Source: a virus
Lineage: Duplodnaviria; Caudoviricetes
Direction: 5' to 3' (one strand)
IMG/VR virus record: IMGVR_UViG_3300037418_002332
DNA length: 64,000 bases
Shown here: in pieces, positions 1 to 64,000 of the stretch
Numbering within the stretch: the first letter of the stretch is position 1
Layout: each line of letters opens with the position of its first letter
The notes under the pieces: model-generated
Database searches by the model: none
Told to the model about the DNA's origin: nothing
Seen by the model: only the letters and a program-made list of their open reading frames with translations
Made by a program: the position numbers and the translations under genes

Positions 1-161
1 ACGACGGTTCAAGCTTTACGATTTACAGTTCGACCGTTGTTGGCTATACGCAGCGCGGCGCACAGTTCGTGAAGTATCCTACACGTTTCACTGACGTTAG
101 GATGAAGGATGGTTCCAAGATGGGTATGCCGTCCGAGGAGAAGATGATCAAGGAGTTCTAA
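1..161 (+). CDS. 3' end of a hypothetical protein (partial)
   Basis: Open frame from base 3 (...DGSSFTIYSSTVVGYTQRGAQFVKYPTRF...KMIKEF) ends in TAA 159-161, overlapping the next ATG. Confidence 0.6.
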   Translation, partial: DGSSFTIYSSTVVGYTQRGAQFVKYPTRFTDVRMKDGSKMGMPSEEKMIKEF

Positions 162-616
162 TGAAAGTTTCTGACGTCCCGTTCGATAAATTATACGTCG
201 GGACGTCAGTTATTTCAGCCTTGGGAACTTATGGCACAATCACAAGCGTATCACATAATCCAAATTATGCCCCGAATGATCCTGATGGAGATTATGTTTC
301 CATCGATTGGACCAACGGTGGTAAATCTACTCACCGTCATTACATGCTTGATAAGGTAACATTGAATATGGCAATCGAATTTGTGAATAACAGCTTGTTC
401 ATGAATGCTGATAGATACAACAGCCTTAAGAAATACGACAATATGTATCTATCACATTTTGATTTGGTTGCTATCGTTTTCGACAAACCAACCCATGGCA
501 TGGATGGTGTCAAAGTTTTGAAGTGTCGGTTTTGGGACACCAAAACTCATAAAGAAGTCATTGACTTCTCTGAATTTAAAATGCTTTGTGATCAATACAT
601 TTTAAATGATGATTGA
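161..616 (+). CDS. hypothetical protein
   Basis: 151 aa ORF, TAATG-coupled to the upstream gene, preceded by aggag. Confidence 0.7.
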   Translation: MKVSDVPFDKLYVGTSVISALGTYGTITSVSHNPNYAPNDPDGDYVSIDWTNGGKSTHRHYMLDKVTLNMAIEFVNNSLFMNADRYNSLKKYDNMYLSHFDLVAIVFDKPTHGMDGVKVLKCRFWDTKTHKEVIDFSEFKMLCDQYILNDD

Positions 617-641
617 CTTTTCAATCGAACAAGCCTAAATA
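613..641 (+). promoter_or_regulatory. putative sigma70-type promoter overlapping a T4-type late promoter motif (CTAAATA 635-641)
   Basis: TTGACT-N17-TAAATA upstream of nadM; CTAAATA recurs before other genes in the window. Confidence 0.45.
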
Positions 642-647
642 AAATCG

Positions 648-698
648 CGTTGGGATAGACCTGACGTTTTCAAAAAATCTAAAAGGAGTTTTTAGATG
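648..698 (+). promoter_or_regulatory. two-hairpin mRNA leader (GG-AUAGA-CC hairpin plus SD-in-loop hairpin), copy 1
   Basis: CGTTGGG-ATAGA-CCTGACG stem-loop, then TCTAAAA-GGAGT-TTTTAGA whose last base is the A of ATG. Confidence 0.6.
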
Positions 699-1754
699 CC
701 TCGCATAAATCAATACGACTACGCAGTTTTCATGGGACGATTTGAACCATACCACGATGGACATCATACGATCGTCCTACGTGCATTGGAAGTTGCTGAC
801 AAACTAATCTTGGTAATGGGTTCGGACAACCGTCCACGCACTATCAAAAATCCATTCAGTTCGGATGAACGACGCGCCATGATCATGGCAGCATTGACAC
901 CTGAACAGATCGAACGTGTGTATTTTGTTGCGCAAGAAGATTACTATTACAGTGACACCAAGTGGCTGGAAAGTGTTCAGAAGAAAATCCAGACCATCGT
1001 TTGGGAAAAGTTCAATCCTGATCCAATCAAAATCACTCTGATTGGACACAAAAAGGACAATAGTTCATATTACATTGATCTTTTCCCTCAATGGGCCTTT
1101 ACGGATGTGCAAAATCATAATATGCTGTCCGCTACAAATATTCGTAACGCAATGTTCAACGGTAAAGTTGAAGGTTGGGGACCAGCGTTATGGAATCAAG
1201 TTCCTGAAGGCACACATGCTTATCTCGAACAACTTCGAATATCAAAGATCAATGAGTTCGTTTCACTGAATCGTGAATGGGCTTTCATTGAGAAATACAA
1301 GGAACAGTGGAAGTCTGCTCCATATGCACCAACCTTTGTGACTTGTGATGCGACTGTTATCCAGTCAGGTCACGTATTGCTGGTGAAGCGTCGGGCTGAA
1401 CCTGGCAAAGGTCTTTGGGCTGTTCCTGGTGGGTTCTTGAATCCAGGCGAACGAATCAAAGATGGTATTTTCCGTGAGTTGAAGGAAGAAACCAAAATTG
1501 ACGTTCCTGAAAAGGTTCTTCGTGGTTCGCTCCGTGGAATCAAAGTGTTTGACCATCCGGATCGTTCATTGCGTGGACGCACTATCACGCACAATGCTTT
1601 GATCGTTCTACCGAATGGTTCACTGCCAAAAATCAAAGGCAGTGATGACGCAGAAGTTGCCAAGTGGACACCACTTGGTGAAGTGAATTCTTCAAATATG
1701 TTTGAGGATCATTATGATATGGTTCAAATTCAAAAAGATCTCGTAACTGGCTGA
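696..1754 (+). CDS. nadM: bifunctional NMN adenylyltransferase / Nudix ADP-ribose pyrophosphatase (NadM-Nudix)
   Basis: N-terminal GRFEPYHDGH (HxGH-type) nucleotidyltransferase motif and SATNIR; C-terminal Nudix box GGFLNPGERIKDGIFRELKEET and GSDDA. Confidence 0.93.
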   Translation: MPRINQYDYAVFMGRFEPYHDGHHTIVLRALEVADKLILVMGSDNRPRTIKNPFSSDERRAMIMAALTPEQIERVYFVAQEDYYYSDTKWLESVQKKIQTIVWEKFNPDPIKITLIGHKKDNSSYYIDLFPQWAFTDVQNHNMLSATNIRNAMFNGKVEGWGPALWNQVPEGTHAYLEQLRISKINEFVSLNREWAFIEKYKEQWKSAPYAPTFVTCDATVIQSGHVLLVKRRAEPGKGLWAVPGGFLNPGERIKDGIFRELKEETKIDVPEKVLRGSLRGIKVFDHPDRSLRGRTITHNALIVLPNGSLPKIKGSDDAEVAKWTPLGEVNSSNMFEDHYDMVQIQKDLVTG

Positions 1755-1797
1755 GGATAGACCAAGCCAATAATTTTGCAAAGGAGTTTTGCACATG
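1748..1797 (+). promoter_or_regulatory. two-hairpin mRNA leader, copy 2
   Basis: TGGCT-ga-GG-ATAGA-CC-a-AGCCA stem-loop, then TGCAAA-GGAGT-TTTGCA one base before ATG 1795. Confidence 0.6.
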
Positions 1798-3186
1798 CAT
1801 AAAATTTTCGAAACAATTATCATCGACACGGACAGCTACAAATTCAGTCACTGGCTTCAATATCCTGAAGGCACGACCAAAATTTGGTCATACATTGAAC
1901 CACGCGTTGATGGCGTTGAAATGGTGAATTTCGGCCTTCAGGCTTTCGTTAAAGAATATCTGTCTGAACGAATCACCAAGGCGGACGTTGATTTTGCTGA
2001 ACGTGTCATCACTGCTCACGGATTGCCTTTCAATCGTATGGGTTGGATGACAATCGTCAATAAACATGACGGATATCTGCCAATTCTTATTGAATCCTTG
2101 CCAGAAGGAACCGTGTTTAATTCACACAATTGCCAGGTTCAGGTTGTCAATACGGATGATGAATGTTTCTGGTTGGTATCATACATCGAAACTGCATTGA
2201 TTCGTGCTCTTTGGTATCCTTCAAGTGTTGCGACAATTTCACGCAACATCAAAAAGGTTCTGAAGAAATACTGGGATTTGACTTCAGATGCTCCAATCGA
2301 AAGCATTGAGTTCAAGCTTCATGACTTTGGTTCACGCGGTGCAAGCTCACAGGAAACCGCAAAGCTTGGTGGTATGGCTCATCTTGTGAATTTCAAGGGA
2401 ACTGATACGGCTGTTGCTTTGATTGGTGCAATGCAGTGGTATGGTGATATCAACAATCCAGAAAATAACATGCCTGGTTTCTCAATCCCAGCTTCAGAAC
2501 ACTCAACAATCACCTCATGGGGTGTTGAGCACGAAGAAGATGCTTACAGAAACATGGTTCAGAAGTATGCTGGTGAAGGCAAGATTTATGCTTGTGTTTC
2601 TGACTCATATGATTTCCATCGTGCTGTCGATGACATCTGGGGGACTGATCTGAAGGATGAAATTTTGAAGGCTGGTGGAACATTGGTTGTTCGTCCTGAC
2701 TCAGGTGAACCAGTCACTGAAGTTCTATTTGCGTTGAATTCACTGTACAAAAACTTCGGTGGTGAAGTCAACTCAAAGGGATACAAGGTTTTGAATCCTT
2801 CAGTTCGTTTGATTCAAGGTGATGGCATTGATCCAACCAAGCTTGAAGAAATTCTATATGTGATGTATCAGGATGGTTGGGCAATTGACAACATTGCTTT
2901 CGGTATGGGTGGTGGGCTTCTACAAAAAGTTAATCGTGACACCTTCAGCTATGCTCAAAAGGCATGTGCTAAAGAAGTTGGTGGTGAAATCACCAACGTG
3001 TTCAAGAAACCCGCAACCGATAGCAAAAAGGCCAGCAAGAAGGGCATTCTATCAACCTATCGTGAAAATGGTAAGTGGGTGACCACCAATGACCGAATGA
3101 AGAATGAAATGATTCCGATCTTCAAGCATGGTCAACTTTTGAATGAAACCACCTTTGACGAAATCAGGGAACGTGCAAAACTATGA
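1795..3186 (+). CDS. nadV: nicotinamide phosphoribosyltransferase (NAMPT)
   Basis: DTDSYKFSH, LHDFGSRG, SIPASEHS, VSDSYD, LVVRPDSGEP, IQGDGI, FGMGGGLLQKVNRDT motifs; start moved to ATG 1795 after GGAG. Confidence 0.95.
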   Translation: MHKIFETIIIDTDSYKFSHWLQYPEGTTKIWSYIEPRVDGVEMVNFGLQAFVKEYLSERITKADVDFAERVITAHGLPFNRMGWMTIVNKHDGYLPILIESLPEGTVFNSHNCQVQVVNTDDECFWLVSYIETALIRALWYPSSVATISRNIKKVLKKYWDLTSDAPIESIEFKLHDFGSRGASSQETAKLGGMAHLVNFKGTDTAVALIGAMQWYGDINNPENNMPGFSIPASEHSTITSWGVEHEEDAYRNMVQKYAGEGKIYACVSDSYDFHRAVDDIWGTDLKDEILKAGGTLVVRPDSGEPVTEVLFALNSLYKNFGGEVNSKGYKVLNPSVRLIQGDGIDPTKLEEILYVMYQDGWAIDNIAFGMGGGLLQKVNRDTFSYAQKACAKEVGGEITNVFKKPATDSKKASKKGILSTYRENGKWVTTNDRMKNEMIPIFKHGQLLNETTFDEIRERAKL

Positions 3187-3383
3187 CACAAGATAATGTA
3201 TTGACTTTCTTTCAATGGTACTTTACAATCGGTATGATAATGCTATTGTTTGGTATCTTCGTCGAAGGAAAAAAGTTGGAGAAGTACGGAACGTTCCGCG
3301 TGTTTGTAACGTTTTGTACATATCTGATGTTTTATCCATTGGCGATCTATTTGAATTGGAAGCACAATGCAAAGCGAAAATGA
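3183..3383 (+). CDS. small membrane protein
   Basis: 66 aa, two hydrophobic segments, ATGA overlap with nadV. Confidence 0.6.
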   Translation: MTQDNVLTFFQWYFTIGMIMLLFGIFVEGKKLEKYGTFRVFVTFCTYLMFYPLAIYLNWKHNAKRK

Positions 3384-3816
3384 TTTGAATCCTCGGGAAG
3401 TCGTGGAAAAGGATGGTAAAACCAAAACCATAGTCTACGACTTCTTTAAACCATTATGGGATGAAAACACAAAACAGTGGCTTTTGCAGTCAGTGAAAAC
3501 TGGTCATCAATACTGGTTTTATGAATTGACCAATCAACCTGTCAATTCACGATTTGAATCATACCATGAAGAATATCATCGCAATTTGGATGAAGCTTCA
3601 TTGTATCATATGACGCCTGTGTTTGCAACTCATTGGCTCAAAATGCTTTTGTATTATGAATCAATGGAATATGCTGACAACAAGCGGTTGCAATTTTTGA
3701 AAGATAACCTGTTGCCTGATCTTTCACCAAAGGAATCAGCCAAGGTTTCAAAAAAGTCAGAACAAGTCTACCAGTCAGCTTATCCTGAATTTTTCACGAA
3801 ATTCAATGACTGGTAA
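3367..3816 (+). CDS. hypothetical protein
   Basis: 149 aa ORF in operon tiling. Confidence 0.6.
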   Translation: MQSENDLNPREVVEKDGKTKTIVYDFFKPLWDENTKQWLLQSVKTGHQYWFYELTNQPVNSRFESYHEEYHRNLDEASLYHMTPVFATHWLKMLLYYESMEYADNKRLQFLKDNLLPDLSPKESAKVSKKSEQVYQSAYPEFFTKFNDW

Positions 3817-4021
3817 TTCTGATCTTGCCCAATATATAAATGATCATTATGGCAGATGTAAGGTGAGTCCTTGCGTCTGCCTTAAAACAGGTCCATGGCT
3901 GGGCACGTTGTGTCTGAATTGGCAACCAATCGGATGCGACAACTACGAACAACTCAAACACAAAATGAAGGAGCAATACCCATGCATCATGGAAAAGGCG
4001 GCAAAGGAAGAAGAAAAGTAG
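3806..4021 (+). CDS. hypothetical Cys-containing protein
   Basis: 71 aa ORF overlapping its neighbour, several Cys. Confidence 0.5.
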   Translation: MTGNSDLAQYINDHYGRCKVSPCVCLKTGPWLGTLCLNWQPIGCDNYEQLKHKMKEQYPCIMEKAAKEEEK

Positions 4022-4058
4022 GTTCAAAGAAGCGCAGGGCAAGACAAAATAACAAGCA

Positions 4059-4334
4059 ATGATTTCAATCGAAGAACTGGTTGGACTTCCGGAGTTTATA
4101 GAAAACCCCGAATCAAAAATGTTAAAGCGTAAGGCAAACGCTGAATTTGACATGCAGTTCTTCGATCTATTGCCACAAACAATACGTGACATCTTAAATG
4201 AATCCGAAGTTCCTGTTACTGGACAAATGGCAGCAAACATCTTGCGCACCAAAAAGTTCAATGAGCAGGAAGCAGCAAAGGAAATTAGGAGAATAATTAA
4301 TGAGTTCAAAGCAAACTATTTTCGATCAATATGA
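4059..4334 (+). CDS. hypothetical protein
   Basis: 91 aa ORF in tiling. Confidence 0.55.
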   Translation: MISIEELVGLPEFIENPESKMLKRKANAEFDMQFFDLLPQTIRDILNESEVPVTGQMAANILRTKKFNEQEAAKEIRRIINEFKANYFRSI

Positions 4335-4593
4335 TATTGACGATATCCGAGATATGTTCACCTATGGCTGGTCAACACCAGACGGTTGGGAAAAGGTCAG
4401 TGAGGAATTTACTGGCTACGACGAAGGCAGCGTGACGACTGAATATGTTTACAAGCATATTGATTCAGACCGTTATTTTGCATATGATCACGTCTCAAAT
4501 TCATGGGCTGATTACGATGAACCATTCGAATTGGATGATGTTCGTGAAGTCAAGCCTGTCCAAGTAACTGTTACAAAATATGAGTCAATCTGA
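4300..4593 (+). CDS. small acidic protein, S/D-S-W...V.P..V family member
   Basis: VSNSWADY...VREVKPVQVTVTKYE resembles the ORFs at 13743, 14126 and 15599. Confidence 0.6.
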   Translation: MSSKQTIFDQYDIDDIRDMFTYGWSTPDGWEKVSEEFTGYDEGSVTTEYVYKHIDSDRYFAYDHVSNSWADYDEPFELDDVREVKPVQVTVTKYESI

Positions 4594-5434
4594 GCTTGAT
4601 TTCGAAATTCATCGATCTGAGCTTGATAATTCTGTAAATTACAGTTTTGAATATGAAGGATCATTGGTCGAGTGTCGTTTTGTTCAACGCGACACCGACC
4701 AGATCATTGCATATCTCTCAAGCCAAAATGGGTGCAACAAGTCTTGTAGATTTTGTTGGTTGACGCAAACAGGTCAAACATCAATGGTTGATGTCACACC
4801 TGAATTGTTTGTTGCACAACTTGATACAATTCTTTGGCAAAATCAAGAAAAGATCAAACCTGGCATTCGTTTGAATGTAAATTTCATGGCTCGTGGTGAG
4901 CCATTGGCTAACGAACATATCATTGGTAATTGGCCATATTTGGCAGGATTGTTGTTGGATTGTGCAACTCTTTGGGGTGTAAATCCAGATAATGTGAAAT
5001 TGAATCTTTCAACGATCATTCCTCGGGAATTGATCAACGAAATGACAATTCAACATATTGTTGAGAATGAACCTCACACTTGGATTTATTGGTCATATTA
5101 CAGCCATCAAATGGCATTTCGTAAACGTTGGATGCCAAAAGCTGCGAATGTATCAGATTGCCTTGAGTTTCTGGGCAATTATCCGAGAGTGGTTATTCAT
5201 TCTGCCTTCATTCATCAAGAGAATGATCAAATCAAAAATCTGAAACAGATGTTGTATGACCATCCAAATTGGAAAATGAATATCGTTCGTTACAATCCTT
5301 ATTCAGAAGCCCAAGGCGAAGAAGCACACAATATCGATGAGATACAACAGGAACTGGCTGAATTTGCTGACACACACATCGTACCAAGAGTTGGTTTCGA
5401 TGTGAAAGCATCTTGCGGTATGTTCCTCAAATAA
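4580..5434 (+). CDS. RlmN/Cfr-like radical SAM protein
   Basis: SSQNGCNKSCRFC (CxxxCxxC), MARGEPLAN, RKRWMP, NIVRYNP and C-terminal DVKASCG align with RlmN family motifs. Confidence 0.85.
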   Translation: MSQSELDFEIHRSELDNSVNYSFEYEGSLVECRFVQRDTDQIIAYLSSQNGCNKSCRFCWLTQTGQTSMVDVTPELFVAQLDTILWQNQEKIKPGIRLNVNFMARGEPLANEHIIGNWPYLAGLLLDCATLWGVNPDNVKLNLSTIIPRELINEMTIQHIVENEPHTWIYWSYYSHQMAFRKRWMPKAANVSDCLEFLGNYPRVVIHSAFIHQENDQIKNLKQMLYDHPNWKMNIVRYNPYSEAQGEEAHNIDEIQQELAEFADTHIVPRVGFDVKASCGMFLK

Positions 5435-5508
5435 TTCTTCTACTCGGGAGAAGATTTCGCTTTACTTGACGACCAATTTCACCTATAATGAATGTATAAG
5501 GTGAAACG
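5435..5508 (+). promoter_or_regulatory. early promoter cassette with upstream stem-loop
   Basis: TCTTCT-actcggg-AGAAGA hairpin; TTTACT(5461)-N17-TATAAT(5484); leader TGTATAAGGTGAAACG shared with 26242. Confidence 0.75.
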
Positions 5509-5521
5509 AAGGAAAAGTGGA

Positions 5522-5749
5522 ATGTCTCCCGTTGAACTCTTCGGTAAGATTGAAGCTCCCGACGCCGAAACGGTGATGTTCGATCACTGCATCCCTCTCG
5601 CGAAAATCATCGCAAACCTCAAAGAATTCGAAGCTTGGATGTCTGAACTTCAAACCAAGTATTCACCCGCCAAGTGGACATATTCGTCCCAGAAAATTCG
5701 TAACTATCAAGCGATTTCGGTCGTAATCAAGAACGTTGGAGAAATCTAA
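5522..5749 (+). CDS. hypothetical early protein
   Basis: ORF after early promoter; the track start at 5492 lies in the conserved leader, so ATG 5522 is preferred. Confidence 0.6.
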   Translation: MSPVELFGKIEAPDAETVMFDHCIPLAKIIANLKEFEAWMSELQTKYSPAKWTYSSQKIRNYQAISVVIKNVGEI

Positions 5750-6153
5750 TGGACACCGCTACGTGGATTTTCAATCAGGCTGTGATGTATCGTCATATCT
5801 TCACTTTCGGCGGTCAGAAGTTCGAAAAGGAAAAGTGGTTCGCTGAAATGGAGAAGCATGGTGTCCATGGTACGGATGCTCTTGAAACACTTCTGAAGGC
5901 TGTCGATGAAGCCATTGAGGAAAATGAACCTCGTCGCAAGTTCGTCGTCTCCTACATGCACTATTCTGGTGAGAAGTATGGTCTTCTCACCTCAAAGCAG
6001 ATGTGGTGGGTTTATCTGAAGGCCGATGGGTTTGGCAAGCGTTCTGCCTATGACCTGCGTCGTCTCAATGATGGTTGGGATTGGTCTCATATTCGGGACT
6101 CCACGATCGACGGCTGGAAGGCAATGGAACGCGAACTTAGGAAGCATATCTAA
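5749..6153 (+). CDS. hypothetical early protein
   Basis: 134 aa, TAATG coupling, ggaga RBS. Confidence 0.7.
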   Translation: MDTATWIFNQAVMYRHIFTFGGQKFEKEKWFAEMEKHGVHGTDALETLLKAVDEAIEENEPRRKFVVSYMHYSGEKYGLLTSKQMWWVYLKADGFGKRSAYDLRRLNDGWDWSHIRDSTIDGWKAMERELRKHI

Positions 6154-6164
6154 GGAGAAAATGT

Positions 6165-6437
6165 ATGAGTTCATATCGCGAAGCTGACGAAATCATCAAC
6201 GATCTCAAGGTTCAAACGAACCATGACTACAGTGCTCATCGCGATGAAATCGAGCAGTTTTATGACGATTACCTGATGAATGGTAATTGGGACGGAACGC
6301 TTGAATTCGAAAGTGGCATGCCTGCTCTCCGCTTCATCCAGGAAGATGAGTTCGATCAGCATCGATCCGATGATATGCCAGAGGAAGATGAGGACAACAT
6401 CTACTCGGCCGGACATTATGTCTGGATATTGGAATGA
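6165..6437 (+). CDS. acidic hypothetical protein
   Basis: 90 aa, aaggag RBS. Confidence 0.7.
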   Translation: MSSYREADEIINDLKVQTNHDYSAHRDEIEQFYDDYLMNGNWDGTLEFESGMPALRFIQEDEFDQHRSDDMPEEDEDNIYSAGHYVWILE

Positions 6438-6479
6438 AACAAAGGCTTTTCATCCTTGCTCTGGTCATAGCTGCTCTAT

Positions 6480-7010
6480 GTGCGGGAAGCTATGCTCAGA
6501 AAACATGGATGGAAATGCAATACGATAAACAAAATTCAATTTATTGTTATCGGAGATATTGATATGCAACTTATTCGTGAAAATTTCATTCTCGGTAACA
6601 TCTATCGCACGGTTGGTGGCGATTTGGTGAAGCTCGTCAAGGTTTCCAATGAAGGCACGTCCTATGAGACTATGGCTTGTGCCAAAGGCATTCATCGCTA
6701 CACTCAGCGCGATTATGGTCGAGTGACGGCAACCGACAGCAAGAAGCCTGATAGCAACAATCTCATTCCATTGTATCGTGTTGTTGCAGATCATTACGAT
6801 GTTCCTCATCGTTGGTCGGATGAAATCGAACGCGATGACAAAGAAAATGAAGCCAAACGTCTCCATCAGAAATTGTTCATGATTGATCATGTCAACGAAT
6901 GGGGCAAAGCTTGCCCGAAGTCGCTCAAAGATGAGGTGCGTAAAATCAAAAAGGAACTTCCGAATTGGAAGACCCTGATGATTGATTGGGTCAAAAACAA
7001 AGTCGCTTAA
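6480..7010 (+). CDS. hypothetical protein
   Basis: 176 aa ORF; true start uncertain. Confidence 0.6.
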   Translation: MREAMLRKHGWKCNTINKIQFIVIGDIDMQLIRENFILGNIYRTVGGDLVKLVKVSNEGTSYETMACAKGIHRYTQRDYGRVTATDSKKPDSNNLIPLYRVVADHYDVPHRWSDEIERDDKENEAKRLHQKLFMIDHVNEWGKACPKSLKDEVRKIKKELPNWKTLMIDWVKNKVA

Positions 7011-7052
7011 CAAAATTTCTAACAAAATCTTCGTTGATTGAAAGAATTTTGC

Positions 7053-7081
7053 TTTACTTTATCAATTCAATAGCTTATGAT
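7053..7081 (+). promoter_or_regulatory. early promoter
   Basis: TTTACT-N17-TATGAT upstream of the rII operon. Confidence 0.7.
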
Positions 7082-7107
7082 GGGTTATTGAGTTGATGAG
7101 GTTTGCT

Positions 7108-7338
7108 ATGAATATGAACGTTAACGTCCTGTTCGCTGATCCGAACTTTGACAACGTTAAGGTAAATGCGGAACAGCGTATGAAGCTCTTTGACGCTCTT
7201 CCGGCTGAGCTTCGCGCTTTTGTGAATGAGTATCACCATCTTGGTGAGGTTTGGTCCTACTTTCGGATCGAAAACTTCAATGTCAAGAAGACCTTGAAGA
7301 CCCTCAAGGAACAAGATTTCTATTATCCCGCAATCTGA
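7108..7338 (+). CDS. hypothetical protein
   Basis: GAGG RBS 6 nt before ATG 7108. Confidence 0.6.
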   Translation: MNMNVNVLFADPNFDNVKVNAEQRMKLFDALPAELRAFVNEYHHLGEVWSYFRIENFNVKKTLKTLKEQDFYYPAI

Positions 7339-7346
7339 GGTGAATC

Positions 7347-9392
7347 GTGCTTTATAATGTCGAAAAGAAGAACGTTGTTTCTTCTGGTGAAATTTCCACC
7401 CGCAAAATCACTCTTTCAGCTAATGCCAAGGCTTTCCGTCTGTTGTTCGGTCAGATGTATCCGGACATTAAGAAGGCTATCGTTCGTGAGCTCTTCACGA
7501 ACGCTTGGGACAGCCAGAAGAATGCTGGAACTCTGGACACTCCGATCCAGATTCATATCCCTACGAATTGGGAACCGTATTTTTCTATCCGTGATTTCGG
7601 CACCGGCATGTTGCCTTCGGTGGTTGATCAAATCTATTCCAGGATTTTCGAATCAACCAAGGATGCTTCGAATGATGAAGCCGGCATGTTTGGCATGGGG
7701 TCCAAGACCCCACTAGGTTACGGTGATTCGTTCTCAGTAACGTCATACGTTGACGGGACGTTCTGGTACTATGATATTTACATGGACTCAGACGCTTCTC
7801 CGAACATTTCGCTGAAGGCCACTGGTGAAACTGATGAAGCCGATGGCGTTCTGGTTCAGCTTGGTGTTCAAGAAGCTGACTTTGAAGCTTTCAAACAGCA
7901 TACCGAACACTTTGCTTTGGGCGCCAACACTCCGATTGAAATCAATCGCCAGAAGTACCTGAACAAGAGGGAAATTCTGAAGGCTGGTGACGGCTGGCAG
8001 CTTTATAAGCCGCGCAATAATTATGAAGATGTTGATGTTGCGCAAATTCGTATGGGACCTGTTCTGTATCGTTTGAACATGGCTTATATGAACAGCTATG
8101 CGCCTTCGTCAATGTATGACAAGCGCAATGGTATTTCTACGCTGCTGAAGAAGCCAATCGTGATGGACTTCGATATCGGTGTCTTCAACGTCACTGGTTC
8201 TCGCGAAGATATCATTTACGATCGTGATTCGGTCGCAAAGATTTACGATAAGCTGGCAATTGCTCTTGACGCAATTCGCAAGGATGCGTATGAAGATATT
8301 CAGAACTGCGAAACTTATCGGGATGCGTTCTTCAAGTTGAAGGAATACACTGAATTGGGCTTTGGTCCGACCAAGCCTAAGTACGGTGCGTTGCCTCTGA
8401 CTCAGACTATGGACAAGAAGAAGTTTCCTGGTCTGGAGTTCATGATGAACCCAATCAAGAAGAAGCGTATGGATCGCTTTGAGCCGGCAAGCTATCTTCA
8501 GTTGTACAGTCTGTATGACACAAGCGTTGTGATGAATTATTTCATCGTGGTCCAGAAGGATGCTAAGGTTCAGCGTTTGAACCAGCGTCTGGAAAATCTG
8601 ATGGAACATCTGACTGCTCGAATGTCTTACAAGCGCAATTCGTATTCGTATCGCAATGGCTTCAATTTGATCTATGTTGAATATGAAAAGAAGTCAAACC
8701 TTAACCGGCTGCTTCCTTTCGTTGGCCCGAATGCGATCTTCATTGAACTGGAGGATATTGAGCGCAAGATCAATAAGCGTGGCGCCAAGGTTGCTGGGTC
8801 TGATATGGCCAAGTGGGTCAAGACCTCAATCTATGGCAACGTCGAGATTTCTGATAGTCAGGTTGAGATGGAAGACGACATGTATTATGTCGAAACTGTC
8901 TACAGCAACTTTGAAGCAGATGAAAGCATTATCAAGTCTGCTATTAAGTTTTACAATCTTCAGCCTGATGAAAAGGTTCTTTGCCTCGGCAAATCCCAGC
9001 GTCATCTTGTTGCAAAATACAACTTTGTTGACTTGGTAAAGGAATTCGAGGCTGATCGTCTCAAAATCCGCTACAACAAGGATACAATGAATAAGCATGC
9101 TTATGCATGGGCCAAGAGCGATCGTTCTTTGTCTTCCAATTTGTTTGACTCTGAAGAATTTCAGTCTTATGCGATGTCGGATTATAAGCATGACGAAACA
9201 AACGTTGAGCCTGATTTCAATTATAGCATCAACGAAGACGTGAAAACTGAGTTCCTGGAACTGGTAGAAAAAATTAAAGAAACTTACAAGAAATTCTTTG
9301 ACTCCAAGCCAATTCTCAGGTATATAAGCACTTATGAACTGGCAGAAAATTTTACAGACGTTATGAACACCATCGAGGAGATGTCTAAATGA
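7347..9392 (+). CDS. rIIA: rIIA lysis-inhibition protein
   Basis: N-terminal GHKL/HATPase-like AIVRELFTNAWDS, IRDFGTG, GMFGMGSKTP; directly upstream of rIIB. Confidence 0.88.
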   Translation: MLYNVEKKNVVSSGEISTRKITLSANAKAFRLLFGQMYPDIKKAIVRELFTNAWDSQKNAGTLDTPIQIHIPTNWEPYFSIRDFGTGMLPSVVDQIYSRIFESTKDASNDEAGMFGMGSKTPLGYGDSFSVTSYVDGTFWYYDIYMDSDASPNISLKATGETDEADGVLVQLGVQEADFEAFKQHTEHFALGANTPIEINRQKYLNKREILKAGDGWQLYKPRNNYEDVDVAQIRMGPVLYRLNMAYMNSYAPSSMYDKRNGISTLLKKPIVMDFDIGVFNVTGSREDIIYDRDSVAKIYDKLAIALDAIRKDAYEDIQNCETYRDAFFKLKEYTELGFGPTKPKYGALPLTQTMDKKKFPGLEFMMNPIKKKRMDRFEPASYLQLYSLYDTSVVMNYFIVVQKDAKVQRLNQRLENLMEHLTARMSYKRNSYSYRNGFNLIYVEYEKKSNLNRLLPFVGPNAIFIELEDIERKINKRGAKVAGSDMAKWVKTSIYGNVEISDSQVEMEDDMYYVETVYSNFEADESIIKSAIKFYNLQPDEKVLCLGKSQRHLVAKYNFVDLVKEFEADRLKIRYNKDTMNKHAYAWAKSDRSLSSNLFDSEEFQSYAMSDYKHDETNVEPDFNYSINEDVKTEFLELVEKIKETYKKFFDSKPILRYISTYELAENFTDVMNTIEEMSK

Positions 9393-10543
9393 TTCCTTAT
9401 ACACTTAACGATACGGGCATCACTTTCTTCCTGAAATCTCAGCGGACCTTTGCGAATGATTTCGCTCAGTTTGCTGAACTTGTGAAGGCAGTGATTGCCG
9501 GCGACGTGGCCGCTGTTGACCGCATCGCAAATCCCCGCAAGGTTATTGCGGCTGCTTCGGAAGGCAAGATTGTTATCAGCACCGACGACGAAGTGCTGTT
9601 CAATGGCCAGTCAGTTCCTGACTATCTGGCTCATCGTCTGCTGTCCCACTTCAAGCAGAGCCTTCCTATCGCTCCTCTTTGTGCATTCGCTGAAAAGCTG
9701 ATGGCCAATCCGAACCTGGACGTTCGTGAGGATATGTACAAGTGGCTGGAAGCTGGTCAGATGCCTATCTACGCCGACGGTGACTTCATGGCTTACAAGC
9801 TGGTGAAGGCTGACTTCACCCCAATCCATTCCGGTGGTAAATATGGCCAGGACCAGAGCGTTGGTAAGGTTGTTGAGCAGCCTCGCGAAACTTGTAACGA
9901 AAACCGCAATGACACCTGTTCCAGCGGTCTTCACTTCTGCTCATATTCTTATCTGCCTCACTTCGGTCTTGGCAGCGGCGGATATGTTGTGATTGTTCTC
10001 AAGATCAATCCAAAGGACGTCGTTTCAATCCCAACCGATTACAATCTGGCGAAGGGTCGTACCTGTCGCTTTGAGGTTGTCGATACGGTTGACAAGGATG
10101 TGATCAACGAAACCTTTGGTGGTCGCTTGGTCCTTCACAGCGTTGGCACCTATCAGGCACCAGCTGAAGGCTTCGACGAAAATGAAGTTCAGGAAGGCAA
10201 TACCGATGATCGCGGCGATCGTGCTCGCGAAGCGGTTGAGCGTCTCGGCACCAAGACTGCGGCTGCGGCCGAACTTGGTATTTCCCGTTCAACGCTCACC
10301 CGTTGGTTGGAAATTCCTGCTGTATCAAAAGTTGAAGATACGGCTGCACTTGATGCTGAAGAAGATTTCGACGATCTTGATGACTCATGGGAAGACGACT
10401 CATGGGACGAATACGATGCTGTGGATGAAAAGTCCAATCGTGAAATTGCTGAAGAAGCAATTGAGGAACACGGTACCAAGACCGCAGCTGCTGAGGCTTT
10501 GGGTATTTCCCGGTCAACGCTGACTCGTTGGTTGAATTCTTAA
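9389..10543 (+). CDS. rIIB: rIIB lysis-inhibition protein with two C-terminal HTH repeats
   Basis: GDFMAYKLV, CSSGLHFCSYSYL, INPKDVVSIPTDYN, KGRTCRFEV motifs typical of rIIB. Confidence 0.88.
   Translation: MIPYTLNDTGITFFLKSQRTFANDFAQFAELVKAVIAGDVAAVDRIANPRKVIAAASEGKIVISTDDEVLFNGQSVPDYLAHRLLSHFKQSLPIAPLCAFAEKLMANPNLDVREDMYKWLEAGQMPIYADGDFMAYKLVKADFTPIHSGGKYGQDQSVGKVVEQPRETCNENRNDTCSSGLHFCSYSYLPHFGLGSGGYVVIVLKINPKDVVSIPTDYNLAKGRTCRFEVVDTVDKDVINETFGGRLVLHSVGTYQAPAEGFDENEVQEGNTDDRGDRAREAVERLGTKTAAAAELGISRSTLTRWLEIPAVSKVEDTAALDAEEDFDDLDDSWEDDSWDEYDAVDEKSNREIAEEAIEEHGTKTAAAEALGISRSTLTRWLNS
10247..10540 (+). repeat. two copies of an HTH-coding repeat (GTKTAAA.ELGISRSTLTRWL)
   Basis: Near-identical peptide at about 10247-10310 and 10472-10540, separated by a D/E-rich linker. 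Confidence 0.85.
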
Positions 10544-10553
10544 TCAACCTTTA

Positions 10554-10586
10554 TGGTGGGCTGGATTAACTGGCCCACCAATTTCC
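10554..10586 (+). terminator. putative intrinsic terminator after rIIB
   Basis: TGGTGGGCTGG-attaa-CTGGCCCACCA hairpin followed by attt. Confidence 0.55.
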
Positions 10587-10599
10587 GTAGGAGAGTAAA

Positions 10600-11772
10600 A
10601 TGGCAGGCTTTGAAGTTAAGATTGTGAAGATCGATGATGTTATCGATCACCCAAATGCTGATCGCCTTTCTTTGGTGAAGATCGCTGGCTATTCGGTTGT
10701 TTCCGGTAAGCTGGAGGATGGGTCACATCGTTACAAAGCCGGTGATTTGGTTGCATATGTTCCAGAAAATGCAGTCGTTCCTGAATACCTTTTGAAGAAA
10801 GGTTATTGGAACGATAACGAAAACAAGGGAATGTTGGCTGGTAAGAACGGTGATCGAGTGAAGCCTATAAAGCTTCGCGGCGTCATTTCTGAAGGCATTA
10901 TGTTCCCTGTTACCGATCATGTTGAGCCGACTGGAAACGTTTTGAAAGCAATTGATGGTCCAATGCGTTATGTTGACGGCATTGGTGAAGTCAAGAGCAA
11001 AAAGATCGTTGAAGAAGGCGATGAAGTTTCAGAGTATCTTGGCATCACCAAGTATGAACCTGAAATTCCGGCAACCATGGCTGGAGACGTGATCGGTCGA
11101 ATTGATCTACCAGTGAAGTATGATATCGAAAACATCAAGAAATACGATCGTGTGTTTGATGTGGGTGATGACGTTTACATGACTGAAAAGCTTCATGGAA
11201 CACAAGCTCAATTCGGGTGGCTTCCAAATGGTAATGATCCAGAACTAATCGAAGGCCAGTTCTTCGCAGCGTCCAAAGGCATCGCCTCACAAGGATTGGT
11301 GTTCAAGGATACTGAACAGAACCGAACCGCAAATCTTTATGTCAAGACTTTGATCAGTATGATCGACAAAATCAAAATGCTAAAGGATTTTGCATCAGAA
11401 ACGTCCAAGGTTGTATTGTTTGGTGAAATCTTCGGCAAGGGAATTCAAGACCTTGGCTACAATGAAGACAAGCCAACATTCCGAGTGTTTGATATCTGGA
11501 TGGATGGTTCATTCTTGGACTTCAATGATTTGATGCGGATTTGCGATTACGCAGAGATTCCTATGGTGCCAATTCTTTATGTTGGTCAATTCACATGGGA
11601 AGATCTAAAGCGTGAGACAGCCGGCAAGTCTAAACTGGGTGGAACTCACATTCGTGAAGGCGTCGTTGTTAAACCTTTGAAGGAACGCACTAACGAATGG
11701 ATTGGCCGTGTCATTCTGAAGTCAATCTCAGATGAGTATCTTGGTCGAAAGAACGGAACAGAGTACAACTAA
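10600..11772 (+). CDS. RNA ligase, DRB0094-type with N-terminal OB/tRNA-binding-like module
   Basis: HPNADRLSL N-terminus; motif I TEKLHGT; FGEIFG, FRVFDI, REGVVVK, ILKSIS. Confidence 0.85.
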   Translation: MAGFEVKIVKIDDVIDHPNADRLSLVKIAGYSVVSGKLEDGSHRYKAGDLVAYVPENAVVPEYLLKKGYWNDNENKGMLAGKNGDRVKPIKLRGVISEGIMFPVTDHVEPTGNVLKAIDGPMRYVDGIGEVKSKKIVEEGDEVSEYLGITKYEPEIPATMAGDVIGRIDLPVKYDIENIKKYDRVFDVGDDVYMTEKLHGTQAQFGWLPNGNDPELIEGQFFAASKGIASQGLVFKDTEQNRTANLYVKTLISMIDKIKMLKDFASETSKVVLFGEIFGKGIQDLGYNEDKPTFRVFDIWMDGSFLDFNDLMRICDYAEIPMVPILYVGQFTWEDLKRETAGKSKLGGTHIREGVVVKPLKERTNEWIGRVILKSISDEYLGRKNGTEYN

Positions 11773-11978
11773 TGTGGCTTCCGTTTGAAACTGCACCAAA
11801 GATTGAAGGTCAACGGATACTTGCTTGGTGCAATCCAGCTGAAAGTGAATCAGGTATTGTAGAAATGCAATACAACGGTAAACATTGGATTCAAGTTATT
11901 GATCATCCTTGGCCAAATGCCTGTATGTGTCCTGCATATTGGACACATACAATTGCTCCTCCAACAAGGGAAGAATGA
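11772..11978 (+). CDS. DUF551-like small protein
   Basis: W.P.ETAPK...ILAW...P.YW pattern. Confidence 0.55.
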   Translation: MWLPFETAPKIEGQRILAWCNPAESESGIVEMQYNGKHWIQVIDHPWPNACMCPAYWTHTIAPPTREE

Positions 11979-11979
11979 T

Positions 11980-12111
11980 ATGTATGTCCATATTCTATTT
12001 TTGATTCCTGTATTGGTTCTTGGCTTCATCCTCGGTGCTTTGTGGATGGCAAGAGAAACCAACATAGCAACGAATAAAATTTTGGATGCCTTGAATAAAT
12101 CTTGGAAATAA
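11980..12111 (+). CDS. small membrane protein
   Basis: MYVHILFLIPVLVLGFILGALWM hydrophobic helix; start moved to ATG 11980. Confidence 0.55.
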   Translation: MYVHILFLIPVLVLGFILGALWMARETNIATNKILDALNKSWK

Positions 12112-12171
12112 ACTAATCTTTAACTTCTTCAGGCTATAATGATTATAGTGAATAACCTGATGGAGAGTTAA

Positions 12172-12249
12172 ATGGAAATGCCTAGTGTTCGTGACGTGGT
12201 TGCTTTTGTTATGATTTTCGGGTTCATTGGGTTCATGTGTATGTTATAA
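12172..12249 (+). CDS. 25-aa hydrophobic peptide (not in ORF track)
   Basis: ggagag RBS, MEMPSVRDVVAFVMIFGFIGFMCML*, TATAAT at 12135 upstream. Confidence 0.4.
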   Translation: MEMPSVRDVVAFVMIFGFIGFMCML

Positions 12250-12265
12250 TAATGAAAGGAAAATT

Positions 12266-12529
12266 ATGTCAGAAGATACCACTACAACTGCGCCTGCTGG
12301 AAATAGTCAAATAACCAGCACTGTTCTGAAGGGTTATGTGAATCGAATTGAAAACCTTGAAGATCAGAAAAAAGAAATCGGCACAGATATCAAGGACGTT
12401 TACAATGAAGCCGCGAACGAAGGCTTCGATAAGAAGGCTTTGAGAGAAGTTATTCGTCGTCGTCGCAAGACTCGCGCTGAAATTGAAGACCTTGAAAATA
12501 TGGTTGACGTTTACGAATCAGCACTTTAA
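12266..12529 (+). CDS. gapR: GapR/DUF2312 (T4 DsbA-like) DNA-binding protein
   Basis: LKGYVNRIENLEDQKKEIGTDIKDVYNEA...GFDKKALREVIRRR...VYESAL matches the GapR pattern. Confidence 0.85.
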   Translation: MSEDTTTTAPAGNSQITSTVLKGYVNRIENLEDQKKEIGTDIKDVYNEAANEGFDKKALREVIRRRRKTRAEIEDLENMVDVYESAL

Positions 12530-12536
12530 TTTATTG

Positions 12537-12569
12537 AGTTGCCGTTCTTCACTGGACGGCAACTTTTTT
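12537..12569 (+). terminator. intrinsic terminator
   Basis: AGTTGCCGT...ACGGCAACT stem followed by a T-run. Confidence 0.8.
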
Positions 12570-12628
12570 ATTGACTTCTTTGAATGAATCACGTATACAT
12601 ATTGAAAATATTTGAGGATTTTTCATTC

Positions 12629-13576
12629 ATGTTTTTAATTGGTTCCCGCGCTGCCGTTGAGCGTGGTCTCAAACTCAATCGTCCAGTTGACCAATCAGAT
12701 TGGGATATCATTGGCACAAAAGCTGAGATGGATTTTTTCCTTCTTAGATGGAAAGATGCCAAGGTCAAGGAATCAGGATTTCCTGGTAAATATCATATCA
12801 CCTTGCCGACTGGCATTAAAATTGAATTTGATGCAACCAACAATTTGAGCAATCATCTTTTAAACGCTCAACTGAATTCATGCAAGCCTGTTACAGTCAA
12901 AATCGAAGATTTCAAAGTTTTGTTTTTTGTTCCGTCACAGGAAACTTTATTTCAAATCAAACGTTCACATGCTAACTTTGATGTTCATTTCATGAAGACC
13001 ATCATGGATGTAAGAGCCATGATGAAGCAATGGAATATCACTGATCCAGCTGCTGAACGTCAGCATAACTTCTATCATGCTCGTCATGATGAAGCAAAAG
13101 CAAGATTTGGCAAACGGCAGGAACGAATCAAACTTGCTAAAACTAATGAAGCATTTTTCAAAGGTGGTGAAAAGCTTCGCACCTATGTTCATGATGATTT
13201 ACACCGAGCAGTGGCTTCAGAAGATCGACCATTGTTTGAGAAATGCAAGGTGGATTTGGAAAGTGCGTTTGTGTCGAAGGATATTTTCTTCAACAAATTC
13301 ACTCAAGAACAGCGCTTGAATATGGCTATGGAAGAATCAATGGTCATTGCGTTGGAACGGGAATATATTCCAAACCGCAAGGAAGGTCAACTTCCAACGG
13401 AACGTATGGCGTTGGATATGTATCGCAAAGGCATGTTGAAAGAAATCAAAGACCTATCAAAAGGATGGTTTCAAGATTTCATGATCGACAATATTTTGGA
13501 ATTGGAAAAGCCAAAGTGGAATTATATCGAAAGATTTGAAACTGCATTGGCTGACGGAAGGATTAGAACAGTATGA
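12629..13576 (+). CDS. Pol beta-superfamily nucleotidyltransferase-like phage protein
   Basis: N-terminal LIGSRA...SDWDII (GS..DxD); YVHDDLH; start moved to ATG 12629. Confidence 0.6.
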   Translation: MFLIGSRAAVERGLKLNRPVDQSDWDIIGTKAEMDFFLLRWKDAKVKESGFPGKYHITLPTGIKIEFDATNNLSNHLLNAQLNSCKPVTVKIEDFKVLFFVPSQETLFQIKRSHANFDVHFMKTIMDVRAMMKQWNITDPAAERQHNFYHARHDEAKARFGKRQERIKLAKTNEAFFKGGEKLRTYVHDDLHRAVASEDRPLFEKCKVDLESAFVSKDIFFNKFTQEQRLNMAMEESMVIALEREYIPNRKEGQLPTERMALDMYRKGMLKEIKDLSKGWFQDFMIDNILELEKPKWNYIERFETALADGRIRTV

Positions 13577-13746
13577 TACTCGAATTGCTTTCAGTTAAGT
13601 TTTGGATTATTGCTTTATATGCTGTAAATGTTGGATTGTTTCCTCCATCAGAAGTCAAGTGCGTCATGGTTGTTGACAACAAATGTGCAATGTATGAAGT
13701 CAACCCAGACGGCTGGAATACAAACGCTGAGGGAGAAGTGAATTGA
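13573..13746 (+). CDS. small hypothetical protein (not in ORF track)
   Basis: 57 aa MILELLSVKFWIIALYAV..., fills the gap with ATGA overlaps. Confidence 0.45.
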   Translation: MILELLSVKFWIIALYAVNVGLFPPSEVKCVMVVDNKCAMYEVNPDGWNTNAEGEVN

Positions 13747-14129
13747 GAAATGAAATTGATGTTGCTAACTTGCTAGGCATTCAGGTCGAAGACGAAGATG
13801 ATCGTTATGACCTTGGTTATGAATTTGCCAGTTGGTTGGTTCAACGTGATGGTTCGTATACATACTCAATCAAAAGATTGGGTATTGATTTGAAACAATA
13901 TAACGATCGGTTTGTGCAAATCGCTGAATATCGTGATGCTGGAGATTATGCGTATTCCGGTACAGTCCACTGGGTGTTTGTGGATAAAGAAACACAAATT
14001 AATTATATGGTCACAGCTTCAGCTGATTCCTGGGATGACGACGGTGCAATGGGTGAGGATTATTCATTCGATATCGTCTATCCAAAGGAAGTGACTAAGA
14101 CCATTTATGTTACAGAGGACAAGTTATGA
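13743..14129 (+). CDS. acidic protein, D-S-W...V.P family
   Basis: SADSWDD...IVYPKEVTKTIY. Confidence 0.6.
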   Translation: MRNEIDVANLLGIQVEDEDDRYDLGYEFASWLVQRDGSYTYSIKRLGIDLKQYNDRFVQIAEYRDAGDYAYSGTVHWVFVDKETQINYMVTASADSWDDDGAMGEDYSFDIVYPKEVTKTIYVTEDKL

Positions 14130-14494
14130 ATTTATCAACACTAATTGAACTATGCCGACCAGGAGATTTGGCTGAATGGGTCTATGGCGAAGATGACCAA
14201 GATGATCCTGCACATCCTGACAGAATTGAGAAAGATGTTCTCAAACAATATGAATTGATCGATGAAGATGCAGTTTTTGATGGAAGCATTTCTTCCTCAA
14301 ATGGAGTTGACAACAGTTTTGTTTTCAGAAATAAACAAACCGGAACTTTGTATCGTGTGACAACTCCGCATGATTCATGGTGCGATTATTTGCCTGAAGC
14401 TTTCGATGGTGCAAAAATTGAAATTGTTCAACCAAAGAAAGTTGTAATTGATACATATGAAAAGATCGGAACTGCTGATCTTATTGAATTGTGA
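14126..14494 (+). CDS. acidic protein, D-S-W...V.P family
   Basis: PHDSWCD...IVQPKKVVIDTYE. Confidence 0.65.
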   Translation: MNLSTLIELCRPGDLAEWVYGEDDQDDPAHPDRIEKDVLKQYELIDEDAVFDGSISSSNGVDNSFVFRNKQTGTLYRVTTPHDSWCDYLPEAFDGAKIEIVQPKKVVIDTYEKIGTADLIEL

Positions 14495-14509
14495 TTGGAG
14501 GATTTTGCT

Positions 14510-15589
14510 ATGACAACTGGACTTGAAGTAATCTTTTCATTTGACACGACGGGTTCAATGGCGCCATGTATTGGTGAAGTTCGTAAGAATATGGAAGCTG
14601 CATTTGCTCCTTTGTTCAAGGAACTTCCAAACCTGAAGATCGGTCTAGTCGCTCATGGTGACTATTGTGATCGTGGTCGTACATATGTTACCAAGTGGCA
14701 ACCACTTACCAATGATCTGTATACGCTGACTCAGTTCGTGCGAAATACAGGTTCAACCGGTGGTGGAGATATGCCTGAGTGCTACGAATTGGTTCTTCGT
14801 GAAGCTCAGTCTCAGAATTGGACTGCAGATTCAAAGAAAGTTCTGGTTGTGATTGGTGACGCTGTTCCTCATGACGTCAGTTATCCAGACAACAAGTTGC
14901 GTTTGGATTGGAAGCAGGAATCAGTCAAGCTCAAGGATATGGGAATTCAAATCTACTCAGTCCAGGCACTTGGTCGTGGTTATTCTGATTCGTTCTACGC
15001 AACAATGGCAGGCATCACTGGTGGTCTTCATCTCAAATTGGCTCAGTTTCAGGAAATTGTTGACCTGTTGATTGCTATTGCTTATCAGCAAGACAGTCCA
15101 GAAAAGCTGGATGCTTGGGAACAAAGAATTGCTGATGCAAAGCGCATGAGCCGTTCATTGGATAACAACTTCCGTATCCTTTCTGGCAAGGCTGCAACAG
15201 CCCCAGGACGTTACGATTCATATACGACTGGTGGTCTGGTTCCAGTCAATCCTGGTCGTTTCCAAATTCTTGACGTTGATCATGATGTTGATATCAAAGG
15301 ATTTGTCACCGCCAATGATCTGATCTTCAATCTTGGTCGTGGTTTCTATCAGTTCACTAAGACTGAAGAAGTTCAGGAAAAGAAAGAAGTCGTGTTGCGC
15401 GATAAATATACAGGTGACATGTTCACTGGTAATGAGGCACGCAACATGATCGGTGTTCCATACGGAACTCGCGACCGTTTGAAGCCAACGGCTCTTGGCA
15501 AGTATGATATTTTTGTACAATCGACTTCAGTCAATCGTAAACTCAAAAGTGGAACCAAGTTCCTTTACGAAGTGGCTGACGACAGATAA
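14510..15589 (+). CDS. von Willebrand factor A (vWA) domain protein with C-terminal extension
   Basis: MIDAS-type FSFDTTGSM, GGGDMPECYE, VIGDAVPH; ggagg RBS. Confidence 0.85.
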   Translation: MTTGLEVIFSFDTTGSMAPCIGEVRKNMEAAFAPLFKELPNLKIGLVAHGDYCDRGRTYVTKWQPLTNDLYTLTQFVRNTGSTGGGDMPECYELVLREAQSQNWTADSKKVLVVIGDAVPHDVSYPDNKLRLDWKQESVKLKDMGIQIYSVQALGRGYSDSFYATMAGITGGLHLKLAQFQEIVDLLIAIAYQQDSPEKLDAWEQRIADAKRMSRSLDNNFRILSGKAATAPGRYDSYTTGGLVPVNPGRFQILDVDHDVDIKGFVTANDLIFNLGRGFYQFTKTEEVQEKKEVVLRDKYTGDMFTGNEARNMIGVPYGTRDRLKPTALGKYDIFVQSTSVNRKLKSGTKFLYEVADDR

Positions 15590-15598
15590 GGATTTAAA

Positions 15599-15952
15599 AT
15601 GGCAGATTTAGAAGCTTACAAGTCACTGGCCGCATTTTTGAATAAAGATGAAGTGGCCAGTGACGATATGATGAATGTGGTCCAATTGGGCTACAGAAAA
15701 AATGAAATCGTTTTCAATTATAACAATGTCGATTACGATTTGGCCAGTGATTGGGATGATGAAATTCATCGTTATGATGAAGACAAACCTCAATATTGGT
15801 TTTGGCAATTTGACAAAAAGGACGAATACGCAATTTTCGTCGAAGGATATTATGATTCATGGGCTGGCTCAGAATTGTCAGAACACGAATACAAGGTCGG
15901 TAAGGTGATTCCTCATGTTGTCACATACACTGGCTTTGAAGAAATCAATTAA
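15599..15952 (+). CDS. acidic protein, D-S-W...V.P family
   Basis: YYDSWAG...KVIPHVVTYTGFE. Confidence 0.65.
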   Translation: MADLEAYKSLAAFLNKDEVASDDMMNVVQLGYRKNEIVFNYNNVDYDLASDWDDEIHRYDEDKPQYWFWQFDKKDEYAIFVEGYYDSWAGSELSEHEYKVGKVIPHVVTYTGFEEIN

Positions 15953-15961
15953 AGGGGTCCA

Positions 15962-16147
15962 ATGGGAGTAGAATATAGCGAAGGCTACAAACAACGAGCT
16001 CGAGAACGTCTCGAACAACTCGAATCAATGATGACACCAAAAGCTTTGGAATTTTCCAAACTTGTGTCTGAAGCCTTCGATAGAGCCGGTGTCACCACTT
16101 ATTATGGTTTTGACAAAGAAGAGAAGAGAAAATCTAAGGAAAAATAG
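15962..16147 (+). CDS. hypothetical protein
   Basis: 61 aa, agggg RBS. Confidence 0.5.
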   Translation: MGVEYSEGYKQRARERLEQLESMMTPKALEFSKLVSEAFDRAGVTTYYGFDKEEKRKSKEK

Positions 16148-16150
16148 CTC

Positions 16151-16179
16151 TTTACTTTGAATCTTGCGCCATATATAAG
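16151..16179 (+). promoter_or_regulatory. early promoter (weaker match)
   Basis: TTTACT-N17-TATAAG. Confidence 0.5.
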
Positions 16180-16215
16180 TGATACGTACTCTCTAACAAT
16201 TAAATGGTGCACAAT

Positions 16216-16824
16216 ATGTCAATAAACTTAAGAACCCTTGTTCTAAACCCAAACTTCATGCCTGTTTCTGTCTTCCCAGATCTTTACACGATCCCGGTTG
16301 AGGAATCAATTGCGCGTTATCTGAACGGCAATGCGGAAGTTGTGTTTTGGCACGATCGTTTTGTTTTGACACCATCGCGCCATGATTTGAGATGGCCATC
16401 AGTCATCATCAATAACAACACGCGTTCCTTCAAGAAAGAAATCAAGCTGAAGCGAAGCACTCTTTATTACAGAGACCACTGTCAGTGTGTTTACTGTAAT
16501 CGAGACATGAGCATCCACGAAATTACTTACGACCACGTTATGCCAAAAATCCGTGGTGGTGAGCACAAGTGGGAAAACGTCTCATTGGCTTGTAAGGAAT
16601 GTAATTCAAAGAAGGGTGACTCATTGCCAGTCGGTAAGTGGGAGCCAAAGCGAAAGCCATACACTCCTACTTTCTTTGACTTGCTTGAAAAGAGAAAGAA
16701 ATTTCCGATCTATGTCGATGATGAAAATTGGAAGCAATTTTTGCCAGGTTTCACCAACTTTGTTCTTCGGACCAACAAATTCAAGGTGGTTGCGAATGAA
16801 AACGAAATGGAAGATGCTGCTTAA
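16216..16824 (+). CDS. HNH endonuclease (McrA/HNH_5 type)
   Basis: RTLVLN, RDHCQCVYC, TYDHVMP..RGG.H.WENV.LAC..CN..KG. Confidence 0.88.
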   Translation: MSINLRTLVLNPNFMPVSVFPDLYTIPVEESIARYLNGNAEVVFWHDRFVLTPSRHDLRWPSVIINNNTRSFKKEIKLKRSTLYYRDHCQCVYCNRDMSIHEITYDHVMPKIRGGEHKWENVSLACKECNSKKGDSLPVGKWEPKRKPYTPTFFDLLEKRKKFPIYVDDENWKQFLPGFTNFVLRTNKFKVVANENEMEDAA

Positions 16825-16963
16825 GAATTCACTTGTAATTCTTTTGCTACTTTCAGGCTTATATGTGGCGTGGACCAGTAATCTAAACTGGCCCACGTCC
16901 AGTTTAATGACTGCTATTTTTGGCATATGGATATTCAATCTCATTGTGGAGATAATTGATTGA
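16814..16963 (+). CDS. small two-helix membrane protein
   Basis: 49 aa hydrophobic tail of track ORF 16553, starting at ATG 16814. Confidence 0.5.
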   Translation: MLLKNSLVILLLLSGLYVAWTSNLNWPTSSLMTAIFGIWIFNLIVEIID

Positions 16964-17406
16964 AATACATCATTTTGGATTTGGATGGTACAATTGCTTT
17001 GGGCGGTGAACGTCAAATTTTCTATTGGACCGAACCAAGAAATTGGAAAGCAGCAGTTGCAGGCATCATTTATGATGATGTAATTCAACCAACCAAAAAA
17101 CTGATTGAACTTTTTATTGCGGACGGATATTCAATCATTGTTCTAACAGCACGTCCTGCGAATTGTCGAAATAATTGTATTTCTTGGCTTGAACGTGTCG
17201 GCATTCCTTGGGTGGATATGTATCTTCGACATGACGATGATGATCGGGAAGACTATGTTATCAAGGAGGAGTTTCTTAAGGAAATGATTGATAAGTATGG
17301 CATGCCTGAGTTTGCTTTGGAAGACCAGCCGGAAGTGACAAGAATGTTCGCCCGGAATGGAGTTTTCACCTTTGGCATCAACCGACCAATTGGACCACAT
17401 CCTTGA
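16960..17406 (+). CDS. HAD-family phosphatase (T4 PseT 3'-phosphatase-like)
   Basis: DLDGT, LTARP, MYLR..DD.REDYVIKEE, LEDQP. Confidence 0.8.
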   Translation: MKYIILDLDGTIALGGERQIFYWTEPRNWKAAVAGIIYDDVIQPTKKLIELFIADGYSIIVLTARPANCRNNCISWLERVGIPWVDMYLRHDDDDREDYVIKEEFLKEMIDKYGMPEFALEDQPEVTRMFARNGVFTFGINRPIGPHP

Positions 17407-17734
17407 ATCAATCTTTGAGTCCTGTTTCAAGTACACTGAACGTAATCCAACAAAACCTATTCAACATTGGCTGAAAAGCAAGGCTCAATGTAAGAAATAC
17501 AAAACACTGGAGCTTTACCTAAAGCAAGATGGTAAATGTTACCATTGCGAAAAACCAATGCTTTACAAGGCAAATATTCATCATCCTTTGAAAACTAGTC
17601 TTGATCGAATCATTCCTGGATCATATGGTGGTGGTTACAAAATTAGCAATCTAGTTCTCTCCTGCATGACATGCAACAAGCAGCGTGGGGATAAAACCAT
17701 TGAAGAATACAATGAGTGGAAATCCGCCCAATAA
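17357..17734 (+). CDS. HNH endonuclease
   Basis: CYHC, SLDRIIP..YGGGY..SNLVLSCMTCN..RG; start uncertain. Confidence 0.75.
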   Translation: MEFSPLASTDQLDHILESIFESCFKYTERNPTKPIQHWLKSKAQCKKYKTLELYLKQDGKCYHCEKPMLYKANIHHPLKTSLDRIIPGSYGGGYKISNLVLSCMTCNKQRGDKTIEEYNEWKSAQ

Positions 17735-17749
17735 CACGCAAGATAATGC

Positions 17750-17778
17750 TTTTCTTTCTTCTCCAAATCAGGTATAAT
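17750..17778 (+). promoter_or_regulatory. early promoter
   Basis: TTTTCT-N17-TATAAT. Confidence 0.6.
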
Positions 17779-17817
17779 GTTTTTGTAAGTAGGAATTAAC
17801 TCTTCTGGAGAAATCCC

Positions 17818-18258
17818 GTGAAGCTCGTCATTGAAACCCAGTATAATGAGAACTATGGTGCTCACAACTGGAACGGTGAAGGTGAATGCCCGCAGTATTG
17901 GAAGAGCAAGGGTGGTTCGACATATGTTGTCGAAAATTTCGTGCCCGACTTTGATGACCTTTCAAATCAGGTTGCAAAGCTGATCGTGCTCGCCAAGATT
18001 GAGCATCGTGACGAAGCTTCTGAGGAATATGTGATCGACTGGACGGTCGAGGATGATTCCTATGAAACTCATAATGAAAAGCGCGATAACGAGCTCGAAG
18101 TTGAAGACGAGTACTATGCGAAGGATGTTCGCTGGTGGGATTACCGTCTGAACCAAGAAACTGGTGATCGCAGCCAGAAGTTCCGTGGGTATGATGGTAA
18201 GATCTACCTGCGCACTTGGCCGGTGAACGGTGAATTCTCAGAAAAGGAAATTGCATAA
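17818..18258 (+). CDS. conserved hypothetical phage protein
   Basis: MKLVIETQYNENYGAHNW.G.GECPQYWK.KGG; ggaga RBS, GTG start. Confidence 0.7.
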   Translation: MKLVIETQYNENYGAHNWNGEGECPQYWKSKGGSTYVVENFVPDFDDLSNQVAKLIVLAKIEHRDEASEEYVIDWTVEDDSYETHNEKRDNELEVEDEYYAKDVRWWDYRLNQETGDRSQKFRGYDGKIYLRTWPVNGEFSEKEIA

Positions 18259-18461
18259 TGGTTGCGGTTTGGGCAATTTTGAGCACTCCGTTTTGGTTGT
18301 TCTTTCTGTTTTGGACGTTCCTCGGGTGCTTTGCCAATGATATCACCATCAAGGGTAAGCAGGTTTATGGTTGGGAACGCATCGCGATGAGATTGATTGC
18401 ATTGATAATCGGTTTCGTCTGCGCTCTGATCGCCCTTTGGATGGATGGTGCCTTTGCATGA
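18258..18461 (+). CDS. small membrane protein
   Basis: two hydrophobic helices. Confidence 0.55.
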   Translation: MVAVWAILSTPFWLFFLFWTFLGCFANDITIKGKQVYGWERIAMRLIALIIGFVCALIALWMDGAFA

Positions 18462-18670
18462 AGAAAGCTGATGAACGCAGACAACTCTGGATCGATGAGA
18501 CCCAGATGTTTCAGCGGATCGCCAAAGTTGCGGTGACACCTGCTGATGAACTTGGTGCTGAATGGGACAAGTTCAATAAACGTCAGCGAGATTTCAATGT
18601 TCAACATATCCAGACGCATCAAATTATTCAGGATGCGGCAGTGAAGGTTGGAAAATCGAGGAATTCGTGA
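18458..18670 (+). CDS. hypothetical protein
   Basis: start moved to ATG 18458 (ATGA overlap). Confidence 0.55.
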   Translation: MKKADERRQLWIDETQMFQRIAKVAVTPADELGAEWDKFNKRQRDFNVQHIQTHQIIQDAAVKVGKSRNS

Positions 18671-18942
18671 TGGCTAAGTTGACCGACAAAAATGCGATCA
18701 AAGTTGCTTTGTTGGTTGCCATCGACACCGAAGAATCTTTGGTTGATGCTTATCGTTCGCCTCACACCGGAAAAGTTGATGAAACCGAACCTGGTGTTAT
18801 TATTGCTCGTAACAGGATTTTCGCTTTTAAACGTGTTCTGAAGCGTTATTATGGAATTACTGAGTCACCTGATCCGTTGAAAGATGCTAAGGTCATTTCT
18901 CTTTCGGATTTGATGAAGGGCAAGATTGAAGATCAGGATTGA
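18667..18942 (+). CDS. hypothetical protein
   Basis: 91 aa ORF in tiling. Confidence 0.6.
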   Translation: MMAKLTDKNAIKVALLVAIDTEESLVDAYRSPHTGKVDETEPGVIIARNRIFAFKRVLKRYYGITESPDPLKDAKVISLSDLMKGKIEDQD

Positions 18943-19523
18943 GTATGGATTTATTTGAATCAAGTTTGGTCGAATTGACCAAAAGCATCATGTCTGAGAA
19001 TATCACATTTGCTGAGGTTGGTGAGGATGAAAAAATGCCGTGGCATAAACGGCATTATGAGAAAAGAATCTCTAAGGTCATCCTTTATTTGGAACAGGAA
19101 GGCAAGTGTTGCTTTTGTTCCGTTCGAATGTATGCCCATGCTAGTGGTAATCCCAAGCAGGATTCAGCTACCATTGAACATGTTCAATGCAGGCAGCACG
19201 GCGGCAAGGATGATATCAGCAATTACAAACTTTCCTGCTATATGTGCAACAATCTTCGTGGCACAATGGATTATGACGCATTCTTTGAATTGATCCAAAA
19301 ATACGGAAGAAATGGCTATAATTTGATCCAAAAAGCAGTTAAAAAGGATAGGAAGAATCAAGCTAAGGAACGCAAAAAAGCTAACGAGCTTGAGCAGCAA
19401 AGAATTGCTAAACTGCTTGGTGAAGAGAAAGCTAGGAAGAAACAAGAAAATAAGCAGCGCATGATGTTTGAGATGGCATATGGCGCATTGTACAAGTCGG
19501 CAATCTATAGGAAAGCGGCATGA
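18939..19523 (+). CDS. HNH endonuclease with C-terminal coiled coil
   Basis: CCFC, ATIEHV....GG.D.ISN..LSC..CN..RG. Confidence 0.8.
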   Translation: MSMDLFESSLVELTKSIMSENITFAEVGEDEKMPWHKRHYEKRISKVILYLEQEGKCCFCSVRMYAHASGNPKQDSATIEHVQCRQHGGKDDISNYKLSCYMCNNLRGTMDYDAFFELIQKYGRNGYNLIQKAVKKDRKNQAKERKKANELEQQRIAKLLGEEKARKKQENKQRMMFEMAYGALYKSAIYRKAA

Positions 19524-20689
19524 TCTACGATTTTGCAAATATCAAGACGATCGATCCAATCCTTGAAGTAATCAAGGACAAGCCAGAGTTCATCGTTGCA
19601 AACCGTGATTGGTACAATATCGTCAATTACATGGTGAACAAGGAAGACACGTTTCCAAATATCACGTCTCAGACCAACAAGAAGGAATTGCCAAAAGCTG
19701 TCCTGCTTCGCGAACTTCGTGGCATTGCGTTTGACGAAAATGGTGAAATCATCCATCGTTCATTGCACAAGTTCTTCAATTTGAATGAACGTCATGAAAC
19801 GATGCAACGTTTGATTGATTTCAAGGAACCACATGTGATGCTCGATAAGCTGGACGGTTCTATGCTTCGTCCATTGTTTAACCGTCAACACAATGGCTTC
19901 CGTATGGCAACCAAGATGGGTGTGACGGATGTTGCTTTCAATGCTGAGGTTTTCGTTTCTGAAAATCCAAAGTATTTCAAGCTGTTTCGTTATTGCTGGG
20001 ATAATGGTTTATCACCAACTTTCGAGTGGTGTTCTGAGCTCAATCGTATCGTCATTCTGTATAAGGACGACAATTTGGTGTTGACTGCTATTCGTGGACT
20101 TCACGACGGTAAGTACATGCCATACCATGAGATGGTTGATCTTGGTGCAAAGTTTGACATTCCAGTGGTCGGTGCTCATGACTCAGTCACAGACATCGAT
20201 GCTTTCTTGGCAAAGTTGAATGATTACACTAATATCGAAGGCTTCATAGTTCGTTTCGACACCGGTCAAATGTTGAAGATCAAGACGGATGAATATTGCT
20301 TGCAACACAAGTCCAAGGATATTGTTTCCTCAAAGAGGCAAATCATTGAACTCGTTTTGGATGAGAAAATCGATGACATCAAGCCGCGCTTGATTCAAGA
20401 AGATCTCGACAAGGTTGCCGGTGTAGAAAAAGAAGTTTTTGATGTAATTCAATCAATGTCCACGAAACTGAATGACGTGCATGCGCGTTATAAGCATATG
20501 GACAAGAAGAACTTCGCTCTGAACATTGCTGACAAGTTGACTCCTTTCGAAAGAAAGGGTTTCTTCTCAATGATGGACGGCAAGCAGCCAATTGAATTGG
20601 TTCGTCAATTCTTGAGGTCAAATGTTGGCAACAACGTAAAGCTTCAAGCCCTGAAGGATCAGTACAAGGTCTTCGTTGACGCGGAATGA
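19520..20689 (+). CDS. rnlA: RNA ligase 1 (T4 RnlA family)
   Basis: ELRGIAFD, HKFFNLNE, motif I DKLDGS, TFEW, EGFIV, LKIKTDEY. Confidence 0.9.
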   Translation: MIYDFANIKTIDPILEVIKDKPEFIVANRDWYNIVNYMVNKEDTFPNITSQTNKKELPKAVLLRELRGIAFDENGEIIHRSLHKFFNLNERHETMQRLIDFKEPHVMLDKLDGSMLRPLFNRQHNGFRMATKMGVTDVAFNAEVFVSENPKYFKLFRYCWDNGLSPTFEWCSELNRIVILYKDDNLVLTAIRGLHDGKYMPYHEMVDLGAKFDIPVVGAHDSVTDIDAFLAKLNDYTNIEGFIVRFDTGQMLKIKTDEYCLQHKSKDIVSSKRQIIELVLDEKIDDIKPRLIQEDLDKVAGVEKEVFDVIQSMSTKLNDVHARYKHMDKKNFALNIADKLTPFERKGFFSMMDGKQPIELVRQFLRSNVGNNVKLQALKDQYKVFVDAE

Positions 20690-20829
20690 TCCGATTCATC
20701 TTCTTAGCTTTGGTTCTCATGGTTTTCTTCTTCCTTTACATGAAGGAAGTGAGTGACCATGAGGACCGTCTTTTTGAACAATATTGTGTTCAACATATTG
20801 ATCCGGTTTGTGATTGGAGATTACAGTGA
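20686..20829 (+). CDS. small membrane protein (not in ORF track)
   Basis: 47 aa MIRFIFLALVLMVFFFLY..., ATGA and GTGA overlaps. Confidence 0.5.
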   Translation: MIRFIFLALVLMVFFFLYMKEVSDHEDRLFEQYCVQHIDPVCDWRLQ

Positions 20830-21083
20830 AAAAGTACGAATTCAAGCAGGTATTTACCAGGGATTTGGTTCAATACGGTAAACAGGGATGGAATATTTGT
20901 TGTGCCAGTGAATCAATCAATGGTTACACTCATTCTTTTTGGATGAGTCGTGAGATTGAAGAAGAACGCAAGGTCCCTGAATTCAATCTCCCTGAAACTG
21001 CTAATCCGGAGTGGATTGAAAAGAACAAGGAAGCTTTGTCGAAATATTTCAGCCAAACATCAGTGCTTCCGACTGGAGAGTAA
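20826..21083 (+). CDS. hypothetical protein
   Basis: GTG 20826 overlaps the upstream stop. Confidence 0.5.
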   Translation: MKKYEFKQVFTRDLVQYGKQGWNICCASESINGYTHSFWMSREIEEERKVPEFNLPETANPEWIEKNKEALSKYFSQTSVLPTGE

Positions 21084-21084
21084 T

Positions 21085-21273
21085 ATGAATCGAAATGAAG
21101 TTGTCGCGATCACTATCATTGCTGTTTGTAGTATTTTGACATTTACTATTTTTGGAGTTTTCCAATCAGAGAAACTCACAGCGGAAAAGATGAAAGCTTG
21201 TGTGGAGTCTGGTCAACATTGGGTTGCTGATCCTGATAGATGGGCTGTTGTCATGGAATGCCGCAATGATTAG
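21085..21273 (+). CDS. small membrane protein
   Basis: ggaga RBS, N-terminal hydrophobic helix. Confidence 0.55.
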   Translation: MNRNEVVAITIIAVCSILTFTIFGVFQSEKLTAEKMKACVESGQHWVADPDRWAVVMECRND

Positions 21274-21454
21274 TCATCATCCAAGAAACACTGTTATTGG
21301 TGGTGAATATGAAGATATGACTTGGCAAAAGGTCAAAGCAGGCAAGGAAGTTAAATTTGGTCCATTTGCCACTTATGAAGAAGCCTATGATTGCTGGAAG
21401 GCAAATATGTGGCTAAATGTGGACAATGCTTTGTTTAGGTTGAAAATCGTATGA
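21266..21454 (+). CDS. hypothetical protein
   Basis: start moved to ATG 21266. Confidence 0.5.
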   Translation: MISHHPRNTVIGGEYEDMTWQKVKAGKEVKFGPFATYEEAYDCWKANMWLNVDNALFRLKIV

Positions 21455-22020
21455 TTGATTATGGGTTGCTGCAGAAATCTATAGATTTCTATGAAAAGGC
21501 TGGATTCAAGAGAATAGAATCGCCTTGGCTTGTGTCTGAAGCCATAAATAAAATCACTGCTCCAGAATTTGTTGAGCAGTATTATGTAACCAAGGGTGAT
21601 AAGACGAAAACGTTTGTAGCATCCGGCGAGCAATCGTTTTTGTATCTGATCAACAAAGGATTTTTGCCTGAAGGTTCGTATCAAACAATAACACCTTGTA
21701 TGCGAAACGATGTTTTCGACTCTTGGCATACAAAATATTTCCTAAAAAATGAGTTGATTATTTTCGGGAAATCAGCTAGCAATAAGTTTGCCGTTGACTC
21801 TATTGTTGATTTGGCTGCAAGCTTTTTCAAAAATCAGATTTCCAAAGATCACAAGGATGAATTGGAAATTGTAAAAACACCCGATGGATTTGATATTGAA
21901 TTCCATGGTGTTGAGCTTGGTTCATATGGTCATCGTGAATGTGATTTTGCTGAGTGGATTTATGCCACCGGCTTGGCTGAACCAAGATTTTCAAAAACAA
22001 TGAAAAGATTTGATAGGTGA
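21451..22020 (+). CDS. stand-alone class II aminoacyl-tRNA-synthetase-like catalytic domain
   Basis: motif-1-like GFKRIESPWL, motif-2-like ITPCMRND..HTKYFLKNE, motif-3-like VELGSYG...YATGLAEPR; 189 aa, no anticodon-binding domain. Confidence 0.65.
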   Translation: MIDYGLLQKSIDFYEKAGFKRIESPWLVSEAINKITAPEFVEQYYVTKGDKTKTFVASGEQSFLYLINKGFLPEGSYQTITPCMRNDVFDSWHTKYFLKNELIIFGKSASNKFAVDSIVDLAASFFKNQISKDHKDELEIVKTPDGFDIEFHGVELGSYGHRECDFAEWIYATGLAEPRFSKTMKRFDR

Positions 22021-22023
22021 TGA

Positions 22024-22269
22024 ATGGGTTACCATAAGCGTGAAATCAAGAAGGGTGTACTCGGTTATTTTTCCAAGATACGTGAGGAATTTGAAGAGCT
22101 AGAAGATGCTCTTGAACAAGATAATCCAGTGATGGCTTTGGTTGAATTGAGCGATATGGTCGGCGCAATTGAAGCATACACTATGAAATATCATAACATT
22201 GATATTGATCAACTTTTAAATATGACCAGAGCGACACAAAGAGCGTTCAAAGATGGGTCAAGAAAATGA
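22024..22269 (+). CDS. MazG/HisE-like all-alpha NTP pyrophosphohydrolase
   Basis: KIREEFEELEDA...ELSDM.GAI (ExxE...ExxD). Confidence 0.7.
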   Translation: MGYHKREIKKGVLGYFSKIREEFEELEDALEQDNPVMALVELSDMVGAIEAYTMKYHNIDIDQLLNMTRATQRAFKDGSRK

Positions 22270-22275
22270 GAATTT

Positions 22276-23172
22276 ATGGCATCCAAATTACGAGACGCAA
22301 TCAAAAGAGGACTGGTTAAAGACTATCCTTCATGGCTACCTGAAAACCTTCATTATGAAGTCATCATGGGTTCAATGGCTTATGGTGTTTCAACAGACTC
22401 ATCCGACATGGATATCTATGGATGGTGCATTCCACCTAAGCAAATGCTGTTTCCGCATTTAGCTGGCGAGATTGAAGGATTTGGAACTCAAAAGCCAAGA
22501 TTCAATCATTTCCAAATGCATCATGTTGTTGATCATCGCAAGAATACGGAATACGACTTTTCAATTTACAATATTGCAAAGTATTTCCAGCTTGCTATGG
22601 ATAACAATCCAAACATGATTGATAGTTTATTTGTTCCACTCAACTGTATCACACATATGTCAAAAGTTGGTCAGATGGTGCGTGAACAAAGAAGAGAATT
22701 CCTTCACAAAGGTTCATTCCACAAAATGAAGGGATATGCCTATGCTCAAATGTCAAAAATTGAGAATGGTGCAAATAGAAGTAACGAGAAACGAAAAGAT
22801 TCAGTCGACAAGTATGGCTATGACGTAAAGTTTGGTTATCATTTGGTACGACTGATGGATGAAGCAGAACAAATTCTGACATATCACGATCTGGACTTGC
22901 AGAAAAACAACGAACAGTTGAAAGCAATCCGTCGTGGTGAAGTTTCGTTCAACGAACTCAAGAAATGGTTTGCTTCAAAGGAAACCCAATTAGAAACGTT
23001 GTATGCAAATTCAACGTTGAGACAGAAGCCTGATGAAGGAAAAATTCGTCAGTTGCTTGTAAACTGTCTAGAAGATCATTATGGATCACTTGCTGATGCA
23101 GTTCGGGTTGAACCCAATTACGCTGCGATGGGCGAGGAACTTCGTAATGTACTGAAAAGGTATGGTGTATGA
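22276..23172 (+). CDS. predicted nucleotidyltransferase (Pol beta fold, RlaP/T4 NrdC.11-like)
   Basis: GSMAYGVSTDSSDMDIYG, NNPNMIDSLF, KFGYHLVRL. Confidence 0.85.
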   Translation: MASKLRDAIKRGLVKDYPSWLPENLHYEVIMGSMAYGVSTDSSDMDIYGWCIPPKQMLFPHLAGEIEGFGTQKPRFNHFQMHHVVDHRKNTEYDFSIYNIAKYFQLAMDNNPNMIDSLFVPLNCITHMSKVGQMVREQRREFLHKGSFHKMKGYAYAQMSKIENGANRSNEKRKDSVDKYGYDVKFGYHLVRLMDEAEQILTYHDLDLQKNNEQLKAIRRGEVSFNELKKWFASKETQLETLYANSTLRQKPDEGKIRQLLVNCLEDHYGSLADAVRVEPNYAAMGEELRNVLKRYGV

Positions 23173-23396
23173 TGAAAGTATTTTGGTGGTTGATGAGCTT
23201 CAAACTTGTCAACTGGTTAGTGCTTCACCTACCCATACCGATTTTTCTTGGTCGTTATGCTGAGCTCACGATGAAAGAAGATAAGTATGACTACATGCTG
23301 CTTCAAGAATATATTAGAATACAAAAATACAAAGCAGATATGCAGAAAGAAGAAGAATGGCAATCGGAACCGCATCCTACTATGCTAGAACATTGA
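23169..23396 (+). CDS. hypothetical protein
   Basis: 75 aa, ATGA overlap. Confidence 0.45.
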   Translation: MMKVFWWLMSFKLVNWLVLHLPIPIFLGRYAELTMKEDKYDYMLLQEYIRIQKYKADMQKEEEWQSEPHPTMLEH

Positions 23397-23641
23397 ACGG
23401 AAGAAAAACGTCCAGTGGTGAAAGATATAACGAAAATTTATTGACAGCTGCCCATAGAAAGTATGCGTTTGGTACTAAATTAGAAGTGACTAATATAAGA
23501 AATCATAAAAAGGTTGTTGTAAAGGTCAACGATCGCGGACCATTTGTTGGTGGAAGAATCATTGACTTATCAAGAGCAGCCGCGAATAAAATTGGTATGT
23601 TACAAACTGGTACTGCTAAAGTTTCAATTAGGAAGCTTTAG
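23357..23641 (+). CDS. rlpA: RlpA-like double-psi beta-barrel lytic transglycosylase
   Basis: GTASYY...TSSGERY...TAAHR...FGT...VKVNDRGPF..GRIIDLSRAAA..IGM. Confidence 0.9.
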   Translation: MAIGTASYYARTLNGRKTSSGERYNENLLTAAHRKYAFGTKLEVTNIRNHKKVVVKVNDRGPFVGGRIIDLSRAAANKIGMLQTGTAKVSIRKL

Positions 23642-23658
23642 AACCACAGGGTAGAAAA

Positions 23659-23985
23659 ATGTCACAGAAAATCTATGACGAAAACGGGAAGCTAGACGTA
23701 GAAAAGATGCTAGCTAATGGTTGGGAATACAGAGATTTTCCATGGGTTCACGAAAACTTGTTTTGCGAATTGGTGAAGCTTTTAGACGAAGATGATCTGA
23801 TTATCATGGCAAAAACTGAAATTACGGAAAATCAACAAACAGGTTCCTTCAAAAGAATTAGAGGTCAATTTCTTCTTTCTGATGAAGGTTCGCAAAAACT
23901 TAGAGATTGGGTTGATACGAACACAGCCTTAATTACGATGCAAACGAGTGATTTATCTAATGCAAACAACATCATCGCAATCTGA
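23659..23985 (+). CDS. hypothetical protein
   Basis: 108 aa ORF. Confidence 0.55.
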   Translation: MSQKIYDENGKLDVEKMLANGWEYRDFPWVHENLFCELVKLLDEDDLIIMAKTEITENQQTGSFKRIRGQFLLSDEGSQKLRDWVDTNTALITMQTSDLSNANNIIAI

Positions 23986-24787
23986 CAAGATCATTAAATA
24001 TCTTCCAGGGATAACCAATTACAATTCCGGGAAGATTGGAACTAACAAAGGTGTTATTGTTGACACCGAAGCTACAGACAAAGACCCTAAATCAGCAACG
24101 CTCATAGAGTTGACGATGCTGCCTTTCACGTTCACAGATGAAATGGAAATTTGTGAAATCAAGAAACCAGTCACATTACTCAATGATCCTGGCGGTCCAC
24201 TTTCCGATGAAGTCAAAAAGTTGACAGGTCTGACTGACAAAATGTTGCGCGGTCATTCATTGGATTATGAGCTTATCATCGATACAATGAATGACAATGA
24301 AATCACTTTGGCGCATAATGCCAAATTCGACAGAACGATCCTTGAACGTCATGTTGCAATTCCAGATTACATTTGGGGATGTACCATGTATGACATTGAT
24401 TATGAAGCAAAATTGATAAATTCAAGAGCCCAAGATTACATTGCATTCCGTAATGGATTTTGGTATGAAGGACATCGCTCTGAAGAAGATTGTCGGGCAT
24501 TAGCTCACATTTTGAATTCAAAGTTCAATGGTGTTTCTTATTTCCAAGAACTCATGTTGAAAGTGTATGAATCAACCTTCAAAATTATCTTACGTGATAC
24601 TGAGTTCAATGATAATTCATTGATGAAAAAATTCAAGTTCAAATGGGATGGTGTTGAAAAATACTGGTTCCGCCCTTTCACCACCGAAGCTGAAGGTGAA
24701 CAAATTCGTGAAGAACTTTTTCCGAAATTGACTAAATATTCAGCGACTAAAGTCGTGGAGGATATTAACAAACGATATAAAGGTTGA
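23960..24787 (+). CDS. DEDDh 3'-5' exonuclease (DnaQ/Pol III epsilon-like)
   Basis: VDTEAT, AHNAKFD, HRSEEDC. Confidence 0.85.
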   Translation: MQTTSSQSDKIIKYLPGITNYNSGKIGTNKGVIVDTEATDKDPKSATLIELTMLPFTFTDEMEICEIKKPVTLLNDPGGPLSDEVKKLTGLTDKMLRGHSLDYELIIDTMNDNEITLAHNAKFDRTILERHVAIPDYIWGCTMYDIDYEAKLINSRAQDYIAFRNGFWYEGHRSEEDCRALAHILNSKFNGVSYFQELMLKVYESTFKIILRDTEFNDNSLMKKFKFKWDGVEKYWFRPFTTEAEGEQIREELFPKLTKYSATKVVEDINKRYKG

Positions 24788-24788
24788 A

Positions 24789-25040
24789 ATGATTTTCTAT
24801 TCATTAGTTGTTGTGTGCATCATTCTATTCATTTGGCAGTATAACACTGCTCTATCATCCAGCAAGGTTATGAGAATGCTTGGTGAACTTTCGGATGAAG
24901 ATTCAGAAAATATGGATGAGTTGAGAAGAATCATGCATTATCATTTAGCACCAATTCCATCATTGTGGTTCGGATTTAAACATTGGTTTGTTCCATATCA
25001 TAGTCCACTTCAATATGAAAGATTGTCTGATTTTCAGTAA
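24789..25040 (+). CDS. membrane-anchored hypothetical protein
   Basis: N-terminal hydrophobic helix. Confidence 0.55.
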   Translation: MIFYSLVVVCIILFIWQYNTALSSSKVMRMLGELSDEDSENMDELRRIMHYHLAPIPSLWFGFKHWFVPYHSPLQYERLSDFQ

Positions 25041-25047
25041 TTTACTA

Positions 25048-25076
25048 TTTACTTTTTGATAGAGATCAATTATATT
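25048..25076 (+). promoter_or_regulatory. early promoter
   Basis: TTTACT-N17-TATATT. Confidence 0.6.
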
Positions 25077-25100
25077 TGTAGTGTGAGATTGAGGTGTAAA

Positions 25101-25715
25101 ATGTTTAAGAAGGCTGCGTTCGTAATTGCTGGTTTGCTGACTGCGACGCAGCCTTCATTCGCAAGTCCGCCCGATGTTTTCGGTTCCGTCGCGATCAAAC
25201 TCGGTAATGTTTCGATCGACGAAAAGTGGTTGCCGATTCAAAAAGAAATCGACGCATGTGTTGATGGTAGTTGCTTCACTCCCGAATTCAAAAAGTTCCT
25301 CGCTGGGTTGAAAGGCAAGACCTTTAAGGATCAGCTTGAAGCGATTAATCTCCATGTGAATCAAATCATCAAATACAAAAATGACGTTGATGATGAATGG
25401 ACAGGTCCTGGCGAAACCCTTGCTCGCGGTTATGGTGATTGTGAGGATTATGCAATTCTCAAGTTGACTGCATTGCGCAATATTGGTATTGATTCCCAGT
25501 ATCTTGCGATGGTCGTTGTGAATTTCAAAGGCACTGATGGCAAAGTCAATTACCATGCGGTAACCACGGTTTCAACAAATTTCGGTTATCAGGTTTTGGA
25601 TATCGTCACCAACGCGGTTTATAACGATTCAACCAACCACGTTTACTTTCCGTTATACTCTTTCAGCGATAATGCAGTTTATATCGCTGGAAGGAAAGTG
25701 AGCAATGGCAATTGA
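25101..25715 (+). CDS. secreted transglutaminase-like cysteine proteinase (BTLCP/LapG family)
   Basis: Signal peptide MFKKAAFVIAGLLTATQPSFA; GDCEDYAILK, YHAV, VLD catalytic triad pattern. Confidence 0.85.
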   Translation: MFKKAAFVIAGLLTATQPSFASPPDVFGSVAIKLGNVSIDEKWLPIQKEIDACVDGSCFTPEFKKFLAGLKGKTFKDQLEAINLHVNQIIKYKNDVDDEWTGPGETLARGYGDCEDYAILKLTALRNIGIDSQYLAMVVVNFKGTDGKVNYHAVTTVSTNFGYQVLDIVTNAVYNDSTNHVYFPLYSFSDNAVYIAGRKVSNGN

Positions 25716-25881
25716 TGAGCTTGAGGAACTCGTAAACAAGGAACTTTCTCGTGATATGCGCGAAAGAGAAGCATATCCTGAACTCAAGGATAGCGATCCA
25801 TTTTGGAATGGTGAAATCATCGAAGGAAAAATGCACGAGAACAAAGATATCTCTTTACCTTGCCTCACTTTCAAGCTATAA
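25705..25881 (+). CDS. small hypothetical protein (not in ORF track)
   Basis: 58 aa MAIDELEELVNKELS..., aagga RBS. Confidence 0.45.
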   Translation: MAIDELEELVNKELSRDMREREAYPELKDSDPFWNGEIIEGKMHENKDISLPCLTFKL

Positions 25882-25882
25882 T
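25840..25882 (+). promoter_or_regulatory. early promoter
   Basis: ACAAAGATATCTC-TTTACC-N17-TATAAT; 18-nt block identical to 27213-27230. Confidence 0.75.
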
Positions 25883-25908
25883 GTTTGAAAGTGATGAAGG
25901 GTGTTGAA

Positions 25909-26184
25909 ATGGATATCTCTGAAATCAAGGAAGGCTCTGTCCTCCGTTTGATTTGGGTAAAGGGTTATGGTGGTCATGGTGCTACCATGAAAATCACCAA
26001 AGTGAACAACAAATCCTTCAAGGCTGTAGAAATGAATCGTTCCTACAGCCCAGGAACCCTGTGGACTATCCACAAAAATTCTGAATTTCTCGTTCTGAGC
26101 GGTGAGAACAAATTTAAGTTCAATCGTGGTGAACTCGAATATTCAGGCAAGAACGAATATTTTGGTTTGGGTGATTGGCAATAA
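25909..26184 (+). CDS. hypothetical early protein
   Basis: ORF behind early promoter; start uncertain. Confidence 0.6.
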   Translation: MDISEIKEGSVLRLIWVKGYGGHGATMKITKVNNKSFKAVEMNRSYSPGTLWTIHKNSEFLVLSGENKFKFNRGELEYSGKNEYFGLGDWQ

Positions 26185-26186
26185 AT

Positions 26187-26257
26187 TCTTCTGGCAGTAG
26201 AAGATTCTACTTTACTTCATCTACAATTCAGCTATAATGGTTGTATAAGGTGAAACG
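26187..26257 (+). promoter_or_regulatory. early promoter cassette with upstream stem-loop
   Basis: TCTTCT-ggcagt-AGAAGA hairpin; TTTACT-N16-TATAAT; leader TGTATAAGGTGAAACG as at 5493. Confidence 0.75.
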
Positions 26258-26270
26258 GAAAGTTGCTAAA

Positions 26271-26579
26271 ATGAAACTGCATCTTCGTGCTCTCTCCTCG
26301 AACGAATTTACCTGGAGCAAGGAAAGCAAATCCTTCTCCGCTGAAATGTCCGACTTCCGCGGTGTTGACCGCGATCTCTTCCAACGCATCTATGACGATG
26401 CCTGCGACACCGGGTTCGCCATGTACTCCGAACGTACTGGTACGACCGAAACCTTTTACTTCTCCAAAGAAATATTTTCAGGTCGCGGTGAAGATCGCGA
26501 ACTCGCCGGATGGGAATTTCTCCCCTTGAACAAAGAACTCGCTGACCTTGGTATCAAGGTTGTGATCTTCAACGACTGA
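26271..26579 (+). CDS. hypothetical early protein
   Basis: start moved past the conserved leader to ATG 26271. Confidence 0.65.
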   Translation: MKLHLRALSSNEFTWSKESKSFSAEMSDFRGVDRDLFQRIYDDACDTGFAMYSERTGTTETFYFSKEIFSGRGEDRELAGWEFLPLNKELADLGIKVVIFND

Positions 26580-26588
26580 GGTGTTGAA

Positions 26589-26798
26589 ATGAATGCTCGT
26601 CAATATGTTCGAATCACCAAGCTTGAAGCTCGAGCTATGATCATGCGAATGATTGGTGAAGGATTCAAAGACCATCTTCACAACGATAATTTGGTCGGGT
26701 TTTACAAGTTCGATTTCGTAACCAACAAGGATGTTTGGTCGGACACCGAACTCTGCTTCATCGACGACATCGAAGTTCGTTTGTACTGGAGACCTTGA
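26589..26798 (+). CDS. hypothetical early protein
   Basis: gaggt RBS. Confidence 0.65.
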   Translation: MNARQYVRITKLEARAMIMRMIGEGFKDHLHNDNLVGFYKFDFVTNKDVWSDTELCFIDDIEVRLYWRP

Positions 26799-26800
26799 AA

Positions 26801-27007
26801 ATGGCACGCATGACCTACACCAAAGCAATCGAGTGGATCGTTCTTGAGGACGATATTGAATGGCTCGATGACGAAGATGGTTCGCCTTCGGTGACCGCAA
26901 TTTTTCTGGCCGAAATCTACAATGTTGAGGTAGATCAGGTCACTCGTGCCCTTCGCAAGACTCGCGATCGGTTGAAGGCTGCTGAGAAGGAGAAAAGCAA
27001 TGGCTAG
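26801..27007 (+). CDS. hypothetical early protein
   Basis: ggaga RBS before ATG 26801. Confidence 0.65.
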   Translation: MARMTYTKAIEWIVLEDDIEWLDDEDGSPSVTAIFLAEIYNVEVDQVTRALRKTRDRLKAAEKEKSNG

Positions 27008-27203
27008 ATTTCAGCGTGGTTATTGGATTGTAATGAGCAATTCAGCCGGTGAACTCGACCGTGTTTTCGTCAAGGAAGACAACACTTCCGGCGAAAGAAT
27101 GGCTGAAGCTTTGATCAGAATGATTGAAGACACAGGAACTCTCAATGCTGGAGATTCCTTCACGGTTGTTGAAGGTGAATCAGAGATCGTCAACGAAGAA
27201 TAA
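27000..27203 (+). CDS. hypothetical early protein
   Basis: aaggaga RBS. Confidence 0.65.
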   Translation: MARFQRGYWIVMSNSAGELDRVFVKEDNTSGERMAEALIRMIEDTGTLNAGDSFTVVEGESEIVNEE

Positions 27204-27211
27204 TTGTTAAA

Positions 27212-27254
27212 AACAAAGATATCTCTTTACTCCTTACCAATCATTTAGTATAAT
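27212..27254 (+). promoter_or_regulatory. early promoter
   Basis: ACAAAGATATCTC-TTTACT-N17-TATAAT. Confidence 0.75.
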
Positions 27255-27276
27255 GATTGTAGATAAGGAGTTTGAA

Positions 27277-28767
27277 ATGAAGCTTTTCCCGGATCAGGTT
27301 TCTCCCGTAGCTGAAGCGGTAGCTTACCTTAAAAACCGTAAAAACGTTTTGCTGCTGGGCCCTACTGGTTCTGGTAAAACTGTGATGGGTGCCGACATCG
27401 TACTTCAGATGTCGATGAAAACCGTCTTTATCGTTAACAAAATCACCCTGTTGTCGCAAGCTTATGATACGCTTCGCGCCCATGGGGTGAACGTTGCTGT
27501 GTTCCACAATTCGGTGACTAAGAACGTCGCCGGCGAAGTGATGAACGCTGATTGGGTTAACGCTGACGTTGTTGTAACCCTGATCGAAACCTTTGAAAAT
27601 GCTCAGCTGGATTTTGTTCCCGCTCTGATCGTGCTTGATGAGTGTCACAAATCGACCTCAGCCGGTTATCAAAACTTCCGTGACCGTTGCTCTGAAGCTT
27701 TGGTTCTTGGTTTGACCGCTACTCCTGGCCGCCTGAAGAATAAATCTGGTGAAGCTCTCGGTGAGTGGTATGATGTGATGGTGGTTGCTGATACTTGCGC
27801 CGCCTTGATCGAGAAAGGTCGTCTGGCTCGTCCGGTCTACAAAATTCGCGACGAAAACGAAAATGTTGTTGAAGCTTGGATGGAACTGGTGTCTGGTGAT
27901 GAAAATCGCCGCACTATTATGTTCGTCAAGAACGCTTCTCATATGATTGCTTTGAAGAAGGCTTTCACTGAAAATGGTATCTCGGCTGAATATATCTCTT
28001 CCGGTTCTGACCTTGAAGATGTGAAGGATGAAATCGCAGTAACCACAAATGAGCAGCGCAATGAATTGTTCCGCCGCTTCAAGGCTGGTACATTGGATGT
28101 TCTGATTTCGTTCGGCGTTCTTTGTGAAGGCTTCGATGAACCGCTGGCGAAGTATTGCTTCCTTCTTCGTAAGGTGAGCCACGTTTCGCTTCTTCACCAG
28201 ATGATTGGTCGCGTGTTGCGGTCGGCTGCTGGTAAGGAAAACGGTGTTATCGTTGACTTGTTCGGCAATATCGATGACTTCGGTCCGATTGAGCACTACA
28301 AGTGGGAAATGGACGGCACCGCTTATAAGGAAGCAACGGTTGTTCGTGAAGGTGATACAGTATACTATGGTCACTTCGCCCGCAAGCCGGTTGTTTATGT
28401 GGTTTGCGCTGAATGTACCCATGTGTATGACGTTGCTAAGGAAGACACCTGCCCTTGCTGTGATCGGATGAATAAGATTAAAATTTCGGCTTCCTTCAAG
28501 CAGCTGAAAGAATACTTTATGATGAAGATTGACCCTGTTGCTTTTGCAAGGCATACTCGGTTTGCAAAGAAGGGTGACGAATTCTGGTCGTTTTTGGAAA
28601 TTGTTAACAAAGCAATCAAACTGAATAAGACCCATGAGTTCAACCGGGTTCAGTTTGAACTGTTCGAAGTTGATGGTTCTCTGATTAAGGAATATCGCTG
28701 GATGCAGGTTGCTCTGGATAACATGAGGAAGCTGAAGTCTGAATCGAAAATTGAGTTCGCTATCTGA
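27277..28767 (+). CDS. superfamily 2 DExH helicase with C-terminal zinc ribbon
   Basis: GPTGSGKT, LDECH, TATP, CEGFDEP, QMIGRVLR, CAEC...CPCC; aaggag RBS before 27277. Confidence 0.92.
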   Translation: MKLFPDQVSPVAEAVAYLKNRKNVLLLGPTGSGKTVMGADIVLQMSMKTVFIVNKITLLSQAYDTLRAHGVNVAVFHNSVTKNVAGEVMNADWVNADVVVTLIETFENAQLDFVPALIVLDECHKSTSAGYQNFRDRCSEALVLGLTATPGRLKNKSGEALGEWYDVMVVADTCAALIEKGRLARPVYKIRDENENVVEAWMELVSGDENRRTIMFVKNASHMIALKKAFTENGISAEYISSGSDLEDVKDEIAVTTNEQRNELFRRFKAGTLDVLISFGVLCEGFDEPLAKYCFLLRKVSHVSLLHQMIGRVLRSAAGKENGVIVDLFGNIDDFGPIEHYKWEMDGTAYKEATVVREGDTVYYGHFARKPVVYVVCAECTHVYDVAKEDTCPCCDRMNKIKISASFKQLKEYFMMKIDPVAFARHTRFAKKGDEFWSFLEIVNKAIKLNKTHEFNRVQFELFEVDGSLIKEYRWMQVALDNMRKLKSESKIEFAI

Positions 28768-28789
28768 GGATTAAGAAAAGGAAAATGAA

Positions 28790-29461
28790 ATGATAACAAT
28801 AGCTGTGGGCGATGTCCACGGTTGTTTGGAAGAACTGAAACAACTCATCGCAAGTTTGTCCCAGTATCACAATCGGGACGACGTGCGATGGGTGTTCTTG
28901 GGAGATTATGTTGACCGTGGACCTGACGTTCGCGGCGTTGTAAACTTTTTGATGGAATTCAGTCAGACTAACAACTGTGTGTTTTTGAAGGGCAATCATG
29001 AAGACATGATGCTTGATCCATACAGCCAGGCTGATTGGCTCAGGAATGGCGGCAATGATACGTTGAATTCGTATCCAGATCGCCAAATTCCTCAAGATCA
29101 TATGAACTTCTACAGAAGTTTGGTATTTTTCTATGAGACAGAAACTCACTTTTTCTGTCACGCAGGCGTCCACCCGTATTATCCTTTGGATGAACAAAGC
29201 CCAAATGATTTGCTGTGGATCAGACAAACATTCCTTTATTCTGATAAGGATTTTGGAAAGATTGTTGTTCACGGTCACACACCTCAAGACCTTGAAAATC
29301 CTGTTGTTCGTCCAAACCGAATCAACATCGATCAGGGTTGCGTTTTTGGTGGACGATTGACGGCTGTTGTTCTTGAAGATAAACACGAACCAAAATTTGT
29401 TCAAGTTCAATCAAATTATTCTTGGAAGAAGGGTTTTCTTCTGAAACCAAATAAGGTATAA
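28790..29461 (+). CDS. Ser/Thr protein phosphatase (PPP metallophosphoesterase, PphA/NinI-like)
   Basis: GDVHG, GDYVDRG, GNHE, HAG, HGHT, NIDQG. Confidence 0.92.
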   Translation: MITIAVGDVHGCLEELKQLIASLSQYHNRDDVRWVFLGDYVDRGPDVRGVVNFLMEFSQTNNCVFLKGNHEDMMLDPYSQADWLRNGGNDTLNSYPDRQIPQDHMNFYRSLVFFYETETHFFCHAGVHPYYPLDEQSPNDLLWIRQTFLYSDKDFGKIVVHGHTPQDLENPVVRPNRINIDQGCVFGGRLTAVVLEDKHEPKFVQVQSNYSWKKGFLLKPNKV

Positions 29462-29467
29462 GACGTT

Positions 29468-29950
29468 ATGGCTAAATTGAAATTTTATATGTTGATCGGT
29501 GTTCCTGGTTCGGGTAAATCTACATGGACAAAGACTTTTCTTGAGTCCTCTGACGAGGAATATGCTATTCTTTCTACGGATGGATATATTGAGCGTGAAG
29601 CTCAGGCTCAAGGGAAGACTTACAATGATGTGTTCAAGTCTGCGGTGAAAGCTGCGTCTCAGAATATGGAAACTGATTTGGCGGTTGCCGTCAAGACTGG
29701 ATTGAATATCATTTGGGATCAAACCAATTTGACTCATGGCTCTCGAGCCAAAAAGTTGAAGGAAATTCCTTCTTCTCAATATGAGAAAATTGCTGTGGTC
29801 TTCATGACGCCTCCTGATTTGGATGCGCGCTTGGCTTCGAGACCGGGAAAGACAATTCCCATGAACGTTATCAAGCAAATGTTGGGTTCTTTCGAAATGC
29901 CTACTCTCCATGAAGGTTTTTCGAAAATTATTGTTGCGAGGAATACATGA
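29468..29950 (+). CDS. P-loop kinase (T4 Pnk 5'-kinase-like, AAA_33)
   Basis: GVPGSGKST, STD, DQTN...R, R..R motif. Confidence 0.85.
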   Translation: MAKLKFYMLIGVPGSGKSTWTKTFLESSDEEYAILSTDGYIEREAQAQGKTYNDVFKSAVKAASQNMETDLAVAVKTGLNIIWDQTNLTHGSRAKKLKEIPSSQYEKIAVVFMTPPDLDARLASRPGKTIPMNVIKQMLGSFEMPTLHEGFSKIIVARNT

Positions 29951-30552
29951 ATTGGAATTTAGACAATATCCTGGTTTGGTCGGATGTGCACTTCGGTCAC
30001 AGAAATGTGATGAAGTTTTGTCCAGCCACTCGTCCTTGGGCAGCTGATCCGCTGAACCCAACCGACGATGAGACCAAGGTTATGGATAAGGCTCTGATCG
30101 AGGCTTGGAATAAGCGCACCAAGGGTAAGACAATCTTTATGCTTGGTGACTTTTCCTTTTCACGTGATTCCGAATACAATGCTTGGATTTTCAGCCAACT
30201 GCTGGGTGATAAGCATCTGATCCTGGGTAACCATGATCATTCGGACACGCGAAAGCTGCCTTGGTCAAGCATCAGTAATTACAAGGAACTGAAGGTTGAA
30301 GGGAATCAGTTTATTCTATTCCATTATCCAATCTCTTCATGGAATAACTGCCGTCATGGTTCTTTCCATCTGCATGGTCACGTTCATGGAGAGCATGTTC
30401 CTGGTAAGCAAACTCTGAGAATGCTGGACGTTGCCGTTGATAATGGTTTCGCCGAGCCTATCAGTCTGCGGGAGTGTATTGATCAGATCGGTTCTCGATC
30501 AAATCATCCAATCAAGTGGGAACTTGAACCCACTGCGGTTGTCCCCGCATGA
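29947..30552 (+). CDS. calcineurin-like metallophosphoesterase
   Basis: SDVHFGH, LGDFSF, GNHD, FHYP, HLHGHVH, DVAVD. Confidence 0.9.
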   Translation: MNWNLDNILVWSDVHFGHRNVMKFCPATRPWAADPLNPTDDETKVMDKALIEAWNKRTKGKTIFMLGDFSFSRDSEYNAWIFSQLLGDKHLILGNHDHSDTRKLPWSSISNYKELKVEGNQFILFHYPISSWNNCRHGSFHLHGHVHGEHVPGKQTLRMLDVAVDNGFAEPISLRECIDQIGSRSNHPIKWELEPTAVVPA

Positions 30553-30737
30553 TAACAGACGTGGTGGTTGGAAATGTTTATATTGCCAAATCTCAAGGCA
30601 AGATGATCACTCCAATCACCCGTTACGTTGAAGTCATCTGGGACGATGGTGAGAACATTCATTATCGTCTTGATGGTGAAGACCTAGTCAAACAAACGTC
30701 CAAAATTCGGTTCCTCGAAATTCTCAATGGAGTTTGA
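30549..30737 (+). CDS. hypothetical protein
   Basis: 62 aa, ATGA overlap. Confidence 0.55.
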   Translation: MITDVVVGNVYIAKSQGKMITPITRYVEVIWDDGENIHYRLDGEDLVKQTSKIRFLEILNGV

Positions 30738-31234
30738 ACATGATTGAAATTGTGTCTGGTAATATCTTTGAATCACCTGCTGAGTGCATAACTGACGCAA
30801 ATAATTCAATCGGTGTTTCAGGCGCTGGATTGGCTTTGGCATTTGCTAGACGTTATCCAAAAACCGCTGAACATTATAATAAGTTCAGTCGTGAATGGCA
30901 GGCTCACCACAAGGTTCGGTCAGCTAATGGCGACGACTATGAACCTATTCTTCTACATCCTGTGATTTATCCTAAAGGCAACCAGGATAATTCTGATTAT
31001 GCAATTTGTAAATTTCCAACGATGGTCTTTCCGGGAGAACTAACTAAGGATGAGAACATCGTAAAAAATCTCATCGCATTACGCAATCTTTTACCGTTGA
31101 AACTGATTAATTCAATCGCGCTGCCTGCATTGGGCTGCGGAATTGGACGATACAGTTTTGACCAATTAGAACAAAATGTCAGGAAAATTTTTGATGAATC
31201 AGCAATTGACGTCTATCTCTACAAGCCTGGTTGA
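30734..31234 (+). CDS. macrodomain (ADP-ribose binding/processing) protein
   Basis: GNIF...ANNSIGVSGAGLALAF..RYP, FPT, SIALPALGCGIG. Confidence 0.88.
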   Translation: MNMIEIVSGNIFESPAECITDANNSIGVSGAGLALAFARRYPKTAEHYNKFSREWQAHHKVRSANGDDYEPILLHPVIYPKGNQDNSDYAICKFPTMVFPGELTKDENIVKNLIALRNLLPLKLINSIALPALGCGIGRYSFDQLEQNVRKIFDESAIDVYLYKPG

Positions 31235-32552
31235 TGAAGTTTCCAAGTTTCAAACAGACTTCGTCGCGCATTTTCATATCTGGCTTGCAAATCAACTTAC
31301 CAATAACGATTTTCTGATTGCTGGTGTAGGTACAGTTGCCCTTAGTGCGGCAATGTACCTACTGCGCAATGTTCCATTCTACATTTGGGACTTCCTCAGC
31401 TATCGCTTCACCGTCAAGGTTACGGTGTTCAACAACAATCCCATCTTTTATGATCTCACCAAAGAATTGAACAAAAAGACCATTCAGCTTTTCAGTCGAC
31501 ATAAGATGTTAGACAAATCTCATCTTACTGTTGGCCTTGGAAGTTCGGTGAGTTGGTTTCTTGGTCGATTGGTATTTGTTGAACGTTCTCAAGAAAAGTC
31601 TGATTCCCGTGAATTCAAACAGACTTTGACTCTTGTTTTCCCCTTTCTCACTCACAAAAAATTGGTGAAGCTTTTTGAGAGATTCATTGCTGAAAAAGAC
31701 GTGGCCAATCGTGACACATTTCGAGTCTATTCACTTGAAAACAATTATTTGAATTTCATGAAAACCACTCCAAAACGTCCAGTGGAAAGTATTTTTCTTC
31801 CAAAGGATGTTGTGGATCATATTCATGAACGCATCAATTTCTTTTTGACTAATCGTGATTGGTATCGTAAGCGAGGCATTCCTTACAAATATGCTATCCT
31901 TCTTCATGGTGTTCCAGGCACCGGCAAAACAACCCTAGCCAAGTACATTGCATCATTTACCAATCGCAATATGGTTCTTGTTACACCATCAAAACTTTCT
32001 CGTCTGTCCACCTACATCAGCAATGCTGACAATGACTATTACGATGAAGGCTATGGTGAAGGAACCGAACGGAAGGACGACCGTTATATTGGTTTGATGG
32101 AAGATATTGATTGCGATGATGTCACTCATAAGCGCGAAGAAACCAAAAAGAAACGACTAAATAAGACGAAAGTCGTGGATGAGGATAATGACGACGAATC
32201 TACTGCACCAAAACAGAAAAATATTTTCGTCAATTTGTCTGATCTTCTGAATTCTATTGATGGACTTAATTCACCAGAAGATTTCATCCTTATCGCCACA
32301 ACTAATCACATTAATCAGTTGGACCCTGCTTTACTTCGCAAGGGACGTTTCGACGACATTATCGAAATCAAACCACTTGAAACTCCAGAAATCGTCAGAA
32401 TGATTTCAGTCTTCCGTGAAGACGTTGGAACCAAACTAAACAACCTAACTTTCAATCCTATTCCTGGATCAGTGTTGCAAGATTTAATTCTCCAGCACTT
32501 GGATGATCCTGTTGAAGTGCTGATTGAAAAACTAAATGAGAGGACCCCATAA
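31194..32552 (+). CDS. BCS1-like membrane-anchored AAA+ ATPase
   Basis: N-terminal TM (LIAGVGTVALSAAMYLL); GIPYKYAILLHGVPGTGKT, LMEDIDC, LSDLLNSIDGL, ATTNH...LDPALLRKGRFD. Confidence 0.88.
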   Translation: MNQQLTSISTSLVDEVSKFQTDFVAHFHIWLANQLTNNDFLIAGVGTVALSAAMYLLRNVPFYIWDFLSYRFTVKVTVFNNNPIFYDLTKELNKKTIQLFSRHKMLDKSHLTVGLGSSVSWFLGRLVFVERSQEKSDSREFKQTLTLVFPFLTHKKLVKLFERFIAEKDVANRDTFRVYSLENNYLNFMKTTPKRPVESIFLPKDVVDHIHERINFFLTNRDWYRKRGIPYKYAILLHGVPGTGKTTLAKYIASFTNRNMVLVTPSKLSRLSTYISNADNDYYDEGYGEGTERKDDRYIGLMEDIDCDDVTHKREETKKKRLNKTKVVDEDNDDESTAPKQKNIFVNLSDLLNSIDGLNSPEDFILIATTNHINQLDPALLRKGRFDDIIEIKPLETPEIVRMISVFREDVGTKLNNLTFNPIPGSVLQDLILQHLDDPVEVLIEKLNERTP

Positions 32553-33073
32553 TGGCAGATGAAATTGAACAAGAAGTAGCAAACACTGTACAAGTCGTTA
32601 GCGAACCAATTGAAGTAGAAATTGGTGAACCAATCACCCAATTGGAGCATGATCCTGTGCAAGCCGATTTGATGTCAACTATCAATCAAATTCAAGCTCA
32701 AGATAATCCAATTGATACAAGCAAGGCAATGCTTGAACTTCAAATCCAAATGGAACGTGAAAAAGAAGCAGCAGAAGCAGCAGAACCTGTTAAGAAGACA
32801 CGTAAGCCAAGAGAACCAAAAAAGTCCATTAAAATTCAACAAGTTGAAGTTGAAGATATCAAAGATCATAAGATATTTTCATATTTAAATGAAATTGATG
32901 AATATCAAACCGAATTTGATGTGTCAAAGGAAGATGCTGTTAAATTGGCACAACAACTATTGGGCATTCGTCAAACTGGCGAATTGGATCAGACCACTAT
33001 CTCTGCCCTTGATGCTGAATCAAGTCCAAGAGATTTTATCAATGATTATAGAAACCGAAGAAAGAAGAAGTAA
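32552..33073 (+). CDS. acidic protein with C-terminal peptidoglycan-binding-like motif
   Basis: EDAVKLAQQLLGIRQTGELDQTTISAL resembles the PG_binding_1 repeat. Confidence 0.5.
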   Translation: MADEIEQEVANTVQVVSEPIEVEIGEPITQLEHDPVQADLMSTINQIQAQDNPIDTSKAMLELQIQMEREKEAAEAAEPVKKTRKPREPKKSIKIQQVEVEDIKDHKIFSYLNEIDEYQTEFDVSKEDAVKLAQQLLGIRQTGELDQTTISALDAESSPRDFINDYRNRRKKK

Positions 33074-33083
33074 GGAGAAAGAC

Positions 33084-33227
33084 GTGTTTAAGAACTTTTT
33101 GAAGAATAGACGTGCAATTCGTGCAACTGAGAATGAGCTTTATCGTCTCAGCGATCGTGATCTGCGTGATCTAGGATTTTCGCGTTGTGATATTCCAAGA
33201 ATTGCGAGAGATTCAGTTATTCGTTAA
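33084..33227 (+). CDS. small DUF1127 (YjiS-like) protein
   Basis: aaggag RBS, GTG 33084; 47 aa with RR..R....EL.RLSDRDLRDLG.SR.DI. Confidence 0.88.
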   Translation: MFKNFLKNRRAIRATENELYRLSDRDLRDLGFSRCDIPRIARDSVIR

Positions 33228-33274
33228 TTGACTTTCACTCCGATTTCATTTACAAATGAGCATTGGAGAATTAT

Positions 33275-33586
33275 ATGAACGAAACGGAAAAATTGCTACG
33301 ACGTATTGGTTATTATCGTAGCAAACAAAAATACGGAAAGGGAAACGTCAAAAATCCCTTTCCGGACCTCACCATAAAGACTACATACTCTTTGTCGAAT
33401 GGATTTGCCAAATCAGGCTTCAAACAATCCATAGACGATCATCGATGGAAACGAGATCGAGAAGAATCAAAAGCCACGATTGATGCCATCGAACGCAAAA
33501 AGAAATCAGTAGCGATTGCCTATAACAAAGGTGGATATCAATATCTGCCCAATAAAGACGACGCCAAATACATAGGGAAGAAATAG
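33275..33586 (+). CDS. conserved basic hypothetical protein
   Basis: ggaga RBS; C-terminal AIAYNKGGYQY pattern. Confidence 0.65.
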   Translation: MNETEKLLRRIGYYRSKQKYGKGNVKNPFPDLTIKTTYSLSNGFAKSGFKQSIDDHRWKRDREESKATIDAIERKKKSVAIAYNKGGYQYLPNKDDAKYIGKK

Positions 33587-33808
33587 TTGGAAACTGTAAT
33601 CTACTCAAAACCAAATTGCCCATACTGCACAAACGCCAAGAACCTGTTTGAAAGACTTAACATTCCTTATGAGGAAAAAGTTCTTGATATTGATTTCACT
33701 CGTGATGATCTACTTGAAATGTTTCCTGGTGCTAAGACATTTCCTCAAATCATTTATGATGGTGAATACGTTGGTGGTTTCGCTGAATTGGCAAAGAGAT
33801 TCGGCTAA
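33587..33808 (+). CDS. glutaredoxin
   Basis: YSKPNCPYC, KTFPQI, YVGGF. Confidence 0.92.
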   Translation: METVIYSKPNCPYCTNAKNLFERLNIPYEEKVLDIDFTRDDLLEMFPGAKTFPQIIYDGEYVGGFAELAKRFG

Positions 33809-34137
33809 TGGTTGATACACCAAGAACAACTTTATCTGACGGAACTCAAATTTATCCAAGTCATCGTGAAATCAATCCCAAAACAGGACAACAACAGGGT
33901 TATGTTGTTTTGGCTGAAGAAGAACGGGCAAAAGGATTTGTTCGGCCATTAAGAAGAACTTACACTCATTTGTTTTGCAAAACAGATACAACCATGGGTC
34001 AAACGATTGCTGAAACGTATGCTCGTGATCCATATTTTTACAGTGGAACATTTTGTTGCGGGTGCGGCAAACATTATCCTGTTGGTGAAGATGGCGAGTT
34101 TGTATGGAAAGGCACAAGTGAAAAGGTTGGCACATGA
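33808..34137 (+). CDS. conserved Cys/His phage protein
   Basis: H..C...T.M...IAETYARDP.FY..TFC..C..HYP. Confidence 0.7.
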   Translation: MVDTPRTTLSDGTQIYPSHREINPKTGQQQGYVVLAEEERAKGFVRPLRRTYTHLFCKTDTTMGQTIAETYARDPYFYSGTFCCGCGKHYPVGEDGEFVWKGTSEKVGT

Positions 34138-35075
34138 ATGAAATTATTGAACCACTAGACAATGGAACTTATCAAAAGGCCAAAGGCGGCACAGAAATGA
34201 TGTATGGGGAGCTTATCAAACGGCTCCCTCAACATCTTGTTGATAAGACGCAAATCATTTGTTCACGCATTCGCAATCTTGATCCAACGAAGAAAAAAGT
34301 TTTGTGGCTTCATGACACATGGGATGATCCTGAAAATGAACATCTCAAATATCCTGAATTGCGCAAACGATTTTCCAAATTGGTGTTTGTATCCAATTAT
34401 CAATTCCAGACATATCATCAAGCATATGGCATCACATACGAAGAATCCGTCGTTCTGAAAAATTGCGTTCAGCCATTTACTTCAATCAACAAACCCGATA
34501 TAAATGAGCGTGTTAATCTGATCTATCATACAACACCTCACCGTGGTTTGGAATTGTTGGTTCCGGTGTTTGTGAAGATGGCCCAGTCGAACCCAAAGTT
34601 GCATCTTGACGTGTATTCATCGTTCGACATTTATGGATGGCCACAAAGGAATGCGCCATATGAACCATTGTTTGACATTTGTCGTAATCACCCTCAAATC
34701 GATTACCACGGAACCGTACCAAATGCCGATGTCCGGTCGGCTTTGGAAAAGGCCCACATCTTTGCATTTCCTTCAATATGGCCTGAAACCAGTTGCATTG
34801 CTGTTATGGAGGCAATGGCTGCCGAGGTAGCAGTGGTCTGTTCGGATTATGCAGCATTGTCAGAAACGACAATGGGCAATGCAATGATGTATCGCTTCCA
34901 AGAAACTCCGGTTGCACACGCGAACCTTTTTATGTACGCTCTGCAGGAGACCATCAAAAACCTCACTCAAAATGATCTAAGAAAGAACTTGACTTTTGCC
35001 AAAAACCAGGTTATAATGAATTATTCCTGGGAATATAGGATTCCCCAGTGGATTGAGCTCTTGGAGAACCTTTGA
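34134..35075 (+). CDS. GT-B glycosyltransferase (family 4-like)
   Basis: KGGTE, WLHD, FVSNYQ, YHTTPHRGL, FPSIWPETSCIAVMEAMAA (Ex7E). Confidence 0.9.
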   Translation: MNEIIEPLDNGTYQKAKGGTEMMYGELIKRLPQHLVDKTQIICSRIRNLDPTKKKVLWLHDTWDDPENEHLKYPELRKRFSKLVFVSNYQFQTYHQAYGITYEESVVLKNCVQPFTSINKPDINERVNLIYHTTPHRGLELLVPVFVKMAQSNPKLHLDVYSSFDIYGWPQRNAPYEPLFDICRNHPQIDYHGTVPNADVRSALEKAHIFAFPSIWPETSCIAVMEAMAAEVAVVCSDYAALSETTMGNAMMYRFQETPVAHANLFMYALQETIKNLTQNDLRKNLTFAKNQVIMNYSWEYRIPQWIELLENL

Positions 35076-35076
35076 T

Positions 35077-36102
35077 ATGAAAAAGAGGCAAGTCTCAGAA
35101 ATCCTTCTGAAGCGTGCTATTGGTCGTGAGCCGGAACCGAATTCGGTTATCGACGATGTTTCCTCGGTTTTCAATACCTTTAATGAAAGGAAGAACCGCA
35201 AGGACGCAATCGGATTTTTCGAAGCCTATATGGCTGAGAAGAACCCTGAGTTTCTGAAGGAACGTGACTACTCGAAGCTTGAGACGACCGTCGGTTGGAT
35301 CGCTCGGCTTCTGACTTTGAATTGCTCGTTGCCATCCGAAACCGTGGAATGGTTCAATCGTAAGGTTGACGCATTCCCGGCTGCTACCGCCAAGCCGGTT
35401 GCGAATATGGCTTCGGTTCGTGATAGTCTGGAAATTCGGACAATCGCTGAAATCGAAGAAAAATTCGACCGCAATGAAACTGAATCCTTTGATTGGCTGA
35501 AAGGCCAGCAACTGCCGAAGTCGGTGATCAAGGCGATCGACCGTATCTTCCGCGGAAGGCTGGAGGAACTTGATCTGATCGACACCGACGATCAGGTTCG
35601 TGAAGCGTTTTCGGTATTTACTCCGAAGGAAATCAAGGGTATGAAGGATTCGCTTTCCCGCCTTCTCAATGTGTTCGGTTCTACCGAAGGCGCTGAGGAA
35701 GTGGTGAAGCGTGGCCGTCAGTCAAAAATTAAGACGGCAAAGGAAATCGCCCAGTGGATGACTGTGGCTGGTGATGACGCAGACACTGGTCTGAAGGGAT
35801 TGCCGGCTGAGAAAATTGTTGGTGCGACGACCGTTGTTGTCTATCGACCAGACCACCGAACCCTGACGATCTTTACGGCTCTCGAGGGAAAGACCTTGAC
35901 CGTTAAGGGAAAATCAATTATGAATCATGATCCGGAGAAGAGTTTCGCCAAGTCTGTCCGTAATCCGGAGAAACTTGCGGCTCACTTCCTGGTCAAGAAC
36001 CATAAGCGGCTGATGGCGGCATTTGAAACCCTGAACACTAAAGCGAGGCCGCAGACAACTTCCCTGATTTCTGCAAATCATATGTTGATCTCCGCCTTTT
36101 AA
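35077..36102 (+). CDS. conserved hypothetical protein
   Basis: Long ORF with host-like codon use; start moved to ATG 35077. Confidence 0.75.
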   Translation: MKKRQVSEILLKRAIGREPEPNSVIDDVSSVFNTFNERKNRKDAIGFFEAYMAEKNPEFLKERDYSKLETTVGWIARLLTLNCSLPSETVEWFNRKVDAFPAATAKPVANMASVRDSLEIRTIAEIEEKFDRNETESFDWLKGQQLPKSVIKAIDRIFRGRLEELDLIDTDDQVREAFSVFTPKEIKGMKDSLSRLLNVFGSTEGAEEVVKRGRQSKIKTAKEIAQWMTVAGDDADTGLKGLPAEKIVGATTVVVYRPDHRTLTIFTALEGKTLTVKGKSIMNHDPEKSFAKSVRNPEKLAAHFLVKNHKRLMAAFETLNTKARPQTTSLISANHMLISAF

Positions 36103-36110
36103 GGAGAGAA

Positions 36111-36416
36111 ATGAATAACGTCCTTATCTACCCAAAATTTAAGAAGACTGATCTAAAAGAGATCGTAAGTGACGCGGATATGGACAGTGTAGCTAATCAC
36201 TACACTGTCCAGTTTATGAAGGCAATGGAGAACCACGGCATTAACGCCGACCCTGCCTTCTATAAAGACCTGACCTTCCTTCGTGAAATGGTTAAGGCAA
36301 TATTGCTCCGAACCCAAGGCAAGCACCATTCGATCCAAGACTTTATGGACGATGCGTACATTGATGAAATGCCTTTCGATGAGGATGCCGATTACAATGA
36401 AGAGGATGAGCATTGA
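36111..36416 (+). CDS. hypothetical protein
   Basis: aaggag RBS. Confidence 0.7.
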   Translation: MNNVLIYPKFKKTDLKEIVSDADMDSVANHYTVQFMKAMENHGINADPAFYKDLTFLREMVKAILLRTQGKHHSIQDFMDDAYIDEMPFDEDADYNEEDEH

Positions 36417-36610
36417 AAACGTTTGATGAATGGTTTGATGAAAAATTTCCAGAAGAATCATTCGGTTCACTCAAAGGCGCATTTCGTTTAGGAGTGAAAA
36501 ATGATATCGCTCGCAAAGCTTATGAATTTGCTGTGGCGAGTTCCGCATTGATTGCTGATTCATATTTGGACGGCACAGAAATTTCAAATGATATCAGAAA
36601 CCTAAAATGA
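36413..36610 (+). CDS. hypothetical protein
   Basis: TTGA overlap, 65 aa. Confidence 0.5.
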   Translation: MKTFDEWFDEKFPEESFGSLKGAFRLGVKNDIARKAYEFAVASSALIADSYLDGTEISNDIRNLK

Positions 36611-37473
36611 TCCTAGTTGATTTTAACAACGTGGTGTTTGCCGGCATCATGGCCCAGTTGGGTGAGTTCGGCGGCAAGTTTGAGGAAGGCTTAATCCGTC
36701 ATATGGTATTGACCTTCATACTAAGCTACAAGCGCAAATATCCTGGGTATGGAGAGCTCGTTCTTTGTTGTGATGGTGGTAACCCATGGCGTAAGGATTA
36801 CTTCGAACACTACAAGGCGCGACGTAAGGCAAAGCCGGTTGAAGGCGAGGCTGATGAGGCTGCTGAATCCGATGACTCATTGGATATGGAGGAGTTCTTC
36901 CGTATCCTAAACGTTGTCCGTGAGGAAATGAAAGCCCGAATGCCTTACAAGGTGATTCAGGTTTACAGAACCGAAGGCGACGACGCTATTGCGGTTCTAG
37001 CTAAGCATATGCCCGGTCCTCATGTCGTCATATCCAACGATAAGGATTTTACGCAACTTTGTAAGTTCGATGGATTGATACATTTCTCACCATTGCGTAA
37101 GGGTGAAGTGAAAACGGCCAATGCGGATATGTTTTTGAAAGAAATGATCATTCGCGGTGACGCGGGTGACGATGTTCCGAATATTCTGTCTGACGATGAC
37201 GTGTTTGTCGTTAAGGAAAAGCGGCAAAAGTCAATCATGGCTAAGAAGCTCGTCAATTGGCTCGTTGAACCTCTTGAACAAAACTTCGATGCAGATAAAA
37301 TCGAACGCAATCGACGAATGATTGATTTTGAAGAAATTCCTCAAGAATATGTCGATAAAATTTTGGGTGAATATGAATCCCAAAAAGACAAACGCATCAC
37401 TCGTCAAGATATCTTTGGTTATTTTGTCGCCAAGAAACTGTCGCGAATGGTTGATATGATTCAGCATTTCTGA
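36607..37473 (+). CDS. rnh: T4-type RNase H / 5'-3' flap exonuclease
   Basis: ILVDF, CCDG..PWRK.YF..YKARR, EGDDAI, SNDKDFTQL, GDAGDDVPNI. Confidence 0.92.
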   Translation: MILVDFNNVVFAGIMAQLGEFGGKFEEGLIRHMVLTFILSYKRKYPGYGELVLCCDGGNPWRKDYFEHYKARRKAKPVEGEADEAAESDDSLDMEEFFRILNVVREEMKARMPYKVIQVYRTEGDDAIAVLAKHMPGPHVVISNDKDFTQLCKFDGLIHFSPLRKGEVKTANADMFLKEMIIRGDAGDDVPNILSDDDVFVVKEKRQKSIMAKKLVNWLVEPLEQNFDADKIERNRRMIDFEEIPQEYVDKILGEYESQKDKRITRQDIFGYFVAKKLSRMVDMIQHF

Positions 37474-37474
37474 G

Positions 37475-37481
37475 CTAAATA
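37475..37481 (+). promoter_or_regulatory. T4-type late promoter candidate
   Basis: CTAAATA 27 nt upstream of ATG 37509. Confidence 0.55.
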
Positions 37482-37508
37482 TTTAAACAATTTAAACAAG
37501 GAACTAAC

Positions 37509-37940
37509 ATGAAATATGCTATCTCAGAAATTTTAGAATTGGCTAATGAAGCATGGGGCAAAAAGCGTAAGATCGCTGCTCTTCATGAACATTCAGGACC
37601 TCAATTGAAAGTGATTCTCGATTATTGCTACAATCCAAACATCAAGTGGCTTGTCGATCCTGATATGAAATATGATCCATGTGACGATAATCTCAACTCC
37701 CTCCGTACTCGCCTGTTTACAGAAGCTGCCAGCCTTAACAGATTTGTAAACATTGGGCCTTATCCTACTCTCAATCAAAAGAAACGCGACCTGTTGTTCC
37801 AGACAGTGTTGGAAACAATCCATCCAAAGGATGCTGAGTTGCTCCAATTCATCGTGAAGAATCGCGCTCTTCCATACAACAAACTCAATAAGGAAACAAT
37901 CGCAGAAGCATTTCCAATTCTGTCACAAAACTGGGGATAA
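37509..37940 (+). CDS. conserved T4-superfamily hypothetical protein
   Basis: ISEIL...K.KIA.L...L..IL...Y.PNI.W...RL..E...F...KR..LF...LE.IHP.DAELL pattern, commonly next to rnh in T4-like phages. Confidence 0.7.
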   Translation: MKYAISEILELANEAWGKKRKIAALHEHSGPQLKVILDYCYNPNIKWLVDPDMKYDPCDDNLNSLRTRLFTEAASLNRFVNIGPYPTLNQKKRDLLFQTVLETIHPKDAELLQFIVKNRALPYNKLNKETIAEAFPILSQNWG

Positions 37941-37949
37941 CATTTTGTT

Positions 37950-38360
37950 ATGGCTAAAACATGGTGGTTGCGAAAACGGTTGACTCCAGATCAAAGGAGT
38001 GAACTTCGTACCGAAATAATGAAGGTTGACGTCGATGCATATTGGGAAGAGCACGAAACAGACAAATCTATCATTAGCCTTGGCCGGTTGAACACCTGGA
38101 TTCAACCGGATGAAAAAGGAACTGTGATAGTGTTCCAAGACAATTCATTATTTTCTCTTCGCAATTGGCAAGAAGTCGTCAAAATAACTGAGTTAGAATC
38201 AGGACCACTTTTAGCAATCAAACCTATTGGTGGAATTCATGTTGAAAATATTCGCTTGATTAAGAACCAAAAAGTTTCATTCAAAATACATTCAGACAAA
38301 TGGAAAAATTTTGATACATTGATTTTGTCTGAATGGTTCATAGCAGGATTTGATTTGTGA
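37950..38360 (+). CDS. tandem paralogue array member 1
   Basis: WWLRKRLTPDQRSEL...LILSEWFI. Confidence 0.7.
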   Translation: MAKTWWLRKRLTPDQRSELRTEIMKVDVDAYWEEHETDKSIISLGRLNTWIQPDEKGTVIVFQDNSLFSLRNWQEVVKITELESGPLLAIKPIGGIHVENIRLIKNQKVSFKIHSDKWKNFDTLILSEWFIAGFDL

Positions 38361-38752
38361 GTCATTGGTTCGTACAAAAATCCATTGCTGTTCGAGATCA
38401 TGTTGAACTACATAGACTTCTAACAAAAGCCGGAACCGTTTTTGAAGACCTCCTTTGGTATGAAACTGATGGCTATTCGGTGATCAGTTTCACAGGATTA
38501 TCTCAATGGTTGCTTGAGTGGAATAAACATTTCAGAGACGTCAAGGAATTGTATCTCATATATCATGATGAGGTAATTCCAAGACCTGTGAAGATTGATA
38601 AATTGGTGCAATTGGATAATGCAATTCAATTCCACTATGAGCTTGGTTTTAGAAACGTTCGTGACCGACAAATTGTTAATCTTCATCTGAAGCATATAGA
38701 TTGGGATTTTGTCATTCATTTAGAAGATTGGGAAGTGGTTAGAGTGGACTGA
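38357..38752 (+). CDS. tandem paralogue array member 2
   Basis: HWFVQKSIAVRDHVEL...VIHLEDWEV. Confidence 0.7.
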   Translation: MSHWFVQKSIAVRDHVELHRLLTKAGTVFEDLLWYETDGYSVISFTGLSQWLLEWNKHFRDVKELYLIYHDEVIPRPVKIDKLVQLDNAIQFHYELGFRNVRDRQIVNLHLKHIDWDFVIHLEDWEVVRVD

Positions 38753-39156
38753 TGATATCTGAGTGGCGCATTCAAAAATATTTGACGCTTCCTCAACGAA
38801 CCGAATTGACCAAAATGATTGGCGGTTGGTTACTAGTTGATATGTTTGATGATCAAACAGATAGCTACATCAGTTGCGCAATGTTTGATGAATGGGCTAG
38901 AATGTACGGTGATCGGGCTATTATACATGTTTGGTGGAAAGATGCGACAAAAATTTGGCACGAAAGAAAATTTCGTGGATTTGAAGAAGGCAGATCATCA
39001 GGTAAACTGTTTGCAAATATCTTTGATGTCAATGGAAAAGAATCTTCTATGCTATTTAATGTCGGAAGCGATATCTCAATGTCCGTTGAACTTGATACAT
39101 GGCCGAATGAAATTTTGTTTCTCGAACATTGGAAAGTTGGGAAGGGCAGACAATAA
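38752..39156 (+). CDS. tandem paralogue array member 3
   Basis: EWRIQKYLTLPQRTEL...ILFLEHWKV. Confidence 0.7.
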   Translation: MISEWRIQKYLTLPQRTELTKMIGGWLLVDMFDDQTDSYISCAMFDEWARMYGDRAIIHVWWKDATKIWHERKFRGFEEGRSSGKLFANIFDVNGKESSMLFNVGSDISMSVELDTWPNEILFLEHWKVGKGRQ

Positions 39157-39554
39157 TGTATCATTGGTACATCAGAAAACCTTTGTATGATCAGGATCAC
39201 GAGGAGTTGGGCAAACATTTTTTAGCTGGCTATCGTCGTGAAAAAGATGATGAAGGTGATTGGTATTCTCAACTTGATATTGAAATATTGATGAAAATGA
39301 TTGATATGCCAGAATTGTTAGAAGTGAAAGTTTTTCATCTTCCAATTTTTGATCGTTTGATGAAATTAAAAATGATTACTGATGAAGGTGATTTGTTACA
39401 CTTCCAAATTTGGGATCAAGAATTACAAAGAACTCGAGTGATAGATATTGCCTACGGTGAAGGAATTTCAGTATCAATTGATTTGTTAAAACAAACCGAT
39501 TTCTTGTTATATCTTGAAGGTTGGACATTGGGTAGAAAATGGGTTGGACGATAG
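39156..39554 (+). CDS. tandem paralogue array member 4
   Basis: HWYIRKPLYDQDHEEL...LLYLEGWTL; TAATG start 39156. Confidence 0.7.
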   Translation: MYHWYIRKPLYDQDHEELGKHFLAGYRREKDDEGDWYSQLDIEILMKMIDMPELLEVKVFHLPIFDRLMKLKMITDEGDLLHFQIWDQELQRTRVIDIAYGEGISVSIDLLKQTDFLLYLEGWTLGRKWVGR

Positions 39555-39925
39555 TCAAAGTTCTTAGCAATTCTCTTACGGATGATTTCAACAATCATTT
39601 CAAAGGAAAGAGCATTTCCAAAGTTAATGAAATGACTGCCTATGAATCAGAAGCGATCATTTTCTTGGAATCATTCGTGACTTTGACCAGTAAACATACT
39701 GATGAATTTGCTTGTTATTTGTATGAAGAGGACAAAAAGTACAAAATTTCTTCAATTAAACATTCAAGACAATTTGTCGATTTTGAACTTTTTCCACCTG
39801 CACTACCAACTGGTGATGAATATAGAACATATGAACACGGTGATGTGATAAATTTGGAATTGGAAACAAGTGACCTTTCTGTGTTTCTTGAAAACTGGGT
39901 TCTGTTGAATGAGGACGGCAGATGA
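39539..39925 (+). CDS. tandem paralogue array member 5
   Basis: GWTIVKVLSNSLTDDF...SVFLENWVL. Confidence 0.7.
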   Translation: MGWTIVKVLSNSLTDDFNNHFKGKSISKVNEMTAYESEAIIFLESFVTLTSKHTDEFACYLYEEDKKYKISSIKHSRQFVDFELFPPALPTGDEYRTYEHGDVINLELETSDLSVFLENWVLLNEDGR

Positions 39926-40209
39926 AAATCTCAGGCAAAACAGTTGATTACAAAATTGTGGTAGATGAGGTGTTCGAATTCATCGACACCCATGGTTTGC
40001 CATTAGATTATGTATTGACTTATCTTCATGAACGTAATATGGAAATGGACTGGCTTGCGTTCTTCTTAGATGCTAAGAAAGCCGGTTGGAATATCTCAAC
40101 GATCAAATCGAAAAGTATGGCTGCTGTCGCTGATGCGTTCGGTGGTCGTTCCGTCAGGACACTGGCGATAAATGACAGAATTGCTAAAGCATTGGACCCA
40201 TTCTTATGA
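39922..40209 (+). CDS. small protein resembling an alanyl-tRNA synthetase helical fragment
   Basis: VFEFIDTHGLPLD...ERNMEMDW..F resembles AlaRS AF.LYDTYGFPLD...E.G..VD..GF. Confidence 0.55.
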   Translation: MKISGKTVDYKIVVDEVFEFIDTHGLPLDYVLTYLHERNMEMDWLAFFLDAKKAGWNISTIKSKSMAAVADAFGGRSVRTLAINDRIAKALDPFL

Positions 40210-40766
40210 AAACTGCATTGATTATTGGAAACGGTGTTTCCCGGAAAAAACTCAATCTGCATGCTTTACCGCCTGAAGGTTTCACAACCTTTGGGTGCAA
40301 CGCATTATATCGAGAGTTCACTCCTGATTGGTTAGTGGCCTTGGACGATAAAATCATTGAGGAGATCAATCAATCCGATTTCCCCAAGGATCGCTTCTAT
40401 GTACCGCCTTTCGATGAGCAGTTCGAGCCTGCCATATACAATCCCAGTCGGCCTAGGGAGAACGCTGGCATGATCGCTATGCGTTTGGCGATCCAGCTAG
40501 GTTATGATAATTTAGAGCTCATAGGATTGGATTTTTTGGTGGAAGATGGCGTGCTGAATATGGCTAACATTTATGATGGCACGAATGCCTATGGGCCTGA
40601 AACACGGGCAAGTTATTTTGATTGCATTATGCGTTCTGAATATTTCAGATGGTTTGTTAAACAAAATCCGACTGTGAAGTTCAAGGTTATCTATCCTGAA
40701 AGTTTTATCACCGACCATGCTGTACGTGTGGCTCCAATGGACAATTTTGAATATGCGGTGTTCTGA
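40206..40766 (+). CDS. DUF115/Maf/GT29-like Rossmann-fold protein
   Basis: ALIIGNGVSR, FGCNALYR, LVALD, LELIGLDF. Confidence 0.65.
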   Translation: MKTALIIGNGVSRKKLNLHALPPEGFTTFGCNALYREFTPDWLVALDDKIIEEINQSDFPKDRFYVPPFDEQFEPAIYNPSRPRENAGMIAMRLAIQLGYDNLELIGLDFLVEDGVLNMANIYDGTNAYGPETRASYFDCIMRSEYFRWFVKQNPTVKFKVIYPESFITDHAVRVAPMDNFEYAVF

Positions 40767-41173
40767 TGTTTTACATTTTCAAGGAAATTCCTATTTGGGA
40801 TGTTGCAACAGACCTTGAAAAAATTATTGCCAAATCCCATGTCACAATTTTGGGTGACATGGTACGCATTGATTTAAGCAGTTCTTTAGCGGTTATGTTG
40901 GAAGTAAGAAATTATGTTGGCTATTTTCTTGCTGAAGGTCAACGATGGAAAATTGATTATCATGCCCCCACCACACCAGAATTTGCTCAATTGATGTTTG
41001 GTCGTGGTGATGGAAAGCCGGCATATTATGTCACTGGGGTTTCAGAAAAGAATAAGGAAAAGAAAACTCATTACATTCTGAATGAAACTTTGACCACATT
41101 TGAATTTGAAAATGATTATCAACATATCGTTTTTGAAGATTGGCTAGCAAAGGATATTCCTCTTGAGCGCTGA
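40766..41173 (+). CDS. tandem paralogue array member 6
   Basis: FYIFKEIP...DL...HIVFEDWLA. Confidence 0.65.
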   Translation: MFYIFKEIPIWDVATDLEKIIAKSHVTILGDMVRIDLSSSLAVMLEVRNYVGYFLAEGQRWKIDYHAPTTPEFAQLMFGRGDGKPAYYVTGVSEKNKEKKTHYILNETLTTFEFENDYQHIVFEDWLAKDIPLER

Positions 41174-41561
41174 AGTTAATGTTGAACTTTGCAAATTCAT
41201 ACATCCTGACAGTGCACAGGAATTGATGGAACATCTTTATGATCCATCGAAAATCGTATCAGACGTCGTCAATATGAAATACACTTTGTATATTCCTTGG
41301 CGGACTTTAATCCAAGAATCAGTACAATTGCGTGCTGAACTTCTCATAAAACGTATTGACACGCTTGATTTCGAAAAACTCACTGGTTGGAAAGCTTATA
41401 GAGTTAAAAAGTTTAGTGGTTCATATGAAGAATTTTGCGTAAGGACCAACTACGATGATGAATGGTTTTCTTATAGAACTAGTCAATTGATTACTGTGAG
41501 ATTGAAATATTATTCTGATCTCATTATTGATTTGGAAGATTGGGGCATTTCATGTACATAG
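41163..41561 (+). CDS. tandem paralogue array member 7
   Basis: VELCKFIHPDSAQEL...IIDLEDWGI. Confidence 0.7.
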   Translation: MSAEVNVELCKFIHPDSAQELMEHLYDPSKIVSDVVNMKYTLYIPWRTLIQESVQLRAELLIKRIDTLDFEKLTGWKAYRVKKFSGSYEEFCVRTNYDDEWFSYRTSQLITVRLKYYSDLIIDLEDWGISCT

Positions 41562-41923
41562 TGAAAACAATGGATAGAGAAGCTGCTAGAGAACTCAACA
41601 AATTATTGTATATGGATGTAACATTTTACGATAATGACTCTGACGAAGTTCAGGTGAAAATTCATCATTCTGATATACTCAATCCATTGAATGATGGATT
41701 TCAGCAGTTGATATTCAAACAGAAAATGCCAAATGGTTTGAATATGGATTATGAAATTTCAACACTTTCCGAAGATAACACCTTTGATAATGCTCATTTG
41801 GTATTGCATGACATGGCTGGTGATCCATTAGCCAGCTTTTCTCGTGGTTCGGATTGGAATTGTATAATCCATACAAATAAACATATGATTGAACTTGAAG
41901 ATTGGGTTATTGACGACGCATGA
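41549..41923 (+). CDS. tandem paralogue array member 8
   Basis: MYIVKTMDREAAREL...MIELEDWVI. Confidence 0.7.
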   Translation, partial: FMYIVKTMDREAARELNKLLYMDVTFYDNDSDEVQVKIHHSDILNPLNDGFQQLIFKQKMPNGLNMDYEISTLSEDNTFDNAHLVLHDMAGDPLASFSRGSDWNCIIHTNKHMIELEDWVIDDA

Positions 41924-42291
41924 GTATTTTCATCTGGAAATACATCGCTGGTGTTAACGTTGAACAATCAAGGGAAATACATAACACATTTCCCTACATG
42001 ATCACAAAATGGAATGAAATGTCATACGATTTGTATTTTGATGATTTGTTGAAACATTGGGATATCTATCTGAAGATGTCAGATGAACCTAGATACATCA
42101 GAAATGTACGCGAAGCTGACAACAAAGATTTAACTGTTGGACATATGTTCATCATTGAGTTTGTTAATCCTTTGTTAAGTGATTTCAAACTTTGGTATGG
42201 TGATGATCATGATTATATTTTGAAATCGAAAAAGACTGGTGAAGTCGTTCACCTTGAAGAATGGTCAATTGGAAATAATATTGAAACATGA
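41920..42291 (+). CDS. tandem paralogue array member 9
   Basis: IFIWKYI...EQSREI...VVHLEEWSI. Confidence 0.7.
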   Translation: MSIFIWKYIAGVNVEQSREIHNTFPYMITKWNEMSYDLYFDDLLKHWDIYLKMSDEPRYIRNVREADNKDLTVGHMFIIEFVNPLLSDFKLWYGDDHDYILKSKKTGEVVHLEEWSIGNNIET

Positions 42292-42707
42292 AACCACAAT
42301 TGTTTCTTCAAAAGACTTTAACTCAATCTCAATATGATGAGTGGACTAGCCATATTCCGGCGAAATATTTCAACAAAATGTATGCAACAAATCCCAATGG
42401 TCAAAGAATAGTTTTGATTGAATTTGAAGTCATTGAATACTGGAAACATTTGATGTTTGGAAATGACGGTTCGAATTCAGTAAAAATTCACATAATAGGG
42501 GAATGGCACTCAATTGTTAAATTTGATATTTTGACTTATCCTGACAAACCAGAAAAATATGGTATCCAAACTCAATTGATGTCTCCACTAGGAGCATATT
42601 CCAATTATTCTCATCATTATCAAGATCAAATGGAATTTAGAAATATCAGATTTTTAATTGGTAACCTAACAATTGAGCTTGATAAATGGAGAATGGTTAT
42701 ATCATGA
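42288..42707 (+). CDS. tandem paralogue array member 10
   Basis: LFLQKTLTQSQYDEW...TIELDKWRM. Confidence 0.7.
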   Translation: MKPQLFLQKTLTQSQYDEWTSHIPAKYFNKMYATNPNGQRIVLIEFEVIEYWKHLMFGNDGSNSVKIHIIGEWHSIVKFDILTYPDKPEKYGIQTQLMSPLGAYSNYSHHYQDQMEFRNIRFLIGNLTIELDKWRMVIS

Positions 42708-43120
42708 AACGCATTATCCTAGTCAAAAAGATGAAGTTTTTGACATTTATGATGCTTAGTCGTACTCTTGAAGGTGCAGGTGTCACTTTATCTTCAAATG
42801 AAACTCCAATTGGTTATTCTGATGTCTACATTGATTTTGAAAAACTTTCGAAATATGTCAATCAAAGGGATGAATGCATTTGGTTCGGAACTAGAGTTAT
42901 GGATGGTCTTCCACCAAATTATAATTTTAGAACTGAAGAAGTTACTCATAGAGTATCAAGCGATGGTACCGATAAACTTGGTTGGGATTTAATAAGTAGC
43001 AAAACCGCCAGTCATGGTGTCAGAAAAGAAGTATATGATCCATTGAGAACATATTGCTTTAGAATTGAAGGTCCTGATCGAATAGTTGATCTGGAAGATT
43101 TCACTATAGAACTCAGATAA
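42704..43120 (+). CDS. tandem paralogue array member 11
   Basis: IILVKKM...L...IVDLEDFTI; ATGA start 42704. Confidence 0.65.
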   Translation: MKRIILVKKMKFLTFMMLSRTLEGAGVTLSSNETPIGYSDVYIDFEKLSKYVNQRDECIWFGTRVMDGLPPNYNFRTEEVTHRVSSDGTDKLGWDLISSKTASHGVRKEVYDPLRTYCFRIEGPDRIVDLEDFTIELR

Positions 43121-43122
43121 AA

Positions 43123-43129
43123 CTAAATA
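43123..43129 (+). promoter_or_regulatory. T4-type late promoter candidate
   Basis: CTAAATA 17 nt before ATG 43147. Confidence 0.55.
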
Positions 43130-43146
43130 ACCATGTAAGAGGAAAA

Positions 43147-43395
43147 ATGCCTAATTATAACTTCTACGATCCTAAAACTCGCAAAACTGTAACTTTGGAA
43201 ATGAAAATTTCCGAGTTAGACACATTTCTCAAAGACAATCCTCATTTACAACAAACTCTTCAACCTATTCCATCAGTTGATCCTCATGCTGTAGGCAGAA
43301 CACGCACAGATTCGCGGTTCAGAGATGTGTTGAAAAAGATAAAGCGAGACCAACCAGGATCTACCATTCGTACTGATAATATAACTGAAATCTAA
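43147..43395 (+). CDS. conserved T4-superfamily small protein (FmdB-like N-terminus without Cys)
   Basis: MPNYNF.D..T......M.ISE...FLKDNPHL; gagga RBS. Confidence 0.7.
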   Translation: MPNYNFYDPKTRKTVTLEMKISELDTFLKDNPHLQQTLQPIPSVDPHAVGRTRTDSRFRDVLKKIKRDQPGSTIRTDNITEI

Positions 43396-43430
43396 GGGGA
43401 TATCACTGATGGAAATCATAAAGGATTTCC

Positions 43431-44216
43431 ATGTTAAATTCAGATCTAAAACAAAAATCATACCTATCTGATGAGGAAATTGAACAATTCTTCGATACAC
43501 CTAGAAAGGCTCGCAAAGGCAAAAGAAATAAGCAAGAGGCTGCACCTGCTCCTCATTATGGTTTGAAAGAAATTTCCCCGTTGACTAGAACGCAGGCAGA
43601 AATTTTTGAGTCATATTTCAATTCAAATCAAAATATGTTTCTTCATGGTTACGCAGGCACTGGTAAATCCTTTATATCCTTGTATTTGCTCATGTCGCAA
43701 ATGATGAATGATTCCTCATTCAAGAAGTTGAAAATTGTTAGATCAACTGTTCCAAGTCGTGACCAAGGTTTCTTGCCTGGTTCCGCTGCTGAAAAAGCGA
43801 AGATTTATGAAGCTCCTTACCAAGCAATCTTCACTGAATTGTTTGGTCGTTCCGATGCCTACGATTATTTCAAACGTCGTGGTTTGGTAGAATTTGAAAG
43901 CACTTCATATCTTCGTGGTACAACTTGGAATGATACGCTGGTTTTGTTTGATGAATTTCAAAACACCAGTTATAATGAAGCTATGACAGTTTTGACCAGA
44001 ATCGGTGACAACTGCCGTATCATTGTTTCCGGTGACTTCCATCAAACTGACTTGAAACGTGATGACGAAAAACGTGGTATCCTTGATATCATCAAAATTT
44101 TGAAGAAAGTCAATCTTGTTGATTTCTTTGAATTCAAGAAAGAAGACATTGTAAGAAGTGGGTTCGTTCGTGAACTCATCCTAGCTGAGGCGAAATATAA
44201 ATTTGAGAAGTCTTAA
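43431..44216 (+). CDS. phoH: PhoH-family ATPase
   Basis: HGYAGTGKS, IVRS, GFLPG..EK, YLRG.T, DEFQN, TRIG, SGD..Q.DL, DIVRSG.V. Confidence 0.95.
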   Translation: MLNSDLKQKSYLSDEEIEQFFDTPRKARKGKRNKQEAAPAPHYGLKEISPLTRTQAEIFESYFNSNQNMFLHGYAGTGKSFISLYLLMSQMMNDSSFKKLKIVRSTVPSRDQGFLPGSAAEKAKIYEAPYQAIFTELFGRSDAYDYFKRRGLVEFESTSYLRGTTWNDTLVLFDEFQNTSYNEAMTVLTRIGDNCRIIVSGDFHQTDLKRDDEKRGILDIIKILKKVNLVDFFEFKKEDIVRSGFVRELILAEAKYKFEKS

Positions 44217-44889
44217 TCAGACCATACAACGTGACTTCCCTAGAGTGGAGTTGGAGCAAAAGGTTATAACCGAAGTTTCAACTCCACGCGGAAGATATTA
44301 TGAAACACCTGCCGGTTGTTTCCCATCCGTGACTAATGTTCTTTCATCTAAGGACAATCCTGAGCTGGATGCATGGCGACAAAGGGTTGGTGATGAGGAA
44401 GCTGATCGAATCAGTCGAGAAGCAACCAATCGTGGGTCACGTATGCATGATCTATTCGAATCATATTTGCGGGGGAAGGAGATTTCTTTCCCCCATCCCA
44501 CAATTAAGGAACATTTTCTTCAAGTCAAAAAAGAACTCGACAAAATCGAGTTGATCTACGCAAATGAAATTCCACTCTATAGCAAATATCTGAAGGTCGC
44601 TGGACGTTGCGATTGCATTGGTGTGGTAGACGGTATCATCAAAATCATCGACTTCAAAACATCCAAACACTTCAAGGTTTTTGAGCAGATTGAAAGCTAT
44701 CGTATGCAATGTGCAGCATATGCTTTCATGGCTAACGAAATATATGACTTGAAAATAAATAAGTTTTCAGTTATAATAACGAATCTTTACGAAAACGCAT
44801 CCACGGTTTTTGAGGGTGACGCTCGTGAATCAATCAAAGCTTTTTGGGAATTAAGACAAAAATGGGATATGATTTCAACCAATTCTTGA
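44203..44889 (+). CDS. PD-(D/E)XK exonuclease (phage exonuclease / Cas4-like fold)
   Basis: PSVT.VLS, RG..MH...E.YL, AGRCDCI, IIDFKTS, Q.AAYA. Confidence 0.9.
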   Translation: MRSLNQTIQRDFPRVELEQKVITEVSTPRGRYYETPAGCFPSVTNVLSSKDNPELDAWRQRVGDEEADRISREATNRGSRMHDLFESYLRGKEISFPHPTIKEHFLQVKKELDKIELIYANEIPLYSKYLKVAGRCDCIGVVDGIIKIIDFKTSKHFKVFEQIESYRMQCAAYAFMANEIYDLKINKFSVIITNLYENASTVFEGDARESIKAFWELRQKWDMISTNS

Positions 44890-45152
44890 AAAGATATGTT
44901 TACATCATAGACATAGATAGATACGATGACGAAAAGGACAGAATGTTCTTGAATAAAATCGAAGAAGTGGTAAACAAGTTCTTCGGTGAACCAGTTGTCA
45001 ATCTGATCGTATTACCATCACCACGTGAGGATGTATCTTCGAAAAACATATATGCTGTATATGATAATGAGGAGCATCCTTTTGATGATGGTTTTGTGGC
45101 TGATGTCGTTAAGAAAACGATAAAGGCATTTGGAGTGAAAATAGGAGACTAG
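44886..45152 (+). CDS. hypothetical protein
   Basis: TTG 44886 overlaps the upstream stop. Confidence 0.55.
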   Translation: MKRYVYIIDIDRYDDEKDRMFLNKIEEVVNKFFGEPVVNLIVLPSPREDVSSKNIYAVYDNEEHPFDDGFVADVVKKTIKAFGVKIGD

Positions 45153-45296
45153 ATGAATAACACGCGAATATTCAATGATAAAAATGTGACTAAGCTTGAT
45201 GCATTCTTGGAGTATCTCTTTTCTCACAAGACTGCTTACACGGTACAAGCTAAAAAAGAGAATGGTGAAATGATTTTTGTAATAAGGTATGAGTAA
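45153..45296 (+). CDS. small hypothetical protein (not in ORF track)
   Basis: 47 aa MNNTRIFNDK..., aggag RBS, TAATG coupling to the next gene. Confidence 0.55.
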   Translation: MNNTRIFNDKNVTKLDAFLEYLFSHKTAYTVQAKKENGEMIFVIRYE

Positions 45297-45523
45297 TGGC
45301 AAAAATTTACGATCGGTATTTCATTCAAATCAAGAAAACTTCCAAACCAACTTTGGTCAAGAAGAGGAAAGAGTTTATGGAATTGCTTCTTAAAACTCTC
45401 AGTGACGATGCTGAGGCTCAACTTGATCTATTGAATAAATTTGGGACGAGTGTCGTTGCCAAAACGGCGAATGGCAGCGACGTTAGTGTGATTGTGGACG
45501 GCGAGAGAACTTTTAAGATTTAG
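45296..45523 (+). CDS. hypothetical protein
   Basis: 75 aa; last + strand gene, stop overlaps the gp16 stop. Confidence 0.6.
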   Translation: MAKIYDRYFIQIKKTSKPTLVKKRKEFMELLLKTLSDDAEAQLDLLNKFGTSVVAKTANGSDVSVIVDGERTFKI

Positions 45524-45981
45524 TTCCCTTGGTGCTTCCTAATCCAATCATGTAAATCTGAGGTTGTGCCGGTGAAAATGGCTTTATCAATGTTCACGTT
45601 TCCGGCACCCTCTGATTTGACTTTGGTGTGGTATCTTTTCTTCTCTGAATAAATTTCCAAAAGTTGTTTGTTAGCATTTAACAGCGTTGTTGACATTTGA
45701 GCCAATGCTGAGAAGTGGCTTGCCTTTTCTGAATCTTGAGCAATCAATGAAAGCTTTTGAACACCATCAGCAATTTCAGTTATGAGGTCTTTCAGTGATT
45801 CACGAATTTCCTCAAAATCATCATTGAAACGGTCATCCATTCCTTCATCTGGATTGAAGACCATATCATAATTTTGCTTAACGGTTTGTAAATTCTTTTG
45901 AGCTTGTGTAACAATGTTATTCGTCTTGTTCACTTGCTTTTGTTCTTCTATTTCGAAGATATCATCTAAATGTTTCGCCAT
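45520..45981 (-). CDS. terminase small subunit (gp16-like)
   Basis: LDDIF, DDF...R..L..LI, HF.AL..M, N.F.G.T.DL pattern; follows gp15. Confidence 0.75.
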   Translation of the reverse strand: MAKHLDDIFEIEEQKQVNKTNNIVTQAQKNLQTVKQNYDMVFNPDEGMDDRFNDDFEEIRESLKDLITEIADGVQKLSLIAQDSEKASHFSALAQMSTTLLNANKQLLEIYSEKKRYHTKVKSEGAGNVNIDKAIFTGTTSDLHDWIRKHQGN

Positions 45982-46847
45982 TACTTGTCAGTTCCTGATA
46001 CTGGGTCATATTTCTTTCCATCATCAAACACTTCAATCGTTTCAATCAAAGCATATGGATCATCACGATTAATTTCACTAACTGGAATTGAATCACCCAA
46101 CACTGTGGTTGGTGTCCCATTTGCAGTCAATCCTGGTTGTACTGTAATTCTGGTATCACGACCAAATTTATCAACTTCATCACCAGTCACTGGACCGTTT
46201 CCTGGAACTGAAATCAAGTCAACAATAGCTCTCTTGATAACACCTTGACTTGAAATTGGACCAAAGAAATAAGCTGCCATTCTGAATTGAAGTGTCCAAT
46301 TGATAAATCTTGGTTCTTCAACACCACCTTGATATTCATCATTTTTGTCGATATTGGTCAATTCAACCATGGAGTCAAATCTCAAATCCATTTCTGGGAT
46401 AACAATAACCGTTGGTGTGAATGAAGGTCTGAAAAATGGAATGATTTGTCCAATTATTTGATGGGCATCATCAGTTGTCTTTGTGTAAATTTGAAGTGTA
46501 AAATCAAAGTTGTAAGGAATTTCAGCATATTGAACTTTCATCACATTTGAATTCAACACTTTGACGTTTTTTTGAATTGGATTGACTGCGCGTTCCCGAG
46601 CAAACTCAATGTTGGTCAATTCATAAGCCATTCTTGGGAGTTGAGTTTGGACTTTGGTGGTGATCGGATTCTTTTCATCCAAAGCAACAAACTTGGATGC
46701 ACCTGCGATTTGACAAGGCACTGGAATAACTTGAAGTTTTGTGCCTGTTGCATCCACTCTATGGATGTATATGTCATTGAACATATTACCAAAGACTGTT
46801 GAATATTTTCGAATTATGTCGTTGTTGAAGAACTCAACTCCAAGCAT
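45981..46847 (-). CDS. tail completion/terminator protein (gp15)
   Basis: FFN..IRK...VFG.MFN.I, LPRMAYE, EIPYNFDF.L.IY, QI..QI.PFF.P, W.L.F...YFFGP. Confidence 0.92.
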   Translation of the reverse strand: MLGVEFFNNDIIRKYSTVFGNMFNDIYIHRVDATGTKLQVIPVPCQIAGASKFVALDEKNPITTKVQTQLPRMAYELTNIEFARERAVNPIQKNVKVLNSNVMKVQYAEIPYNFDFTLQIYTKTTDDAHQIIGQIIPFFRPSFTPTVIVIPEMDLRFDSMVELTNIDKNDEYQGGVEEPRFINWTLQFRMAAYFFGPISSQGVIKRAIVDLISVPGNGPVTGDEVDKFGRDTRITVQPGLTANGTPTTVLGDSIPVSEINRDDPYALIETIEVFDDGKKYDPVSGTDK

Positions 46848-47692
46848 TACCACTTCCCTCTATTGATAAATGGTGATTGATCAGAATAATCAATGAGCAC
46901 TTCACCATTCTTTTGCAACAATTCATTATCAGCTTGACTATCTTTGTCTTCAATCACGTTGTTTTCTTCAACCAACACATCATTGCCTGATTGATCTTCA
47001 ATTGGGTCTCCATCTTCATCATCAAGAGCCTTTGGAAGTTGATCAGTGCTTAACAAAGTATTAAATGCATCAATTGCATCATCACCAGTATCAAATTCTT
47101 CGTTGTTGTAACGGAACAACTCGCACTTCAAATCATATGTAAGTAGAGTGCCAAGCGGATGGAACAAGTTTTCATGTTCTACGAATAGAATTTCAAAAAT
47201 TTTATCAACCATAGGCATGTAAATCAAGTCGCCAGCCTTCGGAAATGATGCTTCAACTGAATAATCACCACCAGGACCGTTTTCTTCAGTCAGCGTTACA
47301 GTTTCATAAGGTGTCCAATCAGGTGATTCAGCAGGTTCAATTGGATTACCATATTCATCCAACACTTTTTCTTCATTTGATTCACGCCAACGACGTCTTG
47401 AAACTGTGAAAGTAATTTGATCACGTTGTTCTTCACCAAACATGGTCATGATTTCATTCTGACCTTCATAGTTATCATATGATTTGACGTAAACTTCAAT
47501 TTCAAACGCATAATTGAATTTGGCAAATGTATCATCACCAAAAAGTGGATCACGTTCGAACTGTTCTCTTGGTATATAACGAATGAACATGCCATTCATT
47601 CTGATTGCTTGAATGATCAAATCCTCAATCAACTTTTGTCGAGGCTTGAAAAAGTAGTTGTTAACGAACGGATTTGGTGATTTTTCAACCAT
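46847..47692 (-). CDS. neck protein (gp14)
   Basis: EDLIIQAI.M.G..I.YIPRE, D.LFG.D, FGEE.RD, P.AGDLIY.P, FEI.FVEHE. Confidence 0.92.
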   Translation of the reverse strand: MVEKSPNPFVNNYFFKPRQKLIEDLIIQAIRMNGMFIRYIPREQFERDPLFGDDTFAKFNYAFEIEVYVKSYDNYEGQNEIMTMFGEEQRDQITFTVSRRRWRESNEEKVLDEYGNPIEPAESPDWTPYETVTLTEENGPGGDYSVEASFPKAGDLIYMPMVDKIFEILFVEHENLFHPLGTLLTYDLKCELFRYNNEEFDTGDDAIDAFNTLLSTDQLPKALDDEDGDPIEDQSGNDVLVEENNVIEDKDSQADNELLQKNGEVLIDYSDQSPFINRGKW

Positions 47693-48444
47693 TAAGCGAT
47701 TTCATCCAATACTGGGAAGTTGCCTGTTGAGATGAGCTTTTCTTCAAGCTTATCAATTTCATCAATAGCTTCTGAATACATCGTTTGAGCATCTAAAGTG
47801 ACACCATTCAACAATGGAATGTTTGAATACAACTTCAGATTTTCTGCCCACTGACGTTTCATCAACGCAGTTGCATATCTCTTCAACCAACGATCTTGCC
47901 AGATAGAAGCATATTGATTAGGGTCAAGGAAAGCTTCAGTTTCAAAGATGATTTTATTACCTAGAACCATGATCTGTTGACCAGCTGCACCGTAAATTTC
48001 AACAGTGTTGGTAATCTTGCTGAAACGAATTGACGGAGTAGTGTTGAATAGGAAATTGATATCCGCCAATCTTGTCATAGCCACGTAATATGGAATGAGT
48101 GTGTAAGAAACATTATGATTCATGTTGTAAAATTCATCGCGGAGATACTGATAACGATCAGACATCCAACTAGAGTCAAAGTAACCAACAGGTGGCAGAA
48201 TGTTGGATACAGTCATGATAGTTTCCGGCAAATGGATTTTACCAGTGTCGATGTCTTCTTGAGTTATGGTATGAATATAGAGTGACTTTTCTGAACCGAG
48301 ATAGTGATAATCTCGATAAAAAGCTAATGCATCGTCTATTCTATCCATTGCTTGTTCATTCTCAACGTTGACTTGGATTACAGGCCATCCTAGACGACGG
48401 AAAATGTATGCTTTGAATTCTGCTTTTGATCTTGGTTCTGCCAT
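47692..48444 (-). CDS. neck protein (gp13)
   Basis: PRSK.EFK.YI.RRLG.PVI.VNV, DRWLKRYATALMKRQW..NL, GVTLD. Confidence 0.93.
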   Translation of the reverse strand: MAEPRSKAEFKAYIFRRLGWPVIQVNVENEQAMDRIDDALAFYRDYHYLGSEKSLYIHTITQEDIDTGKIHLPETIMTVSNILPPVGYFDSSWMSDRYQYLRDEFYNMNHNVSYTLIPYYVAMTRLADINFLFNTTPSIRFSKITNTVEIYGAAGQQIMVLGNKIIFETEAFLDPNQYASIWQDRWLKRYATALMKRQWAENLKLYSNIPLLNGVTLDAQTMYSEAIDEIDKLEEKLISTGNFPVLDEIA

Positions 48445-48522
48445 GGAATTTCCTCTGGTTTATTCATATTTATTCCCTAAAGAAAAACAATCTTCCTTTA
48501 AAAATTTAGCTTTGGATAACTC

Positions 48523-48551
48523 TTGACTTCAAGCGTAGTTAAGCGCAAGCT
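48523..48551 (+). promoter_or_regulatory. host-type sigma70 promoter candidate
   Basis: (C)TTGACT-N17-CAAGCT upstream of the 49-aa ORF. Confidence 0.45.
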
Positions 48552-48586
48552 AATAATGCGAGGGGATTTAGAGGGAGTACCTGAAA

Positions 48587-48736
48587 ATGAAAGCAATATG
48601 CGCTCTGTGCGTAGCCATTTTCATGGCTGCGATTCAACCTCAAGCATCTCGAGCATGCACTGATCAATCCATGTGTGATGGGTTTCTTGGCGGCGGAAAT
48701 AACCAAAACCATAATTCTGCTGGCAATCACAATTAG
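48587..48736 (+). CDS. 49-aa putative secreted peptide (not in ORF track)
   Basis: gagggag RBS; MKAICALCVAIFMAAIQPQASRA signal-like segment followed by CTDQSMCDGFLGGGNNQNHNSAGNHN. Confidence 0.6.
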   Translation: MKAICALCVAIFMAAIQPQASRACTDQSMCDGFLGGGNNQNHNSAGNHN

Positions 48737-48783
48737 TTGAAGATTTGCTTCAAAGGTGAGAGCGGGTTGGGGATCTTTGGAGC

Positions 48784-48830
48784 AAAAAGGTGGTGGCCCA
48801 GGTGTGACCGCGTCGGGCCACCACTTTCTA
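48784..48830. terminator. GC-rich hairpin, probably a bidirectional terminator
   Basis: GTGGTGGCCC / GGGCCACCAC 10-bp stem flanked by AAAAA and TTT. Confidence 0.7.
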
Positions 48831-48841
48831 GAAGAAACCTC

Positions 48842-48870
48842 TTGACTTTATCTAAAATTTTAGGCATAGT
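48842..48870 (+). promoter_or_regulatory. host-type sigma70 promoter
   Basis: (C)TTGACT-N17-CATAGT, placing +1 near 48877. Confidence 0.7.
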
Positions 48871-48876
48871 GGTGTT

Positions 48877-48993
48877 GTTCTGGAGCTTGCCTAGCCTCTC
48901 CCTTCTGTTCCATGGGATGGGTGAGTTCTGGAAACCCACCGCGAGTCCGCCACTCCCCCCTTCGGTTAGGATCGCGGTGGGTTCTTCATTTTT
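48877..48993 (+). ncRNA. candidate small regulatory RNA with two CU-rich-loop hairpins
   Basis: 15-bp stem (6 G-U pairs) 48878-48933 with CCUCUCCCUUCU loop; 12-bp perfect stem 48933-48983 with CCACUCCCCCC loop; U-run 48989-48993; promoter upstream; no RBS-led ORF. Confidence 0.65.
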
Positions 48994-49594
48994 ATGAAGG
49001 CCAATAAGAATTGTTGGTGTAGTCCGTTGGAATTGGACTGGTGGATTTAATTGCTCTCGCGGCAAAAATGCACTTTGTTTCCCATGATGCGGCTGCTTGA
49101 CCGAAAGCAAAGCACGTTGGAGCATCCATCAAATTCAGGCTGTTATCATCAGCGATCCAAACGAAATCTGATGTACCTCCATGCCAACGATAGTTTCCTG
49201 CTGCGGCTCCAGCAGCCATTGCGAACCCTGCTAGAGTCGCTGCTCCGATGATACGAGCCTTGGACTCGTTGTCCATCGCGTAGCTTTTACCGTTGAAAGT
49301 GAACCCTGTTGCGATTCGGCGATCGCGCTCAGCATTCACTTCAGTTGACGTTACAACTTGAGCAACAGTTGACCAAACATATTTTGGAATACCATTGGTA
49401 ACAACAACCGAAACTGATGTTGGAATACGACCAGCTGGAATTGGATCGGCAGAAACAATTTCTTTCAATGTATGCGTAGCGTTTTCCCAACCAGCATATG
49501 CTGGGGATGTTTGATCATTACCAATCGTAAATGATCCACCAGGAAGGACTTCCTTCACGAAACTTGCGTCTGACTTCTTAATAAGTGCTAGCAT
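48992..49594 (-). CDS. tail-fibre-associated protein (DUF4376-like C-terminus)
   Basis: VNAERDRRIATGFTF.G..Y..D..S..RI.GA, WIADDNS...MDA. Confidence 0.7.
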   Translation of the reverse strand: MLALIKKSDASFVKEVLPGGSFTIGNDQTSPAYAGWENATHTLKEIVSADPIPAGRIPTSVSVVVTNGIPKYVWSTVAQVVTSTEVNAERDRRIATGFTFNGKSYAMDNESKARIIGAATLAGFAMAAGAAAGNYRWHGGTSDFVWIADDNSLNLMDAPTCFAFGQAAASWETKCIFAARAIKSTSPIPTDYTNNSYWPS

Positions 49595-50228
49595 TTTTTA
49601 TCCTGTTGTAAAGTTCAATGTCTTGTTCATAGTATTTATTGACAGCATTTCGTGTATCTTCATTGTAAAACCTATCAACAAATTCCTTTGTATCATGACC
49701 ATTAATGGACTTGTTTTGCCATTTCAATGGTTCCTTAACTTCAACTCCATATGTTTCAACAAATTGATTAATATGTTTTTGGATGTTATCAAATAGCCAC
49801 CAAGTTCCAACTTGTTTACCTTGATATTCCAAAAATGTATGCTGTTCTTGATTTTGCCAAAGTGTGTCTGGATAATATCCACTCATGACACTTTCTCTGA
49901 AATGCTGAACACTCGGATTTGAAATCAAACCTTGTTTTGCTCTATACAAATACAAGCTCAATACACGTTCAAATGGTTCTCTGATAACTCCAACGATAGT
50001 TTCATTCAAATCAATTAATCCATGTTCAACTGCATATTCAACATCCATATGGGAATGTGGTGCATGAACACCCATACCTTGAGACCAATGATCAGTTGGA
50101 GTGTTGTAATATGCAGTGTAACGATCTTCAGGACCAACTACATTATCAATAAAAAACCGTCTAATTGATGTAGAAGCATTCTTCGGAACGTTGATGAAAT
50201 TGAATTTATACTTTCGTATGCTTATCAT
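49578..50228 (-). CDS. sulfotransferase family 2-like protein
   Basis: PAPS-binding-type FINVPKNASTSI and IREPFERVLSLY; Y..D.ELY C-terminus. Confidence 0.82.
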   Translation of the reverse strand: MISIRKYKFNFINVPKNASTSIRRFFIDNVVGPEDRYTAYYNTPTDHWSQGMGVHAPHSHMDVEYAVEHGLIDLNETIVGVIREPFERVLSLYLYRAKQGLISNPSVQHFRESVMSGYYPDTLWQNQEQHTFLEYQGKQVGTWWLFDNIQKHINQFVETYGVEVKEPLKWQNKSINGHDTKEFVDRFYNEDTRNAVNKYYEQDIELYNRIKNASTY

Positions 50229-50788
50229 CGCATTAGGAATGTGTTAAGGGTTAATCGGATGGAGTCGGTTGATCGATATGAATGCCAGGTAACTCCAGAT
50301 TTACCAGCAAATACCATAGTTCTATTTGGTTTCCATAAAATTTGTTTCACGAAGTTTTTCTTTTGATCATAAAGCATTGTACCTTGACCTGAACTTGGAT
50401 ACAAATAAGTCACTGATGATAGAACTTTATCTTCAGATTCATCATGGACTGGGTGTTCAGCTGAAGTTAAACAAAGTATGCATTCTCCATACAATCTCAA
50501 ATTTGTATAATCACGATGATCTGGAAACAATTCAAGCAATTCATTAACATTTTTGCTTTGAAGTAATTTTTGAGTTATCGGAAATTTAGCATTAGTATAG
50601 AGATTGTTTTTGGATATGAAAATATTGTTGCCCGATTTGACAACAAATTCATTTTTATCACTTGTTAATAAGCTGAACATTTCCCTTGTTGCATTTTTGA
50701 GCAACTGTTCGTCATAATGATCGTCTATTACAACATGAGGCCATGGATCATTTGAAATTGATAATGCGTTGTTCAATTCGTTCCTCAA
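50225..50788 (-). CDS. 2OG-Fe(II) oxygenase
   Basis: HPVHDE...KVLS.V.YL, WKPNR..VF, TWHSY, R.TLN (HxD...H...R). Confidence 0.82.
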   Translation of the reverse strand: MRNELNNALSISNDPWPHVVIDDHYDEQLLKNATREMFSLLTSDKNEFVVKSGNNIFISKNNLYTNAKFPITQKLLQSKNVNELLELFPDHRDYTNLRLYGECILCLTSAEHPVHDESEDKVLSSVTYLYPSSGQGTMLYDQKKNFVKQILWKPNRTMVFAGKSGVTWHSYRSTDSIRLTLNTFLMR

Positions 50789-51533
50789 AGTTTGAATATG
50801 TTACATCAATGCACAGTTCATGTGCATACCATGAAAGGAAACGCTTCAAATCAGTTTGATCAACAGGTTGAACATCTTCCAATTCATATGCAGTATTTAT
50901 CATGGGTAAAATTTCAGAAAATGCAGTGGTGTCATAACTTGCAACTGGTTTTCCACGAATCATCGCATTAACACTGACTGATGACCATGAACTAAACACT
51001 CTTTCTGCATTGTCAAGTAAATGATCCAAATTGCAATTGGCATCAGCAAATATAGCATATTTGCTTTCAGGAATTGTAATTTGTGTAAGTGGATGTTGTT
51101 TGAAAATTGTATATACTTTACGATCGTTTGCATAGTTTATAGCATCCATCAGATGATCATATTCAGCACCGATGCTATCCTGCATCAAAAACAAGTTGTA
51201 TTGATCGGGTAATTGGATTTTGTTTGATGCGGGGATATATTTTGAACCAAAATGGTCAGTGATATTTGGATCAATATCACTGGTTTTCCATTGATTGAGA
51301 AAAGGATTCACTCTATCAAGATATTGATGATTTGGTGCGAATACAAAAAAGTTGATATTTGGTGAACCAAATCTCCAAGTCAATGTGTGATCAAAATTGG
51401 CATGATCATAAAGTTCAGAAAAAATACAATTTGATAGATTGTGCTTTTCAAGAATACGATCAACAGCTGAAGCTACTTTGAATACAATTGGAAATATGTA
51501 ATGAGTTTGGTGTAAATTACGAACACCATGCAT
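50748..51533 (-). CDS. KpsS/KpsC-like capsule-polysaccharide (GT107-like) transferase
   Basis: LFLMQD, FKQHP, SSVSVNAMIRGKPV..Y; start moved to ATG 51533. Confidence 0.65.
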   Translation of the reverse strand: MHGVRNLHQTHYIFPIVFKVASAVDRILEKHNLSNCIFSELYDHANFDHTLTWRFGSPNINFFVFAPNHQYLDRVNPFLNQWKTSDIDPNITDHFGSKYIPASNKIQLPDQYNLFLMQDSIGAEYDHLMDAINYANDRKVYTIFKQHPLTQITIPESKYAIFADANCNLDHLLDNAERVFSSWSSVSVNAMIRGKPVASYDTTAFSEILPMINTAYELEDVQPVDQTDLKRFLSWYAHELCIDVTYSNFEERIEQRIINFK

Positions 51534-51549
51534 CCACTTTAATACAAGA

Positions 51550-52260
51550 TTAAGATTTGATTGCCTTTGGTTTGATGTCAAACATGTATTCATTATCTTC
51601 ACCAACCTTTTCAGCTACCAATTTTGCCCTTGGTTCTTTAATCTTTTTCTTACGAACATAAACAACAGGACATTTATCATTCAATGCATTTTGGATGGTT
51701 TGTTTGAACCATCCTTCTGAGTCAGGTCTACAAATCAAACAAACCATTGAATCATCAAATTTAAATCCAAGGGCATTTGTCAATGTTACTGGATATTCTG
51801 CAGTTTCATACTTTACAACATCAATGCATGTCACTTCGAAACCTTCATCAGCAAGTATTTTGCCAACATGACCGGTGCCTGCTCCACAATCTATTATGTG
51901 TTTACCTGAATACAATTCTTTCATCTTATCAATGAATATTTGTTTCGGTTTGAAATATATTTCATTTGGAAGGAAATTAGGAACTGCTTCAAGTATTTCA
52001 GCAAATTGCTCATCAGTCAAAGTTCGTTCATTGTATGAAGCAACAATTTCACTTTCATGTGCTTTTTTATAAGCTGCTATGACTTCATCTGTCCAAACTG
52101 TTTTGTGTGCTTCATTGACAGCATCTCTAACTTCAGGAATCAAAAAATCATCTGCAGACATTCTGATCCATTTGTTATCAACAATTTGAGCTGGTGGAAT
52201 TTCGAAAGTGACACCAGGAATTTCAAGATGGAGAATCTTGAATGGACCTACATAGTTCAC
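51550..52260 (-). CDS. class I SAM-dependent methyltransferase with N-terminal tail-associated domain
   Basis: IIDCGAGTGHVG, VTCIDV; N-terminus ...EVRDAVNEAHKTVWTDEVIAAYK. Confidence 0.7.
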   Translation of the reverse strand: MNYVGPFKILHLEIPGVTFEIPPAQIVDNKWIRMSADDFLIPEVRDAVNEAHKTVWTDEVIAAYKKAHESEIVASYNERTLTDEQFAEILEAVPNFLPNEIYFKPKQIFIDKMKELYSGKHIIDCGAGTGHVGKILADEGFEVTCIDVVKYETAEYPVTLTNALGFKFDDSMVCLICRPDSEGWFKQTIQNALNDKCPVVYVRKKKIKEPRAKLVAEKVGEDNEYMFDIKPKAIKS

Positions 52261-53129
52261 GGCTGGACAAACCTCATTGATTGAACAAAATTGCTGTAAA
52301 AATAATATGTTGTTGTCGTGCTTCCACCACTGTGACCACCGCCACCGCCAGTTGTAATAGATGTGTATCCTGTATCAGTGACAAAAGTGCCACTAGCATC
52401 CATTGTATTGAGTGCAATTTGCCTGGATTTGCCACCATATGTGGCGTTAGTTTCAATTACTCTAGTATTTGCTGGTCCTGAATGTCCGATTGTTGGAATA
52501 GTAGAATCAGTTAAATCCAAACCACCTTTAATGAACACCAGATCATTTGCGTTGACTGCAATGCTTGTTGTAGAATGGCCAGAGCTGGATGATTGTCCAC
52601 CACCATAGAATGAATTAGTAACTCCAGTCCATTTACCCGGAAGAACAAACACTTGTTGACTGTTTGTCATTGAAGTATTGCTTGCCTTATTAAATGTCAC
52701 ATTTACAGATGATAAATTTCCAAATCCTAAAGGAATTTGAAATTGACATAACGTGAAATAAGCTCCAACACCAGTCGTTTTATCGTACAGAATTGTTTCA
52801 TCAGTAGCAGAATATGCTCCATTGTTGACATTAACTACAGTTGTTCCTGGTGTAGAACCATGTTCATTGAGTGTCAACAAAGTTGTCCATCTGCTGTTTC
52901 GATTAAGGGATTGGGGATAAGTTAAAGTTCCGCTAATGGATGTAGCTGTGGCATATGTTGAATCAAAGCCTTCTGCGAAAGGACCTGCACCTGCATTTGT
53001 TTCAAAGCCTTGGGCAATCGAAGTCTTAGAAATCAGTTGATTTCTAGATGAGATCGTTTTCAGATCGGTGATAACATCAGTAACAGTTATCAGAGTTGGA
53101 CTAGGTGGAATCAGAGGAAACGGAAACAT
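52257..53129 (-). CDS. Ser/Thr/Gly-rich tail-fibre accessory protein
   Basis: beta-rich S/T/G composition directly downstream of the fibre gene. Confidence 0.6.
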   Translation of the reverse strand: MFPFPLIPPSPTLITVTDVITDLKTISSRNQLISKTSIAQGFETNAGAGPFAEGFDSTYATATSISGTLTYPQSLNRNSRWTTLLTLNEHGSTPGTTVVNVNNGAYSATDETILYDKTTGVGAYFTLCQFQIPLGFGNLSSVNVTFNKASNTSMTNSQQVFVLPGKWTGVTNSFYGGGQSSSSGHSTTSIAVNANDLVFIKGGLDLTDSTIPTIGHSGPANTRVIETNATYGGKSRQIALNTMDASGTFVTDTGYTSITTGGGGGHSGGSTTTTYYFYSNFVQSMRFVQP

Positions 53130-53138
53130 TATTTATCC

Positions 53139-54944
53139 TTACGAAGTCTTCGTGATGCTGCACAACTTGATTCCGCTTATGCTGGTAATAAACAGCAAGA
53201 ATGTACTTCCCACAGTCAAATCCAAACTATCACCATTAACTTTTGTGAAACCTGAGAACGTAACGGCACCAGGAGCTGAATTGTACAAATACAATACCAT
53301 AGACCCTTCTGCGGAAGGTGCAGCAAGGGTGAATGCTCCGCCATTTCTAATCAACTGAAGATTTCTTGATGCAATATTAGGTGTCAATGTGCCACTTGAT
53401 TGAGTACCAAGATCAAGTGTTGTTGCTGTATAACCAGTAGTTAAATTTTTAGTGACGCTTGGTTGAATGTATCGAGCATCTTGTTCAACTTGGCTGATTT
53501 GGCATTTGTACCATGCTTCCCAAGTACCATTGTTTTGAGCTCTACGATAAATTTTAGTATCAGATGAGCTGTCTGCTGTAAAACTATGAATAGTTTGAGT
53601 ACACCAAGCACCATTGTGATTTTCGACAGTGCCAATCCACCAACTTGTATCAGGAGCATTGGCAACTGAAGAACCCATGTACCAACCGTTTTCAGTGGCA
53701 CTGTTCCAATCAGTTATGGTTTTAGCAACAGTTCCTAATCTAGTTGACAATCTAGCATCAGGCAAAGTACCTGAAGATTGGTTAGATGAATTTGCGTAAT
53801 AACCACCAGTTTGACCATCAAGTAGATCGGCATCAAGGCCCGAACCAGCACCGTCAACTGTTTTGATTTTTGTCAAAACGTCGGATGCGGTATAAGAAGC
53901 TGCTGCGAGATAGTATGCGCCTTGTTGACCATCAAGTAGATCGGCATCAAGACCAGAAGCTGGTCCATCGACCGACAGAAGTGGTGTCAATACGTCTGAA
54001 CCTGTCAAGGTCAAAGCGTGAGTATGGGATGTTGAAGTTACAGCATTTGTTGAAGATGAAGTAATTGTTCCCGGTGTACCCAAAGTCAAAGTTCTATCGG
54101 CACCAAGTGTACCACCACCTGTCATACCATTACCAGCTATAATTTGTCTGCTTGCAAAGGCATATAGCGTATCAGCATAAGTTTTAATTGCGGCTTTGAA
54201 ATTTGTCCAAGTAATTTTCTTCAATGCAAATGATGCAGCACTGTCATCCAAAGGAAGAACGTCAGCATCATCAATTGTAGTTTTAGCAGTTGCACCTGAA
54301 ATCGATGAACCAACATTTGTAGCTGACGTCACATCAGCGTTTGTGGCAACAGAATCAAGTTTAGTTTTGTCTGAAGCTGAAAGGAAACCAGCAACAGAAG
54401 TTGTTGCAACAGAGTGAAGTGTACCACCACCACGTGATCCGTGTGAAGAATCACTTATTCTGCCAGCAGGTAATGTACCTGCATTCATATTATCGGCATT
54501 TTGATAATATGAACCGTGTTGTCCGTCTAGTAAATCTGAATCAAGGCCAGAAAGAGCACCATCAACCAAAACCAAACGAGACAACATATTAGAACCGTTT
54601 GAATAGGTGTTAACATATGTGTTTGCTGCGAAAGTTGAACGAACGTAGTTGTTTTGTGCGAATCTACCATTGGTATAATTTCGCATGTAAGTATTTGATG
54701 CGTAGAAAGTGCCTTCTTGTCCATCCAAAAGATCAGCATCTAAACCTGACAAATGTCCATCAACAGTTGACAGTCGAATCAACATATTTGATGCGTTTGA
54801 ATATTGGTTAACATAAGTTGAGTCAGGAATTGTGGTGTTAGCTGTGATTGTGTTGACAGCAACAATCAATTTGTTGGTGGTATTTGCCCATTGAGGAACG
54901 CTTAGTGTAGAGCTACCTGAAATATCAAGTAAGGAAATTGCCAT
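53139..54944 (-). CDS. tail fibre protein
   Basis: four SGLD(A/S)DLLDGQ repeats; pyocin-knob-like DWNSATENGWY.....ANAP...W. Confidence 0.88.
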   Translation of the reverse strand: MAISLLDISGSSTLSVPQWANTTNKLIVAVNTITANTTIPDSTYVNQYSNASNMLIRLSTVDGHLSGLDADLLDGQEGTFYASNTYMRNYTNGRFAQNNYVRSTFAANTYVNTYSNGSNMLSRLVLVDGALSGLDSDLLDGQHGSYYQNADNMNAGTLPAGRISDSSHGSRGGGTLHSVATTSVAGFLSASDKTKLDSVATNADVTSATNVGSSISGATAKTTIDDADVLPLDDSAASFALKKITWTNFKAAIKTYADTLYAFASRQIIAGNGMTGGGTLGADRTLTLGTPGTITSSSTNAVTSTSHTHALTLTGSDVLTPLLSVDGPASGLDADLLDGQQGAYYLAAASYTASDVLTKIKTVDGAGSGLDADLLDGQTGGYYANSSNQSSGTLPDARLSTRLGTVAKTITDWNSATENGWYMGSSVANAPDTSWWIGTVENHNGAWCTQTIHSFTADSSSDTKIYRRAQNNGTWEAWYKCQISQVEQDARYIQPSVTKNLTTGYTATTLDLGTQSSGTLTPNIASRNLQLIRNGGAFTLAAPSAEGSMVLYLYNSAPGAVTFSGFTKVNGDSLDLTVGSTFLLFITSISGIKLCSITKTS

Positions 54945-54945
54945 T

Positions 54946-55146
54946 TTATTCCTTTGTAAGTGCTGTCAAAATCATATCAAGCTTAGTTTCTAGACTATCA
55001 AGTCTATTTTCAAGTTGATCGATCTTCTTATTTTTTTGTCTTAGAATTGCTTTACGCTTTTTATATTGCGCGAGAGTTTGATCATCCAAAACTACAATGG
55101 CTTTGGTTTTTGGGTCCCGCGCAATTTTGTTTAAGTTTGTATCCAT
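54946..55146 (-). CDS. small coiled-coil virion-associated protein
   Basis: RDPKTKAIV......YK.RK...I..LE..L..LE.KLD.IL; follows the DUF4815-type gene. Confidence 0.7.
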   Translation of the reverse strand: MDTNLNKIARDPKTKAIVVLDDQTLAQYKKRKAILRQKNKKIDQLENRLDSLETKLDMILTALTKE

Positions 55147-55152
55147 TAGCTT

Positions 55153-58100
55153 TTACTTTTGTAGACAGATAGCACGCATATCACGGCATCTTGGAACAAC
55201 TACTGAATCACTACTCAATAGAACGATCTTGATTGACAAGTATTTGTAACCAGTAAATTGAACGTTCTTTGAGTTAATGTATTGGTATTCACCATTCAAA
55301 CCAGTCAAGTTTGCATCATCAATTGAATATTCAAGTTCCTTGAAGTCCAATCTGTCTTCAGTATCAGAATACAGATTCTTGGAAGTCATGGTCAAAGGAA
55401 CCCACTCAATATCATCGAAAGTATCTGAATCAGAAGCATTCAACAATTTTGCATATACAAGAATATCAGTGGATGGTGGTCTGTAACCAGTTACATAAAC
55501 CTTCAAGTCTTCAGCATCTTGACCTTCAGCCAAAGTTACTTTTCTAGTGATGTACTTATTTAGGGCATTGCCTCCGGTGTTACTATCTTCACCAGTTGAG
55601 TCATTGTTAATGATATTGTGAACAAAGATATTATGTACTCTAGAAGTATTAACAACTGGAGAAACATTAGTATCAAATGTAGTCAAAGTAGAACGAAGTC
55701 TCAAAGTATCGGATGCAACAGAAGCAGATGAAATAATCTTTTCTTCAGATACAGTATAGTCACTACCAACTGGAATTCTTGTCAAAGCTGAAAGTGAATT
55801 GGTATTTGAAGTTGTGCGGATATCCCAATCAATGTATGTGTTCAACAAAATAACTTCGGCTGATTGCGGATTAACCAAATTGAATTTCTTCGCTTGGAAT
55901 GAACCAATAATCGCTGAGTTATTTGAAGTTTCACCACGAATATTTTCACCAACAGTGAAGGCTGTTGAGTTAGTTCTAACAACATCCATCAAGAATGTGT
56001 TAGCAGTTGAAGAGTTGTATTTCAAAAGCGTACCAAGAGGCACAACAGTGCTTGAAATTGTACCAGTCACACCCTTCGCGGTGTTATTTGCATAGCGAAC
56101 TGAGAAAGTTTCGACAGGAGTAAAATCAGTGAATACGTCTTTCAATCTGAAGTTTGGAGAAGTGCCTGAAACAACAGTACCTCGACCACCAGAAGTTGTG
56201 CCGACGATGATATCAGTATTTGCAATTGTACCACCAGTTACGCCGGATACAACCATTCTGGTTTCACCGTAAATTGTTTCACTGACTTCGTCCCATTCAC
56301 CTGAAGTGGATGAAAGTGATAGGAAGTCAGTTGGAACGTTCACGAAGTCAGCATAACCTGAACCTGAAGTGAATTGTGCAATAAACAAGTCCAACTTGAA
56401 GTCTTCATCTTGGATAGGTTCATATACACCATCGTTTGATGAAGCATAAAGAACACCAGCAAATGGTTGCTTTGAAATTTTTTCACCAGTTACAACGTCT
56501 GTTCTACCAAGCTTAGCAACCCAAAGTGTAGTTTGATCATTGTTTGCTTCAGGTTTTACAATCAAAGCATATGAGGTGTTATTCATCAAGAATATTGGAC
56601 CATCAAAAGTCACAGTTGTTGCAGTTGCAGCAGTAGCTGAAACGTTAATACTTGCTGACGGAATTCTAACCTTTGAACCTGGAACAACTTTATTGGTAAT
56701 GTATTGTGCTGAATTCAATTCACGAAGTTCAACAATAGCACCATATGTAGCATGTTTTGAAGCAAAATACAAATTTACACCAGTGAAGAACAAACCAGGT
56801 GACAGTCCTGAATCAACCAAGAAAGTTTGAGCAATAGGATCGTTAGGAGAGCCTGTACCACGGCCTGATGAACCACCAGCTTCTGATCCACCACCACCTC
56901 CGCCACTAGTGCCATTAATAACTCTGGTTTGAGTTGATGAAGTAGTTGGAGTTGGGCTGAAAGTAGTTACAGTCGCAGTTTGTGTCAAAGTGTTAATTGA
57001 AATATCAGGAATTTCAGTTGACACGATAGTGTTTTGTTTGGTTTGATTCAAACCAGAAGCGTTGAACGCTGCTTGACCTGAAGTTGTAACCAAACCTTGA
57101 TCAGTTTCATTTGTTGAACTGTCGGTCAATCTGAAATTTCTTTGCCCAGTTCTGAATCTCAATGAATTATTATTTGGAATTACAAATGTACCATAGATCA
57201 AACCATTTGAATCAGTCATCAAAGTAGATGATGGGTTCAAGTAATTTGAATCAGTCTTTTTGGTATATGAAGTGATATTCTCACCATCAAAGAACGCATA
57301 AAGTTTGGTTGAAGGTTTGAAACCTGAACCGAAGTATTTTACAGTTTGTTGACGAATGAAAGGAATGACGCTGACGTCAACAACTCTATCACCATAGTTT
57401 TGAGTTTGAGTACCACCACTTGATACTAGAAGTTCTGTACCACTTCTTGTTGAAGTAGCAGTCGTGGTTGTACCACCACCTGAAGTGGTTGTTGTAGTTG
57501 AAGTGGTTGTTGACGAACCAATTCTTGAAGTAGAGGTAGAAGTTGTTGTTCTACCTGCAGTTGTTACTGAACCAGTGATGACGGTTTGCCATGCACCCCA
57601 ATCTGTGCCCCAAGCATCTGAAAGTTGTTGCCAGTTGTCAAGGTTGGTTGTATCGGTGATTTGCAAGTCTGGGATGGTAGTTGTGTCAACCCAATAATCA
57701 CTGTTTGGAGTAAGAACGATATCACCAACATAGTTGTAGAACAAACCAGCTGCGTTTCTAGTTGACGTAGCATTTGGCTGTGACAAGTAAGTGCTGGTTG
57801 TATATGGTCTGGTCAAATTCTTACCTGACAAAGTCAAACCTGAATTTGAAACATACTTCATAGCAATATCATCCATCACAAAGATAGGACGAATTTCTGA
57901 AGCTGTACGATCAACTGCGATGTTGTAATCTGGATTTGATAAATCACCAACACCGTGGTCGTTGAATGGATCAACCAAAATACCGTTCTTGAATCTGTCA
58001 AGACCATCTTCATCGACGATCTTAGTGTCGAAAGTATCTTTTTCAAGCATAGACAAAGTGACATAGTATTCAAGATTTGAAATACGTTGTTCAAGTGTAC

Positions 58101-61026
58101 CAATATCTTTCATAGTATAACGCTTGATAGCGATGTTTTGAACTTTGTTTGCGTAGCTTGGTCTATTAGCTGCAACGGCAATACTTGAAGGCAAGCTTGG
58201 ATATGGAGCAATGTTAACGATTGAAAGAACCATAGATTCTTCAAGGTTATTAGGCACTGCTGGGTTCAGACTTGGAATACCTTTGATTTGTTGGATCAAA
58301 CCATTTTTGTCAACAATGATCAAGTCTTTTCTTGGCAAGTAATAGCTGTAATCAATAATGAAGTCACTGTTTGGAGTTGCAGTATGTAGACCACCAGTTG
58401 GTACAATGAAGGAATTTGTAGTTGCTGGATTTTCCGTAGCAGAACCAATTACAGTTGTAGTTGTTGCAGTATTGGTTTTAGCTGATCTTGTATCAATACA
58501 ATCACGAAGATTGAATACTTCACCAGTAATTGTTGATCTGAAAAGTGGAATTTGTTGAGTGGTGATTGCATTTGTATTTGCTGCACCATTAACATCATCA
58601 ACTGGATAGCTGTCAACTGAATAGTAACCAGCACCTTGAGTTGTGTCATGTTCAAAATGATCTAAGCTAACCAAAAGATAATCACCGGAAGCAACCGCAC
58701 CAGTTACAAGTGGGCGAAGCTTAGCATGATCATAGAAATTATCTCTTTGACCATCATCCAAAGCAAAATTTTCAGTGACTAATGTACCTTCAGAAGTTGA
58801 AGCAAAGGCTGAACCTTTCTTTCTAACCCAATTGATACGAATTACGTCTGACAAACCAAGATTCCAAGGTCCAACTGTAGTTGCAGGGTTGGTTGAAATG
58901 CGAATTTTAACTAATCTGTTTGTACGAAGGATTTTCTTGATTTCTTGAGCTGTTGTTTTTCTCAAGTTGGTGATAATTGATGCAGAAACTGTACCAGTAT
59001 AAGTTTCTTTCAAGTCAAACGCAGCTGAAGTTGAAGAAGAGATAGTTACAGTACGATCTGTACCATTGTCAACACCCTTCAATGATAGATCAACTATGTC
59101 ACCGACCAAATATCTCTTAGAGAACGCTGAAGATGACGCTGGCGAGCTTGGTGCAGCGTCCAAAGTCATCAAAGTATTGTTTGTGATGGTTGCAACACGA
59201 CGAACTGATGATGAATCAGCAATTAAAATCTTGTCACCAACGTTCAACTTGGTGAAAGCAGTGCCTGAACCGTTGACAGTGGTACCAGAAGTTGAAATTG
59301 TACCTGCCATCAAAATAGAAGTTGCCGCATTGAAGCAAAGTTGGAAATTTTCACGCTTCTGAGTAGTGTTCAGAGCACCTGCACCGAATGGAAAGATTTC
59401 GTTCGCGGTGCCAGTGTTAAGTGTAAAGGTGCCGTTGGTACCAATTGAGATGTCGAATTTCTTTTTGAAGCTGAAACTTGTCTCAACATTTCCGCCATCA
59501 TCACGAATTCTCTTGATATTTTCAGTTGGAATTTTGAAAATTGAGTTGTCAAAGTTCTTTTCAAGTAGTTCTGGTGTACCATAAACGTCTGCAGAAGCAT
59601 CCGCAGTTGATGCATTATCGTAATGAAGTGCTTTTACTGATGAAAACGCAGCATTGGACATGACAACATTGGTTAAATGTGCTCTATAGATAGCTGAATT
59701 TGCGCCAGGAATACCAGATTCATATTCAATTGATTTTAGAGTTGCTGTACCAATTTGAGCACCGGAAGCAGAGCCTGAATATGTTCTATTGGTGATCTTT
59801 TTATCGGCTGTATCGTGAAGAGTAACGACAATACCATCGTTGACATTCCAGTCACCGACTAATTCATTTACTCTTACATAGTTACCATAGTTGGCAGCAA
59901 TGGTTTGGCCTGAAACTTCTTTGGCATCAATGCCTTTTTCGATTGAAACATATTCCGTAACAATCTTTTCAACTTCATAACCCTTGACATATGCTTTACC
60001 AGGTTCAACACCAACTGCAAGCAATGAAGAATTACCACCATCGATTTGAGAAAGGAAACCAGCGTTTGTACCATCATTCAGATGTTCACGAAGTCTGATT
60101 TTTAGACCATTGACAACATAGTCACCAGATTCATCGTAAGTTCTGCGTGCGAATTCGTCACGGATAACAGAATATTCAGTACGAGTGACGAGCTTATTAA
60201 TAACACCTGATCGAATATCGAGAATTTGGATAAAATCATCAGGAATTGTATCACCGTCATTGTATACGCGAAGTACAGGAACAAGTTGAAGACGGTCTGC
60301 ACCAGGAGCCGCGTAATTGTAGGAGCCTGAAGCTGGGTCAAGGAGGGTAAAGTCTTCGTTGTTGGTGATGATGTTTTCTTCAATTACAAACCCTGCCTTA
60401 CATGTCGGAGTCAATGAATATTTGGAAAGGATAACTCTTTGTTCATCGAAACGAATAAAGTGGTCCTTAGCAAAAATAATACCATCAGTGATATGAAGTG
60501 AAACACCAGTACCAACCGCAGTGTTTGAGTTGAATACTTGGAATGTTACACCGGTGTTTGAGGTGATTGTTTCGTTTTTCTTGAAGACTTTTTCAGTACC
60601 ATCGGTTGAGCCTGAAAGGTATTTGATGAATAGAGTTTTAGTATCTGGGTCTTCAGCTTCTGAACCAGAAGCATATGACATGACCAATGCGTTGATACCA
60701 TTGTTAGCTGATGTAAGTCTCTTACCTACAAGCTCAGAGAGATTTAATGGATTTGAAATTGTGTCTTCATCATTGACCTTGATATAGAATGTGTCATAGT
60801 CAACATTAGTCTTACCATTCTTAACGATAGCACCTTCAGCAAAGAAGTGCTCAGCATTACGATCAATTTGGTTTTGAAGTATAGTTTGAAGCTGAGTGAG
60901 TTCACGTGCTTGAACTGCCAAACTTGGATTGAACAAGATTCTATGGTAGTTCTTATTTTCATTGAAATCGTCATAGTAAGGTGACGTGTTGAAATTGGTG
61001 GTCAGTGTGTTATTATTTGCCATCAT
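55153..61026 (-). CDS. giant virion structural protein (DUF4815/VrlC-like)
   Basis: N-terminal NFN.SPYYDDF...KNY.RILF.P..AVQARELTQLQ.ILQ.Q; APGADRL; IEYYVTLSMLE; RFKNG.LVD.F. Confidence 0.9.
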   Translation of the reverse strand: MMANNNTLTTNFNTSPYYDDFNENKNYHRILFNPSLAVQARELTQLQTILQNQIDRNAEHFFAEGAIVKNGKTNVDYDTFYIKVNDEDTISNPLNLSELVGKRLTSANNGINALVMSYASGSEAEDPDTKTLFIKYLSGSTDGTEKVFKKNETITSNTGVTFQVFNSNTAVGTGVSLHITDGIIFAKDHFIRFDEQRVILSKYSLTPTCKAGFVIEENIITNNEDFTLLDPASGSYNYAAPGADRLQLVPVLRVYNDGDTIPDDFIQILDIRSGVINKLVTRTEYSVIRDEFARRTYDESGDYVVNGLKIRLREHLNDGTNAGFLSQIDGGNSSLLAVGVEPGKAYVKGYEVEKIVTEYVSIEKGIDAKEVSGQTIAANYGNYVRVNELVGDWNVNDGIVVTLHDTADKKITNRTYSGSASGAQIGTATLKSIEYESGIPGANSAIYRAHLTNVVMSNAAFSSVKALHYDNASTADASADVYGTPELLEKNFDNSIFKIPTENIKRIRDDGGNVETSFSFKKKFDISIGTNGTFTLNTGTANEIFPFGAGALNTTQKRENFQLCFNAATSILMAGTISTSGTTVNGSGTAFTKLNVGDKILIADSSSVRRVATITNNTLMTLDAAPSSPASSSAFSKRYLVGDIVDLSLKGVDNGTDRTVTISSSTSAAFDLKETYTGTVSASIITNLRKTTAQEIKKILRTNRLVKIRISTNPATTVGPWNLGLSDVIRINWVRKKGSAFASTSEGTLVTENFALDDGQRDNFYDHAKLRPLVTGAVASGDYLLVSLDHFEHDTTQGAGYYSVDSYPVDDVNGAANTNAITTQQIPLFRSTITGEVFNLRDCIDTRSAKTNTATTTTVIGSATENPATTNSFIVPTGGLHTATPNSDFIIDYSYYLPRKDLIIVDKNGLIQQIKGIPSLNPAVPNNLEESMVLSIVNIAPYPSLPSSIAVAANRPSYANKVQNIAIKRYTMKDIGTLEQRISNLEYYVTLSMLEKDTFDTKIVDEDGLDRFKNGILVDPFNDHGVGDLSNPDYNIAVDRTASEIRPIFVMDDIAMKYVSNSGLTLSGKNLTRPYTTSTYLSQPNATSTRNAAGLFYNYVGDIVLTPNSDYWVDTTTIPDLQITDTTNLDNWQQLSDAWGTDWGAWQTVITGSVTTAGRTTTSTSTSRIGSSTTTSTTTTTSGGGTTTTATSTRSGTELLVSSGGTQTQNYGDRVVDVSVIPFIRQQTVKYFGSGFKPSTKLYAFFDGENITSYTKKTDSNYLNPSSTLMTDSNGLIYGTFVIPNNNSLRFRTGQRNFRLTDSSTNETDQGLVTTSGQAAFNASGLNQTKQNTIVSTEIPDISINTLTQTATVTTFSPTPTTSSTQTRVINGTSGGGGGGSEAGGSSGRGTGSPNDPIAQTFLVDSGLSPGLFFTGVNLYFASKHATYGAIVELRELNSAQYITNKVVPGSKVRIPSASINVSATAATATTVTFDGPIFLMNNTSYALIVKPEANNDQTTLWVAKLGRTDVVTGEKISKQPFAGVLYASSNDGVYEPIQDEDFKLDLFIAQFTSGSGYADFVNVPTDFLSLSSTSGEWDEVSETIYGETRMVVSGVTGGTIANTDIIVGTTSGGRGTVVSGTSPNFRLKDVFTDFTPVETFSVRYANNTAKGVTGTISSTVVPLGTLLKYNSSTANTFLMDVVRTNSTAFTVGENIRGETSNNSAIIGSFQAKKFNLVNPQSAEVILLNTYIDWDIRTTSNTNSLSALTRIPVGSDYTVSEEKIISSASVASDTLRLRSTLTTFDTNVSPVVNTSRVHNIFVHNIINNDSTGEDSNTGGNALNKYITRKVTLAEGQDAEDLKVYVTGYRPPSTDILVYAKLLNASDSDTFDDIEWVPLTMTSKNLYSDTEDRLDFKELEYSIDDANLTGLNGEYQYINSKNVQFTGYKYLSIKIVLLSSDSVVVPRCRDMRAICLQK

Positions 61027-61050
61027 TCTCTCTTAAATGGGAAGTTGAAT

Positions 61051-61057
61051 TATTTAG
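61051..61057 (-). promoter_or_regulatory. T4-type late promoter candidate
   Basis: CTAAATA on the - strand about 25 nt before the giant structural gene. Confidence 0.6.
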
Positions 61058-61063
61058 TTGTGT

Positions 61064-61107
61064 AATTGCCCAGAACCTAACGAGATTTTCAAAGGTTCTG
61101 GGCAATT
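61064..61107. repeat. perfect 15-bp inverted repeat (14-nt loop)
   Basis: AATTGCCCAGAACCT / AGGTTCTGGGCAATT. Confidence 0.85.
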
Positions 61108-61112
61108 CAAAT

Positions 61113-61724
61113 TCACTTTTGAACTTTCACCATTACAGTTTGATGCTTCAAATATTCTTTCAAAATTGTCAATTCACCCAATTTGGATAAAAATTCAATT
61201 CCTCTAGTTCTTTCTCTGACATCAGTTATGATAATACATCCATCTTTTGCTTGTGCTTTAATTTTGTCAAAGTATTCAGTTATTGGGAAATGAAATCCCC
61301 AAGCAATAGTAGATATGATCAAGTCCAATTCCACATTCGGAAACTCATTTTTATTTCCGTCATAGATATTGATATGTTCTATTGGTATACCATTTCTATT
61401 CAAAAATGCGGAAGTCAAATTCAAATCGCAATAAATGCTACCTTCATCGAACCCATATACAACATCATCAGATTTACCATGCTTATCCAATAAATGAAAA
61501 TTTGGTTTGTTATCATAATGTTCATTCAAAAGACAATTTATGGCGCCCATACCACAACCAATATCCAAAATGTTAGTCGCTGATTCTGGCAAGTATAGTT
61601 TTATAGCATCAAACTGATTTACAACACCATCATAAAAATCATCACCAAAATTATTTGACTTGTTTAATGCAGTTCTCTGTAACTTGAGATATTCAATTTC
61701 ATCTTCATTGATGGGTGATAGCAT
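61113..61724 (-). CDS. class I SAM-dependent methyltransferase
   Basis: ILDIGCGMG, HLLDK, DLIIS..AWGFHFP. Confidence 0.85.
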   Translation of the reverse strand: MLSPINEDEIEYLKLQRTALNKSNNFGDDFYDGVVNQFDAIKLYLPESATNILDIGCGMGAINCLLNEHYDNKPNFHLLDKHGKSDDVVYGFDEGSIYCDLNLTSAFLNRNGIPIEHINIYDGNKNEFPNVELDLIISTIAWGFHFPITEYFDKIKAQAKDGCIIITDVRERTRGIEFLSKLGELTILKEYLKHQTVMVKVQK

Positions 61725-61795
61725 TTACTTTCCTTAATGTGCTGACAGGACCTTAGTAAAACTGAGGCCCTGCCAAGAAAAATTTTTATAGAGAA

Positions 61796-62266
61796 TTATT
61801 CGGATGCTTGATCAGTAACAACTGGAGACTCTGATTCAATCGGCGTAGCCGGTGAATCTACGGGAGCCTCAGTTTCGACTACTGGAGATGTTTCCACAGG
61901 AGTTTCGACAGGAGCGTAAACTGCTACAGGAACTTCGACAACAGGTTCAGCAGGAGCAGGTTCACTTACTTCTTCTGCAGGAGCGGAATCAGCCACAGGA
62001 GTATCAACAACGACTGGATCAGCAGCTTCGACAGGATCGGAAGGCTCATCGCCAACAGCACCTGTGTCACTGGTATCATCAGTACCATCTACATCACCTT
62101 CATCTTCAACAATATCAACGTCATCACCTTCAGTATCAACTTCATCTTCACCACCGAACAAGTCTTCAATTTCTTCAATTACTTCTTCGACGAGCTCTTC
62201 AACTTTCTCTTCAACAACGGTCAATTTTTCTTCGACCCATTCAACAACTTCTTTAATATCTGGCAT
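61796..62266 (-). CDS. highly acidic low-complexity protein
   Basis: E/D/V/P-dominated 156 aa; aaagga RBS; late promoter upstream. Confidence 0.75.
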   Translation of the reverse strand: MPDIKEVVEWVEEKLTVVEEKVEELVEEVIEEIEDLFGGEDEVDTEGDDVDIVEDEGDVDGTDDTSDTGAVGDEPSDPVEAADPVVVDTPVADSAPAEEVSEPAPAEPVVEVPVAVYAPVETPVETSPVVETEAPVDSPATPIESESPVVTDQASE

Positions 62267-62294
62267 TTGCTATCCTTTTGGTTAGAGGCACTAC

Positions 62295-62301
62295 TATTTA
62301 G
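62295..62301 (-). promoter_or_regulatory. T4-type late promoter candidate
   Basis: CTAAATA on the - strand 28 nt before ATG 62266. Confidence 0.55.
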
Positions 62302-62366
62302 GCAGTGAACCATCCTGAAAGGCACCGTAACCAAAAGTTTACCAAAATTTAAAGTTCGAAGAAGTC

Positions 62367-63878
62367 TTAGAACTTGACGATAATCTTAACGTCTTCTTGT
62401 TGATCAGATGAACGGCTGATAGGTGAACGATTTTCGATATACAATAGCTTGCCCTGATATTTCTTTAGATCAGGCTTTGTAATACCAACAACTGTAGCAG
62501 TAGCACCGGATGTACCACCAGTGATAGTTTCATTGTTAGCGAACAATGTCACATTACCAGTGACCATCAATACTGTATTGGAATGATATTCAACTGAGTA
62601 AGCAGTTGCACCACTTGTACCACCAGTAACAACTTCGTCAGCAGTAAAGGTCAAGGAAGGGTTGTCAAGTGTCAAACGAGTTGTTTGGTCATAGGTTGTA
62701 TCAGTAGCAACAGTGTTAGCAACCAATTCAACTGGATCAACGATCAGGCCAACTGTACGGAAATCATTAGCGATGAAGAATGTATTGGACTCAGAACCAG
62801 TCATCTTAACGTTCATGATGATATTGTGCGCAAATAGTTCACTGACCGCATCCTTACCATGACCACCTACAGGTGAAACTTGGGCATCAATGGTAGCACC
62901 TGAACCAGTGTTCGCTGTAACTGTACCAGTGACACGAGTATAGTTTGAACCTGGAACGATAACATTGATCTTGGAAATCTGTCCACCTGATACTCGGCTG
63001 ATCGCCTTTGCACCAGTACCATCGCCAGAAATATTAACAGTTGGACTAACGATATATGTTGAACTTGTATCTACAGCTGGTGAGAATGCCGGTGATACAG
63101 TGATTTGCTTGGTAGCACCATCGTAGTCAACGATTGAACGAATTTGACCAGCACCTGTACCGGATGCAATGTATACTGTGCTGAAATTGTAAATGTTATT
63201 TGTAGAGTTCGCAGTTGGTTGAAGTCTGGCAGTAGTTGTACCACCCAGCACAATCGCGCCAGAATGTTCCTTATAGTTTGAACCACCAGTCGTAACCAAT
63301 ATTGAACTCAATGAGCCATTAACCGCAGCTTGTTGGACGGCCCATTGGTCTGAACCGTCATCTGATGCCAGCACCTTAGTCGGAATAATTTTCGTTGTAC
63401 TGAACTTCAATGCGTCAGCAGCTGTGACAGTGTACATATATTTCCAAACATAACCATCACCAGTGGTCAAATTGGAAGTAGAACGACCTGTAGGCTTTAC
63501 AGTACTTGGAACGCCACCATTGTTATAGATGCACTTGTAAACATAAAAGTCTTCAGTAATGACATAGAAACGATTATTTGAAAAGAATTCAGTGTCACTG
63601 GTGTACTGGTCATAGACTGTACCTGATGTCCAATCCACTCTATCTACACCATATGAAACGTCCGATGGTGTAATACGCTTCAATGCCAACATATTGTCCC
63701 AAACATTGTAGACCGTTTCATTGGTCGTATCAAGTGGTTCAGGTGGTGAATTTTCGTTGTCCCATGGATTTGAACGTGCCAGGAAGAAGTAGATTCTTGA
63801 TGGCGCAGCTTCATCAAACTGTTCGTAGAATTGTTCAGCTGAATGCAATCTGAAATTCTTCGTAATTTTTCCTGGCAT
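62367..63878 (-). CDS. baseplate wedge subunit (gp8)
   Basis: Y.FLAR..PW..E..PP.P, W.NM.A.KRI, R.DW.SGT.YD.Y, YVYKC..N, GDGYVWKYMY, PI..S.DQ.E..KI. Confidence 0.92.
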   Translation of the reverse strand: MPGKITKNFRLHSAEQFYEQFDEAAPSRIYFFLARSNPWDNENSPPEPLDTTNETVYNVWDNMLALKRITPSDVSYGVDRVDWTSGTVYDQYTSDTEFFSNNRFYVITEDFYVYKCIYNNGGVPSTVKPTGRSTSNLTTGDGYVWKYMYTVTAADALKFSTTKIIPTKVLASDDGSDQWAVQQAAVNGSLSSILVTTGGSNYKEHSGAIVLGGTTTARLQPTANSTNNIYNFSTVYIASGTGAGQIRSIVDYDGATKQITVSPAFSPAVDTSSTYIVSPTVNISGDGTGAKAISRVSGGQISKINVIVPGSNYTRVTGTVTANTGSGATIDAQVSPVGGHGKDAVSELFAHNIIMNVKMTGSESNTFFIANDFRTVGLIVDPVELVANTVATDTTYDQTTRLTLDNPSLTFTADEVVTGGTSGATAYSVEYHSNTVLMVTGNVTLFANNETITGGTSGATATVVGITKPDLKKYQGKLLYIENRSPISRSSDQQEDVKIIVKF

Positions 63879-63887
63879 CTAATGTCC

Positions 63888-64000
63888 TTAATGGTTAATC
63901 AATTTATATGAAAGTGACGCTGATGGAGTGTACTGGTATGTATCTCTCAGCTGAATGATTGTATTCCCAAGTAATCCTTTGATGAAATACGTAGAGTCTT
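63888..64000 (-). CDS. 3' end of upstream structural gene (partial, position suggests gp7-like)
   Basis: open frame DSTYFIKGLLGNTIIQLRDTYQYTPSASLSYKLINH* ending 9 nt before gp8. Confidence 0.45.
   Translation of the reverse strand, partial: DSTYFIKGLLGNTIIQLRDTYQYTPSASLSYKLINH

Follow-up and report, generated by a model that had tools for sequence, protein, structure and literature searches.

Among the trans-acting small RNAs (sRNAs) of the Rhizobiales, AbcR1 and AbcR2 (the alpha-r15 family) use CU-rich single-stranded motifs to occlude ribosome-binding sites (RBSs) and have a terminator hairpin at the end; they are encoded by tandem genes on the chromosome, and their targets are ABC-transporter mRNAs. 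Virulent phages of the T4 type, by contrast, are not known to control genes of their own with an RNA that base-pairs in trans. A second group of interest is the cuckoo family (RSs0680a-d/CcsR and alpha-r14/NfeR1), the members of which have adjacent hairpins with CCUCCUCCC loops, and for which the criteria are two to four hairpins next to one another, a helix length of 6 bp or more, a linker of at most 10 nt and a hairpin size of 24-50 nt (PMC4615179). On the phage side there is the c4 antisense RNA of phages P1 and P7 (Rfam C4, RF01695), loops of which pair with the RBS region of an mRNA of the same phage and block its translation; with few exceptions, the phage sRNAs characterised so far are those of temperate phages or prophages (both points are reviewed in PMC12197685). 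Finally, the promoter-early stem-loop (PeSL) cassettes of T4-type phages shuffle ORFans, and end in a Shine-Dalgarno sequence (SD) and the start codon of the ORFan (Arbiol et al. 2010, PMC2839356).

The locus described here, in a T4-like phage from soil, consists of a promoter, two hairpins and a U-rich tail, and judged by its sequence it is a candidate for a phage-encoded base-pairing RNA that blocks an RBS, a kind of molecule that is already known, while lying outside all of the named families. It resembles c4 in that one of its loops is predicted to be complementary to the RBS region of a phage mRNA (14 nt perfectly, or 17 bp with a bulge); however, c4 is encoded upstream of its target in one and the same operon, is released by processing and serves in temperate-phage immunity, whereas the present unit is served by a separate early promoter, is 85 kb distant from its predicted target, in a T4-like phage that looks virulent, and does not match the Rfam C4 model. 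The cuckoo layout is present in so far as there are two hairpins with stems of 15 and 12 bp and no linker, although at 54 and 51 nt these slightly exceed the size window of that family. The exact loop motif CCUCCUCCC is absent, loop 1 (CCUCUCCC) lacking one C and loop 2 (CCACUCCCC) matching at 6 of 9 positions; moreover, the long specific match to the phage mRNA uses a part of the loop outside the C-rich motif. Membership of the AbcR or cuckoo/alpha-r14 families, which the original prediction had cited as models, is not upheld; the unit also has no Rfam family match at E values up to 10. As regards the features of Hfq-dependent sRNAs, the tail (CUUCAUUUUUAU) is interrupted, and there is no A/U-rich spacer between the hairpins.

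The likeness to PeSLs concerns the genetic packaging rather than the RNA: a repeated sigma-70-like early promoter with an AT- and purine-rich upstream element, an adjacent GC-rich stem-loop, and insertion together with an ORFan in a plastic region of the genome. What differs is the cargo, which after the promoter is here a non-coding structured RNA. If the sRNA is real, it would show that T4-type mobile promoter cassettes can carry RNA regulators; if it is not, the locus is no more than an insulator made of a promoter and a terminator, of an ordinary kind, within a tail-fibre region that is variable.

The phage and its lineage-specific island

The stretch of DNA that was analysed, called the window below, is 64,000 nt long and corresponds to bases 105197-169196 of a 247-kb IMG/VR virus record that is estimated to be 97% complete. 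The phage has a G+C content of about 40%, it looks virulent, and its DNA is found in soil and rhizosphere metagenomes. Its nearest cultured relatives, on the basis of gp15 (about 35-37% identity), are the Sinorhizobium phages phiM12, phiM7 and phiN3, the Ochrobactrum phage vB_OspM_OC and cyanomyoviruses. The genome contains a tmRNA gene of the permuted (two-piece) type (ARAGORN finds no tRNA or tmRNA in the window), and named homologues of the DUF4376 protein, a tail-fibre-tip protein, come mostly from genomes of Rhizobiales and Rhodobacterales, the closest being prophage proteins of Aureimonas, Pseudorhizobium, Shinella and Mesorhizobium. Taken with the nearest cultured phages, these two features indicate, short of proof, that the host is probably alphaproteobacterial, which makes the frame of reference chosen in the original prediction a reasonable one.

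The genes adjoining the sRNA unit are T4-type structural genes, all on the minus strand (Table 1). Between gp13 and the DUF4376 gene lies an island that carries two plus-strand units, the one consisting of a 49-aa ORF followed by a GC-rich stem-loop, and the other of the promoter and the sRNA; the stem-loop ends 17 nt before the -35 box of the sRNA promoter. The 49-aa ORF belongs to no Pfam or PHROG family, and in HMMER searches it matches only long repetitive proteins. Nine loci from the closest relatives found have DUF4376, sometimes DUF1353, and then gp13, with no gap between them; identity to the present phage is 62-64% for gp13 in three of the nine and 74-76% for DUF4376 in six, several of these six being on contigs of 150-260 kb. 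Comparison of the island with these loci reveals no remnant of DUF1353 and no nucleotide similarity. The island is a lineage-specific insertion, seen in one strain only: every run or contig that contains the locus (an identical JGI copy and contigs of four runs) carries the same sequence with 0 differences. None of the sequencing runs that include DNA of this phage is recorded as RNA, and a rhizosphere metatranscriptome contains 0.17 of the sampled words of 48520-49000, a figure that is neutral with regard to expression.

Table 1 Features of the sRNA locus, its neighbourhood and its predicted target. Coordinates are those of the window unless marked as genome coordinates.
Feature	Coordinates	Strand	Remarks
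gp15 tail-sheath stabiliser	45981-46853	-	
gp14 neck protein	46847-47692	-	
gp13	47692-48444	-	
Island in the gp13/DUF4376 interval	48445-48991		547 bp; two plus-strand units; lineage-specific
Late-promoter-like AATAAATA	48467-48474	-	about 25 nt upstream of gp13 start; putative, from sequence
49-aa ORF	48587-48736	+	SD GAGGGAG; signal-peptide-like N-terminus (from sequence); first unit of the island
GC-rich stem-loop	48790-48824		10 bp, 15-nt loop; PeSL-like; followed by UUUCU on plus, CUUUUUGCU on minus
Upstream promoter element TAGAAGAAA	48829-48837	+	common to phage early promoters; 12-promoter alignment and weight matrix
Sigma-70-type promoter	48842-48870	+	TTGACT (48842-48847), 17-nt spacer, CATAGT (48865-48870); consensus scan
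Predicted transcription start, G	48877	+	7 nt after the -10 box; putative, from promoter geometry
Hairpin 1	48879-48932	+	15-bp stem, 48879-48893 with 48918-48932; from fold
Predicted seed, loop-1 region	48896-48913	+	complementary to L006:3076-3092, SD region of ORF L006:3101-3829
Hairpin 2	48933-48983	+	perfect 12-bp stem, 48933-48944 with 48972-48983; putative terminator stem
U-rich tail CUUCAUUUUUAU	48984-48995	+	U at 9 of 12 positions, broken up by C and A; overlaps the convergent DUF4376 stop codon
DUF4376 tail-fibre-type protein, 200 aa	48992-49594	-	convergent late gene; Pfam PF14301, E 2.8e-18; PHROG tail-fibre families
Sulfotransferase-like gene and further tail-fibre genes		-	
Predicted target ORF, 242 aa	genome 68600-69328 (L006:3101-3829)		start predicted

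Promoter, fold and homology searches for the candidate RNA

The original prediction had proposed a promoter of the form CTTGACT-N17-CATAGT with a +1 position at about 48877, and both the two boxes with their 17-nt spacing and, from promoter geometry, the predicted start were recovered. A stronger argument comes from scanning the whole genome, in which an early-promoter cassette recurs, its consensus reading AGAAGAAA, then three bases that vary, CTT(T/G)ACTT, 17 nt and TATAATG. When a weight matrix was built from 12 early promoters that lie directly before genes, leaving out the sRNA site itself, the sRNA promoter ranked 21st among 494,122 genome positions. The best 31 matrix sites are all on the plus strand, and among them the sRNA site alone lies inside a minus-strand late block. 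It shares the AGAAGAAA element, carries the early-promoter signature, the upstream TAGAAGAAA being followed by CTTGACTT, and has a perfect CTCTTGACTT; only in the -10 box does it depart from TATAAT, the CATAGT found there being weak. As far as sequence can establish it, then, the sRNA promoter is a member of the phage's own early-promoter family, and such membership argues for a functional promoter far more strongly than a match to sigma-70 sites in general would do. It also predicts early transcription dependent on the host polymerase.

The fold of the RNA is dominated by the two hairpins. A 15-bp stem with six G-U pairs, able to form on the plus strand only, had been claimed for the first, and this was borne out with an offset of about one base: exactly 6 of the 15 pairs are G-U, and hairpin 1 taken alone has a folding energy of -24.5 kcal/mol on the plus strand and -9.0 kcal/mol on the minus strand, where the six G-U pairs become C-A mismatches. 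The stem leads into five unpaired bases, GCCUC, that form an internal loop, and above these a weak helix of 4 bp, UCCC/GGGA, closes an 11-nt apical loop, UUCUGUUCCAU. Hairpin 2, which joins hairpin 1 without any linker, has 12 Watson-Crick pairs and 0 G-U pairs; its top is partly structured, with a 12-nt apical loop, ACUCCCCCCUUC, at 48952-48963, and its stability is equal on the two strands (-28.4 and -28.8 kcal/mol). The unit as a whole reaches -52.2 kcal/mol on the plus strand, with a z score of -4.70 and none of 200 shuffles as good, as against -37.8 kcal/mol and a z score of -1.21 on the minus strand, a strand asymmetry that arises entirely from hairpin 1.

For the 3' end the outcome is mixed. 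The second stem stands as originally described, a perfect 12-bp helix, but the U-run said to follow it is interrupted, and its U-tract is not adjacent to the stem. A consensus terminator scan makes no call at hairpin 2 and its tail, one reason being that the loop exceeds the size accepted by the scan. Coding potential appears to be lacking: the ORFs that overlap the unit (86 aa and 31 aa on the plus strand, 130 aa on the minus strand) lack an SD and match nothing in Pfam or PHROG, and in the 110 nt after the promoter there is neither an SD nor a credible ORF. In these respects the anatomy originally proposed, that of a stand-alone plus-strand sRNA gene with anti-SD-like loops and no credible coding frame, holds up well, the promoter falling within the early family and both loops being rich in C and U.

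Searches for relatives of the RNA were uniformly blank or gave chance matches. A blastn search of 50,697 phage records found no homologue of the unit; exact loop patterns gave 0 matches in viral contigs and 7 in JGI metagenome contigs, all of the latter being CT-rich chance matches without the fold. Rfam at gathering score, run over the whole window, gave no match, and over 48500-49200 at E values up to 10 it gave only chance matches (DLEU2_6, mir-943 and Atu_C4). A covariance model of the RNA recovered only the unit itself from the phage genome, with 0 matches in 20 loci of relatives, one chance match (E 0.36) in five Rhizobiales genomes and 0 matches in 151 further Rhizobiales genomes, although a model built from one sequence is weak and such blanks do not show absence. 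Judged by these searches the unit is an orphan and a member of no named family. The conservation or covariation of the first hairpin to which the original prediction had looked was accordingly found neither among the phage records nor in the relatives' loci or the Rhizobiales genomes.

Complementarity to a phage translation-initiation region

When the unit was compared with the phage genome by short-word BLAST, a single non-trivial match emerged. Positions 48900-48913, which comprise the apical loop of hairpin 1 together with three bases of the weak helix, are a perfect 14-nt reverse complement of genome positions 68575-68588, and the pairing extends to 17 bp with one bulged U (17 of 18 positions). 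The site lies on the sense strand about 85 kb from the sRNA unit and 12-25 nt before an ATG; it includes the SD AAGGGGAG, which is followed by 8 nt and then the AUG, and the GGAG core is covered by the pairing. The ORF concerned encodes a predicted secreted protein with a signal peptide followed by low-complexity sequence rich in Gly, Asn, Asp and His; it belongs to no family, and its N-terminus has no homologues. No early promoter of the genome scores higher than the one upstream of it; between the two lie an 88-aa ORF and then a leader of 390 nt that is poor in ORFs. The fold of this leader is not unusual (z -1.69), and Rfam finds only chance, snoRNA-like matches in it. If the interaction is real, it offers a concrete pair that can be tested cheaply, the RNA being 115 nt long and its site, on a single mRNA, 17 nt.

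The significance of this match depends to some extent on the background chosen. Among 2000 shuffled versions of the 20-nt loop-1 sequence, one had a 14-nt complement in any of the 409 translation-initiation regions of the phage, and 10 had such a complement anywhere in the genome. Real intergenic DNA of the phage provides a harsher standard than shuffling, since it contains 8 unrelated complements of at least 14 nt to initiation regions per 33.5 kb, and from this the chance for two 20-nt loops comes to about 0.002-0.004. Overall, then, the probability of finding the complementarity by chance is about 0.0005-0.004.

The energetics point in the same direction. With RNAduplex the loop-1 region pairs with the target at -29.7 kcal/mol, whereas the 409 initiation regions have a mean of -10.5 kcal/mol (sd 3.6) and the next real gene reaches about -22 kcal/mol; over 82,362 windows covering both strands of the genome (mean -6.6 kcal/mol, sd 3.3) the target is again the best non-self match. 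The third-best match genome-wide (-26.1 kcal/mol) lies about 160 nt upstream of the target (L006 about 2908-2940), within that leader and without a change of strand, the chance of either of the next two matches falling that close to the target being roughly 0.002. Part of the pairing at this upstream site involves another stretch of the loop region (AGCCUCUCCC), and hence the site is not simply a copy of the first. Little energy is needed to open either the sRNA seed (1.7-2.9 kcal/mol, or 0.07 if only the 11-nt apical loop is opened) or the target (1.3-3.9 kcal/mol), and the net predicted interaction of seed and target is near -25 kcal/mol. For loop 2, there is no outstanding target among the phage initiation regions. 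Host mRNAs had originally been proposed as the targets; the one target that stands out statistically, in these scans of the phage genome, is a phage gene.

Some other relationships within the phage were considered and set aside. A pairing with the mRNA of the 49-aa peptide, in the manner of a type I toxin-antitoxin system, ranks only 22nd (loop 1) and 8th (loop 2) of the 409 initiation regions, and the matches of that peptide's initiation region to the loops are limited to 6-nt SD/anti-SD matches. The peptide's resemblance to the 242-aa target protein is compositional only (E 0.088). A 12-mer, ATCTAAAATTTT, is shared by the spacer of the sRNA promoter and the target leader, and taken alone this is not significant (z about 1.3).

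Weighing the explanations

The explanation tentatively preferred here, at a probability somewhat below even, is that the unit encodes an sRNA, made early and acting in trans, by which the translation of a phage gene is blocked. An sRNA of about 110-115 nt would be transcribed early by host sigma-70 polymerase from the phage early promoter, its 3' end being formed at hairpin 2 and the U-rich tail, so that hairpin 2 would act as terminator and possibly also present a second anti-SD loop. The exposed top of hairpin 1 would pair with the SD region of the mRNA for the ORF at genome 68600-69328, probably starting as a contact between loop and single strand and spreading to 17 bp; the resulting duplex on the SD would block ribosome loading and might perhaps trigger decay, and capture of the target mRNA may be aided by the weaker site that its leader carries some 160 nt further upstream. 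As to its origin, the sRNA gene would have arrived with a cassette of promoter and stem-loop, which took the place of a DUF1353 gene situated between two late units. A more ambitious version, in which the mobile early-promoter cassette of a virulent-looking T4-like phage carries an sRNA that silences one of the phage's own early genes through both leader sites, and in which the cuckoo-like loop 2 might also reach host mRNAs, has to be regarded as doubtful; in that case such promoter-stem-loop cassettes would spread riboregulators between phages besides ORFans.

There are also points against the preferred explanation. Real intergenic DNA makes for a less favourable comparison than shuffled loops do; the promoter has a weak -10 box, and the U-tract is imperfect in both its continuity and its position; the proposed target is a low-complexity orphan ORF with a predicted start; loop 2 has no outstanding phage target; no homologue was found and all copies are of the identical strain; and the complementarity could be a relic of inverted duplication rather than a pairing maintained by selection. 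On balance the feature is considered to be real and a good candidate, weaker than candidates that have covariation behind them.

If the complementarity is indeed such a relic, or due to chance, the locus could be a mobile promoter-terminator cassette of PeSL type with no RNA function, serving to insulate the two late units and to drive the 49-aa ORF, any short transcript being a by-product. Much of what is seen would fit this: the promoter belongs to a repeated cassette family and has a GC-rich stem-loop directly upstream, as in the published PeSLs (PMC2839356), the whole being part of a lineage-specific insertion in a variable tail-fibre region; hairpin 2 has the same stability on either strand and abuts the stop codon of the minus-strand gene; and the want of conservation, the weak -10 box and the imperfect U-tract also speak for it. 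Even the shared 12-nt identity between promoter spacer and target leader hints at common ancestry, albeit that on its own it falls short of significance. However, PeSLs end in an SD and an ORFan start codon, whereas in the present locus the 110 nt after the promoter contain no ORF; termination does not need hairpin 1, the very element that folds on the plus strand only; and the match coincides exactly with an accessible apical loop in the one RNA and with an SD in the other, the leader of which has a second site. The cassette without RNA function is for these reasons thought unlikely. An anti-SD sRNA directed at the host, acting on G-rich host RBSs in the manner of cuckoo or AbcR, or else titrating Hfq, is distinctly less probable still, though it would be compatible with the preferred reading of a phage-directed sRNA. 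It would make sense of the occurrence in each loop of CUCCC...CUUC, which is complementary to a GGGAG-type SD in extended form, of the cuckoo-like arrangement of two adjacent hairpins with C-rich loops (PMC4615179) and of the exposed C-run of loop 2, which, as that loop has no phage target, is otherwise unexplained; a probable alphaproteobacterial host is likewise in its favour. Against it stand the failure of any Rfam alpha-r family to match at E values up to 10, the absence of an exact CCUCCUCCC, covariance-model searches that were blank or gave chance matches in the 5 + 151 Rhizobiales genomes, the lack of a single-stranded A/U-rich stretch between the hairpins and the interrupted 3' U-run.

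The remaining explanation places the function on the other strand. The hairpins might mainly stop the minus-strand tail-fibre operon, as a bidirectional terminator, with any plus-strand RNA pairing only in cis with read-through 3' ends and altering their processing or stability. The original prediction had itself named as a refuting outcome that the structure only terminates the minus-strand gene at 48992-49594; hairpin 2 could also do this. Cis-antisense action of this kind is judged very improbable, because after hairpin 2 the minus strand has only UUUCC, because hairpin 1 barely folds on that strand (-9.0 kcal/mol), and because hairpin 1, the early-type promoter and the distant complementary sites would be left unexplained. 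It is nonetheless consistent with several features of the locus. Hairpin 2 begins 8 nt after the minus-strand stop codon and is symmetric in stability, and on the minus strand there is a better U-tract past the stem-loop at 48790-48824, so that transcripts reading through to that point would carry the full antisense of the sRNA. In addition, gp13 seems to have a late promoter of its own: the AATAAATA motif upstream of it also precedes other late genes of the phage, and would, if real, make gp13 a separate late unit.

Early promoters of the phage

Early promoters form a family of about 25–30 members genome-wide, all of them on the + strand, in which not only is the upstream element AGAAGAAA conserved but also the bases 3' of the -10 box (TATAATG..TGTA..AGGTGA); identities of 23–28 nt, the SD included, occur between pairs of cassettes. 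Those lying in the window are collected in the table together with the other features discussed here. A further promoter of early type occurs in locus L006, elsewhere in the same genome, directly 3' of the predicted target gene of the sRNA, and the nearest called gene start after it is 1.5 kb off; the surrounding region seems to contain many non-coding units.

Positions of promoters, genes and sites in the window and elsewhere in the genome
Feature	Position	Strand	Remarks
Early promoters	window 3201, 5461, 7053, 17750, 25048, 25854, 27226, 34989	+	
Late-promoter-like motif (T4 type) AATAAATA	window 48467-48474	-	about 25 nt before gp13 start
49-aa ORF	window 48587-48736	+	strong SD GAGGGAG, 8 nt before ATG
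Second site complementary to loop-1 region	L006:2908-2940 (genome 68407-68440)		-26.1 kcal/mol, third best in genome
Early-type promoter	L006:4048-4076 (genome 69547-69575)		TTGACT, 17 nt, TAAAAT
33 tRNA genes	genome 36.5-59.2 kb, outside window		ARAGORN
Permuted tmRNA, tag DNDNFVPMAVAA	genome 99768-100205, outside window		ARAGORN

The island and its surroundings

Among the relatives (loci L087-L092, L003 and L004), most carry a DUF1353 gene between the DUF4376 tail-fibre gene and gp13, its place being taken in the present phage by the + strand island that holds the 49-aa ORF and the candidate sRNA; one relative, L092, has neither the DUF1353 gene nor the island. Replacement has a hotspot here, at the module's tail-fibre end. 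The motif preceding gp13, AATAAATA, is also found before other late genes of the phage.

The product of the 49-aa ORF has an N-terminus resembling a signal peptide, two Cys residues and a tail of Asn, His and Gly, and searches with Pfam, PHROG and HMMER found neither a family nor real homologues for it. In the putative promoter of the ORF the -35 box (CTCTTGACTT) is good, but at a spacing of 17 nt there is no -10 box; the weight matrix built from early promoters places the site 231st among 494,122 genome positions. As for the sRNA itself, both feet of hairpin 1 consist of the 8-nt direct repeat GTTCTGGA (window 48877-48884 and 48925-48932), which pairs with itself via G-U pairs.

The leader of the predicted target

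The predicted target has an ORF-poor leader of 390 nt. The second complementary site falls within it and overlaps with a weak hairpin that resembles a terminator (GGGGGAAGGCUUCC and, after it, a U-rich tail). A 12-nt stretch, ATCTAAAATTTT, is identical in this leader (genome 68546-68557, 18 nt 5' of the target site) and in the sRNA promoter, where it lies in the spacer (window 48850-48861); loosely similar bases follow it. The identity may reflect a shared origin; taken alone, it is not significant.

The 33 tRNA genes called by ARAGORN include one whose anticodon, CTA, is suppressor-like and another whose anticodon loop is odd.

Follow-up and report, generated by a model that had tools for sequence, protein, structure and literature searches.

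In an uncultured T4-like soil phage, a set of sugar-modifying and tailoring enzymes is encoded inside the tail-fibre genes as a conserved cassette with a fixed structural partner, which is the new observation of this analysis. The favoured reading, held at a probability of roughly 45%, is that this fibre-linked glycosylation and tailoring cassette, organized around a CMP-ulosonic-acid transferase (likeliest a CMP-Kdo transferase), decorates a fibre-tip protein in the cytoplasm. The sugar placed on this candidate target would most likely be acidic, sulfated and methylated.

Organization of the locus

The window is the whole stretch of 64,000 nucleotides that was analysed. An ORF check of positions 49578–52260 finds four enzyme genes on the minus strand, with neighbours abutting or overlapping each other, between a tail-fibre gene and gp13. 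The four ORFs, their coordinates and their flanks, as described in the first-pass annotation, are confirmed. The features of the region are the following:

53139–54944, minus strand: tail-fibre protein P0015, 601 aa (PHROG tail-fibre families, E down to 5e-24)
52257–53129, minus strand: P0016, 290 aa, Ser/Thr/Gly-rich and beta-rich, candidate fibre-tip protein (no named family)
51550–52260, minus strand: P0003, methyltransferase ORF, the 5'-most of the four enzymes
51946–52260, minus strand: N-terminal adaptor/chaperone-like domain of P0003, ~100 aa (alignment to stand-alone genes in relatives)
51550–51945, minus strand: putative class I SAM-methyltransferase domain of P0003, residues ~105–236 (motif I and sub-threshold Pfam matches)
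50748–51605, minus strand: KpsC-like glycosyltransferase (GT) ORF, divergent Capsule_synth, likely start ATG at 51533, giving 261 aa
50225–50788 as ORF, 50225–50776 as annotated part, minus strand: prolyl-hydroxylase-type (PF13640) 2OG-Fe(II) oxygenase (fold model and invariant residues)
49578–50228, minus strand: PAPS-dependent sulfotransferase, Sulfotransfer_2 (PF03567 and PAPS-binding motifs)
48992–49594, minus strand: DUF4376 tail-fibre-associated protein, 200 aa, closing the module (PF14301, E 3e-18; PHROG tail-fibre families)
47692–48444, minus strand: gp13-type neck protein, downstream boundary of the module (phrog_211, E 3e-33)
46847–47692: gp14, confirmed as flank

P0015 carries repeated VDG..SGLDADLLDGQ motifs, and its conservation alongside the cassette is limited to the C-terminal ~110 aa, where residues 489–599 match the fibre genes found upstream of the cassette in the related loci L008, L010, L012 and L022. 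The position of the cassette in a gap-free string of structural genes would fit the late expression that had been assumed; the T4 late-promoter motif TATAAATA has no occurrence in the 64-kb window, and a scan of 47–56 kb for sigma-70 promoters and terminators gave signals at chance level only. The 247-kb genome contains no KdsB/NeuA-type cytidylyltransferase, KdsA or APS kinase, and the phage therefore depends on its host for the supply of CMP-Kdo and PAPS. The rhizobial, rhizosphere setting originally proposed has no basis and was considered but not adopted, since the data do not point to any particular host for this uncultured phage; its neck protein shares no more than 38% identity with those of phages of Ochrobactrum, Caulobacter and Sinorhizobium.

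Conservation of the cassette

The order of the cassette, running from a P0016-like structural protein through a small protein of ~100 aa, a GT and a 2OG oxygenase to a sulfotransferase, is held in uncultured phages down to ~30% identity, always with fibre genes around it. The full order is seen in L008, L010, L012, L022, L013 and L014, and the surrounding genes encode Peptidase_S74 fibres and LtfC-like, Phage_tail_APC, Gly_rich_2 and DUF4376 proteins. In L012 the block is distant from gp13, yet it lies beside fibre genes of its own and the DUF4376 protein travels with it. A P0016 homologue immediately precedes the cassette in L008, L010, L012, L013, L014, L005 and L022, and a search of viral contigs with a P0016 profile found the cassette in every locus retrieved (6/6). 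The arrangement is not a product of chance, since every related locus fetched repeats the same order. When a phage collection was searched by DNA and protein with the block, the sulfotransferase and the GT, no match and thus no cultured relative with the cassette was found there.

Around this constant core, the methyltransferase domain is found in L008, L010 and L022 and is missing from L012, and some relatives have substituted radical SAM/SPASM enzymes, a group that often matures peptides. A further relative, L016, carries orthologues of the small protein, the GT (37% identity), the 2OG oxygenase (45%) and the sulfotransferase (44%), and its cassette runs directly into KdsA (NF003543, 330 bits against an equivalog cut-off of 242), with a gene for a KdsB-type cytidylyltransferase right after it. 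This continuation into KdsA and KdsB points to CMP-Kdo as the donor.

A divergent KpsC-like glycosyltransferase

The GT gives no match in hmmscan with Pfam, and its score against PF05159 (11.3 bits, E 0.02) falls below the gathering cut-off of 20. The profile of its family found 272 representatives, and all 36 of the distant matches that were tested (E 1e-11 to 1e-6) belong to PF05159, while hhalign relates it to the phage's own canonical Capsule_synth paralogue with 96.8% probability (E 3e-10). Its AF2 model (pLDDT 83) has the modified GT-B fold of the KpsC/WbbB type, the best Foldseek matches being KpsC (8fux, 8fuw, 6mgd, 6mgb) and WbbB (8csb, 5fa1), with E 5e-7 to 1e-4 and TM 0.45–0.53; a PDB profile search gave marginal hits only (WbbB E 0.035, KpsC E 0.9). 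Despite the failure of Pfam, the GT is a divergent Capsule_synth (KpsC/WbbB-fold) homologue, and the initial assignment as a KpsS/KpsC-like transferase is borne out by profile homology, hhalign and Foldseek alike.

The (K/R)XHP motif for CMP binding, common to retaining Kdo transferases and sialyltransferases (PMC12887879), is present in the GT as K145-Q-H147-P148, and across 97 subfamily members K/R is found in 93, H in 92 and P in 89. As to the canonical QXXXD motif, Q118 is kept (82/97 members), the +4 position is Gly here and variable in the subfamily, and the nearest conserved acid is E124 (+6), with an acid at the aligned column in 56 of the 97 members. QXXXD itself is present in the distant canonical homologues and in the Capsule_synth paralogue of the phage. 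Because its Asp is absent at the canonical spacing, the mechanism of the GT, and even its activity, are uncertain. The putative donor is most likely CMP-Kdo, as the L016 cassette indirectly indicates, and the guess of a 'Kdo-like' glycan has gained strength from the Capsule_synth homology, the K-x-H-P motif and the KdsA and KdsB-type genes that follow the L016 cassette.

With KpsC/KpsS (GT107), the N-module of WbbB (GT99), KrkA (GT140) and PF05159, the phage GT thus has in common the modified GT-B fold, profile homology and, through its relative, KdsA and KdsB neighbours. It differs from these enzymes in lacking the Asp four residues past the Gln, with an acid at +6 in the phage clade; in being a single module of ~260–300 aa that is mostly viral (its nearest Atlas clusters are 71–97% viruses); and in lying among tail-fibre genes instead of capsule or O-antigen loci, with an acceptor that is possibly a protein.

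The tailoring enzymes

The AF2 model of the oxygenase (pLDDT 90) has the double-stranded beta-helix fold (Foldseek TM 0.71). Its top structural matches are all protein prolyl hydroxylases (Tpa1, OGFOD1, PHD2 and P. putida P4H; Z 16–17), VIA giving Z 16.8 for Tpa1 (rmsd 2.9, 177 aligned residues) and Z 16.4 for PHD2, and PolD and PasI, whose substrates are eight-carbon sugar acids, are nearly as close (Z 15.7). The iron triad H111-x-E113...H165 and R174, the basic residue for the C5 carboxylate of 2OG, are invariant in 13 homologues. The score against PF13640 is 16.8 bits, below the gathering score of 27, and 10 of 13 family members have sub-threshold Pfam matches (best E 1.6e-4); a PDB sequence search with the 2OG profile returned nothing useful. 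Fold matches and invariant residues together uphold the identification as a 2OG-Fe(II) oxygenase. A functional model for the GT–oxygenase gene pair is offered by KdoO, the Fe(II)/2OG-dependent Kdo 3-hydroxylase of Yersinia and Burkholderia LPS (PMC8533242), in which a 2OG oxygenase acts right after a Kdo transferase. No sequence relationship between the two enzymes was found, the phage one being of the prolyl-hydroxylase type, and PF11004 (Kdo_hydroxy, KdoO) has no match in the 247-kb genome at E <= 1.

The sulfotransferase scores above the cut-off for PF03567 (36.4 bits against 22, E 8e-9) and has both PAPS-binding motifs, PKNAST (5'-PSB) and RxPxxRxxS (3'-PB), of which PKN.S and R.P.....SL are invariant in 15 homologues. 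Its assignment therefore stands, although a PDB sequence search gave nothing useful. For P0003, the ORF and the motif I GxGxG (DCGAGTG) at residue 124 agree with the proposed methyltransferase, and the Pfam matches (Methyltransf_32/31/23/25) are all sub-threshold (best E 0.001, 19.5 bits against 27), with no PDB sequence match for the domain below E 0.07; at this motif level, the assignment is putative. All four enzymes are soluble and their cofactors are cytoplasmic.

Elsewhere in the window, the GT4 gene at 34134 is secure (E 1e-12), the second methyltransferase at 61113 is only probable, having weak matches, and the 'DUF115/GT29-like' label of the gene at 40206 was not sustained, its match to CST-I (E 0.0025) covering only 35 residues. 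Comparison of the methyltransferases at 51550 and 61113 showed that they are not paralogues.

P0016 and its predicted adaptor

P0016 has no Pfam or PHROG match, and its Atlas model resembles viral hypothetical proteins only (TM 0.59). As it has no G-X-Y repeats, the idea of a collagen-like hydroxylation target was dropped. The N-terminal domain of P0003 exists as a free-standing gene of 97–118 aa in L012, L013, L014, L005 and L016, whereas here it forms a single protein with the methyltransferase. Complex prediction for this domain with P0016 gave a score of 0.66, against 0.00 for the best of 3 controls; in the benchmark, 58 of 80 solved complexes attain that mark, as do 2 of 110 mismatched pairs, counts that hold only roughly for a run made with the analyst's own alignments. 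At least 59% of the contacts are shared between runs, the partner pLDDT is at least 69, and invariant Pro and Thr/Ser residues of P0016 lie within the predicted contact strand. The modelling supports binding of the P0003 N-domain to P0016, the candidate fibre-tip protein and candidate substrate. Alternatively, the small protein may be no more than a fibre chaperone, joined to the methyltransferase by coincidence.

Proposed mechanism and alternatives

In the proposed scheme the donor, the order of the reactions and, above all, the acceptor are what we infer, set upon the observed folds, families, motifs, gene order and fibre linkage and upon the KdsA and KdsB genes of the L016 cassette. Late in infection, P0016 and the enzymes would be made together in the cytoplasm. 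The ~100-aa N-domain of P0003 would dock through beta-strand pairing with a conserved strand of P0016 that is rich in Ser/Thr (residues ~57–67), bringing the fused methyltransferase to it. The divergent GT may then draw on host CMP-Kdo to attach an acidic, Kdo-type sugar either to P0016 itself or to a sugar that P0016 already bears. The 2OG oxygenase may hydroxylate this sugar, as KdoO does in converting Kdo to Ko, or an acceptor residue, and the product would be capped by the sulfotransferase with host PAPS and by the methyltransferase with SAM. The fibre would end in a small, negatively charged, host-like glycan that could tune receptor binding, stability or recognition. The more specific form of this proposal, in which the fibre-tip protein is directly O-glycosylated with Kdo (or Ko) and then sulfated and methylated by enzymes recruited through the small adaptor domain, is unlikely; it would represent a previously unknown protein glycosylation by a nucleophile-variant branch of the beta-Kdo transferases. 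To our knowledge, the acceptors of known beta-Kdo transferases are glycolipids or glycans and not proteins, which counts against decoration of the fibre.

The first-pass annotation had named both the virion and the host surface as targets. The virion gains from the constant company of the fibre-associated P0016 and from the predicted binding of the N-domain to it, and the host surface persists as a serious rival, if a somewhat unlikely one. Acting at the inner membrane face, the cassette would cap or alter lipid-linked O-antigen, capsule or LPS-core intermediates with Kdo, sulfate or methyl groups, as WbbB or the methyl/phosphate terminators cap O-antigens, and the fibre receptor would be masked on infected cells and debris, leading to superinfection exclusion or sparing the progeny futile adsorption. 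The closest structures, KpsC and WbbB, do use glycolipid and O-antigen acceptors (PMC10148158, PMC9587256); among distant Capsule_synth homologues there are fusions with methyltransferase, sulfotransferase and further GT domains of the kinds that characterize cellular polysaccharide pathways; and this is the usual reading of cell-wall and LPS genes, including kdsA and kdsB, in large T4-like cyanophages (PMC12801897). The linkage to fibre genes also weighs against fibre decoration, as it would also be expected of an enzyme masking the fibre's own host receptor, which would co-vary and co-travel with the receptor-binding fibre. However, the genes occupy the interior of the structural string, abutting or overlapping fibre genes, and not its edge as a moron would; they are invariably accompanied by a structural protein and by a small protein with predicted binding to it, the small protein being fused here to one of the enzymes; the neighbourhood contains no membrane anchors or export components; and if polysaccharide were altered strictly late, in the lytic phase, little time would be left for the change to appear on the cell surface.

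Direct protein chemistry without a Kdo glycan appears improbable. The oxygenase would hydroxylate residues of a fibre protein (prolyl or other), the methyltransferase would act on side chains, and the KpsC-like protein would add another CMP-sugar, such as a nonulosonic acid, to the new hydroxyl, or be catalytically altered. The arguments for it are the prolyl hydroxylases heading the oxygenase matches, the invariant Pro and Thr/Ser of the P0016 contact strand, the radical SAM/SPASM enzymes swapped in by relatives, and a GT without the Asp nucleophile of QXXXD, as in inverting sialyltransferases with an HP motif (PMC12887879). Against it stand KdsA and KdsB in the orthologous L016 cassette and the scores of PolD and PasI, so near those of the prolyl hydroxylases. 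Sulfotransfer_2 members, moreover, are mainly carbohydrate sulfotransferases. Free small-molecule synthesis or DNA hypermodification is very improbable: DNA is a frequent substrate of glycosyltransferases, methyltransferases and 2OG oxygenases from phages, yet DNA modification is unlikely for a cassette tied to fibre genes and not to replication genes, and we know of no DNA-acting members of PF03567 or Capsule_synth. The four enzymes, moreover, do not end in a clamp-binding tail.

Relation to known systems and significance

Decoration of the fibre has a precedent in the phage-encoded glycosylation of mycobacteriophage virions (Freeman 2023, cited in PMC12619734), where, according to that account, transferases encoded beside structural genes decorate virion proteins in the cytoplasm, the same layout that is proposed here. 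As described there, the enzymes are ordinary GT-A/GT-B hexosyltransferases, and their targets are the C-termini of capsid and tail-tube proteins in Gram-positive-type hosts, whereas the present cassette combines a putative Kdo-type transferase with an oxygenase, a sulfotransferase and a methyltransferase and is tied to a candidate fibre-tip protein. The cyanophages P-SSM2, S-SM2 and S-SCSM2R (kdsA, kdsB) are likewise T4-like phages with Kdo-pathway, glycosyltransferase and 2OG-oxygenase genes, but there the genes form large islands close to tRNA or hli genes and are interpreted as modifying the host surface (PMC3037559, PMC12801897), in contrast to the compact cassette of five genes found here, which sits within the fibre operon and has its own structural partner. 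The function of phage sulfotransferases, 2OG oxygenases and 'LPS genes' has been stated to be unclear (PMC10580990, PMC3037559, PMC12801897).

The cassette is small, the gene of its candidate substrate adjoins it, and CMP-Kdo, PAPS, SAM and 2OG are all expected to be available in E. coli, so that the proposal lends itself to a direct test in which the genes are co-expressed and the products analysed by mass spectrometry. Should the fibre prove to be the target, a Gram-negative T4-like phage would be glycosylating its virion with an acidic, host-like sugar, with consequences for receptor recognition and host range, and the beta-Kdo transferase superfamily would gain a new branch.

Genomic setting of the enzyme genes

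The uncultured virus record (247,119 bp, estimated completeness 97%), of which the window spans bases 105197-169196, belongs to a T4-like phage, whose gp14-type neck protein has its best identity, 38%, to Ochrobactrum phage vB_OspM_OC and shows about 32% identity to Caulobacter phage Cr30 and the Sinorhizobium phages phiM12 and phiN3. The phage's structural genes form a gap-free minus-strand string that encloses the four enzyme genes.

Structural gene string and embedded enzyme genes (window coordinates)
62367-63878, minus strand: baseplate wedge gene
61113-61724, minus strand: second probable methyltransferase, away from the cassette
55153-61026, minus strand: giant protein of 1957 aa
53139-54944, minus strand: tail fibre of 601 aa
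52257-53129, minus strand: P0016, a structural protein of 290 aa
49578-52260, minus strand: four enzyme genes, between P0016 and the DUF4376 protein
48992-49594, minus strand: DUF4376 protein
Following in the string, minus strand: gp13, gp14, gp15 and small terminase subunit

The four enzyme reading frames lie where the first-pass annotation had placed them, and they abut or overlap each other and the adjoining structural genes. The T4 late-promoter core TATAAATA has no occurrence in the 64-kb window, where 1.85 are expected by chance; the late-promoter consensus of this phage group presumably differs from that of T4.

Identity of the enzymes

The sulfotransferase (49578-50228; PF03567, E 8e-9, above threshold) is the only one of the four that Pfam recognises outright. 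Across 15 homologues there is no variation in its PKNAST loop for the 5'-phosphosulfate or in its RxPxxRxxS motif for the 3'-phosphate. The proposed 2OG-Fe(II) oxygenase (50225-50788) reaches only 16.8 bits on PF13640, and its assignment is borne out by the invariant triad H111-x-E113...H165 with R174, and by an AF2 model (pLDDT 90) that resembles the prolyl hydroxylases Tpa1, OGFOD1, PHD2 and P. putida P4H at Z 16-17, followed by PolD and PasI, enzymes on eight-carbon sugar acids, at Z about 15.7. The methyltransferase call for P0003, the product of 51550-52260, holds in part: motif I is clear but all family matches are sub-threshold, so that the protein is graded as a probable methyltransferase.

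The gene at 50748-51605, annotated as KpsS/KpsC-like and probably starting at the ATG at 51533, goes unrecognised by Pfam (11.3 bits on PF05159). Its AF2 model (pLDDT 83) has KpsC and WbbB as top PDB matches, and its family profile retrieved 272 cluster representatives, with all 36 distant ones tested belonging to PF05159, so that both routes uphold the annotation. It also aligns to the phage's other, canonical Capsule_synth gene with 96.8% probability.

Two further sugar enzymes had been proposed in the window. The GT4 gene at 34134 is real, while the 'DUF115/GT29-like' assignment at 40206 was not confirmed: phrog_30607, of unknown function, matches only the first 60 residues of this 186-aa product (40206-40766), and the CST-I sialyltransferase match is weak and short (E 0.0025, 35 residues). 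The frame could encode a CMP-sugar transferase that is divergent or has been truncated.

A variant catalytic loop in the transferase

Retaining beta-Kdo transferases such as KpsC, WbbB and KrkA are defined by two motifs, an invariant QXXXD, whose Asp serves as nucleophile while its Gln binds the Kdo carboxylate, and (K/R)XHP, which binds CMP and is common to sialyltransferases (PMC10148158, PMC12887879). The phage protein shares the latter with them as K145-Q-H147-P148, a motif kept by about 90 of the 97 subfamily members, and retains Q118 (82/97), but it lacks their Asp at +4 from this residue. In its own clade an acid is found at +6 (E124), and Asp or Glu occupies the aligned column in 56 of the 97 members; canonical QXXXD is present in more distant relatives and in the phage's own paralogue. 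Judged by these residues, it is a homologue with an intact CMP-sugar site and a variant catalytic loop, and it is not filed under GT99, GT107 or GT140.

The paralogue, a canonical Capsule_synth gene outside the window (about 26902-27858 of the full record G000:C1; L006:1012-1968; PF05159 E 2e-12), carries QIPHD and KGHP motifs and lies directly upstream of an endolysin-like gene with GH108, PG_binding and Peptidase_M15 domains; the phage thus has two Kdo-transferase-like genes. The 36 distant Capsule_synth homologues (P0135-P0192) include fusions to SAM-methyltransferase (3), Sulfotransfer_3 (1) and GT29 sialyltransferase (2) domains, so that the trio of transferase, methylation and sulfation functions is also found within single polypeptides.

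Conservation of the cassette

Among the relatives examined, all of them uncultured metagenomic contigs, the contig neighbourhoods of homologues show that the enzyme block is a conserved unit. Close relatives (L008/L002, L010 and L022; 50-75% identity) keep an identical order, methyltransferase included. The 163-kb contig L012 carries fibre, P0016-like protein, a 97-aa gene, transferase, oxygenase, sulfotransferase and DUF4376 in other surroundings, without gp13; fibre genes and enzymes have therefore moved together. Its 97-aa gene is 62% identical to residues 1-96 of P0003, which is therefore a small conserved protein joined to a methyltransferase domain. At about 30-40% identity, L013 and L014 present a Peptidase_S74 fibre, P0016-like protein, 117-aa small protein, transferase, oxygenase, sulfotransferase, GT8-like and LtfC-like genes; the GT8-like (retaining GT-A) gene (L013:7632-8300, L014:8183-8851) stands where the window's phage has DUF4376. 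Other variants have an O-methyltransferase in place of the sulfotransferase or added radical SAM/SPASM genes, always among fibre-type genes, e.g., Gly_rich_2 or Phage_tail_APC. The radical SAM/SPASM genes recur beside the transferase and oxygenase, sometimes replacing the sulfotransferase, and may serve either sugar or peptide chemistry.

Radical SAM/SPASM enzymes in relatives' loci
L005:6929-7855
L015:7527-8339 and 8930-9778
L016:4309-5253
L018:8537-9490

A P0016 profile search of viral contigs found the cassette at all six loci recovered. Of the fibre itself, only the C-terminal ~110 of 601 residues (489-599; 53139-53480) are conserved alongside the cassette, and the shafts of these relatives vary from 348 to 601 aa; as only this end is kept while shafts differ, it may be a docking domain for P0016.

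Probable sugar donor

In L016, orthologues of the small protein, transferase (37% identity), oxygenase (45%) and sulfotransferase (44%) are directly followed by two more genes. The first is KdsA, 3-deoxy-8-phosphooctulonate synthase, above both equivalog cut-offs (330 bits against 242, 325 against 314), and the second finds its best matches solely among Kdo cytidylyltransferase (KdsB) models.

Kdo synthesis genes inside a fibre-linked cassette
L016:2579-3987: KdsA and KdsB-type cytidylyltransferase, then genes for a cupin and a radical SAM/SPASM enzyme

These genes make CMP-Kdo the most likely donor, by an association that is indirect, though specific. KdsA, KdsB and APS kinase are all missing from the genome of the window's phage, which must therefore obtain CMP-Kdo and PAPS from a Gram-negative host. 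KdoO, a 2OG oxygenase that acts right after a Kdo transferase and produces Ko from the Kdo of LPS (PMC8533242), offers a precedent for this enzyme order, although the phage oxygenase lies outside the KdoO family.

Possible targets of the modification

The main reading, with a probability of roughly 0.45, proposes that the enzymes act on the neighbouring structural protein P0016. It draws on the constant presence of P0016 upstream of the cassette, on the fusion of the intervening small protein to an enzyme in the window's phage, and on a predicted complex between this small domain of P0003 and P0016. The complex scored 0.66, against 0.00 for the best of three controls, with at least 59% contact agreement between runs and partner pLDDT of at least 69; 58 of 80 solved complexes attained that mark, as did 2 of 110 mismatched pairs, and because the prediction used alignments made for this analysis, these counts apply only roughly. 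In the model, the small domain would pair its conserved TFEIPP strand with P0016 residues 57-67, which hold the invariant T63 and S66, with the invariant T70 and P72 just after. The prediction supports binding of P0016 by the small domain, although a plain fibre chaperone would produce the same complex.

Modification of a host surface glycan, the main rival, is a less probable but serious explanation, as it agrees with the known acceptors of KpsC and WbbB and with cellular Capsule_synth fusions to methyltransferase and sulfotransferase modules, and also accounts for linkage to a receptor-binding fibre. DNA modification is unlikely, since the enzyme families are unsuited to it and their genes lie in a structural context. 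None of the four enzymes ends in a clamp-binding tail.

Decoration of P0016 would have a parallel in mycobacteriophages, where phage-encoded enzymes are known to glycosylate the virion (Freeman 2023, as cited in PMC12619734). Phage sulfotransferases, 2OG oxygenases and kdsA/kdsB have been described with their role left open (PMC10580990, PMC3037559, PMC12801897), and the literature searched contained no report of tail-fibre operons that carry a cassette of Kdo-transferase-like protein, oxygenase and sulfotransferase. The particular value of this cassette is that it is compact and that a candidate substrate can be named.
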